Source of the DNA: Spirochaetaceae bacterium
GTDB lineage: Bacteria > Spirochaetota > Spirochaetia > DSM-27196 > SKKC01
NCBI GenBank assembly: GCA_046542845.1
Contig: JBKHAN010000011.1
Span: forward strand, 2,537 to 66,536
Length of the DNA stretch: 64,000 nt
Reading direction: 5' to 3'
Under the pieces are notes generated by a model. It was given only the letters and a program-made list of their open reading frames with translations, made no database searches and was not told the DNA's origin. The translations under genes were made by a program, and so were the position numbers. Positions 1-64,000 of the stretch are shown piece after piece (within the stretch, counting starts at the first letter, position 1; each line of letters begins with the position of its first letter).

Positions 1-764
1 GCAATGCATGAAGCGCTCCCGGCTGCCACAATGTCGTCGCCCATCCGGAGCGTTACGCTTAGGGCCGCCGGAACGGCCTCACCGACTCGCGCGGCCGTTG
101 CGGTAACATGCAGGGTGGCCGATTGCTCCGACAGCTCTACCTGTCGTACGTGAACGTCGGTCAGCGCTGCGACCTTGTACGATCGTAGTTGAATGGAACG
201 CCATATGCCGGCGGTTGCACACCGGGGTCCCCAGTCCCATCCGAAATTGGACTGACTTTTTCGCAGGTGGTTTACACCGGTCAGTCGCTCCTGGCCGATG
301 CCGGTGTGCCAGTAGAAGCGTTCAGCCTGAAGGCGGGCCGCAGCGCGTGCGGGCGCCGAAAACCAGACGGCAATCTCGTTCTCGCCTGCCTTGAGAAGCG
401 AGGCAAGCTCAAAGGTATGCGTGTGGAATGCATTCTGCGTCTTCGCGACGAGAGTTCCGTTCACCTCGATACTCGCCAGGGTGTCGAGCCCTTCGCAGAT
501 CAGTTCGATTCTATCGGCATTAAGAAAGTCCGACGTTATGCGGAAGGACCGGCGATACACCCAGTCCGTGAGACCAACCCATTCCTGTTGACGTTCCTGA
601 TCACCGACGTAGGGGTCCGGAATGAGTCCGGCCGACAGCAGATCGGTATGCACCGTACCCGGCACTTCCGCTGGAATCGCGGTGCCCGGCGGAACAGTGC
701 AACGCTCGTCGACGTGAGATCCGGTCGACAGTGTCCATGTCCCATCCAGCGAAAAATACTCCAT
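1..764 (-). CDS. Glycoside hydrolase family 2 beta-mannosidase, N-terminal part only (gene runs off the left edge of the window)
   Basis: Absent from the ORF track because it has no in-window stop. Hand translation of the minus strand from ATG 764..762 (AAGGA about 7 nt upstream) gives MEYFSLDGTWTLSTGSHVDERCTVPPGTAIPAEVPGTVHTDLLSAGLIPDPYVGDQERQQEWVGLTDWVYRRSF...NHLRKSQSNFGWDWGPRCATAGIW. I checked the frame for in-frame stops and it stays open to base 1. LDGxW, VPGxVHxDL, IPDPY and FGWDWGP are typical of the beta-mannosidase N-terminus. Confidence 0.8.
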   Translation of the reverse strand, partial: MEYFSLDGTWTLSTGSHVDERCTVPPGTAIPAEVPGTVHTDLLSAGLIPDPYVGDQERQQEWVGLTDWVYRRSFRITSDFLNADRIELICEGLDTLASIEVNGTLVAKTQNAFHTHTFELASLLKAGENEIAVWFSAPARAAARLQAERFYWHTGIGQERLTGVNHLRKSQSNFGWDWGPRCATAGIWRSIQLRSYKVAALTDVHVRQVELSEQSATLHVTATAARVGEAVPAALSVTLRMGDDIVAAGSASCI

Positions 765-791
765 ATCGATTTCCTTATGAGTTTAATTTCC

Positions 792-1601
792 TTACACAGA
801 CACATCGAGCAGCTGTGCCACAAGCTCAGCAAATCCCTCCCCGTGGGGAGCATTCGTTATAAACGCCGGCGGCGAGGTCATGTACTCAAGAAACTCCCGG
901 ACATTCGCAACGCCGAAGGAGTTGGGCAGAAGCGAGAACATGGGCTCGTCGTTGGGCGAATCGCCACAAAAAAGCATGGTGCGGAGAACCGAGGGATCAT
1001 CCAGTGACAGGCCCCAGAGCTGCTCCATTGTATGGCGGACCATGGAGCGCTTATCGTAGGCGCCCAGCCAGAAGTTCACGTGTATGGAGCTGACTTTAGC
1101 AACCGCGCCTTCGGACTCACAGATGTGCCGTATCGTCTCTGCGTCGTCATAGGTGAGAAACGGAGGTTCCTCACGAAAATCGACTGCAAAGTCGAAAATT
1201 CTGAAGGCCTGATCCTTCGCACCGCGAGTCCCCGGGACCTCGCGAAAAACCCGCTCGGCGATCCGCTGAAGCTCGTCGCGTGTACGCCCAGGGTCTCCGC
1301 TTTGCGGGTGATACAGCTCGCGGCGGACGCCTCCGTCGAGATAATACGTGAACGCGCCGTTTTCACCGATAACCGCGTCCACGGGCCATTGCCGGATAAT
1401 CGCATCGCACCAGCCGGCCGGCCGTCCCGTTACGGGGACGACGCGATATCCTGCGTCGTGCAGCTTCCATAGCGCGTCGTACGCAGAAGGCTCAAGGCGA
1501 TTATCCCGGGTCAGGGTGTCGTCGATGTCACAGAGGACAGTGCGTATTTCCTGTCTTTGTGAAACGGACCATTCTGAAAGTGCTCGTGGCTGTTCGATCA
1601 T
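792..1601 (-). CDS. HAD-superfamily hydrolase (Cof/IIB-like phosphatase)
   Basis: ORF 792..1784 trimmed to ATG 1601, because the longer version overlaps the next gene. Motif I is CDIDDTL, followed by VPVTGRP and a C-terminal GDSPNDEPMF. Confidence 0.8.
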   Translation of the reverse strand: MIEQPRALSEWSVSQRQEIRTVLCDIDDTLTRDNRLEPSAYDALWKLHDAGYRVVPVTGRPAGWCDAIIRQWPVDAVIGENGAFTYYLDGGVRRELYHPQSGDPGRTRDELQRIAERVFREVPGTRGAKDQAFRIFDFAVDFREEPPFLTYDDAETIRHICESEGAVAKVSSIHVNFWLGAYDKRSMVRHTMEQLWGLSLDDPSVLRTMLFCGDSPNDEPMFSLLPNSFGVANVREFLEYMTSPPAFITNAPHGEGFAELVAQLLDVSV

Positions 1602-1629
1602 GCATGGCGCCTGCGACTTCGCGGAATCT

Positions 1630-2295
1630 CTATGCGTTTCCGTGCCCGCGGAACACGCGCACGTAATCGAGGAACGACAGCACCGAGAGGACGGCGGCAA
1701 CGATGTAGGCAGCGAAGGCAACATAGGCAACAATGTGGGTGTACGCCACCGTAGACTCAACGGTAAACGGCGAGAAGAGACCAAAGCGCCCCTGCGGTTC
1801 GTACATCCCGAGGCGGTTGAGCGAGCTCAGCAGCAGGCCCGCACCACCACCGAGCGAATACATGACCGTCTTTATTTTCCCGCCGGACCGGGCCGCGAGT
1901 GCCACACCCTTTCTATACATGAGCAGGCGAATAAAAATGATACCAAACTCCCGGTATAAAATGATGATAAAAACCCATACCGGCATGAGGTGTGCAACGA
2001 GCAGACATACAAAATAGGTCAGACGCGAAAATACGTCGGCAAACGGGTCAAGTACCTTTCCGAGGTCGGTAACCTGGTTCGTACGACGTGCTATGTCTCC
2101 GTCAAGCGCATCCGAAATCTCGATGTAGATGAACAGGAGCCAGAGCACGACGATCGAGCCCTGCATAAAAAATCCGGTCCACAGAGGAAGGAAAAAGACC
2201 AGGAAGAAGACCGGAGCGAGGAAAATTCTCGAAGACGTAACGGTGTTCGGTATGTTCACAGCCCACAAGCTACGCCGAGTCGAAAACTCTGTCAA
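1630..2295 (-). CDS. pgsA: CDP-alcohol phosphatidyltransferase, PgsA-like (phosphatidylglycerophosphate synthase)
   Basis: DALDGDIARRTNQVTDLGKVLDPFADV matches the DG-x2-AR...G-x3-D-x3-D signature. The NIPNxxTxxRIFLAPVFF N-terminus and multi-pass hydrophobic profile also fit. The listed start 2295 is TTG overlapping the upstream stop (TTGA); GTG 2259 is an alternative. Confidence 0.75.
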   Translation of the reverse strand: MTEFSTRRSLWAVNIPNTVTSSRIFLAPVFFLVFFLPLWTGFFMQGSIVVLWLLFIYIEISDALDGDIARRTNQVTDLGKVLDPFADVFSRLTYFVCLLVAHLMPVWVFIIILYREFGIIFIRLLMYRKGVALAARSGGKIKTVMYSLGGGAGLLLSSLNRLGMYEPQGRFGLFSPFTVESTVAYTHIVAYVAFAAYIVAAVLSVLSFLDYVRVFRGHGNA

Positions 2296-2573
2296 GCGAA
2301 GAGCGCGGGACGCAGATTCTCGTATTCGTGCGTTCTGAAGTAGCTGTACAGTACTCGATACCCACCATTAACACGGGTATGAATCGTTTTGCGCAGCGCG
2401 GTATCAAATTCTTCACGAGTTTCAAAGGTGTACATTCGCTCCCGCGAAGGACCATATATGGTACCGGTGCACACCGTAAACGCATGCTGGGAAAACAGGG
2501 TCGGTTGCCGGTTATGGATAGTGACATAGCGTATCTGCTCGTCATTCGCGATTTTGTACAGCGTGATCAACAT
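2292..2573 (-). CDS. Small conserved-looking protein, WGR-domain-like layout (tentative)
   Basis: 93-aa ORF translationally coupled to the pgsA-like gene. GTIYGPSRERMYTFETREEFDTALRKTIHTRVNGGYRVLY resembles the WGR arrangement (G-R-x-G ... F ... acidic helix ... GY), but the W-G-R triad itself is not conserved. Confidence 0.45.
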   Translation of the reverse strand: MLITLYKIANDEQIRYVTIHNRQPTLFSQHAFTVCTGTIYGPSRERMYTFETREEFDTALRKTIHTRVNGGYRVLYSYFRTHEYENLRPALFA

Positions 2574-2630
2574 GGCTCTGGCTACACTATCGGAGGCAAA
2601 CTCAACGCGCTTGAGAGTGCAGCCGCCGTC

Positions 2631-3251
2631 TTACAGGCGTTGTGTGCTGACGCTGAATCCGGGTCGTACCACGACCCGGTACTCGGCAAAAAGGACCGGG
2701 CGTTCAAGGCGAACCGTTTGCGTGTGCTGCTCAAAAAGAAACGGTGCCCTCGATCGCATGCGGTCGCCGATGCGGTCACGTTCGCAGGTGGACCAGGGCA
2801 GACAAACGAACTCGCTCGCCCCGACAACAAAAAACCACGGGGGTATGCTCAAGGTGTCCATGTCGAAACGCGCGTCCTGCTGCCGGAGATCCAGAACCGG
2901 CCCGTCGGGTAGAATTTCGACAGTGAGTCTTTCGTTCCCAAGGTGTATGACCCGAAACTCGAACGAGACCCCGTCGGGACGCACGGGACTGTAGCCCGAC
3001 ACGCCCATCGATGCCGCCATAACCAGGGTCGGCACGACGATCAGCCCCGGAAGCGCCCCGGCTTTGGGCAAACTGACCATGAAGAGTCCAAGCGCAAGCG
3101 CGATGACCCACATGATCCAGTATTCTCGCGTACGCAGTGGTGTCGTTCCATTGAGAATGGCGCCTGTGACCAGAACCGCAAGCGCAGCGGAGAACAGGAC
3201 CGCCGCGAACGCCAAACCCGCCTCCACACCCGGGTCACGCCGTTGCCGCAC
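2631..3251 (-). CDS. Hypothetical membrane protein
   Basis: 206-aa ORF. The N-terminal half has three hydrophobic spans (LAFAAVLFSAALAVLVTGAIL, YWIMWVIALALGLFMVSL, GLIVVPTLVMAASMGV). I recognise no family. Confidence 0.5.
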   Translation of the reverse strand: MRQRRDPGVEAGLAFAAVLFSAALAVLVTGAILNGTTPLRTREYWIMWVIALALGLFMVSLPKAGALPGLIVVPTLVMAASMGVSGYSPVRPDGVSFEFRVIHLGNERLTVEILPDGPVLDLRQQDARFDMDTLSIPPWFFVVGASEFVCLPWSTCERDRIGDRMRSRAPFLFEQHTQTVRLERPVLFAEYRVVVRPGFSVSTQRL

Positions 3252-3337
3252 ACTCCGGATGCACAGTGAAAGCGAGCCGCCGGCGAAAAGTCCGCTCGCG
3301 GCTGCCCATACATACAGGTTTCCCCACAGAAACGCAC

Positions 3338-4855
3338 TCAGAGCTTGTATACCTCGCTGTATTTCGCGCGCAGGTAATCGGTGAAATGCGTCGCGTCGAG
3401 CGGCCGCCCCGTTACGTCGCTGATCAGCTCGCGTGCGGTTTTTGCGCGCCCGTGCGAATGAATATTCGTACGCTGCCAGGACAGAATGTTCTCGAAACGG
3501 CCTGAAGCGATCTGCGCCTGTGCGTCAGGAATCTGCTCTTCCATTGCAGTGTAGAACTGCGCTCCGTACAGATTTCCGAGGGCGTAGGTCGGGAAATAGC
3601 CCATTGCGCCCATGCTCCAGTGAATGTCCTGAAGGACGCCGTCGGAGTCTTTTTCCGGAGTAATGCCGAGGAGTTCTTTCGACATCGCGCGCCATGCCTC
3701 CGGAAGATCGTCGACGTTCAGGGAGCCATCGATCAGGGCAAGCTCCAGACGAAACCGCAGCATGATGTGCAGACTGTAGGTGACTTCGTCGGCTTCAACG
3801 CGGATAAACGACGCCTCGACCTTGTTGATCCCGCGATAGAACCGGTCCAGATCGACAGCCCCAAGCGCCTCTGGAAAAGCTTCCAGCAGCTCAGGATAGA
3901 AATACTCCCAGAAGGCCCTGCTCCGACCGATCATGTTTTCCCAGGTCCTCGACTGCGACTCGTGTATGCCCAGGCTGGTGCCGGAGGCAAGCGCGCTTCC
4001 GTGGTATTTCGGGTCCACGCCAAGTTCGTACAGCCCGTGTCCCGCCTCGTGTATGGTGCCGAACAGGGCCGGATTCAGGAAGTCCGCTGCGTACCGGGTC
4101 GTCAGCCGCACGTCGAGGGCTCCGATGTCGGTCGTAAACGGATGCGCAGATTCGTCGAGCCGTCCGCGTGAGAAGGGCCAGCCGATGGCTTCAAGAACAC
4201 GTGCGCTGAATGCCCGCTGCCTGTCCACCGGATAGGGCTGGTGCAGGAATGAATCATCCACCTGTTCGGCTGCCTTGATGCGCTCTGAAATCGGAACCAG
4301 GTCCTTCTGCAACTGATCAAACACGGTGCGCACATCGGAGGCTTTCATGTCGGGCTCGTACTCGTCGAGCAGCGCGTCGTACGGATGCTCCTCGAAGCCG
4401 ATCCGTTCCGCTCGTTCGCGATTCAGATCGATAATCTCCGCCAGATGGTCGCGAAACTCTGAAAAGTCGCTGTGCTCCCGTGCCTTTGCCCAGACCGCCT
4501 GGCCCTTGCTGGTAACGGTTGCGAAGCGACGCACGAGTTCGGCAGGGAGTTTTTGTTCCCGCCGGTAATCGCGGTAGAGGCAGCGCAACAGCGGCCGGTC
4601 TTCTTCGGGTACGGCAGAGCCTCCGGACGGGTTCTCATCATCTGCCCCGAGTTCCGACAAAAGATCACCGACTTCGGCACTCGTGCCCTTCTCGTGAATC
4701 ATAGCGCTCAGGAGCGAAATCTGCTCGGAGCGCATGTCTATCCCCTCCTCCGGCATGTAGGTTTCCTGATCCCAGTGCAGAAGCGATACGGTCTTTGAGA
4801 GAAGCTGCAGTTCGTTGTCTATAGTCTTGAGTCTGTTTAATGCGTCTGTACTCAT
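3338..4855 (-). CDS. Carboxypeptidase Taq-type metallopeptidase (M32 family)
   Basis: HEAGHGLYE (HExxH), HPF, DIHWS and GYFPTYALGN are present. Length is 505 aa. The ATG overlaps the thrS stop (ATGA). Confidence 0.92.
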   Translation of the reverse strand: MSTDALNRLKTIDNELQLLSKTVSLLHWDQETYMPEEGIDMRSEQISLLSAMIHEKGTSAEVGDLLSELGADDENPSGGSAVPEEDRPLLRCLYRDYRREQKLPAELVRRFATVTSKGQAVWAKAREHSDFSEFRDHLAEIIDLNRERAERIGFEEHPYDALLDEYEPDMKASDVRTVFDQLQKDLVPISERIKAAEQVDDSFLHQPYPVDRQRAFSARVLEAIGWPFSRGRLDESAHPFTTDIGALDVRLTTRYAADFLNPALFGTIHEAGHGLYELGVDPKYHGSALASGTSLGIHESQSRTWENMIGRSRAFWEYFYPELLEAFPEALGAVDLDRFYRGINKVEASFIRVEADEVTYSLHIMLRFRLELALIDGSLNVDDLPEAWRAMSKELLGITPEKDSDGVLQDIHWSMGAMGYFPTYALGNLYGAQFYTAMEEQIPDAQAQIASGRFENILSWQRTNIHSHGRAKTARELISDVTGRPLDATHFTDYLRAKYSEVYKL

Positions 4856-6615
4856 ATGTCTTCCCGCGTTTCGATTTTTCCTTGTATAAACGACACGGCG
4901 TCTTCCAGCGGAGTGCCGTCCTTCTTGTCCCCCGTGCGCACTCGTATACTCACGGTCCGTTCTTCTTCCTCGCGACCACCGACAACGAGCATATAGGGTA
5001 CCTTCTGCTGTTGCGCGTCGCGAATTTTTGCGTTCATTCGTGCGTCCCGCAGATCAGCATCCACCCGGATCCCCGCTTCTGCAAGTCTGTTCTTCACGAT
5101 GCGCGCATAATCGTCGAACGCAGGCGCGACCGGAACCACGACTGCCTGCACGGGAGCGAGCCACACGGGAAACGCCCCTCCGTAGTGCTCAACGAGGACT
5201 CCAAAGAAGCGTTCGAGCGAACCCAGCAACGCCCGGTGAACCATGAAGGGTCGCTTTTCCTTTCCGTCGGAGTCGACGAAGGTCATGTCGAAGCGTTCCG
5301 GCAGGTTGAAGTCGAACTGAATTGTCGACATTTGCCACTCGCGTCCGATCGCGTCCTTGAGCTTCAGGTCGATCTTGGGTCCATAGAACGCGCCCCCGCC
5401 TTCATCCATCTCGTATTCGAGTCCGGCTGCGTCAACCGCGTTTCGGAGGCTTTCGATTGCCGTCGCCCAGTCCTTCTCCTCGCCGACGCTTTTTTCCGGG
5501 CGCGTCGCGAGGTAGGCCTTGATGTCCGTGAACCCGAAGGCGCCGAGCATGTCGAGACTGAACTGGAGCACGGTCCGTATCTCGTCTTCGACCTGTGACG
5601 GCGTGCAGAAAATATGAGCGTCGTCCTGGGTAAATCCCCGCACCCTCAGAAGCCCGTGCAGAACGCCGCTGCGCTCGTAGCGGTATACTGTCCCGAGCTC
5701 CGCCCACCGCAGGGGAAGTTCCCGGTAGCTGCGCATCGAGGTCTTGTATATCAGAATATGGAACGGGCAGTTCATTGGCTTGGTGTAATACTGTGCGTTG
5801 TCCATTTCCATGGACGGAAACATGCCCTCACTGTAGAAATCGAGGTGCCCGCTTGTCTCCCAGAGCCAGCTTTTTCCGACATGAGGCGTGTAGAGAATCT
5901 CGTATCCCCCGGCGACATGCTGTCTGCGCCAGAAGTCCTCGATCGCCAGACGGATTCGAGCGCCTTTCGGGTGCCAGTAGATTAAGCCGCTCCCCGCTTC
6001 CTCGTGAGTCGAGAACAAATCAAGTTCGCGCCCGACCTTACGGTGATCGCGCTTTTCCACTTCGGCCAGATGATCCAGGTGCGTCCGTAGCTCTTTTGGG
6101 TTTTCCCAGGCGGTACCGTAGATCCTCTGCAGCATGGGGCGTTTCTCGTCTCCGCGCCAGTACGCCCCCGCGACATTCAGAAGCTTGAACGCCTTCGCGT
6201 GTATCTGTTTCGTGTTCTCTACGTGCGGGCCACGACACAGGTCTACGAAACTGTCGACGGTATACAGAGAAACTTCTTCGTCCTCTGGAATTGCGTCAAT
6301 GAGCTCAAGTTTGTAGGGCTGATCGGAGAAGCGCTCGCGGGCTTCATCGCGGGTTACCACGGTTTTTTCAAAGTCGTGCTTCTCGGCGAGGATGTCCCGC
6401 ATGTGCGATTCAATTTTCTCCAGATCGTCCGGAGTCAATGTCCGCGGCAGGTCAAAATCGTAATAGAAGCCGTTGTCTACAGGCGGCCCTATCGCAATTT
6501 TTGCTTCGGGAAACTCGCGCAACACCGCCTCGGCCATAACGTGTGCGGTAGAATGCCTGATCCGGTACAGGCGGTCCTCCCGGCTCAACTTTTCCGATGA
6601 CACAGTCGTACTCAT
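4852..6615 (-). CDS. thrS: Threonine--tRNA ligase (no N-terminal TGS domain)
   Basis: RIRHSTAHVMAEAV is the editing-domain HxxxH. The class II core and anticodon-binding regions run throughout (YGPKIDLKLKDAIGREWQMSTIQFDFNLPERF). Start moved from 6720 to ATG 6615, which has GGAGGA 7 nt upstream. Positions 6616..6720 hold leader terminator elements. Confidence 0.93.
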   Translation of the reverse strand: MSTTVSSEKLSREDRLYRIRHSTAHVMAEAVLREFPEAKIAIGPPVDNGFYYDFDLPRTLTPDDLEKIESHMRDILAEKHDFEKTVVTRDEARERFSDQPYKLELIDAIPEDEEVSLYTVDSFVDLCRGPHVENTKQIHAKAFKLLNVAGAYWRGDEKRPMLQRIYGTAWENPKELRTHLDHLAEVEKRDHRKVGRELDLFSTHEEAGSGLIYWHPKGARIRLAIEDFWRRQHVAGGYEILYTPHVGKSWLWETSGHLDFYSEGMFPSMEMDNAQYYTKPMNCPFHILIYKTSMRSYRELPLRWAELGTVYRYERSGVLHGLLRVRGFTQDDAHIFCTPSQVEDEIRTVLQFSLDMLGAFGFTDIKAYLATRPEKSVGEEKDWATAIESLRNAVDAAGLEYEMDEGGGAFYGPKIDLKLKDAIGREWQMSTIQFDFNLPERFDMTFVDSDGKEKRPFMVHRALLGSLERFFGVLVEHYGGAFPVWLAPVQAVVVPVAPAFDDYARIVKNRLAEAGIRVDADLRDARMNAKIRDAQQQKVPYMLVVGGREEEERTVSIRVRTGDKKDGTPLEDAVSFIQGKIETREDI

Positions 6616-6649
6616 ACCATATTCCTCCGGTATGTCCGTGCCGGTACAC

Positions 6650-7026
6650 AAAAAAACCCGGGCATCTTCGTCGCACGGCGCCGTAATGACCGGGAGCTCC
6701 GCGCTCCAGCACATGATCAAAAACGATTCCGTAAGGACGAAATTGCCCGGGTTTCCCGGTTATTCCGCGGTTCCACCTTACTTCAGACGCAGCACGAGCG
6801 ACTCCGCACGCAGGCATCTGCTCTTTATTACACCCGTTTCGTGGGATAAACGGCCCGCCTACGCAATAGCGACGTGTACTCGTACGCTATCTTCGACCGG
6901 CGGCTCGTGAGTGGTATGTACCATGACGGAGTCAGGTATCTTCCAGCCAGGTGCAGATGCCTGCACGGGATACCCTCTCTCTATGACCCGTTTCATGGAC
7001 ACGTGTCTCAGTCTACGCCCGTTACC
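6650..7026 (-). promoter_or_regulatory. T-box-type tRNA-sensing leader of thrS (antiterminator, competing terminator, Stem I-like helix)
   Basis: On the minus-strand RNA, GUAAGG-UGGAACC-GCG ... CGU-CCUUAC (6781..6731) reproduces helix A1, the 7-nt UGGNACC bulge and helix A2, and matches the T-box consensus GGUGGNACCGCG. CCCGGGCAAUUUCGUC (6751..6736) can instead pair with GACGAAGAUGCCCGGG (6672..6657), which is followed by U7 (6656..6650). A Stem I-like helix spans 6998..6921, with AGAGAGAG at 6982..6975 and an ACC (Thr) triplet at 6937..6935 on its 3' side. Confidence 0.6.
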
Positions 7027-7032
7027 AGCGGA

Positions 7033-7062
7033 AATATGGCCGGACCAACCCTTTTTTGTCAA
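7033..7062 (-). promoter_or_regulatory. Candidate sigma70-type promoter for the thrS leader
   Basis: TTGACA (7062..7057), an 18-nt spacer, then CATATT (7038..7033) on the minus strand. Confidence 0.35.
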
Positions 7063-7130
7063 GAGACACGGGCTGGGACCTCGACCCGGGGGCCCCGCGT
7101 TTACTACAATCGTATACAAGGAGCGAAACT

Positions 7131-8219
7131 ATGAGCAGACCAACGGTAGCCGTCTTTGACACAAAAAGTTACGACCAGCAATTTTTCAACATGACCAATG
7201 CCGACTACGGGTTCGACTTGCGATATTTCGAGTTTCGCGTGACCAAAGAGAATGCGGTAGTGACCGAAGGTGCCGATTGCGCATGTGTTTTCGTGAACGA
7301 TCAGGTCACCGCGGAGGTCGTCGACGTGTTCGCCGACCGCGGGGTCAAGCTCCTTGCTCTACGGAGTGCGGGCTATAACCATGTCGACCTCGAGGCCCTC
7401 CGAGGCAGAATAGATATCGTCAGGGTACCGGCATACTCGCCGCACGCGGTTGCCGAACACGCGCTTGCGTTGATGCTGACACTGAATCGCAAGACCCACC
7501 GGGCATACAACAGGACACGCGACAGCAATTTTGCCATAGCGGGCCTCATTGGCTTCGATATGTATCAGAGAACGGCGGGGATTATCGGGACCGGACAGAT
7601 CGGACGCATAATGGCCGAGATACTCCGTGGTATGCAGATGCGTGTGGTCGTCTATGACCCGTATCCGAACAGGGAATGGGCAGCCAAGTGGGGTGTCGAA
7701 TACGTCAAACTGAGCGAACTGTACCGGCAGAGCGACATTATAAGCCTTCATTGCCCGCTGACACCCGAGAACGTCTACATGATTAATCGGGCGTCTATAG
7801 AGCAGATGAAACCGGGTGTCATGATAATCAATACCGGCCGGGGCAAGCTGATTCGGACAGAAGACCTGCTGGAAGCCCTCCGCTCCGGCAGGATTGGATC
7901 TGCCGGTCTGGATGTGTACGAGGAAGAGACACACTATTTCTTTGAGGACCATTCTTCGAACATCGTGACCGACGATAATCTGCTGCGCCTTCTCGCGTAT
8001 CCAAACGTCCTGGTTACCGGCCACCAGGCCTTCTTTACGAAGGAAGCGCTGACCAACATCGCCGGAGTCACGCTGGAGAACATACGGATGTACTTCGACG
8101 AAGGACGCATCGAGAACGGCGTACCGGATTTCGATGCGAAGACCGGTCGACTGAAAACCGATCAGAAGAAGGAAAAGCAGGCGGACACGTCGAGTAGCGA
8201 CAATCCGAAGGACGGCTGA
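7131..8219 (+). CDS. ldhA: D-lactate dehydrogenase (D-isomer-specific 2-hydroxyacid dehydrogenase)
   Basis: Start moved to ATG 7131, with AAGGAG at 7118..7123. Recalled similarity to E. coli LdhA runs end to end (VFDTKSYDQQFF, ALRSAGYNHVDL, GIIGTGQIGR, SLHCPLTPEN, GHQAFFTKEAL). There is an extra Lys/Asp/Ser-rich ~30-aa C-terminal tail. Confidence 0.9.
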   Translation: MSRPTVAVFDTKSYDQQFFNMTNADYGFDLRYFEFRVTKENAVVTEGADCACVFVNDQVTAEVVDVFADRGVKLLALRSAGYNHVDLEALRGRIDIVRVPAYSPHAVAEHALALMLTLNRKTHRAYNRTRDSNFAIAGLIGFDMYQRTAGIIGTGQIGRIMAEILRGMQMRVVVYDPYPNREWAAKWGVEYVKLSELYRQSDIISLHCPLTPENVYMINRASIEQMKPGVMIINTGRGKLIRTEDLLEALRSGRIGSAGLDVYEEETHYFFEDHSSNIVTDDNLLRLLAYPNVLVTGHQAFFTKEALTNIAGVTLENIRMYFDEGRIENGVPDFDAKTGRLKTDQKKEKQADTSSSDNPKDG

Positions 8220-8246
8220 TCGCGGCGTCGTTACACGCGAGCCCGT

Positions 8247-10406
8247 CTATCGTCGTACGGGGTCCACGAACACAGTGGTCGAGCGTGCGGGGACATGGCA
8301 GGTCGCACCGAGGAACTCAGGACGGGATCCCGCCGGAAAAATATCGTCCGGCGGGTCTGCGGCAGTATCGAGGACCCGTAGCCAGCGTCTGTTCGGTGCA
8401 GGCATCCGTACGTCCCGTTCTATGGTGGTGGCGTTAAACACGAAAAACAGATCATCCGACGCGACTCCGTCGACTTCGAGTTCGGTCCCGTCTATCAGCA
8501 CGCATAAACACCCGTCCGCGACCTGCCATTCAACCGGGCGCCCCTCCGCGTCGAGCCAGGAAACGTCTGCGAGCGTGCTTCCGCTTGTATCATATCCGTT
8601 AAAAAACTCATCCCGGAGCAGGATCGGCTGGCTTCGGCGAAACCGAATCAGTTCCGACACGAATCGCACGAGGTCGGCGTGGCGGCTCCGCAGCCGGTGA
8701 TCAATCCATGAAACCTCGTTGTCCTGACAGTATGCGTTGTTGTTGCCTCGCTGCGTGCGGCGCATTTCATCGCCGGCTGAAAGCATCGGCGTCCCCAACG
8801 ACAAAAACATCGTGACCAGCATATTACGGACCTGTCGGCTTCTGACTCGAGCGACGGCAGGGACAAGGGTTTCCCCTTCGGCTCCGTAGTTGTAACTGTG
8901 CTCCAACGAGTGTCCGTCCCGACCACCCTCGCCGTTCATCTCGTTGTGCTTGCGGGAATAACTGACAAGATCGTTCAGCGTGAAACCGTCGTGACTTGTA
9001 ATGAAATTGATGCTGTGAAACGGTTTCCGTCCACTTGCGCGATAGAGATCGGCGCTTCCGGACAACCGCGTCGCGAACGCACCCGTAAGATTAGGATCAC
9101 CCCTCCAGAAGCGCCGTACATCGTCGCGATAGCGGTCGTTCCACTCTGCCCACCGGGTTCCGGGAAAACGGCCAACCTGATAGGCACCTCCGGCATCCCA
9201 GGCTTCAGCTATGATCTTCGTGTCCCGCAGTATCGGGTCTTCGGCAATCTGTTCGAGAAGCGGAGGATTCTCCATAAGCGCGCCATGCTGGTCCCGACCG
9301 AGAATAGATGCCAGATCAAAACGAAAACCGTCGATGTGCATGTCAACAACCCAGTACCGGAGACAGTCGAGAATCAAGTTCCTGAGTACCGGAGCATTGC
9401 AGTTCAGGGTATTGCCACAACCGGAATAGTTTCGGTAAAAGCGCCGGTCATCATCGAGCTGATAGTACAGGCTGTTATCGAGTCCCCGGAAACTGAGGGT
9501 AGGACCTGTCTCGTTACCCTCTCCCGTGTGGTTGAACACGACGTCGAGAATTATCTCAATACCGGCTTTATGGAGCTCACGAACCATGTACCTGAACTCC
9601 TCGACAACTGCGCCAGGCCGGCTGTCGGAGGCGTAGCGCGTCGAAGGAGCAAAAAAGGCAATCGTGTTGTATCCCCAGTAATTCTTAAGCTGTTCACCGG
9701 TCTCAGGGTTGGAGCGCAGGTTCTCGTTCGGATCAAATTCGTGTACCGGAAGCAACTCCAGGCTCGTGATTCCGAGCTCCCTGAAGCGCGGAATCATCTC
9801 GACGACCCCCTTGTACGTACCGGGATGCTCGACCCCCGAACTCGGGTGCTGCGTGAGCCCACGAACGTGCGCTTCGTATATTACGCAGTCCTGCAAGGGG
9901 TACCGGAGGGGTTTGTCACCCTGCCAGTCGAACTGTTCGTCGACAACGATGCACTTTGGAATATCGTCAAGGTTATCCACGCGTGCCGGTTCGAGATCGC
10001 GACGCGGGGATTCGGGATCGTACCCGAGCGAGTACCCGATGGTCTCGCTCACGGTAAGCGCGCGTGCGTAGGGATCGAGCAACCCGAGGCGTGCGTTAAA
10101 ACGCTGTCCCGATTCCGGATCGTAAGGCCCCGAGGCTCGGTACAGGTAGAACGCTCCGGCATGACAGCCGTGCACACGGCAATACCATACGTCGCCGATT
10201 CTGTTGGTTTCGCGATCGAACGGGATTTCAACGTCAGGGCTCGTGTCGTCCGCGTGCTCGAAAAGCAGAAGCGACATGGCGTCCGCGTGCCGGCTCACAA
10301 CTGCAAACTGAACAGCACCCCCCACGGGAGATGCCCCGAGCGGAGCCGGCCTGCCCGGCTCGACGCGGTACCGACGCCCCGACCTCCCGACGAAACAGTC
10401 GGTCAT
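8247..10406 (-). CDS. glgX: Glycogen debranching enzyme (GH13 isoamylase type)
   Basis: VIYEAHVRGLT, DGFRFDLASILGR, IAEAWD and FITSHDGFTLNDLVSY are present. Length is 719 aa. Confidence 0.93.
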   Translation of the reverse strand: MTDCFVGRSGRRYRVEPGRPAPLGASPVGGAVQFAVVSRHADAMSLLLFEHADDTSPDVEIPFDRETNRIGDVWYCRVHGCHAGAFYLYRASGPYDPESGQRFNARLGLLDPYARALTVSETIGYSLGYDPESPRRDLEPARVDNLDDIPKCIVVDEQFDWQGDKPLRYPLQDCVIYEAHVRGLTQHPSSGVEHPGTYKGVVEMIPRFRELGITSLELLPVHEFDPNENLRSNPETGEQLKNYWGYNTIAFFAPSTRYASDSRPGAVVEEFRYMVRELHKAGIEIILDVVFNHTGEGNETGPTLSFRGLDNSLYYQLDDDRRFYRNYSGCGNTLNCNAPVLRNLILDCLRYWVVDMHIDGFRFDLASILGRDQHGALMENPPLLEQIAEDPILRDTKIIAEAWDAGGAYQVGRFPGTRWAEWNDRYRDDVRRFWRGDPNLTGAFATRLSGSADLYRASGRKPFHSINFITSHDGFTLNDLVSYSRKHNEMNGEGGRDGHSLEHSYNYGAEGETLVPAVARVRSRQVRNMLVTMFLSLGTPMLSAGDEMRRTQRGNNNAYCQDNEVSWIDHRLRSRHADLVRFVSELIRFRRSQPILLRDEFFNGYDTSGSTLADVSWLDAEGRPVEWQVADGCLCVLIDGTELEVDGVASDDLFFVFNATTIERDVRMPAPNRRWLRVLDTAADPPDDIFPAGSRPEFLGATCHVPARSTTVFVDPVRR

Positions 10407-11155
10407 GTGTTCAGAAATTCCCGTATGACCCGAATGGTTTCTTTCGGATACTCTGCGTGAACCCAGTGACCGGCTTCCGGTATGCAGTGTTCCCGCAGAT
10501 TGCGGGCAAGCGATCGCATCGCTGCTCGAGCTTCGTCGGAGGCATACTCCGACTTGCCCCCGTACACGAGCATGGCGGGTATGGTGATTTCGGCAGCCGC
10601 CGGGTAAGGCCAGTCGAGAATGTGCTCATAGTCGGTCTGTATGAGGGGAACGTTCAGTTTCCAACGCGAACTGTGGGAATCGTAGCTTTTAAGCAGGAAC
10701 GCGCGTACGCCGCGGTCGGGCACGTATTCGGACAGGATCGAATCTGCGTCGCTGCGACGATTCGGAGCGGCATCGCCGACGACCCGCATCCCTTCCAGAA
10801 TGCGCTCGTGGCTCGGTTTGTAGCGCACCGGACATATATCCACCACCAGAAGCGAACGAACGTGTTCCGGAAACTCAAGCGCCAGAGCCATGGCGATCTT
10901 ACCACCCATACTGTGTCCCACGAGGTGTACAGGCCCGAAATCTTTGAGGAAGGCGGCGACGTCCGATGCCATGGCGGGGTACTGCATCGATGTTCCGCTC
11001 GGCGAATCGCCATGGTTCGGCAGATCCGGGAGCACAACATGATAGAAACCGCTCAACTCGCGCGCGGGCGTCAGCCAGTTGTCGCCGGATCCGAACAGTC
11101 CGTGCAAAATGACCACTGTCTCCCCACTGCCCAGCTCCTGGTAATGAAGCGTCAC
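10403..11155 (-). CDS. Alpha/beta hydrolase, YbfF-like esterase
   Basis: ILHGLFGSGDNW and the GHSMGGKIA nucleophile elbow are present. The layout matches E. coli YbfF as I recall it. The stop overlaps the glgX ATG (ATGA). Confidence 0.85.
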   Translation of the reverse strand: MTLHYQELGSGETVVILHGLFGSGDNWLTPARELSGFYHVVLPDLPNHGDSPSGTSMQYPAMASDVAAFLKDFGPVHLVGHSMGGKIAMALALEFPEHVRSLLVVDICPVRYKPSHERILEGMRVVGDAAPNRRSDADSILSEYVPDRGVRAFLLKSYDSHSSRWKLNVPLIQTDYEHILDWPYPAAAEITIPAMLVYGGKSEYASDEARAAMRSLARNLREHCIPEAGHWVHAEYPKETIRVIREFLNT

Positions 11156-11191
11156 GACAAGGAACCTCCCCCGGGACCCGCGCTAATCGTA

Positions 11192-12280
11192 TTATCGCCT
11201 GCGCCGTTTACGCGAGCGGCTTTCACCGGGCCGTGCCGGCTGCGTCGCCTGTTTTTGACGGCGGATCTCTTCTTTCAGGGCCTCCGTCTCGGCAGCGTCC
11301 ACGACAACCGCTTCGCCACCTTTGTCGGCGCCGGCGTCTGCTGCAACGGCGGCTCGGGGACGGGGACTGTCGCCGGATGTTTTCGTCCTGCTTCGCTTCT
11401 GCAGTGCCAGCAGGGTCGGCGCGGCGACAAAGACAGACGAGTATGTACCGACGATAACGCCGACCAAAAGCGCGAGCGCGAAATCCTGTATGGTCCCGGT
11501 CGCGAACACGAGTATCGCGAGGACTGCGAGCAGAGTCGTCATGGACGTAATGAGCGTACGGGTAAGACTCTGGGTGATACTCGTGTTTATCACGTGCTCG
11601 AACCGTGCCCCGCGCATGACAAGCTCGTTTTCGCGAATGCGGTCAAAAATAACGATTGTATCGTTCAGGGAGTATCCGACCACGGTGAGGACTGCGGCAA
11701 CAGTCGCCGTTGAAACCTCGATCTGAAACGCACCAATGAAACCGAGAAGCACGATAACGTCGTGTATGATCGGTAGAATAGAGCTGACCGCGTATGCAAA
11801 GCGGAACCGTATCCACACGTAGAAGAGAATGAGGACAAAAGCCACCGTGGTAAGCCATACCGCCTGCTGAGCGAGGCTTGCGGAGAACTGGGGACCAACC
11901 AGGGCGGATTCTTCTTCCAGAACCGCGTCTACGCCGAAGCGTTCACGAAGCACATCGAGCAGTTCACTCTGAGCTGTCGAAGTGAACTCGGGGTCGGTAC
12001 CGTCATCTATAATGCGGATACTGAAACGCTGCTCGGCTCCATCGCCGACCGACTGTACAGCCACTCCGTCGATACCACTGAGCGCGGAACGTACGTCCTG
12101 GAGACTTGCCGCCGAGACCGACGGATCTATAGCTACCTGCTGGCGCAGTCCGGGTTGAAAGTCCACACCCAGGTTAAAGCCGCCCTGGGCGACCGTCCCG
12201 CCGATGCCGGCGAGCACAACTACAACCGAGACGACAATAAAAACGTACCGTGTCTTGAGAAAATCGATTGTTCGCGTCAT
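11192..12280 (-). CDS. secF: Protein translocase subunit SecF
   Basis: It has SecD/SecF-type membrane topology and a GLDFQPG-type periplasmic start. It sits directly after secD. Start set at ATG 12280, which overlaps the secD stop (ATGA); the track start is 12292. There is an Arg/Ala-rich C-terminal tail. Confidence 0.9.
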   Translation of the reverse strand: MTRTIDFLKTRYVFIVVSVVVVLAGIGGTVAQGGFNLGVDFQPGLRQQVAIDPSVSAASLQDVRSALSGIDGVAVQSVGDGAEQRFSIRIIDDGTDPEFTSTAQSELLDVLRERFGVDAVLEEESALVGPQFSASLAQQAVWLTTVAFVLILFYVWIRFRFAYAVSSILPIIHDVIVLLGFIGAFQIEVSTATVAAVLTVVGYSLNDTIVIFDRIRENELVMRGARFEHVINTSITQSLTRTLITSMTTLLAVLAILVFATGTIQDFALALLVGVIVGTYSSVFVAAPTLLALQKRSRTKTSGDSPRPRAAVAADAGADKGGEAVVVDAAETEALKEEIRRQKQATQPARPGESRSRKRRRR

Positions 12281-14010
12281 TTGATACCCCATCCGATGCT
12301 CAGCTTGGAGCGCCCGAGTACATCGGTCGCAAAATCATAGGCCAGTCTGGAAACGAAGAGGGCCGTGAACATCGAGCTGACGATACCAACAGCGAGCGTT
12401 ACAGCGAAACCCTGAATGGGTCCGGTTCCCAGCTGACTGAGAAAAATTGCTGCAATGAAGGTTGTAACGTTCGCGTCGAGAACAGACGACAGTGCTTTGG
12501 AGAAACCCGCAGCAACGCTCGCCTTTGCGCTCTTTCCAAGCCGGTATTCTTCTTTTATTCGCTCAAACACTATGACGTTTGCGTCAACTGCCATACCGAC
12601 GGTCAGGATAATACCTGCGATGCTCGTGAGCGTCAGCGTCAGATTAAAGACAGACAGTATTGCAAGAATGAAGAACAGGTTAAGCACCAGGATCAGGTCG
12701 GCCAGTAAACCTGCACCTTTGTAATAGAGTGCCATGAACAGCACGACCAGGCTGAACCCGAGGATGATCGCCTGCAGACCCGACTCGATCGCGTCCTCAC
12801 CGAGGGACGCGCCGACTACCTGCTGATTCTGTACTACAAGGTCTATCGGCAGGGCTGCGGTGCGAAGCACTCGGGCCAGATCGTTCGCTTCCTCGGTGCT
12901 GAAACCACCATCGATGCGGACCTGGCCGGTGGGAATCTCTTCGCGGATATTCGCGTATGCCCGCACATTCCGGTCCATGACGATCGCCATTGAGTTTCCG
13001 ACGTTATCGCGGGTGAGCCGGCGGAACAGGTTTGCTCCTTCGCCGTCGAGGACGAAGTTCACCACGGGCTGCTGTGTAATCTGGTCCCGTCCGACCTGGG
13101 CTTCCGAGATGTATGAACCGTCAAGACCAAACTCGTCGAGGTCTTCGTAAATGGCGATATAACGAACAAACTGGTCTATTCCGTACTGGTCTCGCTGCAC
13201 GTAGGGCCGGATGATGGTTCCCGCGGGAATAAAATCGGGAGTCTCGTCCTGTGCCGACGACCAATCCGGATTATCCTGGAGCCATTCGGCGAGTTCGTCC
13301 GTTGCTTCGTCGTTCACAATATGGAAATTCAGCGACCCCCGCCCTTGCAGGAAGGATTCGACCCGGCCACGATCGTCGTCTCCCGGTATTTCTATATTAA
13401 TGAGGTTTCCTTCCTGACGTCTGATCTGCGGTTCGGTGACACCAAACTGGTCAATACGATTGCGCAGAATCTCTATCGCAAGTTCCACCGCCTCGTCGAG
13501 TTCTTCCTCGTCGGGATCCCGCCCCAGGCGCTCCGACAGGCTGTCCGCATCAGCGCTCAACGTCACGCTCACTCCGCCGGACAAATCCAGACCGAGCTCG
13601 ATAATGCGGTTCCGCATCGACCGGAGACCCTGTACGTACTCGCGGTGGTAGCTTTCGATCGACTCGAAGGCGCGGGTTTCAGAGGTGAAACTGATCAGAA
13701 CCTCACGGGCCGTCCATGTCTCGGGTTGCTCGGCTTCGAGCGCACGTCGGTTGTCACGCGCGAGGTCAATGACGTACTCAAGATCCTCGGGCACCTCAGC
13801 GTCGCTGTCGGACCGAACGGCTTCTGCGAGTCCATTCAGCGCCGCCCGGGTGTTCGCCTGAGCGTACTGCTGTACCTCTATTCGGGTACTTGATGCGAGT
13901 GTCTGCTCTTCTTCGGACAATACAAAATACCACCGAATCGTCGGAGACAAAAAAACTCCGCCGACAACGACGAAGAACAGGACAATTAGAAATCTAAATC
14001 TCTTACTCAT
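12277..14010 (-). CDS. secD: Protein translocase subunit SecD
   Basis: 577 aa. It has an N-terminal TM segment, a large periplasmic domain and a C-terminal 5-TM block (LGLDLSGG, ALPIDL, IAGIILTVGMAVDANVIVFERIKEE). Confidence 0.93.
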   Translation of the reverse strand: MSKRFRFLIVLFFVVVGGVFLSPTIRWYFVLSEEEQTLASSTRIEVQQYAQANTRAALNGLAEAVRSDSDAEVPEDLEYVIDLARDNRRALEAEQPETWTAREVLISFTSETRAFESIESYHREYVQGLRSMRNRIIELGLDLSGGVSVTLSADADSLSERLGRDPDEEELDEAVELAIEILRNRIDQFGVTEPQIRRQEGNLINIEIPGDDDRGRVESFLQGRGSLNFHIVNDEATDELAEWLQDNPDWSSAQDETPDFIPAGTIIRPYVQRDQYGIDQFVRYIAIYEDLDEFGLDGSYISEAQVGRDQITQQPVVNFVLDGEGANLFRRLTRDNVGNSMAIVMDRNVRAYANIREEIPTGQVRIDGGFSTEEANDLARVLRTAALPIDLVVQNQQVVGASLGEDAIESGLQAIILGFSLVVLFMALYYKGAGLLADLILVLNLFFILAILSVFNLTLTLTSIAGIILTVGMAVDANVIVFERIKEEYRLGKSAKASVAAGFSKALSSVLDANVTTFIAAIFLSQLGTGPIQGFAVTLAVGIVSSMFTALFVSRLAYDFATDVLGRSKLSIGWGIK

Positions 14011-14052
14011 ACGTAGGTCACTCCAGACGAGCGTGAGGAATTAAACAGGTGT

Positions 14053-14076
14053 GAACGGCCCTGGAACGGGCCGTTC
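14053..14076 (-). other. Perfect 9-bp stem hairpin between yajC and secD
   Basis: GAACGGCCC-TGGAAC-GGGCCGTTC. No U-tract follows on the transcribed (minus) strand. Confidence 0.4.
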
Positions 14077-14099
14077 AGAGGACCGTCGGAACGGCGAGC

Positions 14100-14483
14100 T
14101 CAGTCCTCTTTTTCCTCTTCTTTAGAATCTGTATCTGCGTCCTTGGACGCCTTGGCCTTCGGCTTTTTCTCGAGCAGTGAACTGATCGCGGAACGCGACA
14201 TTTCCAGTTTTGTCGAGTCGTCCACCTTTACGACGACTGTGTCGTCCTTAATGCTCAGGATGGTTCCGCGAATACCACCGATCGTCGCAATGCGGTCACC
14301 CTTTTTTAATGAGTCGAGCATCTTCTGCTGTTCTTTCTGCCTCTTGTTCTGAGGACGAATGATAAGCAGATACATAATGAGGAAAACCAGTCCAAAGGTT
14401 ACCAGGGTGAACGCGAGCTGCCCACCTCCGGCGCCCGCAGGTGCTGCCTGCAGTACCGGTATACGTTGCCACATAAATTCCAT
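14100..14483 (-). CDS. yajC: Preprotein translocase subunit YajC
   Basis: A single TM segment is followed by IIRPQNKRQKEQQKMLDSLKKGDRIATIGGIRGTILSIKDDTVVVKV. The gene lies upstream of secDF. Confidence 0.9.
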   Translation of the reverse strand: MEFMWQRIPVLQAAPAGAGGGQLAFTLVTFGLVFLIMYLLIIRPQNKRQKEQQKMLDSLKKGDRIATIGGIRGTILSIKDDTVVVKVDDSTKLEMSRSAISSLLEKKPKAKASKDADTDSKEEEKED

Positions 14484-14558
14484 AAGATGATGATCCTTGA
14501 TTGGCTAAGATTCAGACACGCTACCATAAGGCCTTTTCAGGCGTCAAGTTACGTACTG

Positions 14559-14852
14559 TCAGACGAGCATGACCCGTGTGACGTTGTCCGGTACCGTTGT
14601 GACGCCAAACAGGCGCTTCAGTCGGTCTACGGTCGCGCTCTGCAGTCCCGAGACTTCCGAGAATTTTTCGCATACCAGCTGCATTTCCCCTTCGTCGCTT
14701 CCGTATAACGCGGAACAGAATGCAGCCCTGTGCAACCCTTCGCGCAGCAGCTCCTGTGTGTCAAGTCGCCCGTACTGCTTCCGGGCAGTGCGGTCAACCA
14801 TAGCGGTGCTACCCTGATACCCGATTGTAAAAACAAAGTCTTCGCGTTTCAT
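14559..14852 (-). CDS. Hypothetical small protein
   Basis: 97-aa ORF between groEL and yajC on the same strand, with balanced composition. I recognise no family. Confidence 0.45.
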   Translation of the reverse strand: MKREDFVFTIGYQGSTAMVDRTARKQYGRLDTQELLREGLHRAAFCSALYGSDEGEMQLVCEKFSEVSGLQSATVDRLKRLFGVTTVPDNVTRVMLV

Positions 14853-14902
14853 AACAATACCCGCATGGTCTTCAGTCTACCGAAACCGGGGACCTGTGGA
14901 CA

Positions 14903-14936
14903 GACAAAAAGACGCCCGGCAGTGCGTGCCGGGCGA
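14903..14936 (-). terminator. Intrinsic terminator of groEL
   Basis: The minus-strand RNA is CGCCCGGCA-CGCA-CUGCCGGGCG followed by UCUUUUUGU, about 65 nt after the groEL stop. Confidence 0.7.
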
Positions 14937-15002
14937 TCGATATGTTTCGCACCCGTGCCGGATGCGAAACAGCTCATTCTTTCCTGTGGTCTTCGAGGCA
15001 GC

Positions 15003-16731
<1,729 letters not shown>

Positions 16732-16767
16732 GTACGCTGTGTAAAATACACGGAATCGCTCAGGGAA

Positions 16768-17919
16768 TCAACATGAATTTGATGATGAATTCGCCCCGGA
16801 CACCTGTGTTTTTTCGGTCGGGAGACAAGCCGGGAGACAGACCGTAAACACGCTACCCTCCCCCTGTGTCGACTCGACCTGTATAGTACCGTTATTCGCC
16901 TGCACGTACTCTCCGACGAGCACGAGCCCGAGACCGGTTCCGCTCTCTCCCGCGGTACCCGGCCGCTGTACCTTCCGGTCAGCCCGAAACAGGTGGGGGA
17001 GGTCCTTCTCGTCAACGCCTGCTCCGGTGTCGGACACCGAGATGCACAGTCGATCCTCTTCGAGACGGGAGCGGACCGACACCCGGCCCCTCGCGGGGGT
17101 AAACTTGATCGCGTTACTCAAGAGGTTTCTGAGCACAGTCGAGATCATATCCATGTCGGCCAGCGCGACGTGCGAGCCGTCGATCTCCTGCGTAATGTCG
17201 ACATGTTTCTGTTCAGCCGAGGGGCGCAGGAGATCGACGGCTTGACGGGTCACATCCTGTATCGCGACGGGGCCAGGAACCGGTTCCACGAGCTGTTGCT
17301 GCAGCATTGCCCATTTCAGGAGGTTCTCCAGGAGTGCGACGCTCCGCTCCGCACTCGCGTGCAGCTCCGAGGCTATCTTCCGCAAGGTCTCGACGTCGAG
17401 CGTCATTGCGCTCTCCTCGAGCAGCCGCGACGCGCCGAGAAAGCCGGTGAACGGGCCACGCAGGTCGTGCGCGATAATGGAGAAAAAGCGGTCTTTCGTC
17501 GCGTTCAGCTCGGACAGCATTTCCCGCTGTTTCTTGATCACAAGATGCGCTTCAACCCGCGCGAGAACCTCATCCTGCTGGAAGGGTTTGGTAATATAGT
17601 CGACCCCACCCGCCCGGAAGCCCTCTATCTTGTCCTCGGTTGAGGCAAGTGCGCTTATAAACAGAACCGGAATATCGCTCGTGGACGGGTCTGCCTTGAG
17701 CTCGCGACATATTTCGAAGCCGCTGATTCCGGGCAGCATGACGTCCAGGAGAATCAGGTCCGGATGCTCGTTCCTGACCATCCCGACAACCTCAAGCCCG
17801 TCCTGCACGACAAGAACGCGGTAGCCCTGGGGATCAAGATGGTTATACAGGACACCAAGATTCGCCGAATTGTCGTCGACGATAAGGATACGCGACCCGC
17901 TCAGTTCATCACGATTCAA
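16768..17919 (-). CDS. Receiver (REC) + histidine kinase fusion protein
   Basis: The canonical receiver reads ILIVDDNSANL...DLILLDVMLPGISGFE...ITKPF. Kinase motifs are the H-box FFSIIAHDLRGPF, the N box LRNLLSNAIKFT, and G boxes DTGAGVDE and GTGLGLVLV. Start set at TTG 17919 (GGAGGA 5 nt upstream), overlapping the upstream gene by 11 nt. Confidence 0.85.
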   Translation of the reverse strand: MNRDELSGSRILIVDDNSANLGVLYNHLDPQGYRVLVVQDGLEVVGMVRNEHPDLILLDVMLPGISGFEICRELKADPSTSDIPVLFISALASTEDKIEGFRAGGVDYITKPFQQDEVLARVEAHLVIKKQREMLSELNATKDRFFSIIAHDLRGPFTGFLGASRLLEESAMTLDVETLRKIASELHASAERSVALLENLLKWAMLQQQLVEPVPGPVAIQDVTRQAVDLLRPSAEQKHVDITQEIDGSHVALADMDMISTVLRNLLSNAIKFTPARGRVSVRSRLEEDRLCISVSDTGAGVDEKDLPHLFRADRKVQRPGTAGESGTGLGLVLVGEYVQANNGTIQVESTQGEGSVFTVCLPACLPTEKTQVSGANSSSNSC

Positions 17920-20900
17920 ATGAGTCCTCCGGTAGAAGATCTGCAATCGCCTGCAGTTTGAAACTGCGCGCAAGGCTCGTCAATAAATCGCAGTACGGTG
18001 CGTATTCCGGTCGCTCGTGGGCAAGCTTCTCGCCGGCCTGCACAATGCCCCGGATATCACCGCGCCGCAGGGCGCGTGCGATATCCCGCGTTTCGGACCC
18101 GGTCGGGGTGACAACGGGCGGGCGATCCTGCGGCTCCGAGCCGTTCTGAGATGGTCGTCGTGTATACGCGAGGTTGAGCGCCCCGCTGACGGTCCGGAGA
18201 ACCGAGTCACGGTTGAACGGTTTCTCGATAAACCCCGCGAAGCCGGCGCGTATGCACTCCTGCCTGAAGCTGTTCGCGACACTGCCTGAACTCGCAATAA
18301 CGGGAACGTTTGTCAGCGCTTCATCGCGCTGTAACGAGCGGAACATCTCGAACCCGTCTGCCACCGGCATGACGACCTCGAGTATCACAAGATCGGGCTT
18401 GCGCTGCCGGGCGATTTCGAGGGCTTCGCGACCGTTCGACGTTGCGTCGACCGAAAAGCCAAGCGGAACAAGCAGATCGGTCAGCAGTCTGCGGTTTGAG
18501 TCGGCATTGTCGATTACGAGCACGCTTCGGGTTCGGCCCACATAGCCGGTCACGTCTGCATACATGCCTGAAGCGCCGGCGTCGGATCGCCCGGGGGCGC
18601 TTCCGGTGTAGTCCTGTAAGGGAATATCAAAGGAAATGGTAGTCCCGGTACCAACCGTACTGTCGACCGAGACTGAACCTCCGAGAAACTCGACGAGGCG
18701 TTTGACGATTGCCAGACCAAGGCCGGTCCCTTCGCCGTCGACACGCGGTTTATCACCCTGAATGAAGGGTGAAAAAACGGCCTCGAGTTCGTCCTCCGGT
18801 ATCCCGACCCCGGTGTCACTCACCTCGAAGGTAATACGCCCGGGGTCTGCGGCTCGAAGCGCGGACACGCGTACCTCACCGGAATCGGTGAACTTGATCG
18901 CGTTCGAGACGAGATTCGTCAGAATCTGCTGAAGCTTCTGTTCGTCACACACGATAATCTGCGGTAGCGCCGGGTCGAGATGCTGCTCAAGTCGTATACC
19001 CTTTCCCTCTGCAGTGAGCCGCATCATCGCAGTAAGCTCCGACAGAAGGCTGTCGACGTCTATAGCTGTATCGTGTCGTTCAATGCGGTCGGCCTCGATG
19101 CGGCTGAAGTCGAGCACGTCGTTCAGCAGCGCGAGCAGACGCTCGCCGCTTTTTTCTATGATTGAAACCGCCTCCCGGTATTCCGCCGCCAGGTTTTCGT
19201 CCCGACTGAGAAGCTGCGCATACCCGAGGATGCCATTCAGCGGCGTGCGCAGGTCGTGGCTCATATTCGCGAGAAAGCGGCTTTTCGCGCGGTTCGCAGC
19301 GTCGGCGTTCTGCGTCGCGGTCACGAGGTCGGCGTTGATAGACTGGAGTTCACGGACACTGCGTGCTATATGATCCGAGGCATCCCTGAAGTTGTTGATC
19401 AGAACCTGCGCTTCGCGGATTCCCGTTTTTGGCCAGGACACGGCAGCCTTCGATTCGAGGATTCGTGCCGGAAGCCCCGTCGTCGCTTCGCTCAGGAGCG
19501 CGAGCGAGCCGACTATTGCGACCCCGAACAGCCTCGAAAGAACAATCGTACAGAATATGAGCGCAAAAACCACCGTCAGCGCCTGAATCAGGAACCGGTT
19601 CAACCGTGCCTGATACGGGGCGAGGGGAGCGGAGAGAACGAGGTCCCATCCGGCTGCAGATGAAAGATCGCGTTGGAAGATGTAGCGCGAACTCGACCAG
19701 CGCTGCAGCGCAGGCGAATCGATCGCGTGGTCCGGCATGTGCACCATCAGATCGCCGTCGGTCGCAACGAGATGTCCGAATCGCATGTAGGACAGTGGTT
19801 CATTGCACACCATATTCGAATCTGTGCTTAGAAGCACACGATCTCCTGGACCTACGATCGTAGCATCGAGCCCCCATGGTTCGCTGATTCCGGTGAGTTG
19901 ACGGTGCACCGTGTCAAGACGCAAGGTCCCGAACACAAATGCCTCCGTTGCCGCCCCTGATCCCCACGGCATCGCGATAGAGAGACTCGGCGCGTTATTG
20001 CAGTCGTACACCACACTCGAAACTCCGAGGCCTTCGAAGTCGAAGGTTGCCGTCACGGCGTCAAAATCGTGTGCAGAGAGCACGTTGGTTTCGACTGCAT
20101 CCCCGGCCGGGTACCGTGCATGGACCCGGTACTGCGGATCGGCGATACGGAGACTTGCCACGTCGGAAAGTGAATCGCTCCCGAATCGCACGAGGTGACT
20201 CAACGACTCATGGTTGTGATCGTCCTCCGCCCATGATCGCGCCACCGCGCTTAACGTGTTTCCGACGTCCTTCATGTGCTGATTGACCGAAAGCTCCACC
20301 GCATTCCCGATGGCAACCAGTCGATCCTGGACCTCACGCTCGATTGCATCCAGCGCAACCCGTGATTGAATGGTAAAGACAAAGAGCGCCGGCACGACGA
20401 CGAACCCCGTTATGGTATAGAGCATCGCGTCCTTGATGGACACCGAAGCGCCCGAACGTGCCGATGAGCGAAGAACGCCGGGAACCGGGATAAGAGAAAC
20501 GGCAACGCCGGCGACCAATGCGTTGACAACCCCGTTCACGCCCTGCTTCAGTATCACAACCCACATCGAGTCTGGAGACAGCCGTAACAGCAGACCGTAT
20601 AGCAACAGATTGGACACAACCCCTGCCGTCAGCCAGTAGACCGCGTCGATCAGGAGCACGTTTCCGCGCCGTGCACGAAGAATCACGCCTACAAATGCGG
20701 CTTCGAGGGTAAACGTGATCAAGCCATAGGGATGCCCCCAGAGAAAAATGGTGGGTATGGCTATTATTGCCGCCGCGACGACCCCGGGAACAAGACCGTA
20801 CAGGTACACGATTATGAGCGCAGCGATACTGCCAAAGATAAGGTCAACGTTAAAGAACAGCTCAAACCTGAACAAGTTACCGGCGAATCCGGCAGCCAGG

Positions 20901-21013
20901 AGTGCCAGATACACGAGAACAGAGCGGGAAGTGCCGGGAGAGTTGAAAGCAGGTTCTGAAGCCACGGGCGTCACGAGCGGAAATATACCGCTTCTCCGAC
21001 CGCCGGGAAACAT
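17909..21013 (-). CDS. Hybrid sensor histidine kinase with a multi-pass membrane N-terminus, an extracytoplasmic segment and a degenerate C-terminal receiver
   Basis: Kinase motifs are the H-box SRFLANMSHDLRTPLNGILGY, the N box LTNLVSNAIKFT, and G boxes DTGVGIPE and GTGLGLAIVKRL. The receiver-like domain reads VLVIDNADSN...DLVILEVVMP...IEKPF, with Glu at the phospho-acceptor position (codon 18377..18379). Confidence 0.88.
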   Translation of the reverse strand: MFPGGRRSGIFPLVTPVASEPAFNSPGTSRSVLVYLALLAAGFAGNLFRFELFFNVDLIFGSIAALIIVYLYGLVPGVVAAAIIAIPTIFLWGHPYGLITFTLEAAFVGVILRARRGNVLLIDAVYWLTAGVVSNLLLYGLLLRLSPDSMWVVILKQGVNGVVNALVAGVAVSLIPVPGVLRSSARSGASVSIKDAMLYTITGFVVVPALFVFTIQSRVALDAIEREVQDRLVAIGNAVELSVNQHMKDVGNTLSAVARSWAEDDHNHESLSHLVRFGSDSLSDVASLRIADPQYRVHARYPAGDAVETNVLSAHDFDAVTATFDFEGLGVSSVVYDCNNAPSLSIAMPWGSGAATEAFVFGTLRLDTVHRQLTGISEPWGLDATIVGPGDRVLLSTDSNMVCNEPLSYMRFGHLVATDGDLMVHMPDHAIDSPALQRWSSSRYIFQRDLSSAAGWDLVLSAPLAPYQARLNRFLIQALTVVFALIFCTIVLSRLFGVAIVGSLALLSEATTGLPARILESKAAVSWPKTGIREAQVLINNFRDASDHIARSVRELQSINADLVTATQNADAANRAKSRFLANMSHDLRTPLNGILGYAQLLSRDENLAAEYREAVSIIEKSGERLLALLNDVLDFSRIEADRIERHDTAIDVDSLLSELTAMMRLTAEGKGIRLEQHLDPALPQIIVCDEQKLQQILTNLVSNAIKFTDSGEVRVSALRAADPGRITFEVSDTGVGIPEDELEAVFSPFIQGDKPRVDGEGTGLGLAIVKRLVEFLGGSVSVDSTVGTGTTISFDIPLQDYTGSAPGRSDAGASGMYADVTGYVGRTRSVLVIDNADSNRRLLTDLLVPLGFSVDATSNGREALEIARQRKPDLVILEVVMPVADGFEMFRSLQRDEALTNVPVIASSGSVANSFRQECIRAGFAGFIEKPFNRDSVLRTVSGALNLAYTRRPSQNGSEPQDRPPVVTPTGSETRDIARALRRGDIRGIVQAGEKLAHERPEYAPYCDLLTSLARSFKLQAIADLLPEDSFES

Positions 21014-21040
21014 GAATACAGCATGTTTAGCTGCACGGGG

Positions 21041-21805
21041 TCACCCCACGCGCGATTCAAGCCTCCCGGCGTACAATGTCATCGCCCCGTCGGCGGTCTC
21101 GACGACGAGTCCACCGCACGGGTCGACACCAATGACCCGCACCTCAAGCGCATTCGCGTCTGGTGTACGGAAGCGAAACCGAGCCCCTTTGCCGTACATG
21201 CATGCGGCAAACTCCTCCCTCACCCTCTCGGCATCCTCGTTGACATAGACAGCGATGCATGAAAGCAGCTCGGACAGCTCGTTATCGTAGCTGCCAAGCC
21301 CCTGTGCGCCAGCTTCGCGAAGGCTGACAGCGGCGTATCCCCGCGGCGACGCGAACACGTTGACCCCGATCCCGCAGAGAAGCACCCCGCCCCGCCACTC
21401 GCAAAGGACGCCCGCAAGCTTCGCCTCGCCGACAAGCACGTCATTCGGCCACTTCACGAGGGCATCCACACCGCGGGAGCGTGCGTAGGCCCGGACCGCC
21501 AGCCCGAAGCGTACAGCCGCGAACGGCCAGTCCGCGGGCCGCTTGAGCACGACCGTCATAAGGACTGCCTCGCCGCTGTCTGCGCTCCATTCCCGGCCAT
21601 GCGTACCTCGTCCGGTCTGCTGCCTGCCCGCAGCAACCACGAATCCGTGCTGTGACGAGGTCCGTGCCGGGAGGTGCAGCTCAGCAAGCAGCGAAGGATC
21701 ACGCACAACGTCCATGGTCGACGAGACCACAGGAAGATACACCACAGGGGCGTCTCCGAGCGGGTTATGCAGGGGAAGTATCCGGGCAGATCCGTAGATT
21801 TTCAT
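21041..21805 (-). CDS. birA: Biotin--[acetyl-CoA-carboxylase] ligase, class I (no HTH)
   Basis: QTGRGTHGREW is the biotinyl-AMP loop (GRGRxGRxW type), and KWPNDVL is present. Start moved to ATG 21805, with AAGGAGAAG upstream. Confidence 0.88.
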   Translation of the reverse strand: MKIYGSARILPLHNPLGDAPVVYLPVVSSTMDVVRDPSLLAELHLPARTSSQHGFVVAAGRQQTGRGTHGREWSADSGEAVLMTVVLKRPADWPFAAVRFGLAVRAYARSRGVDALVKWPNDVLVGEAKLAGVLCEWRGGVLLCGIGVNVFASPRGYAAVSLREAGAQGLGSYDNELSELLSCIAVYVNEDAERVREEFAACMYGKGARFRFRTPDANALEVRVIGVDPCGGLVVETADGAMTLYAGRLESRVG

Positions 21806-21854
21806 GACTTCTCCTTTGTGGGAGCGCAACAGTGCTTGCAAAAAAAACGAATGC

Positions 21855-21872
21855 ACTGTAATTTTATACAAT
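21855..21872. promoter_or_regulatory. Candidate ARG box (ArgR operator half-site) in the birA-argR intergenic region
   Basis: ACTGTAATTTTATACAAT matches consensus TNTGAATWWWWATTCANW at 12 of 16 specified positions by hand alignment. Its core is TGTA-N6-TACA. It ends 26 nt upstream of the argR ATG. Confidence 0.35.
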
Positions 21873-21897
21873 TATTACGGCACTTTATGCGCTTTTC

Positions 21898-22398
21898 ATG
21901 CATTCAGTCCGTCAGGCAGGTAGGACAGTGAGAGAACGCACACTGCGGCTCAAGGCCATTCGCCGACTCATAAAATCACACAGGATCGACAGTCAGGAGC
22001 GGCTCCTGCAGCACCTCGGACACGAAGGTTTCGTCGTGACCCAGGCCACCCTGTCGCGGGACCTGAAACTCCTCAAAGTCAGCAAGGTATCTGAGGGTAT
22101 CGAGGGATACTATTACACGCTGCCGAGCGAAGAGCAAGAACGCGAAGCTCAGCAGAATTACATACAGGATTTCATTCGCGGCTACGTCAGCATCGATTTC
22201 AGTGGCAATCTGTGTGTGATCAGGACTCTTACCGGGCATGCCGACAGTCTCGCGCTCGCGCTCGACTCGCTCGGCATAGAAGAGATCCTCGGCACCGTCG
22301 CAGGCGACGATACGGTTCTGGTGGTGCTGCGCGAACGCGTGGGAGCAGACGGTCTGATCGCCGCCATGCGCCAGCATATTCCCGATTTTGAAGAGTAG
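21898..22398 (+). CDS. argR: Arginine repressor
   Basis: The winged HTH reads SQERLLQHLGHEGFVVTQATLSRDLKLLKV, and the C-terminal motif is GTVAGDDTVLVV. GTG 21928 is an alternative start. Confidence 0.9.
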   Translation: MHSVRQAGRTVRERTLRLKAIRRLIKSHRIDSQERLLQHLGHEGFVVTQATLSRDLKLLKVSKVSEGIEGYYYTLPSEEQEREAQQNYIQDFIRGYVSIDFSGNLCVIRTLTGHADSLALALDSLGIEEILGTVAGDDTVLVVLRERVGADGLIAAMRQHIPDFEE

Positions 22399-22437
22399 CG
22401 CGACACAGCCTGCTCCCGATACACAGGGTTATCAATC

Positions 22438-23481
22438 ATGAAAGCAGCAATTCTCGGTTCCGGTGGTTACGTTGGTCTTGTACTTATAAGGCTGCTCGCA
22501 CAACACAAGGATATAGAGCACATTATTCCTGTATCGTCGTCGAAAGCCGGCGTGTCGATCGGCGATCACGACCCCGGTCTTGGTACAGCAGTGCGCCGGA
22601 AAACCGACATTACGGGTGGTAAACTCGCTACGCTCGAGCGCGCTGCCGAGCTCGAACCGGATGTCGTATTCGCCGCCCTGCCCCACCTGAAAAGCGCGGA
22701 TCTATGCGCGCCGTTCTTTGACTCGGCCGTGGTGATCGATCTGAGCGCAGATTTCCGGATACACGACGCGGAAGCGTTTACGAAGACGTACGGACAGGCG
22801 CCGCCCCGTCCGGACCTGCTTGCGGCTGCGTGTTTCGGACTGACAGAATGGAACCGGGCGGGAATACGCGAAGCACAGCTGATAGCGAACCCGGGTTGTT
22901 ACCCGACCTGCACCAGCCTGCCCGTCCTGCCGCTTCTGCACGCGGAGCTTATTGAGCCGCATCTATGGACAAACGCCCTCAGCGGCCTCTCCGGCGCGGG
23001 ACGAGCGGCCAAGCAGAACATGCTCTACGTTGAACGTACCGAGAACATGAACGCGTACAGCCCCGGGACGCAGCACCGGCACGTTACCGAAATGAAGCAG
23101 ATCTTCGCCGAGTTTGGAAACAGCGCAGTGTCCGAGTTGTTTTTTATTCCGCATATTGTTCCCGTGCGCCAGGGCATGTTCTGTGCCACGCGGGCGATAC
23201 TTCGCCCGGGCAGGACCGAAGCCGACATCCTCGACTGTCTCCACGAGCGCTACGACCGGGAGCCCTTCGTACAGGTACTCGGCACGCGCATTCCGGAGAC
23301 CCGCCACGTACGCGGCACCAACCGCTGCGATATCGGGATACACGTAGAAAACAGCTCGGTTGCGCTGTTCTCTGCCATCGATAACCTCTACAAAGGCGCA
23401 GCCGGTCAGGCGCTGCAGAATATGAACGTTCGCTTCGGCTTCGACGAAACCTGTGGCCTCACCGACCAGGGAGAGTTCTGA
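22438..23481 (+). CDS. argC: N-acetyl-gamma-glutamyl-phosphate reductase
   Basis: The IANPGCYPTC active-site Cys motif is present. Length is 347 aa, and the gene sits in the arg cluster. Confidence 0.93.
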   Translation: MKAAILGSGGYVGLVLIRLLAQHKDIEHIIPVSSSKAGVSIGDHDPGLGTAVRRKTDITGGKLATLERAAELEPDVVFAALPHLKSADLCAPFFDSAVVIDLSADFRIHDAEAFTKTYGQAPPRPDLLAAACFGLTEWNRAGIREAQLIANPGCYPTCTSLPVLPLLHAELIEPHLWTNALSGLSGAGRAAKQNMLYVERTENMNAYSPGTQHRHVTEMKQIFAEFGNSAVSELFFIPHIVPVRQGMFCATRAILRPGRTEADILDCLHERYDREPFVQVLGTRIPETRHVRGTNRCDIGIHVENSSVALFSAIDNLYKGAAGQALQNMNVRFGFDETCGLTDQGEF

Positions 23482-23482
23482 G

Positions 23483-24271
23483 GTGTCCGACATTATCGTG
23501 ATCAAACTCGGAGGCCTCGCCGCATCGGATGTGAACGCGCTTGGAGCGCTCGCAGGGGAAATCGCCGACGAGCGCGCGATACAGCCGGTAATTGTACACG
23601 GCGGCGGCGCCGCGGTCTCCACCTGGTCGCGACGTCTGGGAACCGAACCCCGCTTCGAGGACGGGATTCGCATGACCTCGGTCGAGGACATGGAGATCGT
23701 CGAAATGGTACTCGGCGGGTCGGTCAATACGCAGGTGGTCCGGACGTTCTGCGCGAACAACCACAAGGCGGTCGGACTGAGTCTCAGCGACTGTGCAATG
23801 GTGAAGGGAGTGGCGGTAAGCGATAGCGCAGCCAACAGGACGGCACGCCCGGGAGCCGCGCAGACCGAGATTCTGCGGTATCTCGTCGTCGGGGGATATA
23901 CCCCGGTCGTATGCTCGGTCGGAACAATGGAGGACGGGGGGCCGTGCAACATCAATGCCGATCAGGCGGCGCTCGCGATTGCTCGGTCGCTCAGCGCGAA
24001 ACAGCTTGTCTTCTTGTCTGATGTACCGGGCGTGCTGGTCGCAGAATCGATACAGTCCGACATGGACGAAAACGACATTGCCGGGGCTCTGGCTGGAGGT
24101 CACATATCGGGAGGCATGATTCCGAAGGTGCAAAGCGCGCTGCATGCAACCGCGCACGGGGTCGGCAGCGTCATTATAGGCCGGTACACAGAACAAGGAG
24201 ATTTCAAGCGTCTTCTCGCCGGAGCATCGGGAACCCGCATTCAAGCTGCACAGGCGAAAGCCGGGGAGTAA
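23483..24271 (+). CDS. argB: Acetylglutamate kinase
   Basis: IVIKLGG and VIVHGGG are present. Start set at GTG 23483 (GGGAGAG upstream), 1 nt after the argC stop. Confidence 0.9.
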   Translation: MSDIIVIKLGGLAASDVNALGALAGEIADERAIQPVIVHGGGAAVSTWSRRLGTEPRFEDGIRMTSVEDMEIVEMVLGGSVNTQVVRTFCANNHKAVGLSLSDCAMVKGVAVSDSAANRTARPGAAQTEILRYLVVGGYTPVVCSVGTMEDGGPCNINADQAALAIARSLSAKQLVFLSDVPGVLVAESIQSDMDENDIAGALAGGHISGGMIPKVQSALHATAHGVGSVIIGRYTEQGDFKRLLAGASGTRIQAAQAKAGE

Positions 24272-24273
24272 AC

Positions 24274-25533
24274 ATGGCAGAGCACATACACGAGGGCACC
24301 TACGACGGTGCGTACGTCACGGACACGAAAATCGCTCATTGTTACGCCGCACGAACGATGGTTCTCAAGAGCGGGCGCGGTGCGACGGTCCGTGACCGCG
24401 CCGGACGCCGCTACATTGATTTTACCGCGGGCATAGCCGTGAACATCCTCGGACACGGTCGCCGCGATCTTGCGCGTGTAGCGGCGCGCGAGATGCGTCG
24501 TCGGATACACGTCTCGAATCTGTTTGCGAGCACACCGACTCTTGAGCTTGCGGCGCGGCTGACCGCTTCGGGTCCGTTCGCCGCGTGTTTTTTTGGAAAC
24601 AGCGGGACCGAAGCCAACGAGGCAGCAATCAAGTTCGCGCGGCTGTACGCACACCGTACTCGAGGCGCGGGACACCACCAGATTGTTTCGTTTACGGATG
24701 GTTTTCACGGAAGGACCATGGGAGCGCTGTCCACCACGCACAAGGCTGCGTACCGGGAGCCCTTTGAACCGCTGATCGGCGGGATTCGCTACCTCCCCTT
24801 CAACGACGTCGCGGCGCTGGACGAGCTCGATGAGCGGACGGCGGGTGTGATCGTCGAGCCGATACAGGGTGAAGGCGGTCTGTCGGTCGTGAGTCAGGAG
24901 TTCGCGGCTGCGCTTAACGAAAAATGCCGCGAACACGACATTATCCTTGTTGCGGACGAGGTACAAAGCGGAATGGGGCGCACCGGACGCCTGTACGGCT
25001 CGAACTCGGTTGGACTCGCACCCGATATCGTTACGCTGTCCAAACCTCTCGCGGGGGGACTGCCGCTGTCCGCGACCTTGATACCGGAACGCGTCAACGC
25101 TCTGCTTTCTCCCGGCGACCATGGTTCGACTTTCGGAGGCAACCCCGTCGCGTGCGCGGTCGCGCTTCGGGTGTGGCACGAGCTGACGCGCGCCGGCTTT
25201 CTCGAGCGCGTCACCGAGGCGGGCGAGCAGATCGCCGAGCACCTGCAGGGTATGGCATCCCGGTCGGCCATCCTCGGAAGCCCCCGGGGTCTCGGCCTGC
25301 TTCGCGGAATACCCGTAGAGACAGACGGTGAGCCGGCGCCGGTTCTCCTCGGAAAGATCATGGAGCAGGCACGAATCAACCGCCTGCTTATTCTCAGAAG
25401 CGGGGTCAACATGATTCGTCTTGCGCCACCGCTTAATATTCGCGACCGCGAACTGAAAGAAGGACTCGCTCGTCTTGAACGGGCGGTACAACACGTTGAA
25501 TCAGATTACCAGAAGGAGACAGAGACAGTATGA
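24274..25533 (+). CDS. argD: Acetylornithine aminotransferase (class III)
   Basis: FTDGFHGRTMGALS, LVADEVQSGMGRTG and TLSKPLAGGLP (PLP lysine) are present. Confidence 0.92.
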   Translation: MAEHIHEGTYDGAYVTDTKIAHCYAARTMVLKSGRGATVRDRAGRRYIDFTAGIAVNILGHGRRDLARVAAREMRRRIHVSNLFASTPTLELAARLTASGPFAACFFGNSGTEANEAAIKFARLYAHRTRGAGHHQIVSFTDGFHGRTMGALSTTHKAAYREPFEPLIGGIRYLPFNDVAALDELDERTAGVIVEPIQGEGGLSVVSQEFAAALNEKCREHDIILVADEVQSGMGRTGRLYGSNSVGLAPDIVTLSKPLAGGLPLSATLIPERVNALLSPGDHGSTFGGNPVACAVALRVWHELTRAGFLERVTEAGEQIAEHLQGMASRSAILGSPRGLGLLRGIPVETDGEPAPVLLGKIMEQARINRLLILRSGVNMIRLAPPLNIRDRELKEGLARLERAVQHVESDYQKETETV

Positions 25534-26834
25534 GTGAACACACGGAACCGAAAACCGGCAAAAATGGACGCGAAATCCGCAAGATTGTCCTCGCCTACTC
25601 GGGCGGGCTCGATACCAGCATCATTATACCCTGGTTGAAAGAGCACTACCCCGGCGCGGAGGTCGTCTGTGTCTGCACGAACGTCGGCCAGGCCGAGGAC
25701 TGGGAGGGCATGGAGAAAAAGGCCATAGCGAGCGGCGCGAGCAAGCTGTATACGCTGGATGTGCAGGAAGAGTTCGTCGAAGACTACCTGTGGCCCATGC
25801 TGCGCGCCGGCGCGATTTATGAAGGGAAATATCTGCTCGGCACGAGCATTGCCCGCCCGCTCCAGGCAAAAAAACAGGTCGAGATTGCACTGAAGGAGAA
25901 TGCGGATGCAGTTGCCCACGGCTGCACCGGGAAAGGAAACGATCAGGTGCGCTTCGAGCTGACCTACAAAGCGCTTGCACCACACCTGGAGGTGATCGCT
26001 CCGTGGCGTCTCTGGCACATCCGCAGCCGGGAACAGGCCATAGACTACGCAAAAGAGCACGGCGTACCCATTGGCGACATAAGCAAGAAGAACATATACA
26101 GCCGCGACTGGAATGTCTGGCACATGAGCCACGAAGGCGGCGAGCTTGAGGACACCTGGGTCCGTCCCCTGGCGGAGATGTACCAGCTGACGACCGATCC
26201 GCGCAAGGCCCCCGACGAGGAGCAGGAGGTCGTGATCGATTTTGAGCACGGTTTGCCCGTTACCGTCGACGGCATCAGCATGAAACCCATAGAGATGCTG
26301 AACCACCTCAACGCGATAGGCGCACGCCACGGTGTCGGGCGCGCCGACCTGGTCGAGACGCGCCTGGTCGGCATGAAAAGTCGGGGCGTGTACGAGACAC
26401 CCGGCGGAACCATACTCTACACCGCCCTGCGTGAACTCGAAATGATTACCCTCGACTTCGATACACTCGCGATGAAAAACGAGCTCGCGCTCAAGTACGC
26501 CGACCTCGTGTACGCCGGTAAGTGGTTCACCCACTTCAGACACAGTATCGACGCGTATATGAAGACGGCCTCGGAATACGTAACAGGCAGTGTCCGCCTT
26601 GTTCTGTACAAGGGCAACGTGATGATCGGTGGACGCAAGAGCCCCTACAGCCTCTATCTCGAAGACCTCGCGAGCTTCGGCGAAAGCGCTTATGACCACT
26701 CCGATGCAACCGGATTCATCAATCTCTACGGACTTTCGACCGGTGTGGCCGCGATCGTTCACGACAAGAAGTTGAAGGCGGATGCCGGGCCGGCAGTGGA
26801 AATGCGAGCCATGGCAGGATTCAACGAAAAGTAA
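25530..26834 (+). CDS. argG: Argininosuccinate synthase
   Basis: AYSGGLDTS, GCTGKGNDQVRFE and SRDWNVWHMSHEGG are present. The ATG overlaps the argD stop (ATGA). Confidence 0.95.
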   Translation: MSEHTEPKTGKNGREIRKIVLAYSGGLDTSIIIPWLKEHYPGAEVVCVCTNVGQAEDWEGMEKKAIASGASKLYTLDVQEEFVEDYLWPMLRAGAIYEGKYLLGTSIARPLQAKKQVEIALKENADAVAHGCTGKGNDQVRFELTYKALAPHLEVIAPWRLWHIRSREQAIDYAKEHGVPIGDISKKNIYSRDWNVWHMSHEGGELEDTWVRPLAEMYQLTTDPRKAPDEEQEVVIDFEHGLPVTVDGISMKPIEMLNHLNAIGARHGVGRADLVETRLVGMKSRGVYETPGGTILYTALRELEMITLDFDTLAMKNELALKYADLVYAGKWFTHFRHSIDAYMKTASEYVTGSVRLVLYKGNVMIGGRKSPYSLYLEDLASFGESAYDHSDATGFINLYGLSTGVAAIVHDKKLKADAGPAVEMRAMAGFNEK

Positions 26835-26940
26835 TGCCATGCGTCCCATAGTCTCGGACCAATCGAGGCTATGGGCTTGACCTCGGGCGGGTCAGCCTTG
26901 CACTGTACAGTTTTGCATGCTTTTAAAACGGAGAGATACA

Positions 26941-28533
26941 GTGACTGACCCACGAACCGGAAAGAACCTCATCGAATGCGCCGCATTCGAACACCTGAAC
27001 AGAAACAAGCCCGCCGAAATCAGACAGGAGCTGACCGCCGAACGGGTTGCATCGTACGATGTCGACGCCGGGGGCGGTCTGCGCTTCAATTACGCCGCGT
27101 CTGCGGTAGACGATTCGGTCATGAGCGACCTCGAGGCGCTGTGCACCGAACAGAAGCTCCTCGAGCAGTACCAGACCCTGTACGAAGGCGGCATAATGAA
27201 CGTCGGTGAGGAGCGACTCGTGCTGCACCACCTGCTTCGAGGTCGACTCGGGTCATCGGTGTCGGTCGACGGCAGCGATATCGGCGCATTCTACCGCGAG
27301 CAGACCGAGCGGGTGGCAGCCTTCGCCCGGGCCGTACACGCGGGAGAAATCCTCGGCTCGACCGGCAAACAGTTCCGCACGGTTGTCCAGATCGGCATAG
27401 GCGGTTCCGACCTCGGACCTCGGGCGCTCGCCATAGCGCTGAGCGGGTACGCAGCCACCCGTCATGGCCACCCGAGGATGCACGCGGAGTTTATCAGCAA
27501 TGTCGACCCGGACGATGCAGCGTCGGTACTCCAGAATTTTGACCCGGAGACGACCCTCTTTGTCCTCGTGTCGAAAAGCGGGACCACCCAGGAAACCCTG
27601 TCAAACGAGCTGTTCGCGATTGAGCTCATGGAACGCTACGAAATTTCAGGACTCGCCCCGCGCAAGCACATGGTCGCGGTTACAAGCAGAACCAGCCCGC
27701 TCGCGCAATCATCCGAATACCTCGATGCTTTTTTCATAGATGACTACATAGGCGGTCGCTACTCCGGCACGAGTCCCGTTGGGGGCGTCATTTTAAGCCT
27801 TGCCTTCGGCCCTGAAATTTTTGAAGAGCTCCTCTCGGGTGCTCACGAAGCGGATTCTGCGGCAACGCGACCCTTCGCGGAAAATGCGGCCATGATCGAC
27901 GCGGCCATTGGCGTCTATAACCGGAATGTACTCGGTTTTCCGACCACCGCGGTGCTCCCCTACTCGAACGCGCTCATGCGCTTTCCGGCGCACCTGCAGC
28001 AGCTCGATATGGAGAGCAACGGAAAACGGGTCAACCGGCGCGGAGAGCCGCTCTCCTACGCGACCGGGCCCGTAGTCTTCGGGGAACCCGGGACGAACGG
28101 GCAGCACAGCTTTTATCAGCTTTTGCACCAGGGAACCGATATCGTACCGATGCAGTTCATAGGGTTCAGGGAAAGTCAGCGTAACGATGACATTACCGTC
28201 GACGGATCCACGAGCCAGACCAAACTGAACGCAAATCTCGCTGCCCAGATCGGTGCGTTTGCGTTCGGACAGGACCATGAGAATCAGAACAAGGCCTTTC
28301 CCGGAAACCGTCCTTCGAGTCTTCTCTACGGCAAACAGCTGACGCCGCGGGCGCTCGGGGCACTGCTGGCACACTACGAAAACAAGATCATGTTTCAGGG
28401 ATTTCTCTGGAACATCAACAGCTTCGATCAGGAAGGGGTTCAGCTCGGAAAGGTGCTTACGAAGAGCATACTCTCCGGCGATTCGCTGAACCCGGCGATG
28501 GAGGCCTACACGAAGCTTCTCGGCGTGCGGTAG
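26941..28533 (+). CDS. pgi: Glucose-6-phosphate isomerase
   Basis: GIGGSDLGP, VSKSGTTQET and GEPGTNGQHSFYQLLHQG are present. Start set at GTG 26941 (GGAGAG 5 nt upstream). The track start ATG 26917 has no SD. Confidence 0.92.
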   Translation: MTDPRTGKNLIECAAFEHLNRNKPAEIRQELTAERVASYDVDAGGGLRFNYAASAVDDSVMSDLEALCTEQKLLEQYQTLYEGGIMNVGEERLVLHHLLRGRLGSSVSVDGSDIGAFYREQTERVAAFARAVHAGEILGSTGKQFRTVVQIGIGGSDLGPRALAIALSGYAATRHGHPRMHAEFISNVDPDDAASVLQNFDPETTLFVLVSKSGTTQETLSNELFAIELMERYEISGLAPRKHMVAVTSRTSPLAQSSEYLDAFFIDDYIGGRYSGTSPVGGVILSLAFGPEIFEELLSGAHEADSAATRPFAENAAMIDAAIGVYNRNVLGFPTTAVLPYSNALMRFPAHLQQLDMESNGKRVNRRGEPLSYATGPVVFGEPGTNGQHSFYQLLHQGTDIVPMQFIGFRESQRNDDITVDGSTSQTKLNANLAAQIGAFAFGQDHENQNKAFPGNRPSSLLYGKQLTPRALGALLAHYENKIMFQGFLWNINSFDQEGVQLGKVLTKSILSGDSLNPAMEAYTKLLGVR

Positions 28534-28572
28534 GGCCCGGCGCGGAGCCGGCTGCGGGCCGGCTTCGCCGCG

Positions 28573-30327
28573 TCAGGCGTCGCTCGCGACCGTGTCTACG
28601 GAAATTCCGTGCATGCGGGCGAGCTCGTCAGCCCCCGCGGCGAATGCGCGGGAGGCTTCGCGATACCTGAAGCCGGTTATGATGCCGAGACCGCTGAACA
28701 ACGCATCGTGAAGCGCGTTACTGAACAGCGTGAGGTAGGCTCTGCGTTCGACGGAACCCGTGGCGTTCCGGATCAGTAAGGACGATGCGTTGAGCGCCTT
28801 CGCGAAGGACGCGACCTGACGCGTCAGAACCGGGTACAGCGTCCGCAGAAGATCAACGTACACGCTGCGGTAAGCGTTGTCTCCTGCGACCAGATAGGAA
28901 ATCTGTACGAAACGATCCCGCTCCTGCACCTTCTTTCGCGACGACCCGCCTGACCCTGCGCTGCGTTCACGCAGCGGTATGGAATCCCTGACCCGTGCGG
29001 CTACCGCATCGTTCTTCAGAATCTTGTACATGGAAAGATAAAACAGCATGACCTGAGCATTCCGGAGCTCGGCAGCTGCGGTCATCCCGGCGCATGAGCC
29101 AAGAAGCGTTCGCGCTGCACCTTCGGCCTGCGTGAGCGTTCGCTCGAGATTCTCCCTCGAGACCGTAGCGAAACCGCGGGCGTGTGCGCTCTGGGCTTCA
29201 ACGGCCGCCTCGATGTGACGGACAGCCTGTCGGGCCGTCTGCCACAGGGAGTCAGCTCTGACGGTCTCGATTGCTGTACGGACATCCGCGCGCTTCTCGA
29301 GCCCAAGAAGCGAAAACTCGGGGTATTCACGCACGATGCGCGACAACCCCGCGACCCGTGCTCCCACATGGGAGCCAAGGGTATCCACGGCCAGAAGCTC
29401 GACTTCGGTTACCAGTTCATCGATATCCTCGCTCAGAGCGTGCGGACGACCGAGCACTGCCCGGGTGAAGCGCCCGAGCGCCTGGCTCATCGCAGAGGAC
29501 GCGAGCAGACGTCCCGCAATTTCGTCTGAAAGCTGCATGGCGAGCGAATACAGACTGCGCAGCATGATCGTCAGCGCGTCGGGGAGGCCCGTTTGCAGCA
29601 TGTTCAGCGCGGGGTCCTCGGGGACAAAGGCAATGTCGCTGATGCGCGCACGCTCACTCGCCGAAATCCTGAGATCTTCGGTTGTGTTGCGGTTGTAGTT
29701 GGCGACAAGATCCCGAGGATTAAAGCCGTCGGGCCCCTGCAGCCGAAAGCGGTTGTGCCATATATGTACATCTCGCGTCGGCTTTCGATGCAACACTTCA
29801 CGAAGATACCCGCCACCGGAGGCGTGTGCGGTCGGTTCGGGGTTGGTGACCAGCAGTACCGAGTCGGCAAGGTCAAGGAATCGGATGTTGGTCGCCTCCT
29901 CGACACCCGCCGGCAGGTCCAGGATAATGACCCGATATTCCTTGCGAAGCGCATGGCCCTGCTTCCCGGACAGCAGCGAAAACAGAGCATCGGAGTCCTC
30001 GACACCACGCTTCGCCTGATGGAACAGGATGTCCAGCCGGTCGAAGGGGCTGATCCGGTAGTCGTTCAGGTCAGCGTCGGCGCGCACCTCGCGTGTTTCC
30101 AGGCTGTGCTCGGGGCGGCTGAGGTCGAGAAAGGCCGTTACGTCGGACAGTGGATCGAGATCGACCAGTACGGTCGATACACCGTGACGCGCGTAATACA
30201 GGGCCAGATTTACCGCAGTTGTGGTCTTTCCCACCCCGCCCTTTCCGGACGTGATCGCGATACAACAGCCTGTTTCATGGGTCCTGCGGTCCTTGTTCGA
30301 AGCTTCCACAGTGTGCGAGCATAGCAT
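28573..30327 (-). CDS. ParA/MinD-family P-loop ATPase with a ~330-aa uncharacterised, helix-rich C-terminal extension
   Basis: The deviant Walker A reads IAITSGKGGVGKTTTAVNLA, followed by LVDLDP and a Walker B-like VIILDLPAG. ORF 28573..30567 is trimmed to ATG 30327, because the longer form overlaps the divergent gene. I recognise no family in the C-terminal half. Confidence 0.8.
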   Translation of the reverse strand: MLCSHTVEASNKDRRTHETGCCIAITSGKGGVGKTTTAVNLALYYARHGVSTVLVDLDPLSDVTAFLDLSRPEHSLETREVRADADLNDYRISPFDRLDILFHQAKRGVEDSDALFSLLSGKQGHALRKEYRVIILDLPAGVEEATNIRFLDLADSVLLVTNPEPTAHASGGGYLREVLHRKPTRDVHIWHNRFRLQGPDGFNPRDLVANYNRNTTEDLRISASERARISDIAFVPEDPALNMLQTGLPDALTIMLRSLYSLAMQLSDEIAGRLLASSAMSQALGRFTRAVLGRPHALSEDIDELVTEVELLAVDTLGSHVGARVAGLSRIVREYPEFSLLGLEKRADVRTAIETVRADSLWQTARQAVRHIEAAVEAQSAHARGFATVSRENLERTLTQAEGAARTLLGSCAGMTAAAELRNAQVMLFYLSMYKILKNDAVAARVRDSIPLRERSAGSGGSSRKKVQERDRFVQISYLVAGDNAYRSVYVDLLRTLYPVLTRQVASFAKALNASSLLIRNATGSVERRAYLTLFSNALHDALFSGLGIITGFRYREASRAFAAGADELARMHGISVDTVASDA

Positions 30328-30357
30328 GCGGACCCCGACTCTGCTATAGTGCAGACG

Positions 30358-31071
30358 ATGAATGCGAAAACCATCATCTGCCTTCACGGCTACGGGGTAC
30401 GCAGTTTTTTCTGGGAACCGATCCTTCCGGAACTCCGCGATATGTTTCCCGATGTCATAACCCCCGACCTCCAGATGAAGACCATAGACACGCTGCTCGC
30501 AACGACCTGCACCGCGATACAGGAGAAAGCCAGACTCGACGGTGTTCCGCTGGTTCTCCTGGGGCACAGTCTCGGCGGAATCGTCGCCGCGCTCTGCGCG
30601 CAGGAACTCGGCCCGTCCATCGTAGGGAGCGTTATCATTATTGCGTCGCCCTACGGAACCCGTGAAACGGTCCCCGGACCGTTCGCGCGCTTTCTCCTGG
30701 CAACAGGGCTCATTCCCGACGCCCTCGTACGTCCGCGATTTTTTTCACCCGCGACACCTGTTGCCGATCAGAAGTATGTTTTCGCGCAAGCCGTACCGGA
30801 ATCATCGGCCATGCGACAGACGATACTCCAGCGGAAATGGTTCCACACCGACGCGTTTGGACAGCCGCTCCGTCAGCCGGCGCTCGTGATCGCCAGCACC
30901 GAAGACCGGATTGTTCCGTCGGCCGAGAGCCGGCAGTTCGCCGAGGTACTCGGGGCCACGTACACGGAGTTTGACGCCCGCCATAACGTCGGACACGACG
31001 ATTTTGTGTGGGCTCCGGATATCGCCGCCCAGGTCATGCAGCACATACAGAGCTTTCTCGGGGTCCGATAG
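30358..31071 (+). CDS. Alpha/beta hydrolase
   Basis: ICLHGYG and the GHSLGG elbow are present. Start set at ATG 30358. TATAGT (30345..30350) lies 7 nt upstream and there is no SD. Confidence 0.8.
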   Translation: MNAKTIICLHGYGVRSFFWEPILPELRDMFPDVITPDLQMKTIDTLLATTCTAIQEKARLDGVPLVLLGHSLGGIVAALCAQELGPSIVGSVIIIASPYGTRETVPGPFARFLLATGLIPDALVRPRFFSPATPVADQKYVFAQAVPESSAMRQTILQRKWFHTDAFGQPLRQPALVIASTEDRIVPSAESRQFAEVLGATYTEFDARHNVGHDDFVWAPDIAAQVMQHIQSFLGVR

Positions 31072-31074
31072 TAC

Positions 31075-31470
31075 ATGCGACTCTCATCACACACGCAACT
31101 GGCACGCCTTACCCTTCCCCGCACCCTGAAGATCTGCCTTGCTGTCGCGGGAAGCACGGAGCTTGCGGCGGCAATGGTTCTGGTCAGCCATCCCGCCTCC
31201 GCCTACGGTTTACGATTGTTCGCGGGGATGCTTGGAGCGCTCGGGATTCACAGCCTTGTCTCGCTGCATCAGACGCCGTACAGCATGCGAACGCTGCTGA
31301 ATCTGCGTATCCTGACCGCGTGTGCCGTATGCCTCGCGACCGGGGTAGAGGTCGTGCTTCGCTGGCGGGGCGTGAACGGCATTCTGATGGCGGGGCTCAG
31401 CGCATACGGGGCGGTGAGCATTCCCCTGTGGCTCTACTGGCGGGTGCGGGTGGGGCGATTGCCCCAGTGA
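31075..31470 (+). CDS. Hypothetical small membrane protein
   Basis: 131-aa ORF that fills the gap after the hydrolase gene. It has about 4 hydrophobic spans. Other long ORFs here are Arg-rich shadows of the lipase gene. Confidence 0.45.
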   Translation: MRLSSHTQLARLTLPRTLKICLAVAGSTELAAAMVLVSHPASAYGLRLFAGMLGALGIHSLVSLHQTPYSMRTLLNLRILTACAVCLATGVEVVLRWRGVNGILMAGLSAYGAVSIPLWLYWRVRVGRLPQ

Positions 31471-32399
31471 CCCTGCGAACCGAGCCAGGCCGAGATCGTT
31501 CGAAAAACATCGGTCCTGTCGAACTCTTTCAGTATTTCGTGCCGATCGTCGGGAAAGATGCTGACCGTGACGGTGCAGGCGGTATGTCGGCGAAGCAGGG
31601 CGGCCACCCGGTTCACCCCGGCGCCGAAGAGCCCAACCGGGTCCCTGCCCCCCGACACAAGCAGCACGGAAACCGAGTCGTGGACGGTACGCAGTCGTCG
31701 GGGGGAGTTCACCTCGATGAGGCCACCAATCATGTCCCGAAAAAACGCCCGGCAGGGCACAAATCCGCACGCCGGGTCGGCTACGTACGCGTCGACTTCG
31801 TCCTCGTCGCGGCTCAGCCAGTCGTACGACGTGCGGTTCGGCGCAAATGCGCGGTTGAAACCGCTCGATGTCAGTGCAGAAAGCAGGGGGCTGCGGACCC
31901 CCGCCCCGCGACCCATAGACAGCAGCCGGGCGAGCATCCGGCCTGTACGCCCCGCGATACCAGGGTGCGGCGCCGTTCCGCACAACACATATCCGGCGTA
32001 CCTCCCCGCATCGCGGATCATGCAGCTCCGAGCGACAAAACTGCCCATGCTGTGTCCGAACAGGAATACCGGGACGCGGGGATACCGTTCGTGTATCCAG
32101 TCGCGAACACGAAACGCATCGTTCACAACCGCGTCCCATCCGTCTCGGGCGGCAAAGAACCCCGTCCGTGACTCTTCCGGTTCCGCGCGACCGTGGCCCC
32201 GATGATCGTGGGCGACGACCGCGTAGCCCGCTTCGGAGAGGAACGCGGCGAACTCGTGATACCGGTCCTTATGTTCAGCCATTCCGTGCAGGATCTGGAC
32301 GACTCCGCGAGGCTCCTCACGGTTTGTCGGAAGCACCCACCCCTGCCTCACCACGCCATCGACCGGAGAAGACACGCTAAACATCTCGAGACCCATCAT
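31434..32399 (-). CDS. Lysophospholipase / monoacylglycerol-lipase-like alpha/beta hydrolase
   Basis: ILHGMAEHKDRY, HDHRGHGRA and the GHSMGSFVA elbow are present. Start trimmed to the ATG pair 32399/32396, with GAGGGG upstream. Confidence 0.85.
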   Translation of the reverse strand: MMGLEMFSVSSPVDGVVRQGWVLPTNREEPRGVVQILHGMAEHKDRYHEFAAFLSEAGYAVVAHDHRGHGRAEPEESRTGFFAARDGWDAVVNDAFRVRDWIHERYPRVPVFLFGHSMGSFVARSCMIRDAGRYAGYVLCGTAPHPGIAGRTGRMLARLLSMGRGAGVRSPLLSALTSSGFNRAFAPNRTSYDWLSRDEDEVDAYVADPACGFVPCRAFFRDMIGGLIEVNSPRRLRTVHDSVSVLLVSGGRDPVGLFGAGVNRVAALLRRHTACTVTVSIFPDDRHEILKEFDRTDVFRTISAWLGSQGHWGNRPTRTRQ

Positions 32400-32442
32400 T
32401 CGCCCCTCGCATTTCACGTACAATTGCTGCATTATACATCTC

Positions 32443-33528
32443 ATGATGCGAGCACACAATTTCTCCGCGGGTCCGGCGACACTGCCGGAGGACGTCCTGA
32501 TGCAGGCTGCTGCCGAACTCCCGGAATACCGGGGAACCGGTATGTCGCTCATTGAGTCGAGCCATCGAAGCAAGGCCTACGACGAAGTTCACACCCAGAC
32601 GCTTGAGCGCATAAAACGCATGCTCGGTATCGACGGTACTCACGAAGTACTCCTGCTCGGAGGCGGTGCGACCATGCAGTTCGGCATGGTTCCCATGAAC
32701 CTGCTGTCCGAAGGCTCGTTCTGCGATTTTACCGTCAGCGGTGCGTGGGCGGAGAAGGCTGCAGAGGACGCAGCGAAGATCGGCGAGACGAGAATCGTGT
32801 TCAACGGCAGTGATTCCGGATACACGCACCTTCCCAGTCCGTACGAGCTTGAGACGCACCCGGACGCGGCGTATCTGCACATCACGAGTAACGAGACCAT
32901 TAACGGCCTGCAATGGCACGACTTTCCCGATACGAACGGGGTGCCGATCGTCGCCGATATGTCGAGTGACATCATGAGCCGTCCGCTGCCCATGGAAAAG
33001 TTCGGCCTGGTATACGCAGGTGCGCAGAAAAACCTCGGCCCGGCGGGGGTAACGGTGGTCATTATCCGCAACGACCTCCTCCAGCGGTGCAACGCGGATC
33101 TCCCTGCGTATTTGAGGTACCCCGTGCACGCCACAAAACAGAGCCTGTATAACACCCCCCCGGTATTCGCAATCTACCTCATGAACCTCGTCCTTGAGTG
33201 GGTGGAATCACAGGGCGGTGTCGAAGCAATGCAGGACGCGAGTCGCGTCAAATCCGATCTGATCTACTCGATCATAGATGAGTCGGACGGGTTCTACCGC
33301 TGCCCGGTGGAAGCTCCCGGTCGCAGCCGTATGAACGTCGTGTTCAACCTCGAAACCCCCGAGCTCGAAGCCGCCTTTGTGAAGAAATCCGGCGAAGCAG
33401 GCATGGTAGGTCTCAAGGGCCATCGCAGCGTCGGGGGCATACGTGCAAGCCTGTACAACGCTCTGCCCATGGCTGCTGTGAGCGACCTTGCCGGGTTCAT
33501 GAGAGGTTTTGCCGCAGAGAACGGTTAG
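32443..33528 (+). CDS. serC: Phosphoserine aminotransferase
   Basis: NFSAGPATLP and GAQKNLGPAG (PLP lysine) are present. Length is 361 aa. Confidence 0.95.
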   Translation: MMRAHNFSAGPATLPEDVLMQAAAELPEYRGTGMSLIESSHRSKAYDEVHTQTLERIKRMLGIDGTHEVLLLGGGATMQFGMVPMNLLSEGSFCDFTVSGAWAEKAAEDAAKIGETRIVFNGSDSGYTHLPSPYELETHPDAAYLHITSNETINGLQWHDFPDTNGVPIVADMSSDIMSRPLPMEKFGLVYAGAQKNLGPAGVTVVIIRNDLLQRCNADLPAYLRYPVHATKQSLYNTPPVFAIYLMNLVLEWVESQGGVEAMQDASRVKSDLIYSIIDESDGFYRCPVEAPGRSRMNVVFNLETPELEAAFVKKSGEAGMVGLKGHRSVGGIRASLYNALPMAAVSDLAGFMRGFAAENG

Positions 33529-33558
33529 AGAACCGCCGTCGCGCGCTGTGCCGGCGAT

Positions 33559-33963
33559 CTAAAACTGGAACGGGTGCGGCAGGAGATCGGGCATCGTATA
33601 GGTTTCACGCACCTCGTCGAGATTCGCGATCAGGACCTCGGTACGGGGTGAGGAGAACTGAGCGAGGACCTGCAGGCAGATTGCACAGGGCACCGCCAGC
33701 GGATCTGCGTCGGTCACGACAAGCACGAAATCAAGCTCGGCGTGTCCCATGTCGGCGACCATGGACATGACGGCGCCCCGCTCGGCACATATCGTTGCGC
33801 CGTAGCTCGCGTTCTCCACGTTGCAACCTCCGTAGATCTGCTCATGCCCACGTGCCTTGATCGCGGCGCCGACCCGGAATCCGGAATACGGCGCATACGC
33901 TCGTTCTCTCGCCTGCCTCGCTATCTCCAGTGCGTGTTCAATCGTATGAGTCCGGTCGTTCAT
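33559..33963 (-). CDS. cdd: Cytidine deaminase
   Basis: CAERGA and PCAICLQ zinc-ligand motifs are present. Start trimmed to ATG 33963. Confidence 0.9.
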   Translation of the reverse strand: MNDRTHTIEHALEIARQARERAYAPYSGFRVGAAIKARGHEQIYGGCNVENASYGATICAERGAVMSMVADMGHAELDFVLVVTDADPLAVPCAICLQVLAQFSSPRTEVLIANLDEVRETYTMPDLLPHPFQF

Positions 33964-34032
33964 GATGTCCCTCTCGTGCAAGATTACACGGCTTCCCGTA
34001 TACTGAAAAGGACACACGGAGTTATAGCACGC

Positions 34033-35361
34033 ATGGGTATCAGAACATTCTTTTCGCCTGAGCGGGTCGTGTTTCTACGGCCCGCAGACAAAAAATCTGC
34101 GATCGACACGCTCGTACGAACTGCATGCGAGTCTGCCGGCATACGGCATCCGAAACTCATAGCCGACCTGGTGTTCTCCAGGGAAGAAGAAATATCGACC
34201 CGGGTATCGGAGGGTGTTGCGATACCCCACGCGAAGCTGCCTCATTCAGACCGGACCGTTGGCTGTATCGGCATCTCGTCTGAGGGCGTGCAGTACGACG
34301 GGGGAACGGTACACGTGATTATACTGATGCTATGGGCGCATACGACCAATCTGCTGGTGCTGAGTGACCTGGGGAGGCTGCTGCGCAGGTCGGACGTCTA
34401 CGATTCCCTCCGAAAATCCCGGACAGCCGAGGAGGTGCTGCACGTCCTTTCTCACCCGCCGACACGCGTGGAGCACGAACCGGAAAAGAAGAGGATGGCG
34501 GCTGAGACCTTTCTACACGCGATTCGACTCGCCGAGGCGATACACGTTGACTCCGTGCTTCTATTCCCGGACGCAATGGGTTCGACAGACTTCTTTACGA
34601 CAGTTACCCGTCTCGCGAACGAGCGCCGCGAGTATGCAGGGCGGGTGCTGCTCCTGACAAGCGACCCCGACGCCTATGCGCAGAATACCATTGTCGACGA
34701 GATTATCGACCTGCCGGTAAAGTCGGTCAGCGATCACAGTATTACGACGACATCGCTTCTTTTTCTGCTCAGCAACGGCATACTGGAAAAAAATGAACGG
34801 GTGCTTACCCTGTTCGGCAAGCCCTCAAGCGGCTCGCTCGATACGATTCGCCTCACAGACCTGCAGCAGGAGTTCGGTTCGCTGTTCAGGCTTCCCAGCG
34901 GTGGCGTCGGCAGCGATATCGACGATCTCGTGTTCGCCCGGGTTCTGCAGCTTGCAACCGAGCTTGCGCAGGAAGGCCGCGAGGGCAAACCCGCAGGTGC
35001 CATTTTCGTCCTCGGCGACTACGGGACCGTGCAGGAGTACTGCCATCAGTTGCTGATCAACCCGTTTCGGGGAATCAGCGAGTCCGACCGGAATGTCCTT
35101 GATCCCGGGCTCGAGGAGACGGTCAAGGAGTTTTCCCGCATAGACGGGGCGTTTCTCATTGGCGGCGACGGCGTCATTCAGAGCGCGGGCACCTACCTGC
35201 GCGCCGACGTGGAAGTGGAAGATCTGCCTCAGGGGCTCGGTGCCAGACACACGGCAGCCGCAGCAATCACCGCAGTCAGTGCATCTGTCGCTATCGCAAT
35301 CAGTGAATCGACCAAGCGGATTTCAGTGTTTCGGGAGGGTCGACGCGTCATGAATGCCTGA
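34033..35361 (+). CDS. Diadenylate cyclase (DAC/DisA_N) domain protein with an N-terminal PTS EIIA type-2-like domain and a central pyruvate-kinase-C-terminal-like domain
   Basis: Start set at ATG 34033, because the upstream part of ORF 33742.. overlaps cdd. The EIIA-2 style motif is SEGVAIPHAKLP. The middle region reads VLLLTSDPD...VLTLFGKPSSGSLDTIRL. The C-terminus reads RIDGAFLIGGDG...GLGARHTAAAAIT...AISESTKRISVFREG, which carries the DGA and RHxxA motifs of DAC domains. Confidence 0.85.
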   Translation: MGIRTFFSPERVVFLRPADKKSAIDTLVRTACESAGIRHPKLIADLVFSREEEISTRVSEGVAIPHAKLPHSDRTVGCIGISSEGVQYDGGTVHVIILMLWAHTTNLLVLSDLGRLLRRSDVYDSLRKSRTAEEVLHVLSHPPTRVEHEPEKKRMAAETFLHAIRLAEAIHVDSVLLFPDAMGSTDFFTTVTRLANERREYAGRVLLLTSDPDAYAQNTIVDEIIDLPVKSVSDHSITTTSLLFLLSNGILEKNERVLTLFGKPSSGSLDTIRLTDLQQEFGSLFRLPSGGVGSDIDDLVFARVLQLATELAQEGREGKPAGAIFVLGDYGTVQEYCHQLLINPFRGISESDRNVLDPGLEETVKEFSRIDGAFLIGGDGVIQSAGTYLRADVEVEDLPQGLGARHTAAAAITAVSASVAIAISESTKRISVFREGRRVMNA

Positions 35362-35370
35362 GCGGCGTCC

Positions 35371-37641
35371 TCAGGGACCCGCGGGAGGCGGAGCATCGTA
35401 GAGTTGCAAGGCCTCCATTCTCGCGGCAGCGCGTCGTCGTTTCTGCTCACCGTACTGTTCAGGGCTAACCGGTTCGGGCCGTTCGTCGGTGGTCTTCTGA
35501 AGACCTCCGTTCACCCGCATGACAGCACCGGGGTTTCGGTCGAGAAAGTCGTGCACGTCGTCATACGTGATCGCAAAGACACGCGCCCTCGTCTCGCAGG
35601 TTACCGCACACGAACTATTCTGTCGGCGATGTAGCTCTCCCATGCTGCCGGCGAGCATTCCACGCTGCAGGCGGTCAACCGATCCGTTCCCATCATCGAC
35701 CTGGAGAATTCCATCTCGAATGAGAAATACCTCACCGACAGGCTGGTCCCGGCGTATGAGAACCGTTCCGGCCTCGTAATCGCGTGGCTGCAGGACGGAT
35801 TCGAGCCACATGCGCTGGTAATCGGTCAGGTGTGCGAACGGCAGACCCTCGGCAAGCAGATTCCACGTCTCTTCGCTCCGATTTCGAATCAGGCGTCTGA
35901 GGACCGCCTCAAACTCTGTCCCCGCGATAAAATTCAGGAACCTCGATCGCTCGATCGAGAGAACCTCGACGTCCGACTCCGCGATTACGTCGGCGGTTCG
36001 GTCGCTGTCCGTCATGAGCGCTACTTCGCCAAAATAGTCGTATGCACCGAGCATCTTGCTGCGTACAAGGTTATCGGCAAGGACTGCGGCGTTACCGTTC
36101 ATGACGATGTAAAAGTAATTACCGCGAGTCCCGCGGCGGATAATATAGTCGCCCGCGGCGAAGGTCTGCCTCTCGGCGATACCGAAAAACTGCTGTACCT
36201 TGGGTATGCTCATGTCGCGAGCGAAATCGAGCTGTTTCAGCACGTCGAGTACCCGATACGCCTCTTCGTACTGCGGTGGCGAGGTATCGAGATATCGCGT
36301 GTGCTCTATACCGAACGAAGCCCGGGTCAGAAGCGCATCAGCAGGAAAATCCTTTTCTGCAATGTGGAAGCAGGTAATCTTGCGCTGTACGTGTTCGGGC
36401 AGGCTCGCCAGGAAGGACACCGGAGTGTGCAGCGGGGCAATACCGGCTTCGTGATAGATCACATCCGCATCCCAGGGAAAACTTTTCAGCTGTTCGTAAC
36501 GACGCCGGTCTATCACACCGTCCTTGAGCATGGCATCGTGTATCGCGGGGTCATTCTGATGGTCGCTTGAGTAGACGAAGCTTTTGTCCTGGAAGGTCAG
36601 TCTGAACGCCATGGTCGGTATTGAGTGGACCGAGTAGTACACCTTGAACTCTCCGCCGTGGAGATAGAAACTCTGATCGGTGTATACGGGATTATAATCA
36701 AAGAGCGATTTCAGGAACTCCGGTTCCTCACCGGAAAACGCCGCGTACTTGCGCAGAAAGCTCTGCATGATCGTCGGAGTCGTGTACACCGTGACCCGAC
36801 CTTCCTGAAGGATTTTCTGAAAGGTACCCGCGTCGTGGTCCGCGTGGCAGTGGGTCAGGATGATGCTGTCGATAAACTTCGGATTGACGTTGGACTGCAG
36901 GAGCCATTCGGTGCAGTTAACCGGGGGATCCACCATAATGCCGCTGTGATTCAGCCAGATTATGAAGCCCGAGGTATTATCGTGAGGGTCAAAGCCGTGG
37001 CTCGGTCCAAGACAGGTGACGCCGAAGCGGGGCGGCACAAAGGGGTTGAGCAGGCGTTCGCCAATGTCGTAACGCGGGGTATATGAAACGTCCGCCGGAA
37101 CCGGCACCGAGTCCTGTCCGTCCCAGCTGAACAGGAATGCATCCGGGGTACTCTCTATGGTAACACCGTCGATCTCTACCACGTTGTTCCGGAAACAGAC
37201 TATGTCAAACAGATCGTCGAGGGTCAGCGGACCGCGAAAGAACGATAGTTCTTTTGAAATGTCGGGCACCCACGTGTCAGGGTCGTCCGAGAATGTGTCC
37301 ATGTGCAAGTCGAGCGTTTCGGGCCCGAATACCGACTCGCGTATTGCAACAGCGAGTCGCTGTCCCTGCTCCTCGGTGCAGCAGATCGCTATTTTCTGCT
37401 TGCGAATAAAGAAGTTGAAATAAATCGGAAACTCCATATCTCCGACGTTGATGCCTTTCTGCCAGTGAAACAGGTCATGCGGAAGAACGAAAATCCTCGG
37501 CACCGATTCGGGCGTTACGAGCGTGTCCTTGATGGTCTCCGGCGGTGCGCCGACCTGTATGCCACCGATCGGAGTGCGAATAATCCGTCCTCCTCGAGGA
37601 AGCTCTATGACCTGCCCCAGCCGTACCTCTGATCCACTCAT
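35371..37641 (-). CDS. MBL-fold metallohydrolase fused to two cyclic-nucleotide-binding (CAP-type) domains
   Basis: ILTHCHADHDAG is the HxHxDH motif. The first cNMP module reads YFGEVALMTDSDRTADVIA. The second reads GSMGELHRRQNSSCAVTC. About 230 aa at the N-terminus are unassigned. Confidence 0.85.
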   Translation of the reverse strand: MSGSEVRLGQVIELPRGGRIIRTPIGGIQVGAPPETIKDTLVTPESVPRIFVLPHDLFHWQKGINVGDMEFPIYFNFFIRKQKIAICCTEEQGQRLAVAIRESVFGPETLDLHMDTFSDDPDTWVPDISKELSFFRGPLTLDDLFDIVCFRNNVVEIDGVTIESTPDAFLFSWDGQDSVPVPADVSYTPRYDIGERLLNPFVPPRFGVTCLGPSHGFDPHDNTSGFIIWLNHSGIMVDPPVNCTEWLLQSNVNPKFIDSIILTHCHADHDAGTFQKILQEGRVTVYTTPTIMQSFLRKYAAFSGEEPEFLKSLFDYNPVYTDQSFYLHGGEFKVYYSVHSIPTMAFRLTFQDKSFVYSSDHQNDPAIHDAMLKDGVIDRRRYEQLKSFPWDADVIYHEAGIAPLHTPVSFLASLPEHVQRKITCFHIAEKDFPADALLTRASFGIEHTRYLDTSPPQYEEAYRVLDVLKQLDFARDMSIPKVQQFFGIAERQTFAAGDYIIRRGTRGNYFYIVMNGNAAVLADNLVRSKMLGAYDYFGEVALMTDSDRTADVIAESDVEVLSIERSRFLNFIAGTEFEAVLRRLIRNRSEETWNLLAEGLPFAHLTDYQRMWLESVLQPRDYEAGTVLIRRDQPVGEVFLIRDGILQVDDGNGSVDRLQRGMLAGSMGELHRRQNSSCAVTCETRARVFAITYDDVHDFLDRNPGAVMRVNGGLQKTTDERPEPVSPEQYGEQKRRRAAARMEALQLYDAPPPAGP

Positions 37642-37679
37642 CTGCCCCCCAACGCCCTGCTATATGAAATGTATACCGT

Positions 37680-37708
37680 AGTGTACCGCTGTGCCGGGCG
37701 CACTGCAA
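37680..37708 (-). promoter_or_regulatory. Candidate sigma70-type promoter of the MBL/cNMP gene
   Basis: TTGCAG (37708..37703), a 17-nt spacer, then TACACT (37685..37680) on the minus strand, about 40 nt upstream of the ATG. Confidence 0.35.
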
Positions 37709-37781
37709 TGACGAGATGTAGTACCACAGAGCGGGTAAAAAATCCTGTTGACGTGCCCAGGAAGCGGGTATAGCATTTTCA

Positions 37782-37917
37782 TGTGACGGAAGCTCCTTGA
37801 TCGGGGCTCGCGCACAGGCGGTCAAAGCGACTGAAGCAGCAAACAGTCGTAGCGGGATAATCCCGAAACCGAACAAAAGACCGCGTCAGCCGGTTCCCCA
37901 GGAGCCGGCTTTTTTTA
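37782..37917 (+). ncRNA. Candidate small RNA (orphan promoter, three-way-junction fold, intrinsic terminator)
   Basis: TTGACG (37748..37753), 17 nt, then TAGCAT (37771..37776). The fold has P1 GCGGUC/GACCGC (37818..23 with 37879..84), P2 GCGACUG/CAGUCGU with a 10-nt loop, and P3 CGGGA/UCCCG. A strong plus-strand terminator follows. There is no plus-strand CDS upstream or downstream. Confidence 0.3.
37888..37917 (+). terminator. Intrinsic terminator oriented on the plus strand
   Basis: AGCCGGUUCC-CCA-GGAGCCGGCU forms a 10-bp stem with one G-U pair and is followed by U7. On the minus strand the U-run starts only 9 nt after the stem. Confidence 0.7.
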
Positions 37918-37954
37918 TGTTCCAGCATGGGAGACGAAGACCGGCATATTCGGG

Positions 37955-38839
37955 CTATGCGGGAGGGTTGAGCGGAAGTGAGAGCGTTTGCCGCCGCATG
38001 CCTGCCTCGGTAAAGGTAAGCTCGTATGAAGCGTCGTCCACCCACTCGAAGGCAGACCGCGAGCCGAAGCCCTGGTCTACAAACGAAATGGCCGTATCGA
38101 TGCAGAGGTATCTGCCGTCATACCTGGTCAGGAAGTTTCCGGATGCCTGGGGGGTGTGTCCGCAGACATACACGCTCGCACGGTTGTTCTTGAGAAATGT
38201 GTGCAGGACCGAACCGTAATCCGGTTGCGCCTGTTGCCCGGCAGCATCTGAACACAGAATACTGGTCTCGGGTGAGAAGAGCGAAAGCGGCAGATCCGCC
38301 TTGCCTTCGAGAAAGGCCTCACGATTACGTCCGAGTTCCTGGTGTACCGCGGAGTTCACATCGGCGATCTGAAGATCTCGAAAGATTGGCGGCAGATCTG
38401 CCGGCGCAAATACGAACGGATATATGCGTACCATGACCGGAAGCCCTGACAGCCAGTCCGAAAGCCAGCCCCCCGGCGCAAACGCGCGCTCCAACGCGTC
38501 CTGACCCGGCTCATTCGCCGTCCGGTACGAGCTTCGTTCAGCACCGGATGAAGCGGTGTGCATTCCGAAGAGGTGAATGGCTTCGTGCTGCCCGAGCAGG
38601 GTATATACGCGGCTGCCCACAGCCGGCGCCTCGGCGTGCAGCCGCATGAGCGTGCGGTACACGGTGGCGCTGTCTGGACCGCGATCACAGATATTGCCAA
38701 GCATGACCAGCGCCGTGTCACGTGCCGTAAACCGACCGTTCGCGTCGGTCAGATCACAGCCCGAAAGAAGCTCTCCGAAAAATTCGGCGTCTGCGTGGAG
38801 GTCCCCGACTGCTATGATACGCCTGAACGCGCGAGCCAT
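37955..38839 (-). CDS. Metallophosphoesterase (PPP / ApaH-like calcineurin-fold phosphatase)
   Basis: GDLHAD, GNICDRGPDS, GQHE and VCGHTP metal-ligand motifs are present. Confidence 0.85.
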   Translation of the reverse strand: MARAFRRIIAVGDLHADAEFFGELLSGCDLTDANGRFTARDTALVMLGNICDRGPDSATVYRTLMRLHAEAPAVGSRVYTLLGQHEAIHLFGMHTASSGAERSSYRTANEPGQDALERAFAPGGWLSDWLSGLPVMVRIYPFVFAPADLPPIFRDLQIADVNSAVHQELGRNREAFLEGKADLPLSLFSPETSILCSDAAGQQAQPDYGSVLHTFLKNNRASVYVCGHTPQASGNFLTRYDGRYLCIDTAISFVDQGFGSRSAFEWVDDASYELTFTEAGMRRQTLSLPLNPPA

Positions 38840-38868
38840 GTGAACCTCCTCTGTTTTTCAGACAAGCA

Positions 38869-39657
38869 TCAAAACATTGTGAAAGTCAATACAAGAAATA
38901 CTCCCATGCCCAGCAATCCCGTTATGCCGCTCCCTTTCATGTTCCAGAATGCGAGCTGACCGACCGACTCGAGAAACCATGTCAGGAGATACATTATCAG
39001 AAGCGGAACAACCGGCAGTACGAAGCTGCCGAGGACAAGCCGAACCACAAAGGTTATGGCCGCAGCCCCGAAGAACCATCCCACCAGATTCTGGAGCGGT
39101 ATCCCGAAGTACCAGCCGTCCTGATCCCACTCCCAGAAACGCCACCCCACCATCTGGGGATCAAGGAACAGGTCCCACGCCGCGAAGGCTGCCCCGGCTA
39201 CGAGCGAAAACAACACGACATTACCGCTCGGGACAAGCACGGTGGCAACGGCCCACGAGGGTGGCATCATCATGATCCAGGCAAGGGGAATCAACACCGG
39301 AACCTCCCCCACCTGGGGTTGGAGCCGTTTCGTGTAATGATAGCGACCGAAGGGAAAGCCGGTGTGACTGCCCACAAACTCGAGCATCCAGCCGAGCAGC
39401 GCAATAATGACGCCGGCGACAAGGGTCGGCTGAACTCCCGCGCCGAGCGCCATGAGCGTAAGCACCGTAGTCGTCTGCAGGACGACCCCGACGGATACGC
39501 CCAGCGGAACGGCGGCGTCGGACCAGATCCAGCGGATGATGGGAAGCCCGATCATGGAAAGTAGCCAGACACCGCCAAGAACCATTACCGCGAGCGGCAG
39601 TTCAGAGAGAGAGACAGCCATATGTTCAAGCATATTCAGGACCTTATTACCTGCCAT
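38869..39657 (-). CDS. Multi-pass membrane protein resembling the carotenoid-biosynthesis-protein (DUF422/CruF-like) family
   Basis: It is hydrophobic throughout. EFVGSHTGFPFGRYHYT and VPVLIPLAWIMM resemble that family as I recall it. The start is uncertain (39657, 39633 or 39621). Confidence 0.65.
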   Translation of the reverse strand: MAGNKVLNMLEHMAVSLSELPLAVMVLGGVWLLSMIGLPIIRWIWSDAAVPLGVSVGVVLQTTTVLTLMALGAGVQPTLVAGVIIALLGWMLEFVGSHTGFPFGRYHYTKRLQPQVGEVPVLIPLAWIMMMPPSWAVATVLVPSGNVVLFSLVAGAAFAAWDLFLDPQMVGWRFWEWDQDGWYFGIPLQNLVGWFFGAAAITFVVRLVLGSFVLPVVPLLIMYLLTWFLESVGQLAFWNMKGSGITGLLGMGVFLVLTFTMF

Positions 39658-40805
39658 CCTGCCTTGAGGAACGCAGGAATCGGCACTGTAGACATGATTT
39701 TCAGATTATCCCACACGCCGTCCTGCTCGTCGAGAAAGCTGAACATGCGGGCGACCGGATTGCGATCGAAAAACCGGACAAAAACGTGCTCGGCGAGGTC
39801 TCCGCGTTCGAGCAGGACCTGCAGGAGAATAGAGTCAAAGGTATGGTAGCGTTTCGGCGTTTGCGGAAGGTCAAAGGGATGGCCGGTGCGCTTGAGCGAG
39901 TCGACGATGGCCTCTGCGTCCCACTGCATGCGCATAAACGCGTAACCGGTCGACGCTTTGACCCGACCGCCGAGGGTGCCGATACGCAGTATGTGTTCTC
40001 CGCCGCGACGCTCAAAAGGCTGATCGGTCATTGGTATAATACACGCTTCCTCGCCGATTACCTCGTATTCGGTGATCCCGAGTACGTCGCGAATATAGTC
40101 GGCAATGCGCTGGTCGTATTCTTCCGGTGGCAGGGTTTGGGCACTGAACAGGGTAAACTCGACATGTGCTTCTCTTCGACTCCACGGCATCACGTAGAAA
40201 AAGCGCATAACGTTATGCTGTGGTGTACGGAAATCGAACATACGCGCCGTATCCACGTCAAAACGGTCGTCGGGGGTGCGAATCTCCACGCCCTTGAAGT
40301 GCTGCTTGAGGTTACGGTATTTCGTCTCGTCTACGGTCAGATTGTGATACTTCCACCGGCTGTCAAATACCCACCGCCCTGCAAACGTGGCTCCTTTGAC
40401 CACGATCTCCGCTCCCTCAGCAGTATCCCGGACCTCCTCGACATGCGCGGTCAGAAACTCTACCCCGGGGCAGGCAGAAAGGCGCTCCTTCACGAAGCGG
40501 TAAAAATCCCCGGATCGAAGCATCTGATATCGATACGGCGTCATGGGGAGGACAAGGTTCCTGCCGTCGCCGACGATCTGCACAGTGTCCCAGCTCGTCC
40601 GTATTATTGATTCGTACGGGGTGGTACCGGTAAGCCAGAAACACCAGTTGCGATCGTTCGCAATCTTCTCCTCTTCGTCCACAATGAGCATGCGCGACTG
40701 CTCGAAGCCAGACTCGACCAGATGATAGGCGAGACTCAGCGACGCCCCGCCGCCGCCTGCAAAAATGAAGTCGTACTGGTTCTCCGAAACCCCGTGCGTA
40801 GCCAT
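39636..40805 (-). CDS. Lycopene-cyclase-family flavoprotein (CrtY/CrtL-type fold)
   Basis: The N-terminal dinucleotide fold reads YDFIFAGGGGASLSLAYHL. Size is about 390 aa. Start set at the first ATG (40805); the track start 40841 is TTG. Confidence 0.7.
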   Translation of the reverse strand: MATHGVSENQYDFIFAGGGGASLSLAYHLVESGFEQSRMLIVDEEEKIANDRNWCFWLTGTTPYESIIRTSWDTVQIVGDGRNLVLPMTPYRYQMLRSGDFYRFVKERLSACPGVEFLTAHVEEVRDTAEGAEIVVKGATFAGRWVFDSRWKYHNLTVDETKYRNLKQHFKGVEIRTPDDRFDVDTARMFDFRTPQHNVMRFFYVMPWSRREAHVEFTLFSAQTLPPEEYDQRIADYIRDVLGITEYEVIGEEACIIPMTDQPFERRGGEHILRIGTLGGRVKASTGYAFMRMQWDAEAIVDSLKRTGHPFDLPQTPKRYHTFDSILLQVLLERGDLAEHVFVRFFDRNPVARMFSFLDEQDGVWDNLKIMSTVPIPAFLKAGWQVIRS

Positions 40806-40872
40806 GCGATGAATGTACCCCCTCGTGCGTTTGCTTGACAACGGGAAAGCGGCGGGCTCACACTGCAGTTCT

Positions 40873-41847
40873 ATGCGTATACTCGTTGCCGGCGGAGCCG
40901 GATATATCGGCAGTCATGTCACCCGTGCGCTCCTCGACGCGGGCCACGAAGCCTGGGTTTTCGACGATTTTTCCTCCGGTCTGGAGGCAAATCTCTTTCC
41001 CGAAGCGCCCGTGGTTCGCGGAAGCATACGGGATACCCCGCTTCTGCAGGATACCCTCAGCAATGGGTTTGACGCTGTGATACACCTGGCGGCGTTCAAG
41101 GCAGCGGGTGAGAGTATGGAGCATCCCGGCAAGTATGCGGACAACAACATCGCCGGCACGATATCGCTGCTGAACGCCATGGTGGAGACGTCGGTACACC
41201 GCATCGTGTTTTCGAGCTCGGCTGCGGTATACGGCGAGCCGCAGTATGTTCCCGTAGATGAAGACCACCCCACGAATCCGACCAACTTCTACGGATTCAC
41301 GAAACTTGAAATTGAACGAATTATGGCCTGGTACGACCAGCTCACCGGACTCAAGAGCGCGAGTCTTCGCTATTTCAACGCGGCCGGCTACGATACCGAC
41401 GGTCGTATCGGCGGCCTCGAACGCAACCCGGCCAACCTGCTCCCCGTCATTATGGAGGTCGCGACGGGAATGCGTGAGGAACTGTCGATCTTTGGTACGG
41501 ACTACGACACCCCGGACGGTACGTGTATACGCGACTATGTTCACGTAACAGACCTTGCGAATGCGCACGTCGCGGCTGTGCACTATCTCTTCGAAGCAGA
41601 TGAAAGCATCGTGGTGAACCTCGGCAGCGAGCAGGGCTTAAGCGTCAAGGAAATGCTCGATGTCGCACGAACCGTGACCGGACAACCCATACCCGCACGC
41701 AATGTGGATCGACGACCCGGTGACCCCGCTCGGCTTGTCGCGTCAAGCAGCAAGGCTTCTCACAGCCTCGGCTGGGATGCGATTTTTTCCGATCCGGAAA
41801 CACTGGTGCGGACGACCTGGGAAGCGTACCGGAAACACATGGCATGA
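40873..41847 (+). CDS. galE: UDP-glucose 4-epimerase
   Basis: ILVAGGAGYIGSH and FYGFTKLEIE (YxxxK) are present, with DYVHVTDLANAH. Start trimmed to ATG 40873. Confidence 0.93.
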   Translation: MRILVAGGAGYIGSHVTRALLDAGHEAWVFDDFSSGLEANLFPEAPVVRGSIRDTPLLQDTLSNGFDAVIHLAAFKAAGESMEHPGKYADNNIAGTISLLNAMVETSVHRIVFSSSAAVYGEPQYVPVDEDHPTNPTNFYGFTKLEIERIMAWYDQLTGLKSASLRYFNAAGYDTDGRIGGLERNPANLLPVIMEVATGMREELSIFGTDYDTPDGTCIRDYVHVTDLANAHVAAVHYLFEADESIVVNLGSEQGLSVKEMLDVARTVTGQPIPARNVDRRPGDPARLVASSSKASHSLGWDAIFSDPETLVRTTWEAYRKHMA

Positions 41848-41863
41848 CCCGGAACGGCCGGTG

Positions 41864-42748
41864 TCAGTCCTCTACCCAGGTAGCGACGTAATCGACCCCG
41901 CGTGGCGTCCACGCGGGTTTCAGTTCCGTCCAGCGTCCGCGAAACCCGATCTCGTCCGCGACAACGTTGAAATGCGCCATGGCCACACCGGCGTCTATGC
42001 GCTGCATGTCCACGTCTTTGATAGCCTTGTCAAAGCCCGTCGTCCGGGACACGAAAAGATGAAGCAGATCCGGTCCACTGTCGGCGCTGTACCGGTAGAT
42101 GCGCCACGGCTGCTGGTTGGACGTTGACGGTGCGAGCCGTACTGCCTCAAGCATCGCCTCGTAGTCGGCGGCCGACGCCGGCGTAAGCGGAAAGGGCTGC
42201 GACTGCGGCTTCTCGTCCTCGTCCCAGAACTCGACCTCGAAAAACAGTTCCGACCAGCGTTTTCGTTTACGGGCTCCCACCGAAAAACGGATAGACCCGT
42301 CGCTGACGGTTCGCCGCCGCGCGGGATAGCCTATGGGCACGACAGCCGGGATCAGGACGTCGGCATCCAGCCCGAGCGCCGACGCGAACCCACCCCGGTT
42401 GAAGGTCCCCCCGAGCCAGCAGGTGGATATCTTGTTCGCCTCTACGTGGAGCACCGCCTGCTCCATGACGAAGCCGAAGTCTTCCATGCTGTGTCGGCCT
42501 TTTTGCACGTACCCGACAATGAACTGTGCCGGATTGTGCACTTCCCCGTAGGGCGCACGTTCGGAGATGTCGGCAATCATTGTGTCATCTGCAGGCACGA
42601 GCGCGAGCCCGAGCTGCGAGCCGAACGGGGGATCGTTTACCTGCTTGAGCAGGTCGATGACCCGCGCTTCGTCGGAAGAGGACAGGGGCTGCCCGTCGAA
42701 TGCGCGACAGCTCAGGCGTGACGATATAACTTCTCTTGCATGTTTCAC
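41864..42748 (-). CDS. Nitroreductase-family protein
   Basis: SRLSCRAFDGQPL and LAPSTSNQQPWRI are nitroreductase-type segments. ORF 41864..43435 is trimmed to GTG 42748 (AGGAAGAG upstream), because the longer form overlaps hflX. Confidence 0.65.
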   Translation of the reverse strand: MKHAREVISSRLSCRAFDGQPLSSSDEARVIDLLKQVNDPPFGSQLGLALVPADDTMIADISERAPYGEVHNPAQFIVGYVQKGRHSMEDFGFVMEQAVLHVEANKISTCWLGGTFNRGGFASALGLDADVLIPAVVPIGYPARRRTVSDGSIRFSVGARKRKRWSELFFEVEFWDEDEKPQSQPFPLTPASAADYEAMLEAVRLAPSTSNQQPWRIYRYSADSGPDLLHLFVSRTTGFDKAIKDVDMQRIDAGVAMAHFNVVADEIGFRGRWTELKPAWTPRGVDYVATWVED

Positions 42749-42871
42749 GACCGAACTCTTCCTGCAGATGTTTGTGTTGCGTACCGCACGCAGGAAGTAT
42801 ACATGAATATCGGCTCGGCGGCGACCATGCCATTTGCCTGAGCGGCGATTCCATGTAAAATACACGTACAG

Positions 42872-44149
42872 ATGATAGAACACACCAGTACACCTCCGGG
42901 GGTTATCCTTGTCGCCGTCCGTCACAAGACCATGAGCGACTCCGAGGCCCGACACCACGTGTCCGAACTTGAGCGGCTTGTCGATACGCTCGGCTACCGC
43001 GTCCTTGAGACACGGCTGCTTCGTGGAAACACCCCGCATCCCGGACTGTTCATAGGAAGCGGTCAGGCAGATGAACTCGCCAGCCTTGCCGACGAGCTGG
43101 AAGCCGACGCGTTGATTTTCGATGACGAGCTGTCTCCATCCCAGCAGCGCAACCTCGAACGGCGAACACGCGTAGCCGTCTCCGACCGTCACGAGATTAT
43201 CCTCGAGATTTTTCACGAGCACGCGGTAACCAGAGAGGCCCGTCTCCAGGTCGAGAAAGCCGAACTCGCGTATCAACTGCCCCGTCTGCGGCGGGCGTGG
43301 ACCCACCTGTCGCGCCAGCGCGGAGGTATGAAGGGCACGCGCGGGGAAGGTGAAACGCAGCTCGAGATCGACCGCCGTCGCATAACTGCGAGGCAACAGC
43401 AGCTCGAGCGTGAGCTGCGGGAAGTCCGCCGCCATCGAGCGACTATGAGACAGAAACGCGAGGCGGTCCCGGTTCCGACACTCGCGCTTGTGGGATACAC
43501 AAACGCAGGCAAATCAAGCCTCATGACCGCGCTCACGGGCCGGGACGTGCTGCGACAGGACAAACTTTTTGCAACGCTTGACCCCAAATCGTCGCGCATG
43601 ATCATGCCCGACGGCGTTGAAGTGATCGTCACCGACACGGTCGGCTTTATTCGCAAGCTGCCTCACGACCTCGTAGAGGCGTTCAGGAGCACGCTCGAAG
43701 AGACGGTGCGAGCGGATATCCTGCTCCATGTCGTTGACGCGGCGAGTCCGCAGGCAGCGGATGAAGTGGCCACGACGCGGGCGGTCCTTGCGGAAATCGG
43801 CGCCGATACCTCGTCGATCCTGGTCGTCCTGAACAAGATGGACCTGCTCGGATACGGCGGTGAGTCGATCGAACACGCGTCGATACACGTCGCGGGGGTC
43901 GATTCAGGCATACCGGTGAGCAGCCTCACCGGAGCGGGGATAGCGTCGCTTCGAGACCGCATCGCAGACCTCGTCACCGCTCATCGCATTGAAGAAGACC
44001 TGCTTATCCCGCCGGATCGCTGGGATCTTGTCGCGATGGTGCACCGGGAGGCCCGCGTCCTTCAGGAAGACGTGAAAGACGGAAGCGTGCGGCTGCGGGC
44101 GGAACTTTCCGACAGACTGCGTACGTCGCTCGCCGAGTACGTCGTTTAG
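42872..44149 (+). CDS. hflX: GTPase HflX
   Basis: G1 is GYTNAGKSSL, G3 is DTVGFI and G4 is NKMD. An HflX-type N-terminal domain is present. Confidence 0.93.
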   Translation: MIEHTSTPPGVILVAVRHKTMSDSEARHHVSELERLVDTLGYRVLETRLLRGNTPHPGLFIGSGQADELASLADELEADALIFDDELSPSQQRNLERRTRVAVSDRHEIILEIFHEHAVTREARLQVEKAELAYQLPRLRRAWTHLSRQRGGMKGTRGEGETQLEIDRRRITARQQQLERELREVRRHRATMRQKREAVPVPTLALVGYTNAGKSSLMTALTGRDVLRQDKLFATLDPKSSRMIMPDGVEVIVTDTVGFIRKLPHDLVEAFRSTLEETVRADILLHVVDAASPQAADEVATTRAVLAEIGADTSSILVVLNKMDLLGYGGESIEHASIHVAGVDSGIPVSSLTGAGIASLRDRIADLVTAHRIEEDLLIPPDRWDLVAMVHREARVLQEDVKDGSVRLRAELSDRLRTSLAEYVV

Positions 44150-44334
44150 GTCGGGCACAGATGCGACTCTCAGGAGAATCGGCTGCCGCCGGCGCTTCAG
44201 AGCTTCGTACGCGAATATATTCGATGCAGGGGAAACAGAACTTTTTGGGCGTAAATTGAACGAAATTTGCTACTTTGTGTGTACACAAGGTGCGCCGAGC
44301 GGATATTCTGTCTACCGACCGTGGGAGAACGCCC

Positions 44335-44898
44335 GTGTCGAAGCAAAAAGAAGTAGTCTATTGCCACACCTATACGTCACCGGTCGGTGATCTTCACCTT
44401 GCCGTGGATCGCCGCGGCAGGATACTTCGAGTCAGTTTCGTTGAACTGGAGCCGTGGGACACAAACATACAGTTCGAGGTCAATAAGTACGCCTGCGGAG
44501 AACTCGAGCTGCAGCTCGACGAGTATTTCAACGGAACACGGACAAGTTTTTCACTTGAAACACGCGTAGAGGGGACGGATTTCCAGCGATCCGTCTGGAA
44601 AAAGCTCCGGAAACTGCCCTACGGATCACGGACTACCTACGGGGAACTTGCTGCGCGGGTCGGTCGGGCTCGCGCCGCACGAGCGGTTGGAAACGCCGTC
44701 GCGGAGAATCCGGTGTGTATCCTGATTCCATGTCACCGTGTGGTGCCGAGCAGCGGCGGGGTCGGTAAATACGGAGCGAGGCACATTCCCCTCGAACTCG
44801 GACGCGACAGAAAACGCTATCTGTTGTCCCTTGAGCGACAACCCGACTGCGATACTCCGGATCTGTTTGCCTTCCCGAGCACAGCTGCAATCGCCTGA
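44335..44898 (+). CDS. ogt: Methylated-DNA--protein-cysteine methyltransferase
   Basis: The IPCHRVV active site and YGELA are present. Start set at GTG 44335, with GGGAGA 6 nt upstream. Confidence 0.88.
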   Translation: MSKQKEVVYCHTYTSPVGDLHLAVDRRGRILRVSFVELEPWDTNIQFEVNKYACGELELQLDEYFNGTRTSFSLETRVEGTDFQRSVWKKLRKLPYGSRTTYGELAARVGRARAARAVGNAVAENPVCILIPCHRVVPSSGGVGKYGARHIPLELGRDRKRYLLSLERQPDCDTPDLFAFPSTAAIA

Positions 44899-44905
44899 TG
44901 CTCAG

Positions 44906-46480
44906 CTATCGTTTCATCGAAAGCTGCAGGAGCTGTATGAAGAAATATATCGTTCGGTATACCTCTGCCATTCGCTCGTCTATGGATTCCTCTGAATAGG
45001 TTTCGACCTCTTTCCAGTTCAGGAGCAGCTCGGGTTTCTTCTTTTTCCGGTCTTCGATCACGAGCCTGAGGACCTTGCCTATGGAAATCAGGAGCTGCCC
45101 TGACTCGTTAATCAGGCGCTTTGCGTACGCATTGGTTTCCTCGACCAGGCCTGCGACTACTTTCTGCGACGCCTTGTCCCGTTCGGAGGAACGGCCAATG
45201 GCTTTCTTGAGTTTCATTCCACGCTCGCCTTCTTCAGACAGGCTGTCGTCGAACTCCACCACCTTTGTCGCGATATCCATGAGCGTGTGAAACGAATCGC
45301 TCAGCTGCTGGCTCGTCAACGGTTCGGTCCACTTCCCCCGTATCACCAGCAGGTCCTGCAGCTGCCGAACGTCTTTCTTGAAGTAGTCGATCAGAAACGC
45401 TTTCAGATAATTAAACGAATCCAGATACATGTACCCGGTTCCAACCCGCGGACCGAGCGTTACGTTCGCCTTGTCGGTGTAGAACTTCGCCCGGCTTATC
45501 GCAGTCTTCCCGAACACTTCCTGACAGAGCCGTTCGACTTTTCTGTTCCGCTTTTCGATGGCAACCTTTTGCAGGTAGGCTTCCGACTGCACTTTCAGTT
45601 TCTCGAGATACGGCTCGAGGATACGGTGCTTGCCAACGGTGATAGTCGGCTCGTAATACGGGTCAGCATCTGCAAGTCGCACGATCTGCACGAGAACGTC
45701 TGATTTGCGAACGCCCGCGAGATAATTAACGAGCTTCTTCCAGTCCTTGCGATCTACGATTTCAACAGCGCGGTACTCTTTCAGGATATCAAGAACGTCG
45801 CTCCAGTCTGCCTCCAGTTCGAGCGAAAGAAACACCTCGAGAAAATCCTTGATATCGTCGCTGATGTAGGAGGCGTTTATCGCTTCAAACTTCGGCTGGG
45901 CGTCAGCGCGCTCTTCACCGATGGTCGCGTCGAACTTTCGCAGTACAAAAAAGTAATCGAACATGACCAGATCAAGAAACTGGCGCAGCAGCGTATAGGT
46001 GCGGTTGGTTCGTTGAATTGACTGGGAATCAAAAGAAGCGTAAAAGTGCTGCATGGCCGCTTTGACCTTGCTGACCGCGGTCTTTGAGTCCTCTTTTTCG
46101 GCGAGCGCACGGATAGAATCTTCGCTGAGTGCCTCAAGGTACGTACGCTGCTGTTCGGTGAAGAAATGCTCTACGACGAGGTCGCGCAGCCCCTGGCTCT
46201 CGCGGGCGTTCTGGAGCAGATTCCGCGCCGGGCCTATAACGCTGTACACGTCAAAGAAAAACGTTGCGAGCCCCGGCTGTGCGAGGTCCCCACGCGCCCT
46301 GTAAAACTTGTACTTGCTCCGTGAGACGTCTTTGGCAATCTGTTTGAGCTGACGTTTTTTCTGCCGCTCCGGATTATTACCACCGAAGACTATCGACAGG
46401 AGCCTCTCGATCAGATTATCGGATGTGTCAGATGCCTGGTCACCGCCAGCGTCTGTCGTCTTCGAAGGACGTGTCGCCAT
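44906..46480 (-). CDS. Large conserved-looking hypothetical protein (Lys/Glu-rich, helical)
   Basis: A clean 524-aa ORF with no competing ORFs. I recognise no catalytic motif. By eye the DNA is less GC-rich than its neighbours. Confidence 0.7.
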   Translation of the reverse strand: MATRPSKTTDAGGDQASDTSDNLIERLLSIVFGGNNPERQKKRQLKQIAKDVSRSKYKFYRARGDLAQPGLATFFFDVYSVIGPARNLLQNARESQGLRDLVVEHFFTEQQRTYLEALSEDSIRALAEKEDSKTAVSKVKAAMQHFYASFDSQSIQRTNRTYTLLRQFLDLVMFDYFFVLRKFDATIGEERADAQPKFEAINASYISDDIKDFLEVFLSLELEADWSDVLDILKEYRAVEIVDRKDWKKLVNYLAGVRKSDVLVQIVRLADADPYYEPTITVGKHRILEPYLEKLKVQSEAYLQKVAIEKRNRKVERLCQEVFGKTAISRAKFYTDKANVTLGPRVGTGYMYLDSFNYLKAFLIDYFKKDVRQLQDLLVIRGKWTEPLTSQQLSDSFHTLMDIATKVVEFDDSLSEEGERGMKLKKAIGRSSERDKASQKVVAGLVEETNAYAKRLINESGQLLISIGKVLRLVIEDRKKKKPELLLNWKEVETYSEESIDERMAEVYRTIYFFIQLLQLSMKR

Positions 46481-46596
46481 GATTCCTCAGAGTACGCGTC
46501 TGTTGGTACTGCGTCAAGTTCTTAGAGGTATTGGACAATTAAAAACCAGAGCCCGTATTGCCGCAGCTCGGCCGTCCGCGATATTGTTCTCTGACT

Positions 46597-47895
46597 ATGA
46601 ACCAACTCGCGCGAGAGCTTAACGCACTTCTTGAAGGTACCGTCATTGGCCGTGTTATGAGCGAGTACGGCCTGCGGTCGTTTTTCCCGAAAGGCATTGT
46701 GGCACAATCAGCCGAAGCGTCCGCGAAGGCGAATCGCTTTAATGCTACCGTCGGCATGGCATACGCGGCCGGAAACCCCATACTCGCGAACGCAGTGTCA
46801 AAACAGATTCCGGGTTTTTCCGCGAGAGAATCCGTCGCCTATTCTCCGACGGCCGGCACGCCCCGGCTTCGTGACACGTGGGAGGCCGAAATCCGACGAA
46901 AAAACCCTGGCCTCGCGGGCGCATCCATGTCAAAACCGGTACTGACGACGGGTCTGACGAACGGCATATTCCAGCTCGGAGAGTTATTCGTCGACCCGGA
47001 TGACAGAATCATTATGCCCGACCTGTTCTGGGGTAATTACCGTCTTATGCTCGAAACACGGCGGGAAGCGCGGATTGTGACCTTCCCGTTCTTCGACGAC
47101 AGCAACTCGTTCAATACCGCCGCGTTTCGCGCTGCCTGCGAAAAGCACCGCAGCGCGGGAAAGCTCATGATACTCCTGAACTTCCCGAACAATCCGGCAG
47201 GGTACGCTCCTACGGTCAAAGAGGCGGATGCGATTGTGACCGCACTCCACGACCTTGCCGAGGACGGCCTCGATATTATTGTCGTGACCGACGACGCTTA
47301 TTTTGGTCTGTATTATCGGGACGACGTGTACGGGGAATCGCTGTTTTCGCGTTGTGCCGATCTTCACGAGCGCGTACTCGCGTGCAAGGTGGACGGAGCG
47401 ACGAAAGAGGAGTACCTCTGGGGGCTGCGCCTGGGCTTTATTACCATAGCCGCGAAAGGACTGACACAGGTTCACTACGACGCCTTCGAGAAAAAACTGA
47501 CCGGGAGCATTCGTGCCTCGGTCTCCAACGGAAACACGCTTGGCCAATCCATCCTTCTGAGAATGCTCGAGGACCCGGCATGGCAGAACGAAAAAGAGCA
47601 CATTTACCGTGATATGCGCACCCGATATGAGACCGTGCAGGGTTTACTTGCCTCCTACGACGGGCCGCTTGTCGCGCTGCCGTGTAACGCAGGCTATTTT
47701 ATGAGCTTCGACTGCGGTGAGCTCGACGCCGAACAGATACGAGTGTATCTGCTTGAGCGCGGCATCGGGACAATATCGATACAGAACAGATTTCTCAGAG
47801 TAGCCTTTGCAAGCGTCGACGCGGAGGACCTGCCGAGCCTGTACAAAGAAATTTTTGATGCTGCACACGCTATCCGTGAAGAACAGACACAATAA
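46597..47895 (+). CDS. PLP-dependent aminotransferase, class I/II
   Basis: NFPNNPAGY and DGATKEEYLWGLRLGF (candidate PLP lysine) are present. Start trimmed to ATG 46597. Confidence 0.88.
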   Translation: MNQLARELNALLEGTVIGRVMSEYGLRSFFPKGIVAQSAEASAKANRFNATVGMAYAAGNPILANAVSKQIPGFSARESVAYSPTAGTPRLRDTWEAEIRRKNPGLAGASMSKPVLTTGLTNGIFQLGELFVDPDDRIIMPDLFWGNYRLMLETRREARIVTFPFFDDSNSFNTAAFRAACEKHRSAGKLMILLNFPNNPAGYAPTVKEADAIVTALHDLAEDGLDIIVVTDDAYFGLYYRDDVYGESLFSRCADLHERVLACKVDGATKEEYLWGLRLGFITIAAKGLTQVHYDAFEKKLTGSIRASVSNGNTLGQSILLRMLEDPAWQNEKEHIYRDMRTRYETVQGLLASYDGPLVALPCNAGYFMSFDCGELDAEQIRVYLLERGIGTISIQNRFLRVAFASVDAEDLPSLYKEIFDAAHAIREEQTQ

Positions 47896-49144
47896 CGTCT
47901 GCAAAGGTGCCGTTTCCCTGTTCCTGTTCGTGATGGTACTCGGCGGGTGCGCCGAAACACCGCAGCGACAGATCCGCGTGTGGACCGACGTTCCCGAGGT
48001 CCTCGACTATGCGATTCTGTTCAACGAACAGTCTGAAGCGTTCGACATCGAGGTCGAAGCCCGTGAGAACCTGCTCGATGCGCTGCAATCGGAACCGGAG
48101 GCACCGGATCTGCTTATAGGACGCTATCTCAATCAGGCCGCGGGCGATTCGGTATTCAGGGATGTCGGAGCGGTCGTTTCGCAAGCCGGTGGCTCGCAGC
48201 AATTCTACCCGGAGTTCCTTGCCTTGGGCCGTTTCGATGACGCGCAGCGGCTGTTACCGGTGTCGTTCGAGCTGTCGGCGGTGGTGTTTGCCGATGCGAT
48301 TGACCCGGAACCCGATTTCAGACTGTCGCTCGAGCTTGAGGCGATACGCGAAGCCGCAGCAGCCTACAACGTGGCCGGGCCTGCGGGAAGCGAACGAATG
48401 GGGTACTCGCCCTTGTGGCACGACGAGTTCGCACGGGTACTCCTTGAGGCACACGAGGTTTCGTTTCGTCGGGGAGCGGGCGGAGGTACAATCTGGAGTG
48501 CCGCACCTCTACGCGAAGCACTCTCGTTTGCAGGATCCTGGGTATCTGACTTGAACGACGGTCCGGACCGGTCGGACGCGTTTCAAGAACGATATCTGAC
48601 TCTTCCGGGCGTAGATCTCGTGAAAGACGGCCGTGTCGGTTTCGCTTTCGTGCCGAGCAGTGAGCTTCTGCAAAGCGGTTTCGCCGAACCCGGCGTGTAC
48701 GATTCGCGCTGGGTCGCGCATAACGGATCGATTGCGGTGAGGGATACGGTTATTATGGCCGGAATTCCGCGTCGTGCAGACAATCGAAACGGCGCCGAGG
48801 CGTTTTTACGCTGGCTCGTTGACCGCGAAACACAGCGGGAACTTCTGGAAGGCGCGACGCGCTCACCGCGTTTCAGCGCGGGCATACTCGGCGGGTTCAG
48901 CTCGCTTATACGCGTTAACGAACGCGATATGCTTCAGATATATCCGGACGTACTCGGCCGCGTACCGCCCGCCTCGGTGCTGCGCTGGCCGCCTCGCCTG
49001 CCACAGATGTGGCCCGCAATGCGGGACGAAGCGATTCTTCCGTGGGTACAGGAGCAGATTCGCGCCGGCGACTACGAGCGCTCTCCCGAGGCGTCGATCG
49101 AGGGCTGGCTGCGCCGGCAGGAGGTACCGAACTCCCCGAATTAG
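47858..49144 (+). CDS. Lipoprotein resembling an ABC-transporter solute-binding protein
   Basis: The signal peptide with lipobox reads AVSLFLFVMVLGGC. AGIPRRADNRNGAEAFLRWLVDRETQ resembles the family-1 SBP C-lobe motif. The start is uncertain (ATG 47858 or GTG 47876), and either one overlaps the upstream gene. Confidence 0.6.
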   Translation: MLHTLSVKNRHNNVCKGAVSLFLFVMVLGGCAETPQRQIRVWTDVPEVLDYAILFNEQSEAFDIEVEARENLLDALQSEPEAPDLLIGRYLNQAAGDSVFRDVGAVVSQAGGSQQFYPEFLALGRFDDAQRLLPVSFELSAVVFADAIDPEPDFRLSLELEAIREAAAAYNVAGPAGSERMGYSPLWHDEFARVLLEAHEVSFRRGAGGGTIWSAAPLREALSFAGSWVSDLNDGPDRSDAFQERYLTLPGVDLVKDGRVGFAFVPSSELLQSGFAEPGVYDSRWVAHNGSIAVRDTVIMAGIPRRADNRNGAEAFLRWLVDRETQRELLEGATRSPRFSAGILGGFSSLIRVNERDMLQIYPDVLGRVPPASVLRWPPRLPQMWPAMRDEAILPWVQEQIRAGDYERSPEASIEGWLRRQEVPNSPN

Positions 49145-49168
49145 CGGGGCGTCCCGGCTTAAATTTCG

Positions 49169-49197
49169 TTGACATCGGGAGATATAGCAATTACCAT
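49169..49197 (+). promoter_or_regulatory. Candidate sigma70-type promoter of the ABC ATPase gene
   Basis: TTGACA (49169..49174), a 17-nt spacer, then TACCAT (49192..49197). Confidence 0.4.
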
Positions 49198-49233
49198 CAA
49201 AAGCAATAAAATAACGCCGAATGGGGGTATTCC

Positions 49234-50355
49234 ATGGCAAACGTTGAGTTGAAAAACATCAACAAGATTTACGAAGGAAATGTTCAGGCCGTAAAGGACG
49301 CGAACATTACGGTACAGGACAAGGAATTCGTGGTACTCGTCGGGCCTTCCGGCTGTGGCAAGACTACGACGCTGCGAATGGTCGCCGGCCTTGAAGACAT
49401 CACGTCGGGCGAGCTGATCATCGACGGCAAGCTCGTTAACGACGTCCCGCCGAAGGACCGCGACATCGCGATGGTTTTTCAGAACTATGCGCTGTACCCG
49501 CACATGAGTGTGTACGACAACATGGCGTTCGGTCTGAAGATCCGCAAGTTCTCGAAGGACGAAATCAAGAAGCGGGTCGACGAAGCAGCCCGTATCCTCG
49601 ACATCGAGCAGCTCCTCGAACGCAAGCCCAAAGCGCTCAGCGGCGGTCAGCGACAGCGCGTAGCGGTCGGTCGCGCAATCGTCCGCAAGCCCAAAGTCTT
49701 CCTCTTTGATGAGCCGCTTTCGAACCTCGACGCAAAGCTTCGAGTGCAGATGCGCGCCGAAATTTCAAGCCTTCACAACCGACTTCAGGCAACGATGCTC
49801 TACGTTACCCACGACCAGGTCGAAGCAATGACCATGGGGGACAAGATTGTCGTCATGAAGGACGGTCTCATTCAACAGATTGGCGACCCGCTGACCCTGT
49901 ACAACAACCCGGTCAACCGCTTCGTTGCCGGCTTTATCGGCTCACCCCCCATGAACTTCATGAGCGTGAAAATTACCGAAGAGGGCGGAAAGACGTATAT
50001 CGACGAAGGAAACTTCAAGATGATCATTCAGGGAGAGCTCGCCGACATAGCGAAAGAATACATCGGCAAAGACCTGATATTCGGCATTCGACCGGAAGAC
50101 GTCAAGTACGACGAGAGCGCCAAAGAAGGCACTTTCATTCCCGCGTCGGTCGACGTTGTCGAGCCGCTCGGTGCAGAAACGCATCTGTTCCTGAACACCG
50201 GGAACCACAGCTTTGTCGGTCGTGTGGAACCGGCAGTCACGTTGAACGTTGGAGACCAGGGCAAGTTCGTTCCTGATTTCTCAAAGGTTACATTCTTTGA
50301 CCCGGAGACCGAACAGAGTCTCCGTGCCGTAAAGGACGCCCCGGTCGAGGTCTGA
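49234..50355 (+). CDS. Sugar ABC transporter ATP-binding protein (MalK/MsmX/UgpC type), no adjacent permease genes
   Basis: Walker A is GPSGCGKTT, the signature is LSGGQRQRVA and Walker B is LFDEPLSNLD. It has a MalK-type C-terminal regulatory domain. Confidence 0.93.
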   Translation: MANVELKNINKIYEGNVQAVKDANITVQDKEFVVLVGPSGCGKTTTLRMVAGLEDITSGELIIDGKLVNDVPPKDRDIAMVFQNYALYPHMSVYDNMAFGLKIRKFSKDEIKKRVDEAARILDIEQLLERKPKALSGGQRQRVAVGRAIVRKPKVFLFDEPLSNLDAKLRVQMRAEISSLHNRLQATMLYVTHDQVEAMTMGDKIVVMKDGLIQQIGDPLTLYNNPVNRFVAGFIGSPPMNFMSVKITEEGGKTYIDEGNFKMIIQGELADIAKEYIGKDLIFGIRPEDVKYDESAKEGTFIPASVDVVEPLGAETHLFLNTGNHSFVGRVEPAVTLNVGDQGKFVPDFSKVTFFDPETEQSLRAVKDAPVEV

Positions 50356-50392
50356 CACGCAGAATCTCCACAGGGCATCCGTACCTGCAAAC

Positions 50393-50424
50393 AGCCGATC
50401 CTCAACGGGATCGGCTTTTTTTTT
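50393..50424 (+). terminator. Intrinsic terminator after the ABC ATPase gene
   Basis: AGCCGATCC-TCAACG-GGATCGGCT forms a 9-bp stem and is followed by a T9 run. Confidence 0.8.
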
Positions 50425-50450
50425 GCATCTACTTGGAGTGATTGGACAGA

Positions 50451-50479
50451 TTGCGGTAAGCGGCTGTTCAGCCTATACT
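50451..50479 (+). promoter_or_regulatory. Candidate promoter giving a leaderless or near-leaderless mRNA for the MCP-like gene
   Basis: TTGCGG, a 17-nt spacer, then TATACT (50474..50479). The ATG is at 50490, only 10 nt after the -10 box, and there is no SD. Confidence 0.45.
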
Positions 50480-50489
50480 CTACAGACAT

Positions 50490-52286
50490 ATGGCGTCTTT
50501 CAGTTTTGATTTCCGCGAACAGATACAGGAAGCGCTGCAGGAGCTTGTTCTGCAGTCGGAAAGCTCCTATCTGCGCATCGGCCACAACTTTCCACGTCTG
50601 CTCAGGGAAATGGATCTTGGACTCTCTGAGAGCACCGAAATCATGACCGCCCTGCAGAGCGAGAACGGCTGCGGCGAAGCAACAGCGAGTGCATGTCTGC
50701 AGGAGGCTATCGCAAACGTCCGGGAGCTGATACAGGACGCGTCGACAAATTTCAGCGATATGCGCGACAAGGACAAGGCAAGCTTTTCCCAGCTTCAGGA
50801 TGCGCTCGTAAGCCTGAAAGGACTCGACGGCAACATCCACGAGATCAAGGAAGAATCGATCGAGATGGAGATAATCTCGATCAACGCCATGACCGCAAGC
50901 GTCCATGCCGGCGCAGCCGGGAAGGCGTTCTCCTACATAACCGAAGAACTCAAGCGACTTGCCGAGCGCACGATTTCGCTCAGCGAAGAGATTACCGACC
51001 GGGGCCGGCATCTGCGATCGGTATTCGAGACCTACCGCAGCGATATGGAGCAGTCCGCACAGACTCAGGAAGAGGTGTTCAGCTCTGCCGGTGCCCGGCT
51101 TGAGGAGAGTTTCACGTCACTCCAGTCGGGTATCAGCGGCGTCGTTGAGCGTCTGAACGAAATCAGCGCTGGTTCCTCGGAGGTTCGAAAGCCGCTGCAG
51201 CGCATTATGGAGGAAGTTCAGCTCCACGACATTATCAAACAGTCTATAGATCATGTTCTGATCTCCATGCGTGAGCTTACCGATATTACCACCCTCACAA
51301 GCGACGAAGCCGCGCTCGACGAGCTGAGCTTCTTCATGCAGCTGCCGGCGCTCTGCAACGATATTCTGACGGATGTTCGCGGCAAGCTTCTCGATAGTGT
51401 CGGTGTATTTCGGGAGCAGTCGAGACGGGCGACACACATCGTGGAGTCCGTGGAACGGGAGCGACGGGATTTCGTCAACCGGTTTATAGACCTTGACTCG
51501 CGGGACGAGGGTTCGGTGCAGACGCTGTACGATCAGGCATTGCACCGTCTTCAGCGGCTTCTGGACGACATGAACGCGAGTCTGAACGAGAAAAAACAGG
51601 TCGTGGAGCGCTCGAAGGTTCTTATGAAGGATGTGGAGCGCCTCTCAGATGGCTTTCGGACCTTCCGGGTCCTGCTGAATCGCTTTCGGAGCGTCGACAT
51701 ACACAGCAGGATCGAGGTCGCCAAGCAGACGGTACTCCAGGACATGGGCGGCACCGTGGATGAAATGACCGCACTCATTGCTCGCATAGAGACGGACGTA
51801 CAGAACGGTGTCGATACCACATCAACCTTTATGAAGGTAGCCAGTGAGGTCCTCGAAAGGTTCAGGGACGTACTGAACGACGAAGCCCGCTCCATACACG
51901 TCTTTGCATCGAGAATCCAGAGCTGCTACGATCAGTTTCAGGAAGCGCAACGGCTCCTTATGCGGAGCGTCAGCGACTACGAAGTATTCACGAATGACTT
52001 TCTGATGCTCTTCGATGAATCAAAGCGCGACTACACGAAACTCGAAGCGCTCGCCGAAGAAATTGAGCGTGTACGCAGTTCGCTCCTCGGTATCCGCGAC
52101 CAGGCGGCCGCTGAACGCAAACGGATTCTGCGCCGTAACGGGCTCACGGAGTGGAATATAGAGAGCGAGCGACTTCAGTCGATCATTGAGCGCTTTACGA
52201 TTTTTACACACAAGGTATCGGCAGGAAAACTCGTGGGCATAGACATCGAAGAAGGTGTCGGCGCCGGCGATATTACATTTTTTTAG
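50490..52286 (+). CDS. Soluble protein with a degenerate methyl-accepting-chemotaxis (MCP) signalling-tip-like segment
   Basis: There are no hydrophobic spans. Residues 125..161, EMEIISINAMTASVHAGAAGKAFSYITEELKRLAERT, align by eye with the MCP tip [34 protein letters not shown]. cheD follows 15 nt downstream. Confidence 0.7.
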   Translation: MASFSFDFREQIQEALQELVLQSESSYLRIGHNFPRLLREMDLGLSESTEIMTALQSENGCGEATASACLQEAIANVRELIQDASTNFSDMRDKDKASFSQLQDALVSLKGLDGNIHEIKEESIEMEIISINAMTASVHAGAAGKAFSYITEELKRLAERTISLSEEITDRGRHLRSVFETYRSDMEQSAQTQEEVFSSAGARLEESFTSLQSGISGVVERLNEISAGSSEVRKPLQRIMEEVQLHDIIKQSIDHVLISMRELTDITTLTSDEAALDELSFFMQLPALCNDILTDVRGKLLDSVGVFREQSRRATHIVESVERERRDFVNRFIDLDSRDEGSVQTLYDQALHRLQRLLDDMNASLNEKKQVVERSKVLMKDVERLSDGFRTFRVLLNRFRSVDIHSRIEVAKQTVLQDMGGTVDEMTALIARIETDVQNGVDTTSTFMKVASEVLERFRDVLNDEARSIHVFASRIQSCYDQFQEAQRLLMRSVSDYEVFTNDFLMLFDESKRDYTKLEALAEEIERVRSSLLGIRDQAAAERKRILRRNGLTEWNIESERLQSIIERFTIFTHKVSAGKLVGIDIEEGVGAGDITFF

Positions 52287-52301
52287 GACAGGTTATAGAT
52301 C

Positions 52302-52892
52302 GTGTTTACACATCTGCACTCGAAATTCGGAAAACGTATGATCACCATACACCCGGGTGAATATTTTGTGTCGGGAGATGACGAGATCATAGCCACGGTA
52401 CTCGGCAGCTGCATCGCGGTCGCGATGTACGACCGCATCTCGGGGTACGGTGGCCTGAACCACTTCATGCTTCCCGGTAACCTCGACCGTCCGGACAACT
52501 ACCTCAGCGGAAGTGGAAAATACGGCATGTTCGCCATGGAGCTGCTGATCAACGGGCTCCTGAAGGCAGGCTGTGACCGAAAGCGTCTCCGAGCCAAGGT
52601 GTTCGGCGGAGGATCGGTGCTGCGTTCAAAACCCGCTGCCTCCGGCCTGACAATTCCACAGAGCAACATTGACTTCGCGCTCGGCTTTCTAAAGGCGGAA
52701 GGCATACAGATCGAGTCTCAGGATGTGGGGGGCGTAGAAGCCCGCAAGGTACTGTTTTTCCCGAGAACGTCGAAGGTACTCCTGAAACGCCTGGCGGGCT
52801 CTGTAAAGACGGAAGTCGAACACGAAGAAGAAGCGTATCTGTCCAAACTGCAGACGATCCGGCCGAGGCGGGAAGACGTTACCCTGTTCTAG
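52302..52892 (+). CDS. cheD: Chemoreceptor glutamine deamidase CheD
   Basis: ATVLGSCIAVAMYD carries the catalytic Cys, and GGLNHFMLP is present. The start is GTG 52302; ATG 52338 is an alternative. Confidence 0.88.
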   Translation: MFTHLHSKFGKRMITIHPGEYFVSGDDEIIATVLGSCIAVAMYDRISGYGGLNHFMLPGNLDRPDNYLSGSGKYGMFAMELLINGLLKAGCDRKRLRAKVFGGGSVLRSKPAASGLTIPQSNIDFALGFLKAEGIQIESQDVGGVEARKVLFFPRTSKVLLKRLAGSVKTEVEHEEEAYLSKLQTIRPRREDVTLF

Positions 52893-53929
52893 GGACTGTC
52901 CGAGGGTACCGTCGCGAACAACCGGGCTATCCTTGCCTGGTAGGCGAGTTCGGAGAATCGTTCCACAAACACGGAGATCGACTCGAGAGCCACTCGCCGA
53001 TGCTCCGAAGCCTCCGATTCAATGCGAGGTGCATCTGTCTCCGGTTCGTCGACAAGGCGTCGAACCAGGGCATTTCGAACCGTCTCTGCGCCGAGCACCG
53101 CGCGCAACAGCGGAAACACCCGGTAACCCGCCTCAAGCGCCTGCATAACGGCGTCGGAACCGGAAGAGCCGAGCTCATCGCGCAGGTCATCAGTGGGTAA
53201 TCCTGCACGGTCACGTTCGAAGGCTTCATCAAAGAGATCGCGATACACCCGCGCGGTGGCATAGCGTTCGTTAAAGCGGTCGATTCCATCCTCGAGCTCG
53301 CGCAACATATCCCCCCGCGCGGATGTCCTGTCGCCGGAGCCGTCGGGAACACCAGGAGCGGCGGTCGGGATTGCGGTAAAGAGGTCCTGTGCCGGATCGT
53401 AGTGAAGCGCTCGGCGTACATTCGCAAACGCCTCGTCGCGGCCTCCGTTGTCTTCTTCAGGGGTACCGCGGCGAACGGCGGCGGTCCCTTCCCGTACCAC
53501 GAGCAGTACACCTCCACCGTGGCTGACCCGCACCTCGGCATGAACCCCGCTCAATTCCAGACTGATGTCACCCGTCCCGGGCTCAAGCACTACCGGCTGA
53601 GTCGTATCCGCCGCGCGCACATCGAGCGTACCGTACAGCAGGCGAAGACGGGTGCCATCGGGCGTCAGCTGAGTCGGCAGCAGCAGCGAATCCGGCGACA
53701 GCGTCATTTCCAGGTCTCCGGCACGCATTTCAAGCCCCTCGTCCGACTCCGACGCGACGATATCAAAGGAGCGAAGCAGTCCGTCCTCATCAAGGTCCTG
53801 CAACCAGGGTCGCGCCTCGCGTACGAGTGTAAACTCGCTGTCCGACGGCGTGACCTCCATTGCCGACAGCACGGCCGGCATAAGGAACAGAGCAAAACTG
53901 CAGGCAGGGACGCGAAGGAAAAAGTTCAC
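52889..53929 (-). CDS. Hypothetical secreted protein
   Basis: ORF 52889..54376 is trimmed, because the long form overlaps hom. GTG 53929 gives a signal-peptide-like VNFFLRVPACSFALFLMPAVLSA. ATG 54010 is an alternative start. I do not securely recognise a family. Confidence 0.5.
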   Translation of the reverse strand: MNFFLRVPACSFALFLMPAVLSAMEVTPSDSEFTLVREARPWLQDLDEDGLLRSFDIVASESDEGLEMRAGDLEMTLSPDSLLLPTQLTPDGTRLRLLYGTLDVRAADTTQPVVLEPGTGDISLELSGVHAEVRVSHGGGVLLVVREGTAAVRRGTPEEDNGGRDEAFANVRRALHYDPAQDLFTAIPTAAPGVPDGSGDRTSARGDMLRELEDGIDRFNERYATARVYRDLFDEAFERDRAGLPTDDLRDELGSSGSDAVMQALEAGYRVFPLLRAVLGAETVRNALVRRLVDEPETDAPRIESEASEHRRVALESISVFVERFSELAYQARIARLFATVPSDSP

Positions 53930-54019
53930 ATATCTACAATCGGACCGAAAGCCCACCGGCTTGAGCGGCAGACAGATTCGGTTGACGCGGTGACCGTGCC
54001 CCAGTAGCATCCTTAGACT

Positions 54020-55336
54020 ATGAAAAACCTCGAGGTAGGCGTACTCGTGGTAGGTTGCGGTACGGTCGGAAGCGGGACCGTGAGCGCCCTGCTGAACCAG
54101 CGCGAGACCATACAGGCCCGCACCGGCGTATCGCTCCGATTGACCGGAATCGTCAGTCGGACATTCTCCTCTGCGCGTAAACACGGCTTTCCCGAAACCC
54201 TGTTCCGGGAGGATCTCGAGACCGCGCTGAACGATCCGATGACCCGCATCGTCGTCGAGACCGTCGGCGGAATAGAACCTGCCGAAGCCATTATCCGGGC
54301 GGCGGTTGCCGCAGGCAAACACGTCGTTACGGCGAACAAGGCGCTGATCGCCGAACGTGGAAGCGAACTCTTTCAAGCCGCCCGCGACGCCGGAGTAACC
54401 ATCGCCTTCGAGGCGTCGTGCGCCGGGGGTATACCCATCGTCAGGAGCATCTACGACGGACTGTCGGCCAACAGAATCGACGCGCTGTTTGGAATCGTCA
54501 ACGGGACGAGCAACTTTATCTTAAGCCGCATGGTAGAGGACGGCGACAGCTACGAAGAGGTGCTCGCCGATGCGCAGCGGGAGGGATACGCGGAAGCAGA
54601 CCCGACCCTGGACGTTGACGGGACGGACAGTGCACACAAACTCGCTATTCTTTCCCGCCTCGCCTTTGGCGTAGGGGTACGGCCCGGCGACATACCGACC
54701 ATCGGCATTGACAGTCTCAACAGCGAGGATATTGCGCACGCCGCACGCCTCGGGTACGTGGTCAAGCTGCTCGCGGTCGCAAAACGCCACGGCGACGGTG
54801 TCAGCCTCTTCGTGCGCCCGGCTTTCATTTCACGGGAACACCCGCTGGCCTGGGTTTCGGGTCCATTCAACGCGGTGAGTGTCTATGGGAACGTCTCGGG
54901 GCATACCATGTACTACGGACGCGGGGCGGGAGGTGCACCCACCGGGGCAAGCGTCGTGGCCGATATTATCGCGATTGCGCGCGGCAGTTACGCGACGGTC
55001 TTCGAGCATTCCTGCGCCTGGGACCAGCGCGATACGACCCGGCATGTACCGGCTGAGGAACTCGAGCACCGCTTTTACCTGCGTATGCTTGTCGACGACG
55101 CGCCTGGCACGCTTGCACGGATTACCCGCATCCTGTCCGAGCACTCCATTTCGATCGCGAGTGTCATGCAGGCGGAATCGGGCGAAAGTGTACCGCCGGA
55201 ACCGGTGCCCGTGGTCATAACGCTGCACCGCACCGCTGAACGACAGTTGACCCAACCACTATCGGAAATTGCCGCTCTCGATGCGGTGAAGCAGCGGCCG
55301 ACGCTTATCACCATTGTTGATGAACACCCTGAGTAA
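54020..55336 (+). CDS. hom: Homoserine dehydrogenase
   Basis: The NAD fold is VVGCGTVGSG, NGTSNFILSRM is present, and there is a C-terminal ACT domain. Confidence 0.93.
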   Translation: MKNLEVGVLVVGCGTVGSGTVSALLNQRETIQARTGVSLRLTGIVSRTFSSARKHGFPETLFREDLETALNDPMTRIVVETVGGIEPAEAIIRAAVAAGKHVVTANKALIAERGSELFQAARDAGVTIAFEASCAGGIPIVRSIYDGLSANRIDALFGIVNGTSNFILSRMVEDGDSYEEVLADAQREGYAEADPTLDVDGTDSAHKLAILSRLAFGVGVRPGDIPTIGIDSLNSEDIAHAARLGYVVKLLAVAKRHGDGVSLFVRPAFISREHPLAWVSGPFNAVSVYGNVSGHTMYYGRGAGGAPTGASVVADIIAIARGSYATVFEHSCAWDQRDTTRHVPAEELEHRFYLRMLVDDAPGTLARITRILSEHSISIASVMQAESGESVPPEPVPVVITLHRTAERQLTQPLSEIAALDAVKQRPTLITIVDEHPE

Positions 55337-55392
55337 GGTGCACAGCCACGTCCCTGTTCTGATACAGTGGGTATGAGGTATACTTTTCAATC

Positions 55393-55860
55393 ATGAACAC
55401 ACGGAAGGTACGACGAACCGCCCTTATGTGGGCGACAGCATTTTTCATCTTCGGATGCGCAACCGTTCCGACGGACATTCCGGACGATCTGAGCGCTCCC
55501 GAACTGTTCCAGAGGGCGCAGGACTCCGTGGACGAAAACAATTTCCGGGCCGCCGAAGTGTATTACCGTGAAGCGCTTGACCGCTTCGGTGACGACCCGG
55601 AAGTTGCCACCGTCGCCGAATACGAACTCGGATTTCTGCGGTACAGGCAGGGAAACCTCGAAGAGGCCCGCCCCTTCTTCGAGGCAGTTGTGGCGCGTTA
55701 CGAACTGCCGGGAGCGACACAGCTACCGCCGTGGCCACCCGTGCTGTCACAGCAGTTTCTCGACCGCATAGAGGCGGGAGAGGGACCGGGAGCAAGCCCT
55801 CCGCCGGAAGGAGCTGAACCTCCGGCACCACAGCCCGGAAACGCGCCCGAGCTTCCGTAA
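55393..55860 (+). CDS. TPR-like lipoprotein
   Basis: The signal peptide with lipobox reads AFFIFGC. TPR-like helices are present (FRAAEVYYREALDRF, GNLEEARPFFEAVVARY). The C-terminus is Pro-rich. Confidence 0.7.
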   Translation: MNTRKVRRTALMWATAFFIFGCATVPTDIPDDLSAPELFQRAQDSVDENNFRAAEVYYREALDRFGDDPEVATVAEYELGFLRYRQGNLEEARPFFEAVVARYELPGATQLPPWPPVLSQQFLDRIEAGEGPGASPPPEGAEPPAPQPGNAPELP

Positions 55861-55876
55861 TTCGAGAAGCTCTAGG

Positions 55877-57103
55877 TCAGGGCTGCCGGTCCGGTGGCAG
55901 CAGCACGGTGTGTATCCTGACCCCGCGCTCGCGTGCATCCGAAATAACGCTTTCGAGGTTGACCTGACCGCGCGGAACCGGGTGTGGCGGAGCGTCGCCG
56001 AGCAGCACAATGTGGCGCTCGTCGGTTTGCCAGTCGTACCCGTGAATAGCCGCGTGCAGCGCCTCGTGAACCGCCTCGGGAACGTCGCCACCCCCACCGA
56101 CTGCCACATGCTCGAAAGCCTCGCGAATAGCGTCTGCGTCGCGTTCCATTGGCATGACACGGTTGAGGTACACCGAGAAATAGTCCTTGAACAGCGTAAC
56201 GCCTACGGCAAGATCGGGAATACGCTCGTACAGCGCATCGACTGCCGCGGGTAGCTCGGTTCGTACCGTGTCCACCCAGACGCCCATGCTCCCGGTCGCG
56301 TCGACTACAAGGACAACCTCGGCCGCAGGACCTGCGTCCTCTACGGGATCGAGCACTGCGGCAACCAGATCATTCGCATCGAAGATGTAACGCTCGTCAC
56401 CGTCGGTCGCCTCCGCGAGTCGGCGGAACTCGGTAACCGCCCCGTCGTCGAGGCTCTCGTCGGCCGGTGGCGACTCGACCACTCGCTCCCGCACTTCCGG
56501 TTCGGGTTCGGGTTCGGGTTCCGGCTCCGGTTCGGGCTCCGGTTCGGGCTCCGGTTCGGGTTCGGGTTCCGGTTGGGGGGGGCGCTGGACAAAGGCGACC
56601 CGCATTCGAAAGGGGTTGTCGGCAAACCCGCCGCTGTAGTCACCATAGGGCAGCTGGAAGGTGCGAACACCAAGCCAGGTGCCATCGCCCACCGAGATGC
56701 TGCCCTCGCGCGACCAGGGATAGCCGTACACAACCGTTTCGGGTATGAACAGCTCGAACGCGGTTCCGAGACGGTCGTGGGGACGAACCGTGGACGAGAT
56801 AATGGACCGGGCGGTGTCCGACTCGTCGAGCACTTCCCCGTTGAGCAGCCGCTGTTCATCCTCAAGCAGCGGGTGTTCCACAGGGCTCCTGAGTGCGAAC
56901 GACGCTTCCTGACGTTCAGGGTCTTCGGTTGATTCGGTCAAAAGGACCGATCCGACGCCGGGAAGCGCGCGTACCGAGAGTATATAGCCACCATCGGTCG
57001 CCCGGATTGCGAGATCATTCCCGCTGAGCTCAAGCCCGGCTACCGGGAGGGCGATTACTGACACCAGCGCTACAAGCGCCGCAAGACGGTCTCTGGTACG
57101 CAT
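55877..57103 (-). CDS. Secreted von Willebrand factor A (VWA) domain protein with an internal (Pro-Glu)13 linker
   Basis: It has a signal peptide, an unassigned ~170-aa N-domain, a (PE)13 linker, then VLVVDATGSM (DxTxS MIDAS) and VVLLGDAPPH. Confidence 0.8.
   Translation of the reverse strand: MRTRDRLAALVALVSVIALPVAGLELSGNDLAIRATDGGYILSVRALPGVGSVLLTESTEDPERQEASFALRSPVEHPLLEDEQRLLNGEVLDESDTARSIISSTVRPHDRLGTAFELFIPETVVYGYPWSREGSISVGDGTWLGVRTFQLPYGDYSGGFADNPFRMRVAFVQRPPQPEPEPEPEPEPEPEPEPEPEPEPEPEVRERVVESPPADESLDDGAVTEFRRLAEATDGDERYIFDANDLVAAVLDPVEDAGPAAEVVLVVDATGSMGVWVDTVRTELPAAVDALYERIPDLAVGVTLFKDYFSVYLNRVMPMERDADAIREAFEHVAVGGGGDVPEAVHEALHAAIHGYDWQTDERHIVLLGDAPPHPVPRGQVNLESVISDARERGVRIHTVLLPPDRQP
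56495..56572 (-). repeat. Imperfect hexanucleotide tandem repeat (CCN-GAR)x13 encoding (PE)13, immediately followed by a C8 (plus-strand G8) homopolymer at 56575..56582
   Basis: Read directly from the sequence: ttccgg ttcggg ttcggg ttcggg ttccgg ctccgg ttcggg ctccgg ... ttccgg ttg gggggggg. Confidence 0.95.
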
Positions 57104-57150
57104 GTATAGATTTTCGGCGTGTTTATGGTCACTTGTTACGATGGAAGACT

Positions 57151-57627
57151 TTACTCTACCGTCGCCGGGAGCCAGGAACCCCGGTCCCCGGGCAGGGCAT
57201 TCCGGAAGAAATCAAAATCGTCAAGAAACGTAAGCACGAAATCGCAGATATCGAGCGGCGAACCCGAGTCCCAGGCAAATATCAGCGTCTCACCCTCGTG
57301 TTCGAGCACCCTGACCTCACGCATGGGCTCGTCGATGCGCTGAAGCTCGCGAGTGCCGCAGGCATCGATTTCAGGATTCCCGGGCAAGGGGAGCTCGGAT
57401 GCCGTGTAGTAGACATCGAGGGCGGTACCCTCGACTTCGTACCGCGCGCTGTGATAGGGCACTACAGTACGGGGAAAGATCTCGATACCGACAACACGCC
57501 GTGGAGCCTCCACGAGCACCCCGGTCGCGGCACCAAGAGGCAGCGCCGCCACCACAGCAAGCAGCAGCGCTGCCGCCGGCTTACTCCACGGTGACGCTTT
57601 TTGCGAGATTCCTTGGCTGGTCAACAT
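57151..57627 (-). CDS. Hypothetical secreted protein
   Basis: 158-aa ORF with signal-peptide-like KPAAALLLAVVAALPLGAATG and balanced composition. Its start (ATG 57627 or TTG 57624) lies inside the 3' end of glmS, and there is no SD. Confidence 0.45.
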   Translation of the reverse strand: MLTSQGISQKASPWSKPAAALLLAVVAALPLGAATGVLVEAPRRVVGIEIFPRTVVPYHSARYEVEGTALDVYYTASELPLPGNPEIDACGTRELQRIDEPMREVRVLEHEGETLIFAWDSGSPLDICDFVLTFLDDFDFFRNALPGDRGSWLPATVE

Positions 57628-59407
57628 CTCTGCCGAGTTCCAGGGCGGTGTAATAGGCGAACAGCTGAAGCGGAACGACGGTCAGATACGGGTAGAGCAG
57701 CTCGTTCGTCCTCGGGACAAACATGACGTCGTCGGCAATATCGGCGAGTTCGTTGTCGCCGTCCACCCCAAGCGCTATGACCTTCCCGTTTCTCGCTTTC
57801 ACTTCTTTCATGTTCGAGATGACCTTATCGCGCAGACCGTCGTCCGGCACGATAAACAGACTCGGTGTCTCCTCGTTAATGAGCGCAATTGGCCCATGCT
57901 TGATTTCAGCTGCGCTGTAGCCCTCCGCGTGGATGTAGCTGATTTCCTTCAGCTTGAGCGCTCCCTCAAGCGCCACCGGATAGTTGATTCCCCGCCCGAG
58001 GAAAAGAAAATTCTTTGCGTGAGCGTACTTTTTCGCGAGTTCCTGAACGTGCTCGGTTCGCGTCAGCACCTCCTGCACCAGGTCGGGAATGCGCTCGAGG
58101 TCGTTCATGAAGCGGAGGCCCGCTTCGTAGCTCATGTGGCGCATGCGGGCGAGGAGCAGCGTGAACAGGTACAGCGCGCTGAGCTGACTCGTGAAGGCTT
58201 TCGTGGAAGCCACCGCGATCTCCGGGCCCGAGTGTATGTACACGCCCCCGTCGCTTTCGCGGGGAATCGTGGAACCCACCACGTTACAGATTCCGAGCAC
58301 TCGGGCGCCTTTGCGCTGAAGTTCGCGCATCGCGTACAGCGTATCCGCGGTCTCGCCGCTCTGACTCACGGCGAAATAGACGTTGTTGCGTTCGACTATG
58401 GGGTTGCGGTAGCGGAGTTCGCTCGCGAGCTCGCTGCCCGCCGGCACGCGAGCGAGGCCCTCAAGCGCGTACGCTGCGACAAGACCGGCGTGATAGCTTG
58501 TTCCGGCCGCTATGATTTTGACGCGTTCGATATCGAGAAGCTCACGACTCGTCATGTTCAGACCACCGAGATGCGCGGTTGCATTCTCCGGTTCGAGACG
58601 ACCCTGAATAGCCCGAAGGATGCTCTCGGGCTGTTCAAAGATCTCCTTCTGCATGTAATGGTCGTAGCCGTTCTTCTCGATTTCCTCGATCTGCCAGCCG
58701 ATAACCTGTAGCTCCCGGTCTATGGGCTTGTCCCTGAGGTCTGTGGTCCGGTAGCCTTCGGCGGTAACTCGAACAACTTCCCCGTCTTCGATGTAGAGCA
58801 CCTGCTTGGTGTGCTCAACGAGCGCGGTCACATCGCTTGCGAGAAGCATTTCCCCGTCACCCACCCCGACGACCAGCGGAGAACCGTTTCGGGCCCCCAC
58901 GATCACTCCCGGCTCGCGCACGTGCATGGCAAGAATGCCGTAGGTACCCTTCAGAAGTGCCACCGCCTGCTTGACGGAGCCCTCAAGATCTCCGTCGTAC
59001 AGGTCCGCGAGGAGGTGTGCAATGACCTCGCTGTCTGTCTCGGAGGTAAACACGAAGCCTTTCTGCTCGAGTCGTTGCTTGAGCGAACTGTAGTTTTCGA
59101 TGATGCCGTTGTGGACTATGCACACCTCTCCTCTGACGTCGGTATGCGGGTGGGCATTGTAGTCCGATACGCTGCCGTGGGTCGCCCACCGGGTGTGCCC
59201 GATACCCGTACTGCCGGGGAGATCGACCGGAACGGTCTTTCTGAGGTCAAGGATTTTCCCCTTCTTCTTTATGACCTTATGGCGGCCGTCAACGCCGAGC
59301 ACCCCGATGCCCGCCGAGTCATATCCCCGGTATTCGAGACGCTTGAGCCCCTCGATAAGAATGGGCGCCGCCACTTTTGGCCCGCAATAACCGATTATTC
59401 CACACAT
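57581..59407 (-). CDS. glmS: Glutamine--fructose-6-phosphate aminotransferase
   Basis: The N-terminal nucleophile reads MCGIIGY. Two SIS domains are present. The C-terminus ends in VTVE. Length is 608 aa. Confidence 0.97.
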   Translation of the reverse strand: MCGIIGYCGPKVAAPILIEGLKRLEYRGYDSAGIGVLGVDGRHKVIKKKGKILDLRKTVPVDLPGSTGIGHTRWATHGSVSDYNAHPHTDVRGEVCIVHNGIIENYSSLKQRLEQKGFVFTSETDSEVIAHLLADLYDGDLEGSVKQAVALLKGTYGILAMHVREPGVIVGARNGSPLVVGVGDGEMLLASDVTALVEHTKQVLYIEDGEVVRVTAEGYRTTDLRDKPIDRELQVIGWQIEEIEKNGYDHYMQKEIFEQPESILRAIQGRLEPENATAHLGGLNMTSRELLDIERVKIIAAGTSYHAGLVAAYALEGLARVPAGSELASELRYRNPIVERNNVYFAVSQSGETADTLYAMRELQRKGARVLGICNVVGSTIPRESDGGVYIHSGPEIAVASTKAFTSQLSALYLFTLLLARMRHMSYEAGLRFMNDLERIPDLVQEVLTRTEHVQELAKKYAHAKNFLFLGRGINYPVALEGALKLKEISYIHAEGYSAAEIKHGPIALINEETPSLFIVPDDGLRDKVISNMKEVKARNGKVIALGVDGDNELADIADDVMFVPRTNELLYPYLTVVPLQLFAYYTALELGRDVDQPRNLAKSVTVE

Positions 59408-59445
59408 GACACACTCCGATTTCTATTCGCTTCGTTTCCGTTTAA

Positions 59446-60063
59446 TCAGGTACCGATTCCGGCTTCGCTTCGAAGAGCCGACTGCTGTTCCAGACTGATG
59501 TTTTCGCCGTCTTCACGGTACACCGATGCGGCGACGAGTTGCTTAAGCACAGTGTCGACAATATCACGGTCGACCCCAAGGTTTCTCGTAATCTCGTCGA
59601 TAATCGTTTCCCTCGGCACCTGACCTTCGCCCGGTTGCTCGAGCGAACGTACATAGAGGTTCATGGCGATCATACGACGGAAATTTGCGTTCACCATGGT
59701 ATCGATGCGGTCATTCGCACCCTGAAGGCGCCGGCAGAGTTTATCTATAATGCTCATGGCGATCTTGCTGTTCTTGGAGATGAGCCCCTGGAAACCCTGA
59801 CGGTCGAAGGCGAGCAGTTCCACCTCACCGACCGCACGGGCGCTCGCAGTTCGTTTAACCCAGCTGACTATGGCCATTTCCCCGAAAAACTCACCGCGCT
59901 GAAGCTGTGCGAGCTCTACCTGCCTGCCGCTAATGCGTTTGGTGATGCTGACAGTGCCATCCTGTACAATGAACATGAGTGTCCCGTTTTCGCCCTCCTC
60001 GAAAATCGTCTCTCCAGGAGCAAAGGTCTGTCCGTACTGCTCAAATAACTTCGACCCGGCCAT
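59446..60063 (-). CDS. Crp/Fnr-family regulator (cNMP-binding domain + C-terminal HTH-like region)
   Basis: GEFFGEMAIV....RTASARAVGEVELL is a cNMP pocket motif. RETIIDEITRNLGVDRDIVDTVLKQL looks HTH-like. Confidence 0.8.
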   Translation of the reverse strand: MAGSKLFEQYGQTFAPGETIFEEGENGTLMFIVQDGTVSITKRISGRQVELAQLQRGEFFGEMAIVSWVKRTASARAVGEVELLAFDRQGFQGLISKNSKIAMSIIDKLCRRLQGANDRIDTMVNANFRRMIAMNLYVRSLEQPGEGQVPRETIIDEITRNLGVDRDIVDTVLKQLVAASVYREDGENISLEQQSALRSEAGIGT

Positions 60064-60143
60064 AAGAGGTCACCCCTACCGTGCAATAATTACAATCAGG
60101 ATGGCGTTGTCACGCGTACAACTCTATACAAGGAGTTGATCCC

Positions 60144-61229
60144 ATGATGCCACAGAAACCCGTGTCCCGACAACGCCGCCTGCTCCTCGTGAGCCTCGTC
60201 ACTACCACCATTCTCGCCTGCTCACCTCCGCGTGACCTTCGTCCCGACCTGAACACGGACGTATGGCCACCACGCCTGTTTTCCGCTTCGATGGTCTCAA
60301 GCAACGAGCTGGTTCTCCAGTTCGACAAAGTCGTCGAGGTAGTCGACAACTCGCTTGTTGTCGACGTTGTGAACGAAGCAGAGGAAGATCAGCGCGGTCA
60401 CGAAGAGCTGCCCGCGATACGAGTTTCAGCCGACGGAGACGAGCAGGTGACCCTGGCCTTCGACCGACCCACGCGCCCCGGCATCAGGTATTCCGTCGGC
60501 GCGGCGGTGGAGGACCCGCAGGGAAACAGCCTGCAGCTGGTTGCCTTTGCCTACGGGTACAACGAGCGCATCCCCGAGCTGCAGATCAACGAGTTCACGA
60601 CCAGGCGCAGCTCGAATCATCCGGAGATTGCAGAGGTCCTCGTTCTCTCAGACGGAAATCTTGGCGGACTCGTTGTCACCAACGGGACCCGCAGCGAGTA
60701 CATAGACCGCTTTATATTTCCATCCGTGGAGGTCGAAGGCGGCGACTATATCCTGCTGCACTTCCGCCCCGAAGGCGAGCCGCACGAAATATCCGAGTAC
60801 GGGGAGCGCACAGACCGCTCCGGAGGCCTGAATGCACAGGACTCCGCGCGCGATATATGGATCACCGGCGCCGGCGGATTACCGGGCAACAACGGCGTAC
60901 TCGCGATCTGGGAGCATCCCGCAGGCGAGGCGATCGACGCTGTGGCGTGGACGAACCGAACCTCGGGAAGCGACGAGCGATACCGCGGATTCGGGAGCAG
61001 CAGAATGGAACGATGGGTAGAAGAGCTGGTGCGTGTCGGTGCCTGGCGAACAGCCGAACCGAACCCCCGCCCGGAAGACCTGATATGGGTAGACTATTCA
61101 ACGGCGACGAGGAGCATGAACCGAAGCCCGGGTGCCCCGAACACCCGGAGCGCCGACGACTGGCACACAGCGCCTACGCGCGGATCGAGCTGGGGAGAAG
61201 AAAACACCACCGAGATTCACGTGCCGTGA
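60144..61229 (+). CDS. Lipoprotein with a lamin-tail-domain (LTD)-like segment
   Basis: The lipobox reads TTILAC. LQINEFTT...PEIAEVLVLSDGNLGGLVV resembles the LTD core (INE...E-x-hydrophobic-E-L...L-x-G). Confidence 0.65.
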   Translation: MMPQKPVSRQRRLLLVSLVTTTILACSPPRDLRPDLNTDVWPPRLFSASMVSSNELVLQFDKVVEVVDNSLVVDVVNEAEEDQRGHEELPAIRVSADGDEQVTLAFDRPTRPGIRYSVGAAVEDPQGNSLQLVAFAYGYNERIPELQINEFTTRRSSNHPEIAEVLVLSDGNLGGLVVTNGTRSEYIDRFIFPSVEVEGGDYILLHFRPEGEPHEISEYGERTDRSGGLNAQDSARDIWITGAGGLPGNNGVLAIWEHPAGEAIDAVAWTNRTSGSDERYRGFGSSRMERWVEELVRVGAWRTAEPNPRPEDLIWVDYSTATRSMNRSPGAPNTRSADDWHTAPTRGSSWGEENTTEIHVP

Positions 61230-61251
61230 ATCGGCGTTGTAATGGTGCCGC

Positions 61252-61596
61252 TTACAGAGCCGCCTTGATCATGTCTTCGATCTGGGGTTTGGGAACCGCG
61301 CCGACCTGCTGCTTTACCACATCACCATTTTTCATGAGAAGAAGCGTGGGAATGCTGACGATGTTGTACTTGCTCGCGAGCTCCGCCTGGGTATCGACGT
61401 CGACCTTACCGATTTTGATCTTGCCGTTATACTGTCCGTCGAGTTCTTCAAGAACCGGCGCGACCATTTTACAGGGCATGCACCAGTCGGCCCAGAAGTC
61501 CAGGAGGACCGGGACGTCCGAGTTTGTCACTTCGCTTTCGAAATTGTCTTTGGTTATTGTTACTTCCATGATTCCCTTATTGTACCGCTTTGCCAT
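61252..61596 (-). CDS. trxA: Thioredoxin (active site WCMPC instead of WCGPC)
   Basis: VLLDFWADWCMPCKMVAPVLEEL and IVSIPTLLLMKNG are present. Length is 114 aa. Confidence 0.9.
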   Translation of the reverse strand: MAKRYNKGIMEVTITKDNFESEVTNSDVPVLLDFWADWCMPCKMVAPVLEELDGQYNGKIKIGKVDVDTQAELASKYNIVSIPTLLLMKNGDVVKQQVGAVPKPQIEDMIKAAL

Positions 61597-61619
61597 CGTC
61601 CCATCAATCGAGCGGCGCC

Positions 61620-62369
61620 TTATTTTCTGCCGAGAAGCGACGTGACGCGGGCGTGAACTGCCTTATACACGTCCTGACGCGACGATTCGGCGATGGTGCG
61701 AACGAACGCACTCCCGACAACCGCAGCCTCGCAATGCGGGGCAAGCGCCGTGACCTGCTCTGCGTCCTGTATGCCGAATCCCGCGAAGATACGGGTGCCG
61801 GACGCTGCGAGTGCTTCAAGGAAACCCATGTTCAGTGCGCCAAGTTCTGTCCGGTTGCCGGTGGTCCCTGTGCGAAGTGCGACATAGGTATACTCCGGTT
61901 TTTTCGAGAGCGCGAGTTCGACCCTGGGTGCTGCCGAGGTTGCGACAAGCACCGGGACACAGGCGATACCCGCGTCGCGGCAGGCCTCATACAGACCTTC
62001 GTCGTAGTCAGGCGGAAGATCCGGCACAATGAGCCCGGCGACCCCGTGATCTCGGGCACGCTCCACGAACGCTTTGACCCCGGGACGATAAATCAGACTC
62101 GCGTAGCTCATGAGAAAGACCGGTACGTCGGTGAACTCACGGAGCTCGTCGAGGAAGGCGAACCCTTCGGCGACCGTAAAGCCCGCATCGAGCGCGGCGC
62201 TGCAGGCCGCCTGAATGGCAGGCCCGTCTGCGGTCGGATCGGAGAATGGGAACTGCACCTCCAGGTAGGACACGCCCGCGTCGACCAGTGCACGAACGGC
62301 GTTCATGCTCTGCTCGCGGTCGGGGTAGAAGGGAATCACATGCGCCATGATCTTCGCCGGTGCATTCAT
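61620..62369 (-). CDS. trpA: Tryptophan synthase alpha chain
   Basis: LEVQFPFSDPTADGPAIQ is present. Start set at ATG 62369, which overlaps the trpB stop (ATGA). Confidence 0.93.
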   Translation of the reverse strand: MNAPAKIMAHVIPFYPDREQSMNAVRALVDAGVSYLEVQFPFSDPTADGPAIQAACSAALDAGFTVAEGFAFLDELREFTDVPVFLMSYASLIYRPGVKAFVERARDHGVAGLIVPDLPPDYDEGLYEACRDAGIACVPVLVATSAAPRVELALSKKPEYTYVALRTGTTGNRTELGALNMGFLEALAASGTRIFAGFGIQDAEQVTALAPHCEAAVVGSAFVRTIAESSRQDVYKAVHARVTSLLGRK

Positions 62370-63589
62370 AGACTGTCGACCTCCTGGCTCAGAAACTCCT
62401 TCCATCGGACCGGATCAAGCTCCCGCGCCGTAATGAACAGATCCTTGTCGCCGCGTCCACTCATGTTTATGACGACAACATCGTCCGACGAAAGCTCTTT
62501 CGCGCGTTTGATGGCTACCATTCCCGCGTGAGCGCTTTCCAAGGCGAAGATCACGCCCTCTTTCCGCGCGAAATACTGCAAGCCCTCAAGCGCCTCGGCG
62601 TCGGTCGCCCGCTCAAATCGTACGCGCCCGGTCTGTCCGAGATGCGCGAGCTGCGGCCCGACGCCCGGGTAGTCGAGCCCCGCGCTCACCGAATGCGTCG
62701 GCATGACCTGTCCATCATCGTTCAGGAGAAACAGACTGCGGTACCCCTGGACGATACCCGGTGTGCCGAGACCGTTCATACGTGCGGCGTGGTCACCCTG
62801 AGCCGCACTCCGCCCACCCGCTTCAACGCCTATGAGTTCGGGCTCGGACTGGTCTATGTACGGCGCAAAAAAACCCATGGCGTTGGAACCACCACCGACG
62901 CAGGTCACAAGCGTTGTCGGGCGAATCCCGAGATCGGACAGCTGTTTGACCACCTCGGACCCGATGACACTCTGAAACTCTCTGACCATGTCCGGGAAGG
63001 GACTCGGGCCAAGCGCGCTGCCAAGGAGGTAGTGCGTGTCGGCGAAGTTGGCAGACCAGTCGCGCATTGCCTCGTTCACGGCATCTTTGAGCGTGCGCGC
63101 ACCGGAGGTTACCGGGACAACCTCCGCCCCGTACATCTCCATCCAGAAGACGTTGGGCTTCTGCCGGCGCATGTCGACCTCACCCATGTATACGCGACAT
63201 TGAAGGCCGAGTTTCGCGCAGACCGCTGCGGTGGCGACCCCGTGCTGCCCGGCGCCGGTCTCTGCAATGATCCGGGGTTTGCCCATGCGCTTCGCAAGGA
63301 GCGCCTGCCCGAGCGCGTTGTTGATCTTGTGCGCACCTGTTGCGGCGAGCCCTTCGAGCTTGATATACACCTGCGCACCACCGACATCCCGGGTCACGTT
63401 CCCGGCGTAGAGAAGCGGTGTCGGGCGCCCGACATAGCTTGAGAGCAAGCTGCGAAACTCGGTCATGAACGCTTCGTCGTTCATCGCATCGATGAAGGCG
63501 TGCTCAAGTTCATCCAGCGGTGAACGCAGCACCTCCGCGACGTACCGGCCACCAAACTCCCCGAAAAAATCGTTATATATGTGCCTCAT
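62366..63589 (-). CDS. trpB: Tryptophan synthase beta chain
   Basis: LAATGAHKINNALGQ (PLP lysine), GGGSNAMG and GLDYPGVGP are present. Confidence 0.96.
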   Translation of the reverse strand: MRHIYNDFFGEFGGRYVAEVLRSPLDELEHAFIDAMNDEAFMTEFRSLLSSYVGRPTPLLYAGNVTRDVGGAQVYIKLEGLAATGAHKINNALGQALLAKRMGKPRIIAETGAGQHGVATAAVCAKLGLQCRVYMGEVDMRRQKPNVFWMEMYGAEVVPVTSGARTLKDAVNEAMRDWSANFADTHYLLGSALGPSPFPDMVREFQSVIGSEVVKQLSDLGIRPTTLVTCVGGGSNAMGFFAPYIDQSEPELIGVEAGGRSAAQGDHAARMNGLGTPGIVQGYRSLFLLNDDGQVMPTHSVSAGLDYPGVGPQLAHLGQTGRVRFERATDAEALEGLQYFARKEGVIFALESAHAGMVAIKRAKELSSDDVVVINMSGRGDKDLFITARELDPVRWKEFLSQEVDSL

Positions 63590-64000
63590 GCCTCCGCCTC
63601 CTGTGCGACAGCCGTCTCGATCTGAGCGAAAAAATCCCTGATCTTCTTCCCATCCTTGAACCCCGATTCGTCTTCCAGCCCACTTGATACGTCAAGAAGC
63701 TCCGGACTGAAACGCCGCACAAGCTCTCCGACATTGTCGGGCCTGATACCGCCGGCAACCCACAGCGGCCCGCGCTCCCGTGCGGCTTCGAGGATTTCCG
63801 GGTCCAGCCGCTTCCCGGTGCCCCCACGCGCGTCGCGACTGAACGCGTCCGCGAGGCATCGAGGACAGTGGAAATCACCCAGCCGCTTTGCGTCATCCGG
63901 AGTACGCAGCTGCATTGCCTTGTAGTAGGGAAAAGCGAGAGGAGCGCACTCGTCGGGCTCTTCGTCGCCATGGAGCTGCACGGCATCCAGATAGCCGCCG
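63586..64000 (-). CDS. trpF: Phosphoribosylanthranilate isomerase, C-terminal part (5' end beyond the right edge)
   Basis: The reading frame is open to base 64000 (...GGYLDAVQLHGDEEP...). LWVAGGIRPDNV and LDVSSGLE are present. The stop overlaps the trpB ATG (ATGA). The track start 63981 is an internal GTG. Confidence 0.85.
   Translation of the reverse strand, partial: GGYLDAVQLHGDEEPDECAPLAFPYYKAMQLRTPDDAKRLGDFHCPRCLADAFSRDARGGTGKRLDPEILEAARERGPLWVAGGIRPDNVGELVRRFSPELLDVSSGLEDESGFKDGKKIRDFFAQIETAVAQEAEA

Follow-up and report, generated by a model that had tools for sequence, protein, structure and literature searches.

The leader of the threonyl-tRNA synthetase gene (thrS) of this spirochaete is very probably a class I (transcriptional) T-box riboswitch that is specific for tRNA-Thr(GGU) and controls the organism's only thrS; judged from its sequence, the leader is almost certainly a functional T-box. 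It lies in a 64,000-nucleotide stretch of contig JBKHAN010000011.1 (the window) from a Spirochaetaceae assembly. The leader carries the sequence and structure elements of the family, these are conserved and covary among related genomes, the host encodes the matching tRNA, and the two alternative folds at the 3′ end of the leader exclude each other. The mechanism is an ordinary one in an unusual host, and the family is a known one in a phylum where it has been under-reported; the lineage-specific features here are a Specifier loop that lacks the S-turn and an unusually long terminator.

Comparison with Rfam using an E-value threshold gives a match to the T-box model RF00230 at 7024..6730 on the minus strand, over the full length of the model (model positions 1–219), with 47.6 bits and an E-value of 2.3e-9. 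The original prediction of a T-box had been read from the letters of the DNA, and the model places both the ACC Specifier and the bulge where that reading had put them. The E-value is significant, but the score is sub-threshold, at about half of the gathering score of 93 bits in the Rfam release used. Routine annotation would therefore miss this element, and the whole window returned no match when compared to Rfam at gathering thresholds. This cut-off is a curation threshold and not a biological feature. No other RF00230 match occurs in the assembly, which spans 3.15 Mb and is 91% complete. Matches in the window to two other Rfam families, sbcD RNA (E 1.5) and HIV-1_SD (E 7.5), are at chance level and were dismissed.

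The product of the downstream gene shows no match to an N-terminal TGS domain in a Pfam search, and tblastn of the genome recovered no second thrS, such that the copy in the window is the sole one. The presence of a T-box explains the length of the thrS leader, which is about 400 nt. The host had been suspected to be a spirochaete, and this is confirmed by three genes matching FlaA, the periplasmic flagellar sheath protein family, for which none of 14 control genomes had a match. The nearest named ThrRS sequences to the thrS product are those of Spirochaetaceae MAGs. The sequencing runs that contain DNA of the window are DNA runs from microbial-mat metagenomes, with no RNA run among them. The coordinates of the gene and of the leader elements are shown in Table 1.

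Table 1. Features of the thrS leader and gene, in window coordinates and in the order of the RNA.
Feature	Position	Strand	Sequence or composition	Basis or remark
Sigma-70-type promoter of the thrS leader	7062..7033	minus	TTGACA 7062..7057, 18-nt spacer, CATATT 7038..7033	
Stem I	7019..6902	minus	Basal GGC/GCC, 7019..7017 with 6904..6902	Model alignment
Stem I helix flanking the Specifier loop	7010..7007 with 6911..6908	minus	UGAG/CUCA	
Genus-specific 4-bp helix	7002..6999 with 6919..6916	minus	GUGU/ACAU	MFE folds; replaces the S-turn
AG bulge	6982..6975	minus	AGAGAGAG	Aligned to AGAGA of the model
Stem I distal helix	within 7019..6902	minus	GGUAUC/GAUACC	
Inserted hairpin, before GGCUGGAAG	6966..6951	minus	GUGCAG-GCAU-CUGCAC	Lineage-variable
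Stem I distal-loop motif	6948..6940	minus	GGCUGGAAG	Near-invariant in 22 leaders
Specifier codon (Thr)	6915..6913	minus	ACC, then conserved purine A6912	Placed by the Rfam model
Stem II region	6903..6853	minus	GAA ... GUA elements and an inserted internal hairpin	Rests on Rfam model alignment
Stem IIA	6852..6850 with 6842..6840	minus	CGU/ACG	Placed by the model
Stem IIB	6848..6843 with 6835..6831	minus	Loop UAUCC/AUCCC with GGGUG	Pair count
Stem III	6820..6814 with 6790..6784	minus	CAGAUGC/GCGUCUG, 23-nt loop	Model alignment and sequence complementarity
Antiterminator	6781..6731	minus	A1, bulge, A2, cap hairpin	
Helix A1	6781..6776 with 6736..6731	minus	GUAAGG/CCUUAC	6 bp
Conserved 14-nt T-box sequence	6779..6766	minus	AAGGUGGAACCGCG	5′ side of the antiterminator
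T-box bulge	6775..6769	minus	UGGAACC	7 nt
Helix A2	6768..6762 with 6743..6737	minus	GCGGAAU/AUUUCGU	7 bp
Cap hairpin	6759..6747	minus	CCGGG-AAA-CCCGG	Sequence
Intrinsic terminator	6752..6657, then 6656..6650	minus	Imperfect hairpin of ~100 nt, then U7	Folds
Shine-Dalgarno	6628..6623	minus	GGAGGA	7 nt before the ATG at 6615; sequence and folds
thrS	4852..6615	minus	Threonyl-tRNA synthetase, 587 aa	Pfam tRNA_SAD, tRNA-synt_2b, HGTP_anticodon

RF00230 matches occur exactly once per genome in 22 of the 41 genomes of the same GTDB order, with scores between 29 and 98 bits, and all 22 leaders are followed by thrS. Only two of the 41 genomes have a leader above the gathering score of 93, which thus hides most of the order's leaders. 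The bulge and the helices proposed for the window leader are kept throughout these 22 related genomes with compensatory changes, and AAGGUGGNACCGCGG is invariant in their leaders.

Stem I shows strong covariation in this set. Using RNAalifold and pair counts over the 22 leaders, 94.5% of its cells are paired, compared with 35–46% when the partners are slid, two-sided changes are seen in 14 of 19 pairs, and none of 500 shuffles scores as high. A shorter helix (6998..6921) with an ACC triplet on its 3′ side had been put forward tentatively as Stem I; both AGAGAGAG and the ACC are confirmed, although the proposed limits were too small and the stem extends further in both directions. The Specifier is ACC in every one of the 22 leaders, and the AGAGA of Stem I is near-invariant among them. 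By analogy with established T-box structures, this AG bulge would make up one of the two halves of the platform contacted by the tRNA elbow. The hairpin inserted in the distal part of the stem is present in 13 of the 22 leaders, with varying length.

The genome contains tRNA-Thr genes with the anticodons GGU, UGU and CGU as identified by ARAGORN, and all three encode the discriminator U73. The GGU anticodon is complementary to the ACC Specifier, and the U73-C-C-A end is complementary to the UGGA of the bulge in the window by Watson-Crick pairs. A bulge reading UGGA had been expected to go with U73, and tRNA-Thr(GGU) of this genome bears this out.

Between Stem I and the antiterminator, the IIA/B pseudoknot is 90.6% paired versus 14–38% with slid partners, in a hand-specified count over the eight leaders that have this layout, which is a small sample. 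Its IIB pairing covaries in these eight leaders, appearing as CAUCC/GGAUG, CGUCC/GGACG, CCGCC/GGCGG and CGCCC/GGGUG. RNAalifold predicts no structure over the Stem II–III region, a result of the poor alignment there.

The antiterminator folds with −20.6 kcal/mol (z −2.2), and over the 22 leaders 95.6% of its cells are paired compared with 46–60% after sliding, with two-sided changes in seven of 13 pairs. Helix A1, the 7-nt bulge and the cap hairpin are exactly as first described, although helix A2 proves to have seven pairs rather than three. The competing terminator is far more stable, with −49.4 kcal/mol (z −4.2), a value that none of 200 shuffles reaches. Its core helix pairs 6751..6736 with 6672..6657 over 16 positions, with one A.A mismatch and one G.U; this helix and the U7 had been recognized in the original prediction, but the supposed closing loop of about 60 nt turns out to be base-paired and prolongs the stem, giving one imperfect hairpin. 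The 17 nt from 6752 to 6736 belong both to the 5′ strand of the terminator and to the 3′ half of the antiterminator, and the two structures are therefore mutually exclusive.

This long-terminator design, in which the 3′ half of the antiterminator is reused and the hairpin directly abuts a U-run, recurs in at least 15 related leaders. The terminator strands also covary, in that duplexes formed with their own partners have a mean of −30.7 kcal/mol, as opposed to −20.3 ± 4.9 kcal/mol with partners taken from other families. A simple terminator scan did not detect the terminator in the window, since its loop limit is exceeded. A second, weaker hairpin followed by U5 (6743..6719) had been noted as well, but it does not rise above chance (−4.0 kcal/mol, z −0.4; 59 of 200 shuffles do equally well).

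The putative promoter of the leader matches the sigma-70 consensus at 10 of 12 positions, and its TTGACA hexamer (−35) is kept in 21 of the 22 related leaders. With the promoter ending at 7033, we infer that transcription starts near 7026/7025, just upstream of the whole T-box element. The GGAGGA reported in front of the thrS ATG is present, and GGAGGA and ATG together lie 22–40 nt downstream of U7, outside both of the alternative folds.

The established mechanism of the family suggests how tRNA binding, charge sensing and termination would proceed in this leader. Transcription from the TTGACA/CATATT promoter would begin near 7026, and Stem I would present ACC for pairing with the GGU anticodon, while the AG bulge and the distal loop would contact the tRNA elbow. 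In uncharged tRNA-Thr, the free U73-C-C-A could pair with the UGGA of the 7-nt bulge, and this pairing would stabilize the weak antiterminator (−21 kcal/mol) such that RNA polymerase reads through into thrS. In charged tRNA-Thr, the amino acid would block the pairing of U73-C-C-A with UGGA; 6752..6736 would then pair with 6672..6657 to form the terminator hairpin followed by U7, and transcription would stop about 35 nt before the start codon, ahead of the ribosome-binding site. For annotation, thrS expression in this organism is thus predicted to respond to the charging of tRNA-Thr.

The Specifier loop of the window departs from the usual form. It contains no S-turn (a loop E motif, with AGUA on the 5′ side and GAA before the codon) and has ACGUG and ACAU instead. 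The role ascribed to the S-turn is to set the codon in place for pairing with the tRNA. In the window's genus it is replaced by the 4-bp helix listed in Table 1, which covaries among the four genomes of the genus (GUGU/ACAU, GCUG/CGGC and GUGC/GCAU) and shrinks the loop to about 4 × 4 nt (ACAC/ACCA), whereas the canonical loop of about 7 × 8 nt, with GAGUA ... GAAA, persists in the order's other genera. The S-turn motif is highly conserved in T-boxes, yet it is not universal. Its replacement by a helix probably accounts for much of the deficit in the RF00230 score.

The variable base of the bulge presents a puzzle, as it is A in 11 of the order's leaders and U (UGGU) in the other 11. All 20 genomes of the order in which the 3′ end of tRNA-Thr(GGU) is readable have U73, and the UGGU leaders would consequently have a U.U mismatch at this position. 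No covariation of the variable bulge base with the discriminator is seen across the order (22 leaders, 20 genomes). We rejected two explanations: A73 would be expected in the genomes with UGGU leaders, but U73 is found everywhere, and UGGU could be a relic of a donor with A73, but the thrS T-boxes of Chloroflexi read UGGA. Most T-boxes have a Watson-Crick pair at the discriminator position, with wobble exceptions (TBDB, PMC7778990), and acceptor-end pairing in this spirochaete lineage may follow the textbook rule less strictly.

The discriminator mismatch in half of the order's leaders, together with the loss of the S-turn in the window's genus and the sub-threshold Rfam score, is what one might expect if the leader were a decaying T-box relic without a response to tRNA, with thrS expressed constitutively or by read-through. 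We regard this as very unlikely. Every functional element is present in each of the four genomes of the genus, and the helix that replaced the S-turn covaries, the compensatory changes implying selection on the structure; neither ACC nor the 14-nt T-box core varies even at family-level divergence, and without antitermination a terminator of −49 kcal/mol ahead of the only thrS gene would be lethal.

A U-run terminator is absent from some relatives in the order (L005, L007, L009 and L015). In L005 and L007 the strand that follows helix A1 can pair with the start-codon region, which is suggestive only, in that the regions tested overshot the start codon. These four leaders raise the question of whether the window element could be a translational T-box, one that masks the ribosome-binding site or the start codon in the manner of the ileS leaders of Actinobacteria. 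For the window this is highly improbable, given that U7 directly follows the competing helix, the hallmark arrangement of intrinsic terminators, and that GGAGGA and ATG take part in neither fold. A chance likeness, or a different type of thrS control such as ThrRS operator autoregulation of the E. coli type or leader-peptide attenuation, has the score under the curated Rfam cut-off as its sole point in favour and is effectively refuted already by the model match (E 2e-9 over the whole model) and the covariation of Stem I and the antiterminator, with strong covariation in four separate structural elements and a codon and discriminator that match the host tRNA also speaking against it, and leader-peptide attenuation is ruled out by the lack of a Thr-rich leader peptide ORF in any frame of the thrS leader.

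T-box riboswitches are textbook regulators of Firmicutes, and the class I T-box proposed here has close counterparts in the thrS and thrZ leaders of B. subtilis (RF00230, class I). These likewise precede thrS genes and have a Thr Specifier, an AG bulge and distal loop, Stem II, the IIA/B pseudoknot, Stem III, the 14-nt T-box sequence with its 7-nt UGGNACC bulge, and an antiterminator that competes with an intrinsic terminator and U-tract. The window leader differs in its spirochaete host, in being the one T-box of its genome, in having a 4-bp helix in place of the S-turn, in a terminator of about 100 nt that is not compact, in a bulge whose UGGA matches U73, and in its score of 47.6 bits.

Related leaders are also found in Chloroflexi (Anaerolineae, Ktedonobacterales and Bellilinea; L026-L030 and L038), whose ThrRS is of the same TGS-less type with 56–62% identity. 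Like the window, they have a T-box directly upstream of thrS with an ACC Specifier and a UGGA bulge, although they score 80–99 bits, have the canonical S-turn and end in short, compact terminators. Of 100 thrS loci with this type of ThrRS, all those with a T-box core upstream of the gene come from the spirochaete order or from Chloroflexi outside Dehalococcoidia, and the leaders of these Chloroflexi score 37–99 bits against RF00230.

The spirochaete sequences group into a single clade in a ThrRS tree (SH-aLRT 100), and this clade includes three sequences from T-box-less loci, two of Spirochaetaceae MAGs and one of a Treponemataceae MAG. The T-box-bearing Anaerolineae adjoin this clade, but the backbone is weakly resolved, too weakly for the tree to be upheld as proof of transfer from Chloroflexi. 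Two scenarios could account for the origin of the spirochaete element: either thrS and its leader passed together between Chloroflexi and spirochaetes in an ancient transfer, or they were inherited vertically over a long time and lost in some lineages.

Within the phylum, 11 of 301 sampled Spirochaetota genomes have a T-box match at E ≤1e-4 with stricter filters, and T-boxes are thus sporadic in Spirochaetota. An in silico survey of 2008 reported no T-box in six spirochaete genomes (PMC2494555). The text of the TBDB papers does not mention the phylum, and it attributes T-boxes outside Firmicutes, Actinobacteria, Chloroflexi and Deinococcus-Thermus to horizontal transfer (PMC7778990). Our literature search returned no paper combining 'T-box' with 'Spirochaetota'.

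There are precedents for some of the departures seen here. Stem Sa of the staphylococcal glyS leader is a lineage-specific insertion of 25–50 nt in the terminator/antiterminator domain, which made that element hard to find with standard tools and yet is functionally important (PMC9177973). Stem Sa sits within the antiterminator domain, whereas the extra ~60 nt in the window lie between the 3′ strands of the antiterminator and terminator and, in the predicted folds, would merely lengthen the terminator hairpin. The ileS T-boxes of Actinobacteria (for example those of Mycobacterium and Nocardia; PMC11297988, PMC7778990) similarly occur outside Firmicutes as a single copy at one aminoacyl-tRNA synthetase gene, and offer a precedent for a non-canonical presentation of the Specifier (PMC7778990). 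However, they are translational, with a shortened Stem I, the Specifier in a terminal loop and no intrinsic terminator, while Stem I of the window leader is of full length and a terminator is present.

A conserved and covarying thrS T-box across a spirochaete order widens the known range of this family. The loss of the S-turn at the level of a genus amounts to a natural mutant of that feature, and both it and the UGGU/U73 mismatch in the sister families provide cheap test cases for T-box structure and function. We tentatively raise the possibility that the thrS T-box is an old, vertically kept module of the whole spirochaete order rather than a recent import, present once per genome at the sole, TGS-less thrS, and that it may have diversified beyond the Firmicute descriptions through an S-turn-less, Watson-Crick-closed loop in this genus, terminators of about 100 nt, probable translational derivatives in other families, and a tolerated U.U in half of the leaders. 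If so, the order would form a natural series showing which T-box features tRNA decoding truly requires.

Alignment of the 22 thrS T-box leaders of the GTDB order to which the window's genome belongs shows that the variable base of the bulge (UGGN), which pairs with the tRNA NCCA end, is U in half of them (11/22). The discriminator of tRNA-Thr(GGU) is U73 throughout, in all 20 genes of the order that were aligned, and leaders reading UGGU are thus left with a U.U mismatch at the bulge/discriminator position, where Watson-Crick pairing is the rule. Because the bulge of Chloroflexi thrS T-boxes reads UGGA, UGGU is the derived state within the spirochaetes. Stem I also varies among the leaders, with 13 of the 22 carrying a hairpin of variable length at the spot of the distal loop where the window has its inserted hairpin and the others having none.

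The U-run terminator is absent from four of the leaders, L005, L007, L009 and L015 (genomes G025, G017, G027 and G034, respectively). In both L005 and L007 the region of the start codon (GUAUGUCUGAGG) can pair with the strand directly 3' of helix A1 (UCCUUAUG[A/G]CAUAC). The lack of a terminator together with this pairing suggests that translational (sequestrator) T-box variants may exist alongside transcriptional ones within one spirochaete order.

The well-supported spirochaete ThrRS clade to which the order's sequences belong also includes the proteins of loci L024 and L025, from Spirochaetaceae MAGs, and L080, from a Treponemataceae MAG. No T-box core was found upstream of thrS at these three loci in searches of up to 900 nt, and Rfam gave no match upstream of thrS in L024 or L025. 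Some branches of the clade have thus either shed the leader or never had one. No N-terminal TGS domain was found in the window's own ThrRS by Pfam search (no TGS match); this short, TGS-less form is common to Chloroflexi, the PVC group and many other lineages in the list of related loci.

The putative promoter of the 2-hydroxyacid dehydrogenase gene lies back to back with that of thrS. The ORF as listed overlaps the thrS promoter, and its real start codon is therefore probably downstream of the listed TTG.

Features of the thrS region and of the tRNA-Thr locus
Feature	Position	Strand	Remarks
thrS (ThrRS, 587 aa)	4852-6615	minus	sole thrS of the assembly
Hairpin GUGCAG-GCAU-CUGCAC inserted in Stem I distal loop	6951-6966	minus	immediately 5' of conserved GGCUGGAAG motif
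2-hydroxyacid dehydrogenase gene	7056..8219	plus	as listed, start TTG; divergent from thrS
Promoter-like site TCGACC-18-TACAAT	7081-7110	plus	for the divergent 2-hydroxyacid dehydrogenase gene
tRNA-Thr(GGU) then tRNA-Trp(CCA)	C67 13242-13456		C67 of the window's own genome; also loci L103-L120

In almost all genomes of the order the gene next after tRNA-Thr(GGU) is that for tRNA-Trp(CCA), and the 3' CCA is encoded in neither of the two.

Follow-up and report, generated by a model that had tools for sequence, protein, structure and literature searches.

The analysis of a 64,000-nucleotide stretch of DNA from a Spirochaetaceae bacterium (contig JBKHAN010000011.1; hereafter, the window) revealed a complete gene (position 34033–35361, stop codon included; this and all feature positions below refer to the + strand of the window) encoding a 442 aa protein composed of an EIIA domain, a pyruvate kinase C-terminal (PK_C)-like domain and a diadenylate cyclase (DAC) domain. 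This assignment is far beyond chance. The same three modules, EIIA type 2, PK-C-like and DAC, had been proposed in a sequence-only reading of this DNA and were confirmed by Pfam, AlphaFold2 and Foldseek; all the motifs quoted there were found at their places in the gene. On balance, we lean towards considering this protein a soluble diadenylate cyclase of the DacZ branch with an N-terminal EIIA-Ntr-like receiver, in which a PEP phosphorelay would switch the cyclase via His66.

Translation of the ORF at 34033–35361 gave 442 aa plus the stop codon. The mechanically called ORF opens upstream, at GTG 33742. Since this extension overlaps the divergent cdd gene, the homologues (436–450 aa) cover 100% of the 442 aa form and a GGAG sequence is located 11–14 nt upstream of the ATG at 34033, the latter was taken as the right start. 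The flanking genes on both sides lie on the opposite strand, so the gene must be monocistronic. A promoter and terminator scan around the gene gave the same counts as in shuffled sequence, and a search of the 64-kb window with Rfam at gathering thresholds, which would cover, e.g., a c-di-AMP riboswitch, gave zero matches. The protein does not contain a transmembrane segment, the maximum 19-aa hydropathy (1.65) being located inside the EIIA fold, and it is predicted to be soluble and cytoplasmic. Modeling of the full-length protein using AlphaFold2 led to a pLDDT of 86.9.

The N-terminal domain (aa 6–140; position 34048–34452) was attributed to PTS_EIIA_2 in Pfam with 65.5 bits against a cutoff of 27 (E = 6.7e-18), a significant match, as the sequence-only reading had anticipated. 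In a PDB profile search, this domain matched PtsN (3urr, 4e-21; 1a6j, 4e-20) ahead of EIIA-Mtl (1a3a, 5e-14), and a Foldseek comparison of the AlphaFold2 model with E. coli PtsN (1a6j) gave a target-normalised TM-score of 0.85. Thus, judged by profile comparison and by the predicted fold, PtsN/EIIA-Ntr is its closest counterpart. The PtsN equivalog model TIGR01419 was not passed (36.5 bits vs a cutoff of 138.7). The predicted phospho-acceptor is His66 (codon position 34228–34230), which is located within SEGVAIPHAKLP (aa 59–70) and aligns with His73 of E. coli PtsN. Its context, GVAIPH66, fits the pattern G-[IV]-A-[IL]-P-H with an upstream Arg in the PtsN alignment; Arg50 and Glu51 (codons 34180–34185) align with Arg57-Glu58 of E. 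coli PtsN.

His66 was found to be invariant in all 235 directly aligned homologues, namely 115/115 of the Spirochaete type and 120/120 from Opitutae, and Arg50 and Glu51 are invariant in the same two sets. In a wider set, the His is kept in 190 of the 199 EIIA-bearing sequences and is replaced in only five. Between the phyla, identity is only about 35%, and the conservation of these three residues across them is an argument for the phosphorylation site of the EIIA domain being in use. The second active-site His of EIIA domains (His120 of PtsN, His111 of EIIA-Mtl) corresponds to Asn106 in the window protein and its ten closest relatives; this position is occupied by His in 92 of 115 relatives and by Arg or Tyr in Opitutae.

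The middle domain (aa 162–283; position 34516–34881) was assigned to the pyruvate kinase C-terminal fold, DacZ_P. The Pfam check of the PK-C-like prediction was borne out in the family, where DacZ_P is significant in 67/96 members (best E = 2e-12) and PK_C in 12/96, but in the window protein alone the DacZ_P match (E = 0.032) remained below the cutoff. The structure of the domain was modeled with a pLDDT of 84.8, and the 50 best PDB matches of this model in Foldseek were all pyruvate kinases, with about 130 columns aligned (E = 7.6e-6). A PDB profile search gave a similar picture, with 14 of 16 weak matches falling on the C-terminal part of pyruvate kinase. The domain contains VLLLTSDPD (aa 205–213) and VLTLFGKPSSGSLDTIRL (aa 257–274). 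Its most conserved loop is FGxPxSGxLDT (aa 260–271), which the same profile search aligned with GSGxTNT, the effector loop of pyruvate kinases. A PK_C-like alpha/beta domain located directly N-terminal to the DAC is as expected of the DacZ/CdaZ class. The idea that DacZ_P is specific to the PTS fusion was rejected, as two-domain proteins carry it too.

The C-terminal domain (aa 312–437; position 34966–35343) is a DAC (DisA_N) catalytic domain of the DacZ branch. It matched the Pfam profile PF02457 over positions 3–118 of 119 with 68.2 bits against a cutoff of 27 (E = 6e-19), which bears out the second HMM match foreseen from the sequence, and the same profile was matched by 96/96 relatives. 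In the AlphaFold2 model, its fold was recognized by Foldseek as that of M. tuberculosis DisA and of CdaA (probability 1.00, E about 3e-7). Comparison of aa 222–441 with NCBIfam models placed DacZ (3e-36) far ahead of CdaA (1.7e-5) and DisA (3e-5). However, the DacZ equivalog model NF041371 was not passed (125.1 bits vs a cutoff of 430); therefore, the protein is related to haloarchaeal DacZ without being its orthologue. None of ten sampled relatives passed this model either, and a homologue search for a validated DacZ/CdaZ anchor returned bacterial two-domain proteins, with M. jannaschii CdaZ absent from the matches.

Alignment with L. monocytogenes CdaA was used to locate the active-site motifs. 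Asp371-Gly372-Ala373 (position 35143–35151), within RIDGAFLIGGDG (aa 369–380), is the DGA motif and aligns with HDGA of CdaA; it is invariant in 115/115 Spirochaete-type and in 120 Opitutae homologues. The counterpart of RHR is Arg405-His406-Thr407 (position 35245–35253), within GLGARHTAAAAIT (aa 401–413), in which Arg405 and His406 are invariant in the same 115 and 120 sequences. The third residue, Thr in the window protein, is Ala or Thr throughout the family and is also variable in two-domain DacZ_P-DAC relatives. The counterpart of the CdaA motif SEET is Ser424-Glu425-Ser426-Thr427 (position 35302–35313); across the 115 aligned sequences, neither the two Ser residues nor the Thr vary. Among the 120 Opitutae sequences, position 427 is Thr in 99 and Ser in 21, and position 425, which is Glu or Gln in Spirochaetes, is Ser. 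The protein lacks the second Arg of RHR as well as a residue corresponding to CdaA Glu224; DisA likewise has no equivalent of this Glu. With its core motifs DGA and RH intact, the protein is a predicted diadenylate cyclase, and the DGA and RH residues pointed out in the sequence-only reading, as well as its putative phospho-acceptor His, proved to be present and conserved.

Homologues with the same full-length three-domain architecture number in the thousands in the databases, and at least 351 species-level genomes contain a relative; the best 80 relatives belong to Spirochaetota, Opitutae and other PVC lineages, Chitinivibrionia and a few Planctomycetota. Among the 120 matches listed in the search with the window protein, almost all cover 95–100% of the query (range 78–100%). 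About half of these have PF00359+PF21755+PF02457 on record and the others PF00359+PF02457 only, except for one N-terminally truncated entry of 343 aa. In the Opitutae search, which gave 2753 matches at E ≤ 1e-20, the three-domain combination is on record for 120/120 matches listed. Proteins 92% identical to the window protein are already present in databases, relatives are named “diadenylate cyclase”, “PTS sugar transporter subunit IIA” or “DisA.../PTS IIA component (Ntr-type)”, and the middle domain has a Pfam model of its own, DacZ_P. Hence, the novelty that had been supposed for the architecture does not hold: the combination of the three Pfam domains is on record and its proteins are named. 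The accompanying statement that EIIA modules are absent from all DAC classes is right for the experimentally characterised classes only, as the databases hold thousands of such fusions. The window gene is another member of a large, database-recognised family and adds nothing further to it.

Full-text literature searches, whose scope did not include the main DAC classification papers, found no description of or experiment on the EIIA_2-DacZ_P-DAC architecture. As cited in PMC12901056 and PMC10249747, the 2023 census of Galperin (J Bacteriol 205:e0002323) used the N-terminal domains to sort DACs anew into 22 families, and the architecture is probably one of these families. In the older classification by Corrigan and Gruendling (2013), the class “DacD” is represented by Opitutae alone, from which we infer that the family probably corresponds to it. 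A neighbour-joining tree of the DacZ_P+DAC core, built to compare a single with a multiple origin of the fusion, took 12 parsimony changes and mixed fused with unfused forms; this tree is crude and may be confounded by truncated metagenomic ORFs.

To evaluate the genomic context, the genome loci of the best 80 relatives were retrieved, which together with the window made 81 loci. No genes for EI, HPr/NPr, HprK or EIIB/C are located in the 64-kb window, where motifs of HPr (His15), EI (active-site His), HprK and EIIB were also scanned for without a match, and no PTS partner gene was found by motif scan within 10 kb of the 80 related loci (1.15 Mb of flanks). ORF clustering over the 81 loci revealed no neighbour conserved family-wide; the largest cluster consisted of generic ABC ATPases (13 loci). 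Some neighbours of the fused gene are clade-specific, namely a ClpA/B-like protein, nuoA and an MBL-cNMP protein. Close to the fused gene, three related loci have genes for stand-alone EIIA_2 proteins in which the His is retained, which indicates that these genomes use EIIA_2 modules. Spirochaeta dissipatitropha has a canonical CdaA-CdaR operon alongside the fused gene; thus, the fused protein is not necessarily the sole cyclase of the cell, the two coexisting in at least one species.

A comparison with known systems indicated that the closest characterised cyclases are DacZ/CdaZ (DacY) of Euryarchaeota (Haloferax volcanii DacZ, Methanocaldococcus jannaschii CdaZ), which are soluble as well and share the DGA motif and the PK_C-like domain directly before the DAC. 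Unlike these two-domain proteins of about 270–300 aa, the window protein comes from a bacterial host and has 442 aa, including an extra N-terminal EIIA domain of 145 aa. The archaeal dacZ gene is grouped with mscS (PMC6741144), whereas the window gene has no mscS context. Bacteria (Nitrospinae, Syntrophales, Tectomicrobia) also have two-domain DacZ_P-DAC proteins, which probably correspond to “DacC” of Corrigan and Gruendling. They have the DacZ_P + DAC core in common with the fused protein (40–50% identity across 290 aa), as well as RH with a variable third position and the S[EQ]ST motifs, but do not have the EIIA domain.

For aa 1–145, PtsN is the best match in sequence and fold. PtsN acts by phosphorylation-dependent binding and control of partner proteins rather than in sugar transport, and its phosphorylation state controls K+ homeostasis (TrkA, KdpD), the same physiology that is under c-di-AMP control in Firmicutes. 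In contrast to PtsN, the EIIA domain of the window protein is covalently fused to its presumed target and has Asn106 at the position equivalent to His120, and the gene has no rpoN/hpf/npr context. The PRD regulators MtlR and LicR set a precedent for EIIA_2 modules outside transport proteins, as their C-terminal EIIA_2-like domain is a PTS-phosphorylated switch; there the output is DNA or RNA binding, whereas here it is an enzyme, and the domain order and partner domains differ. EIIA-Glc~P activates the adenylate cyclase CyaA. EIIA-Ntr~P acts on SpoT/Rel, and PMC10118264 describes the EIIA-Ntr/Rel pair of Caulobacter. By analogy with both systems, the EIIA phosphorylation state would set the output of a second-messenger enzyme. 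Those systems work in trans between separate proteins, through cAMP or (p)ppGpp, whereas the fused protein has its EIIA domain in cis and would use c-di-AMP.

The gating of c-di-AMP synthesis by PTS or PTS-Ntr phosphorylation, as suggested earlier from the sequence, is plausible and fits the invariant His, and gating through His66 is the best-supported mechanism that can be inferred from these data. In this mechanism, two DAC domains would meet head-to-head to convert 2 ATP to c-di-AMP, as established for DisA and CdaA, and the N-terminal modules would decide whether the encounter is productive. A carrier of the HPr or NPr type would pass a phosphoryl group to His66, so that the PEP-dependent phosphorelay, a reporter of carbon and nitrogen status, would switch the cyclase; the active form may be the one with or the one without the phosphoryl group. 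Oligomerisation and a second, small-molecule input are probably added by the PK_C-like domain, whose FGxPxSGxLDT loop aligns with the effector loop of pyruvate kinases. The fuller version of this proposal, in which a single polypeptide links the PTS/PTS-Ntr phosphorelay to c-di-AMP, with His66 phosphorylation as the switch and the PK_C-like domain as a glycolytic-metabolite input, is put forward tentatively, as we rate it somewhat short of an even chance. The fused protein would feed the c-di-AMP pool, probably as an extra, signal-specific cyclase beside CdaA. To our knowledge, control by His phosphorylation has so far not been demonstrated for any DAC.

The EIIA-like domain may instead be unphosphorylated and serve as a dimerisation, partner-binding or ligand-binding module tuning an otherwise ordinary DacZ-type cyclase. 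The lack of PTS genes near the fused gene in the 81 loci and the loss of the second active-site His in the clade of the window and in Opitutae speak for this, as does the fact that some spirochaetes (treponemes) have no Enzyme I. However, an invariant phospho-acceptor His with its Arg and Glu across phyla is unexpected after loss of phosphotransfer, and with the His replaced in so few of the 199 sequences we regard this alternative as rather unlikely. Less likely again is a reverse or two-way flow of the signal, where a PtsN-like regulator would be modulated by the nucleotide or metabolite state of the DAC and PK_C-like domains and c-di-AMP synthesis would be secondary. It would agree with the PtsN-like character of the domain, PtsN working via partner-protein binding, but the catalytic DGA/RH core is strictly conserved and, according to reviews, N-terminal domains are inputs in known DACs.

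A catalytically dead DAC domain, acting as a receptor that binds ATP or c-di-AMP, could account for RHT in place of RHR, the missing equivalent of CdaA Glu224 and the Ser replacing Glu425 in Opitutae. Nevertheless, the third RHx position varies in the two-domain DacZ_P-DAC relatives too, Thr427 changes only conservatively to Ser in Opitutae, and DisA also does without that Glu; moreover, the Pfam DAC match is full length and DGA, RH and S-x-S-T are invariant in 115 sequences, and we consider this reading quite improbable. That misassembly or wrong gene calling joined separate genes into the three-domain ORF is a reading of negligible probability and was refuted: the frame is continuous, and independent assemblies, among them complete genomes of cultured strains, contain full-length homologues by the thousand.

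The signals controlling diadenylate cyclases are one of the main questions about c-di-AMP, which in other bacteria governs K+ and osmolyte homeostasis. The input chemistry of EIIA domains, in which HPr or NPr phosphorylates a defined His, is well understood, so switching by phosphorylation of His66 would be an unusually clean and directly testable DAC input. Experiments are feasible because many environmental Spirochaetota and Opitutae, cultured strains included, have a member of this widespread family. The fusion would connect two systems that both govern potassium homeostasis. If the gating is true, the role of PtsN known from Proteobacteria and that of c-di-AMP known from Firmicutes would be merged in one protein, and in Spirochaetota, Opitutae and Chitinivibrionia the homeostasis of K+ and osmolytes would be set, via c-di-AMP, by the carbon and nitrogen status.

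The gene of the EIIA-DAC protein, a putative diadenylate cyclase fused to a PTS EIIA domain, occupies positions 34033–35361 (+) of the window (1329 nt with the stop codon, 442 aa). In a mechanical ORF list, the same frame was prolonged to a GTG at 33742. The ATG at 34033 was favoured as the start codon because the extension overlaps the divergent cytidine deaminase gene cdd (33559–34017, minus strand), the homologues, with 436–450 aa, cover the 442-aa form completely (100%), and a GGAG motif is located 11–14 nt 5' of this ATG. Minus-strand genes flank the EIIA-DAC gene on both sides, namely cdd upstream and, in convergent orientation with stop codons 9 nt apart, the gene of a 756-aa protein (35371–37641, −), hereafter the MBL/cNMP protein. 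Therefore, the EIIA-DAC gene must be transcribed alone.

The three modules proposed in the sequence-only reading (EIIA type 2, pyruvate-kinase-C-like and DAC) were tested independently and confirmed in full, and all the motifs quoted there were present at the expected residue numbers. Pfam searches located PTS_EIIA_2 at aa 6–140 (E = 6.7e-18) and DAC at aa 312–437 (E = 6e-19). For the N-terminal domain, a profile of 115 homologues compared with the PDB gave PtsN/EIIA-Ntr structures as the best matches (3urr, 4e-21; 1a6j, 4e-20), with EIIA-Mtl (1a3a, 5e-14) ranking behind them. The AlphaFold2 prediction for the complete protein (pLDDT 86.9, pTM 0.64) matched PtsN of E. coli at a target-normalised TM-score of 0.85 and also matched DisA and CdaA. 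Among the NCBIfam models, aa 222–441 were nearest to haloarchaeal DacZ (E = 3e-36) at 125 bits, well under the equivalog cutoff of 430 bits, and the scores for CdaA, DisA, CdaS and CdaM were far weaker (~1e-5). The DacZ_P match at aa 162–283 was marginal for the single sequence (E = 0.032, Pfam). Across the 96 relatives scanned, EIIA_2 and DAC were found in all, DacZ_P in 67 (best 2e-12), PK_C in 12 (best 2.6e-6) and DacZ_T in 7. The middle domain alone gave 16 weak matches in a PDB profile search, 14 of them to the C-terminal part of pyruvate kinase. A separate model of aa 146–300 (pLDDT 84.8) had pyruvate kinases as all of its best 50 Foldseek matches (~130 aligned columns, E down to 7.6e-6). 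The family-wide matches settle the identity of the middle domain as PK_C-like/DacZ_P. No transmembrane segment was found in the protein. EIIA-DAC is soluble and consists of three domains; its DAC core is intact, as is the phospho-acceptor site of its EIIA domain, which is strongly conserved.

A homologue search with this protein returned 684 matches. Among the 120 listed, PF02457 was found in all, PF00359 in all but one truncated entry of 343 aa, and PF21755 in about half; they were named 'diadenylate cyclase', 'PTS sugar transporter subunit IIA' or 'DisA.../mannitol/fructose-specific PTS IIA component (Ntr-type)'. The best of these was 92% identical, the closest named relative was a Spirochaetaceae MAG (79%), and the named carriers included Salinispira pacifica and Spirochaeta dissipatitropha. 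When each GTDB species was represented by one genome, at least 351 of the genomes scanned encoded relatives. The best 80 of these loci belonged to Spirochaetota (60), Fibrobacterota of the Chitinispirillia/Chitinivibrionia group (9), Verrucomicrobiota or PVC (9; Opitutales, Puniceicoccaceae, Pelagicoccus, Kiritimatiellae) and genomes labelled Planctomycetota (2), the nearest being a Spirochaetaceae MAG (isolate CSSed162cmB_249, 80% identity). An Opitutales member used as the query gave 2753 matches at E ≤ 1e-20; all 120 of those listed had the same three Pfam domains, and cultured carriers among them included Oleiharenicola lentus and Opitutus sp. GAS368, the latter with a complete genome. With the DacZ_P+DAC core as the query, 1144 clusters of a library clustered at 50% identity were found, 250 of them at E ≤ 1e-30. 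The best 150 clusters comprised 92 with EIIA, 52 two-domain forms without it (~280–340 aa), two long forms and some fragments. The exact architecture is therefore not new, and the EIIA-DAC gene adds a further member to a large family that spans several phyla and is already present in databases.

The 64-kb window represents ordinary chromosomal housekeeping. The part upstream of the EIIA-DAC gene contains a GH2 fragment, thrS, secD/yajC, groEL, hybrid histidine kinases, argR/C/B/D and pgi, together with a ParA-like ATPase, hydrolases, a serC-like gene and cdd, and the part downstream of it contains carotenoid genes, galE, ogt, a malK-like ABC ATPase, an MCP, cheD, glmS and trpA/B. Neither a recognisable c-di-AMP phosphodiesterase nor any Rfam match was found within the window, and the EIIA-DAC loci compared had no family-wide conserved neighbour. 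Spirochaeta dissipatitropha (locus L082) carries a canonical CdaA (CdaA_N+DAC)-CdaR (YbbR) operon at 2448–4221, 7 kb upstream of its EIIA-DAC gene (10001–11311). This genome thus encodes two diadenylate cyclases, and the fusion there is an additional cyclase, not the sole one. In six Opitutae loci (L081, L064, L066, L071, L077, L079), nuoA (NADH dehydrogenase chain 3) is located upstream on the same strand, and rpmG (L33) follows the EIIA-DAC gene in Opitutus sp. GAS368 (L081; whole region 9505–11662) and one JGI metagenome contig. This synteny is clade-specific and has no obvious functional meaning.

Several other genes of these loci were noted. The MBL/cNMP protein contains a metallo-beta-lactamase fold at aa ~220–360 (weakly RNase Z-like) as well as two cyclic-nucleotide-binding domains of the PKA/PKG-like kind, and may be a cNMP-regulated hydrolase. 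Its adjacency to the EIIA-DAC gene is kept in four loci (L001, L002, L003, L032; DAC identity 80–50%) and absent from more distant ones. A calcineurin-like metallophosphoesterase gene (37955–38839, −), weakly ApaH-like (Ap4A hydrolase, E = 1.4e-4), adjoins the MBL/cNMP gene. A CRP-like cNMP-binding protein is encoded at 59449–60063 (−), directly upstream of glmS (57584–59407) on the same strand; therefore, two window proteins contain three cNMP-binding domains. In one spirochaete clade, a gene ~6 kb upstream of the EIIA-DAC gene (L045, 860–3367, −) encodes an 836-aa cNMP_binding-GGDEF-DHH protein whose layout recalls the c-di-AMP phosphodiesterase GdpP; homologues were found in seven other loci. 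The window also encodes a 664-aa protein (28573–30567, −) in which aa ~100–250 form a P-loop ATPase of the ParA/MinD type and the next ~400 aa have no Pfam match. A tandem of lycopene cyclase and Caroten_synth membrane protein genes (38869–40841, −) indicates carotenoid biosynthesis genes in this spirochaete. Two long antisense ORFs, 14730–16688 (+) opposite groEL and 31008–32171 (+) opposite two alpha/beta-hydrolase genes, had no family matches and are typical spurious ORFs of a 58–60% G+C genome.

Could the three-domain ORF be an artefact, or its DAC a dead cyclase? An artefact is refuted by the uninterrupted frame and by homologues of full length, which number in the thousands and stem from independent assemblies. 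Alignment with L. monocytogenes CdaA paired IDGAF with HDGAV, GARHTAA with GTRHRAA and SESTKRIS with SEETGGIS. The DGA motif, Arg405-His406, Ser424 and Ser426 were invariant in all sets examined. Thr427 was invariant across the 115-sequence alignment, and in Opitutae (n = 120) it was Thr in 99 and Ser in 21; at position 425, Spirochaetes have Glu or Gln and Opitutae have Ser. Among the residues that might speak for a dead enzyme are the third one of 'RHR', which is Ala or Thr family-wide, and CdaA Glu224, which has no counterpart in this alignment; DisA is likewise not known to have an equivalent of the latter. The non-Arg residue looks like a branch trait rather than decay, since this position also varies in the two-domain DacZ_P-DAC relatives (A, K, V, Y, L, R, H, Q, E, I or M).

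In the EIIA domain, His66 aligned with His73 of E. coli PtsN, its phosphorylation site, and Arg50-Glu51 with Arg57-Glu58. His66 was invariant in 115/115 Spirochaete-type and 120/120 Opitutae homologues and was kept in 190 of 199 EIIA-bearing sequences, with Gln, Ser or Asn in five of the remaining nine. As these three residues are conserved across phyla, the EIIA domain would receive a phosphoryl group from a carrier of the HPr or NPr type, and this would switch the cyclase on or off. Alternatively, the EIIA-like module could act independently of phosphorylation. The window contains no gene for EI, HPr, HprK, EIIB/C or a K+ transporter, and motif scans of the window and of the regions flanking 80 related loci found no HPr, EI or HprK; the phospho-donor is the weakest link of the proposed chain. 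Where PtsN has its second active-site His (His120), 92/115 relatives have His, the EIIA-DAC protein (Asn106, 34348–34350, +) and the ten relatives closest to it have Asn, and Opitutae have Arg or Tyr; speculatively, loss of this His would fit a terminal acceptor without the need of onward phosphate transfer. Stand-alone EIIA_2 proteins (148–155 aa) that retain the His (GVAVPHAKL, GIAIPHVRL) and are close kin of the fused domain (E~1e-32) are encoded near the fused gene in three loci, heading an ABC-2 transporter operon in L012 and L016 (16161–16604, −) and lying 400 nt downstream of the fused gene in L046 (4309–4773, +). Catalysis by DisA and CdaA requires two DAC domains face to face, and by this analogy regulation would most likely act on the DAC-DAC encounter; a reversed signal flow between the modules is the other alternative. 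The most conserved loop of the middle domain, FGxPxSGxLDT with invariant Gly262, aligned with GSGxTNT, a pyruvate kinase loop that forms part of the fructose-1,6-bisphosphate effector pocket, which hints at this domain as a second, metabolite input. For the chain as a whole, in which EIIA phosphorylation switches the cyclase, we lean slightly towards acceptance.

As described in citing papers (PMC10249747, PMC12901056), Galperin (2023) regrouped the DAC enzymes into 22 families after a renewed analysis of their N-terminal domains. The Pfam models DacZ_P and DacZ_T match members of the EIIA-DAC family. A PTS_EIIA_2-containing architecture is reportedly included in the regrouped scheme. Of the older bacterial classes, 'DacD' was represented exclusively by Opitutae/Verrucomicrobia, and 'DacC' by Deltaproteobacteria and one spirochaete (Braun et al. 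2019). Since the fused form dominates in Opitutae and two-domain forms were found in Syntrophales and Nitrospinae, DacD is probably the EIIA fusion and DacC the two-domain form. Within the full-text library searched, no paper described an experiment on an EIIA-fused cyclase. The earlier statement that no DAC class carries EIIA thus holds for the experimentally characterised classes only. The window itself contains no new kind of system. The predicted link from the PTS to c-di-AMP is an attractive idea of moderate interest, which is open to testing in cultured carriers.
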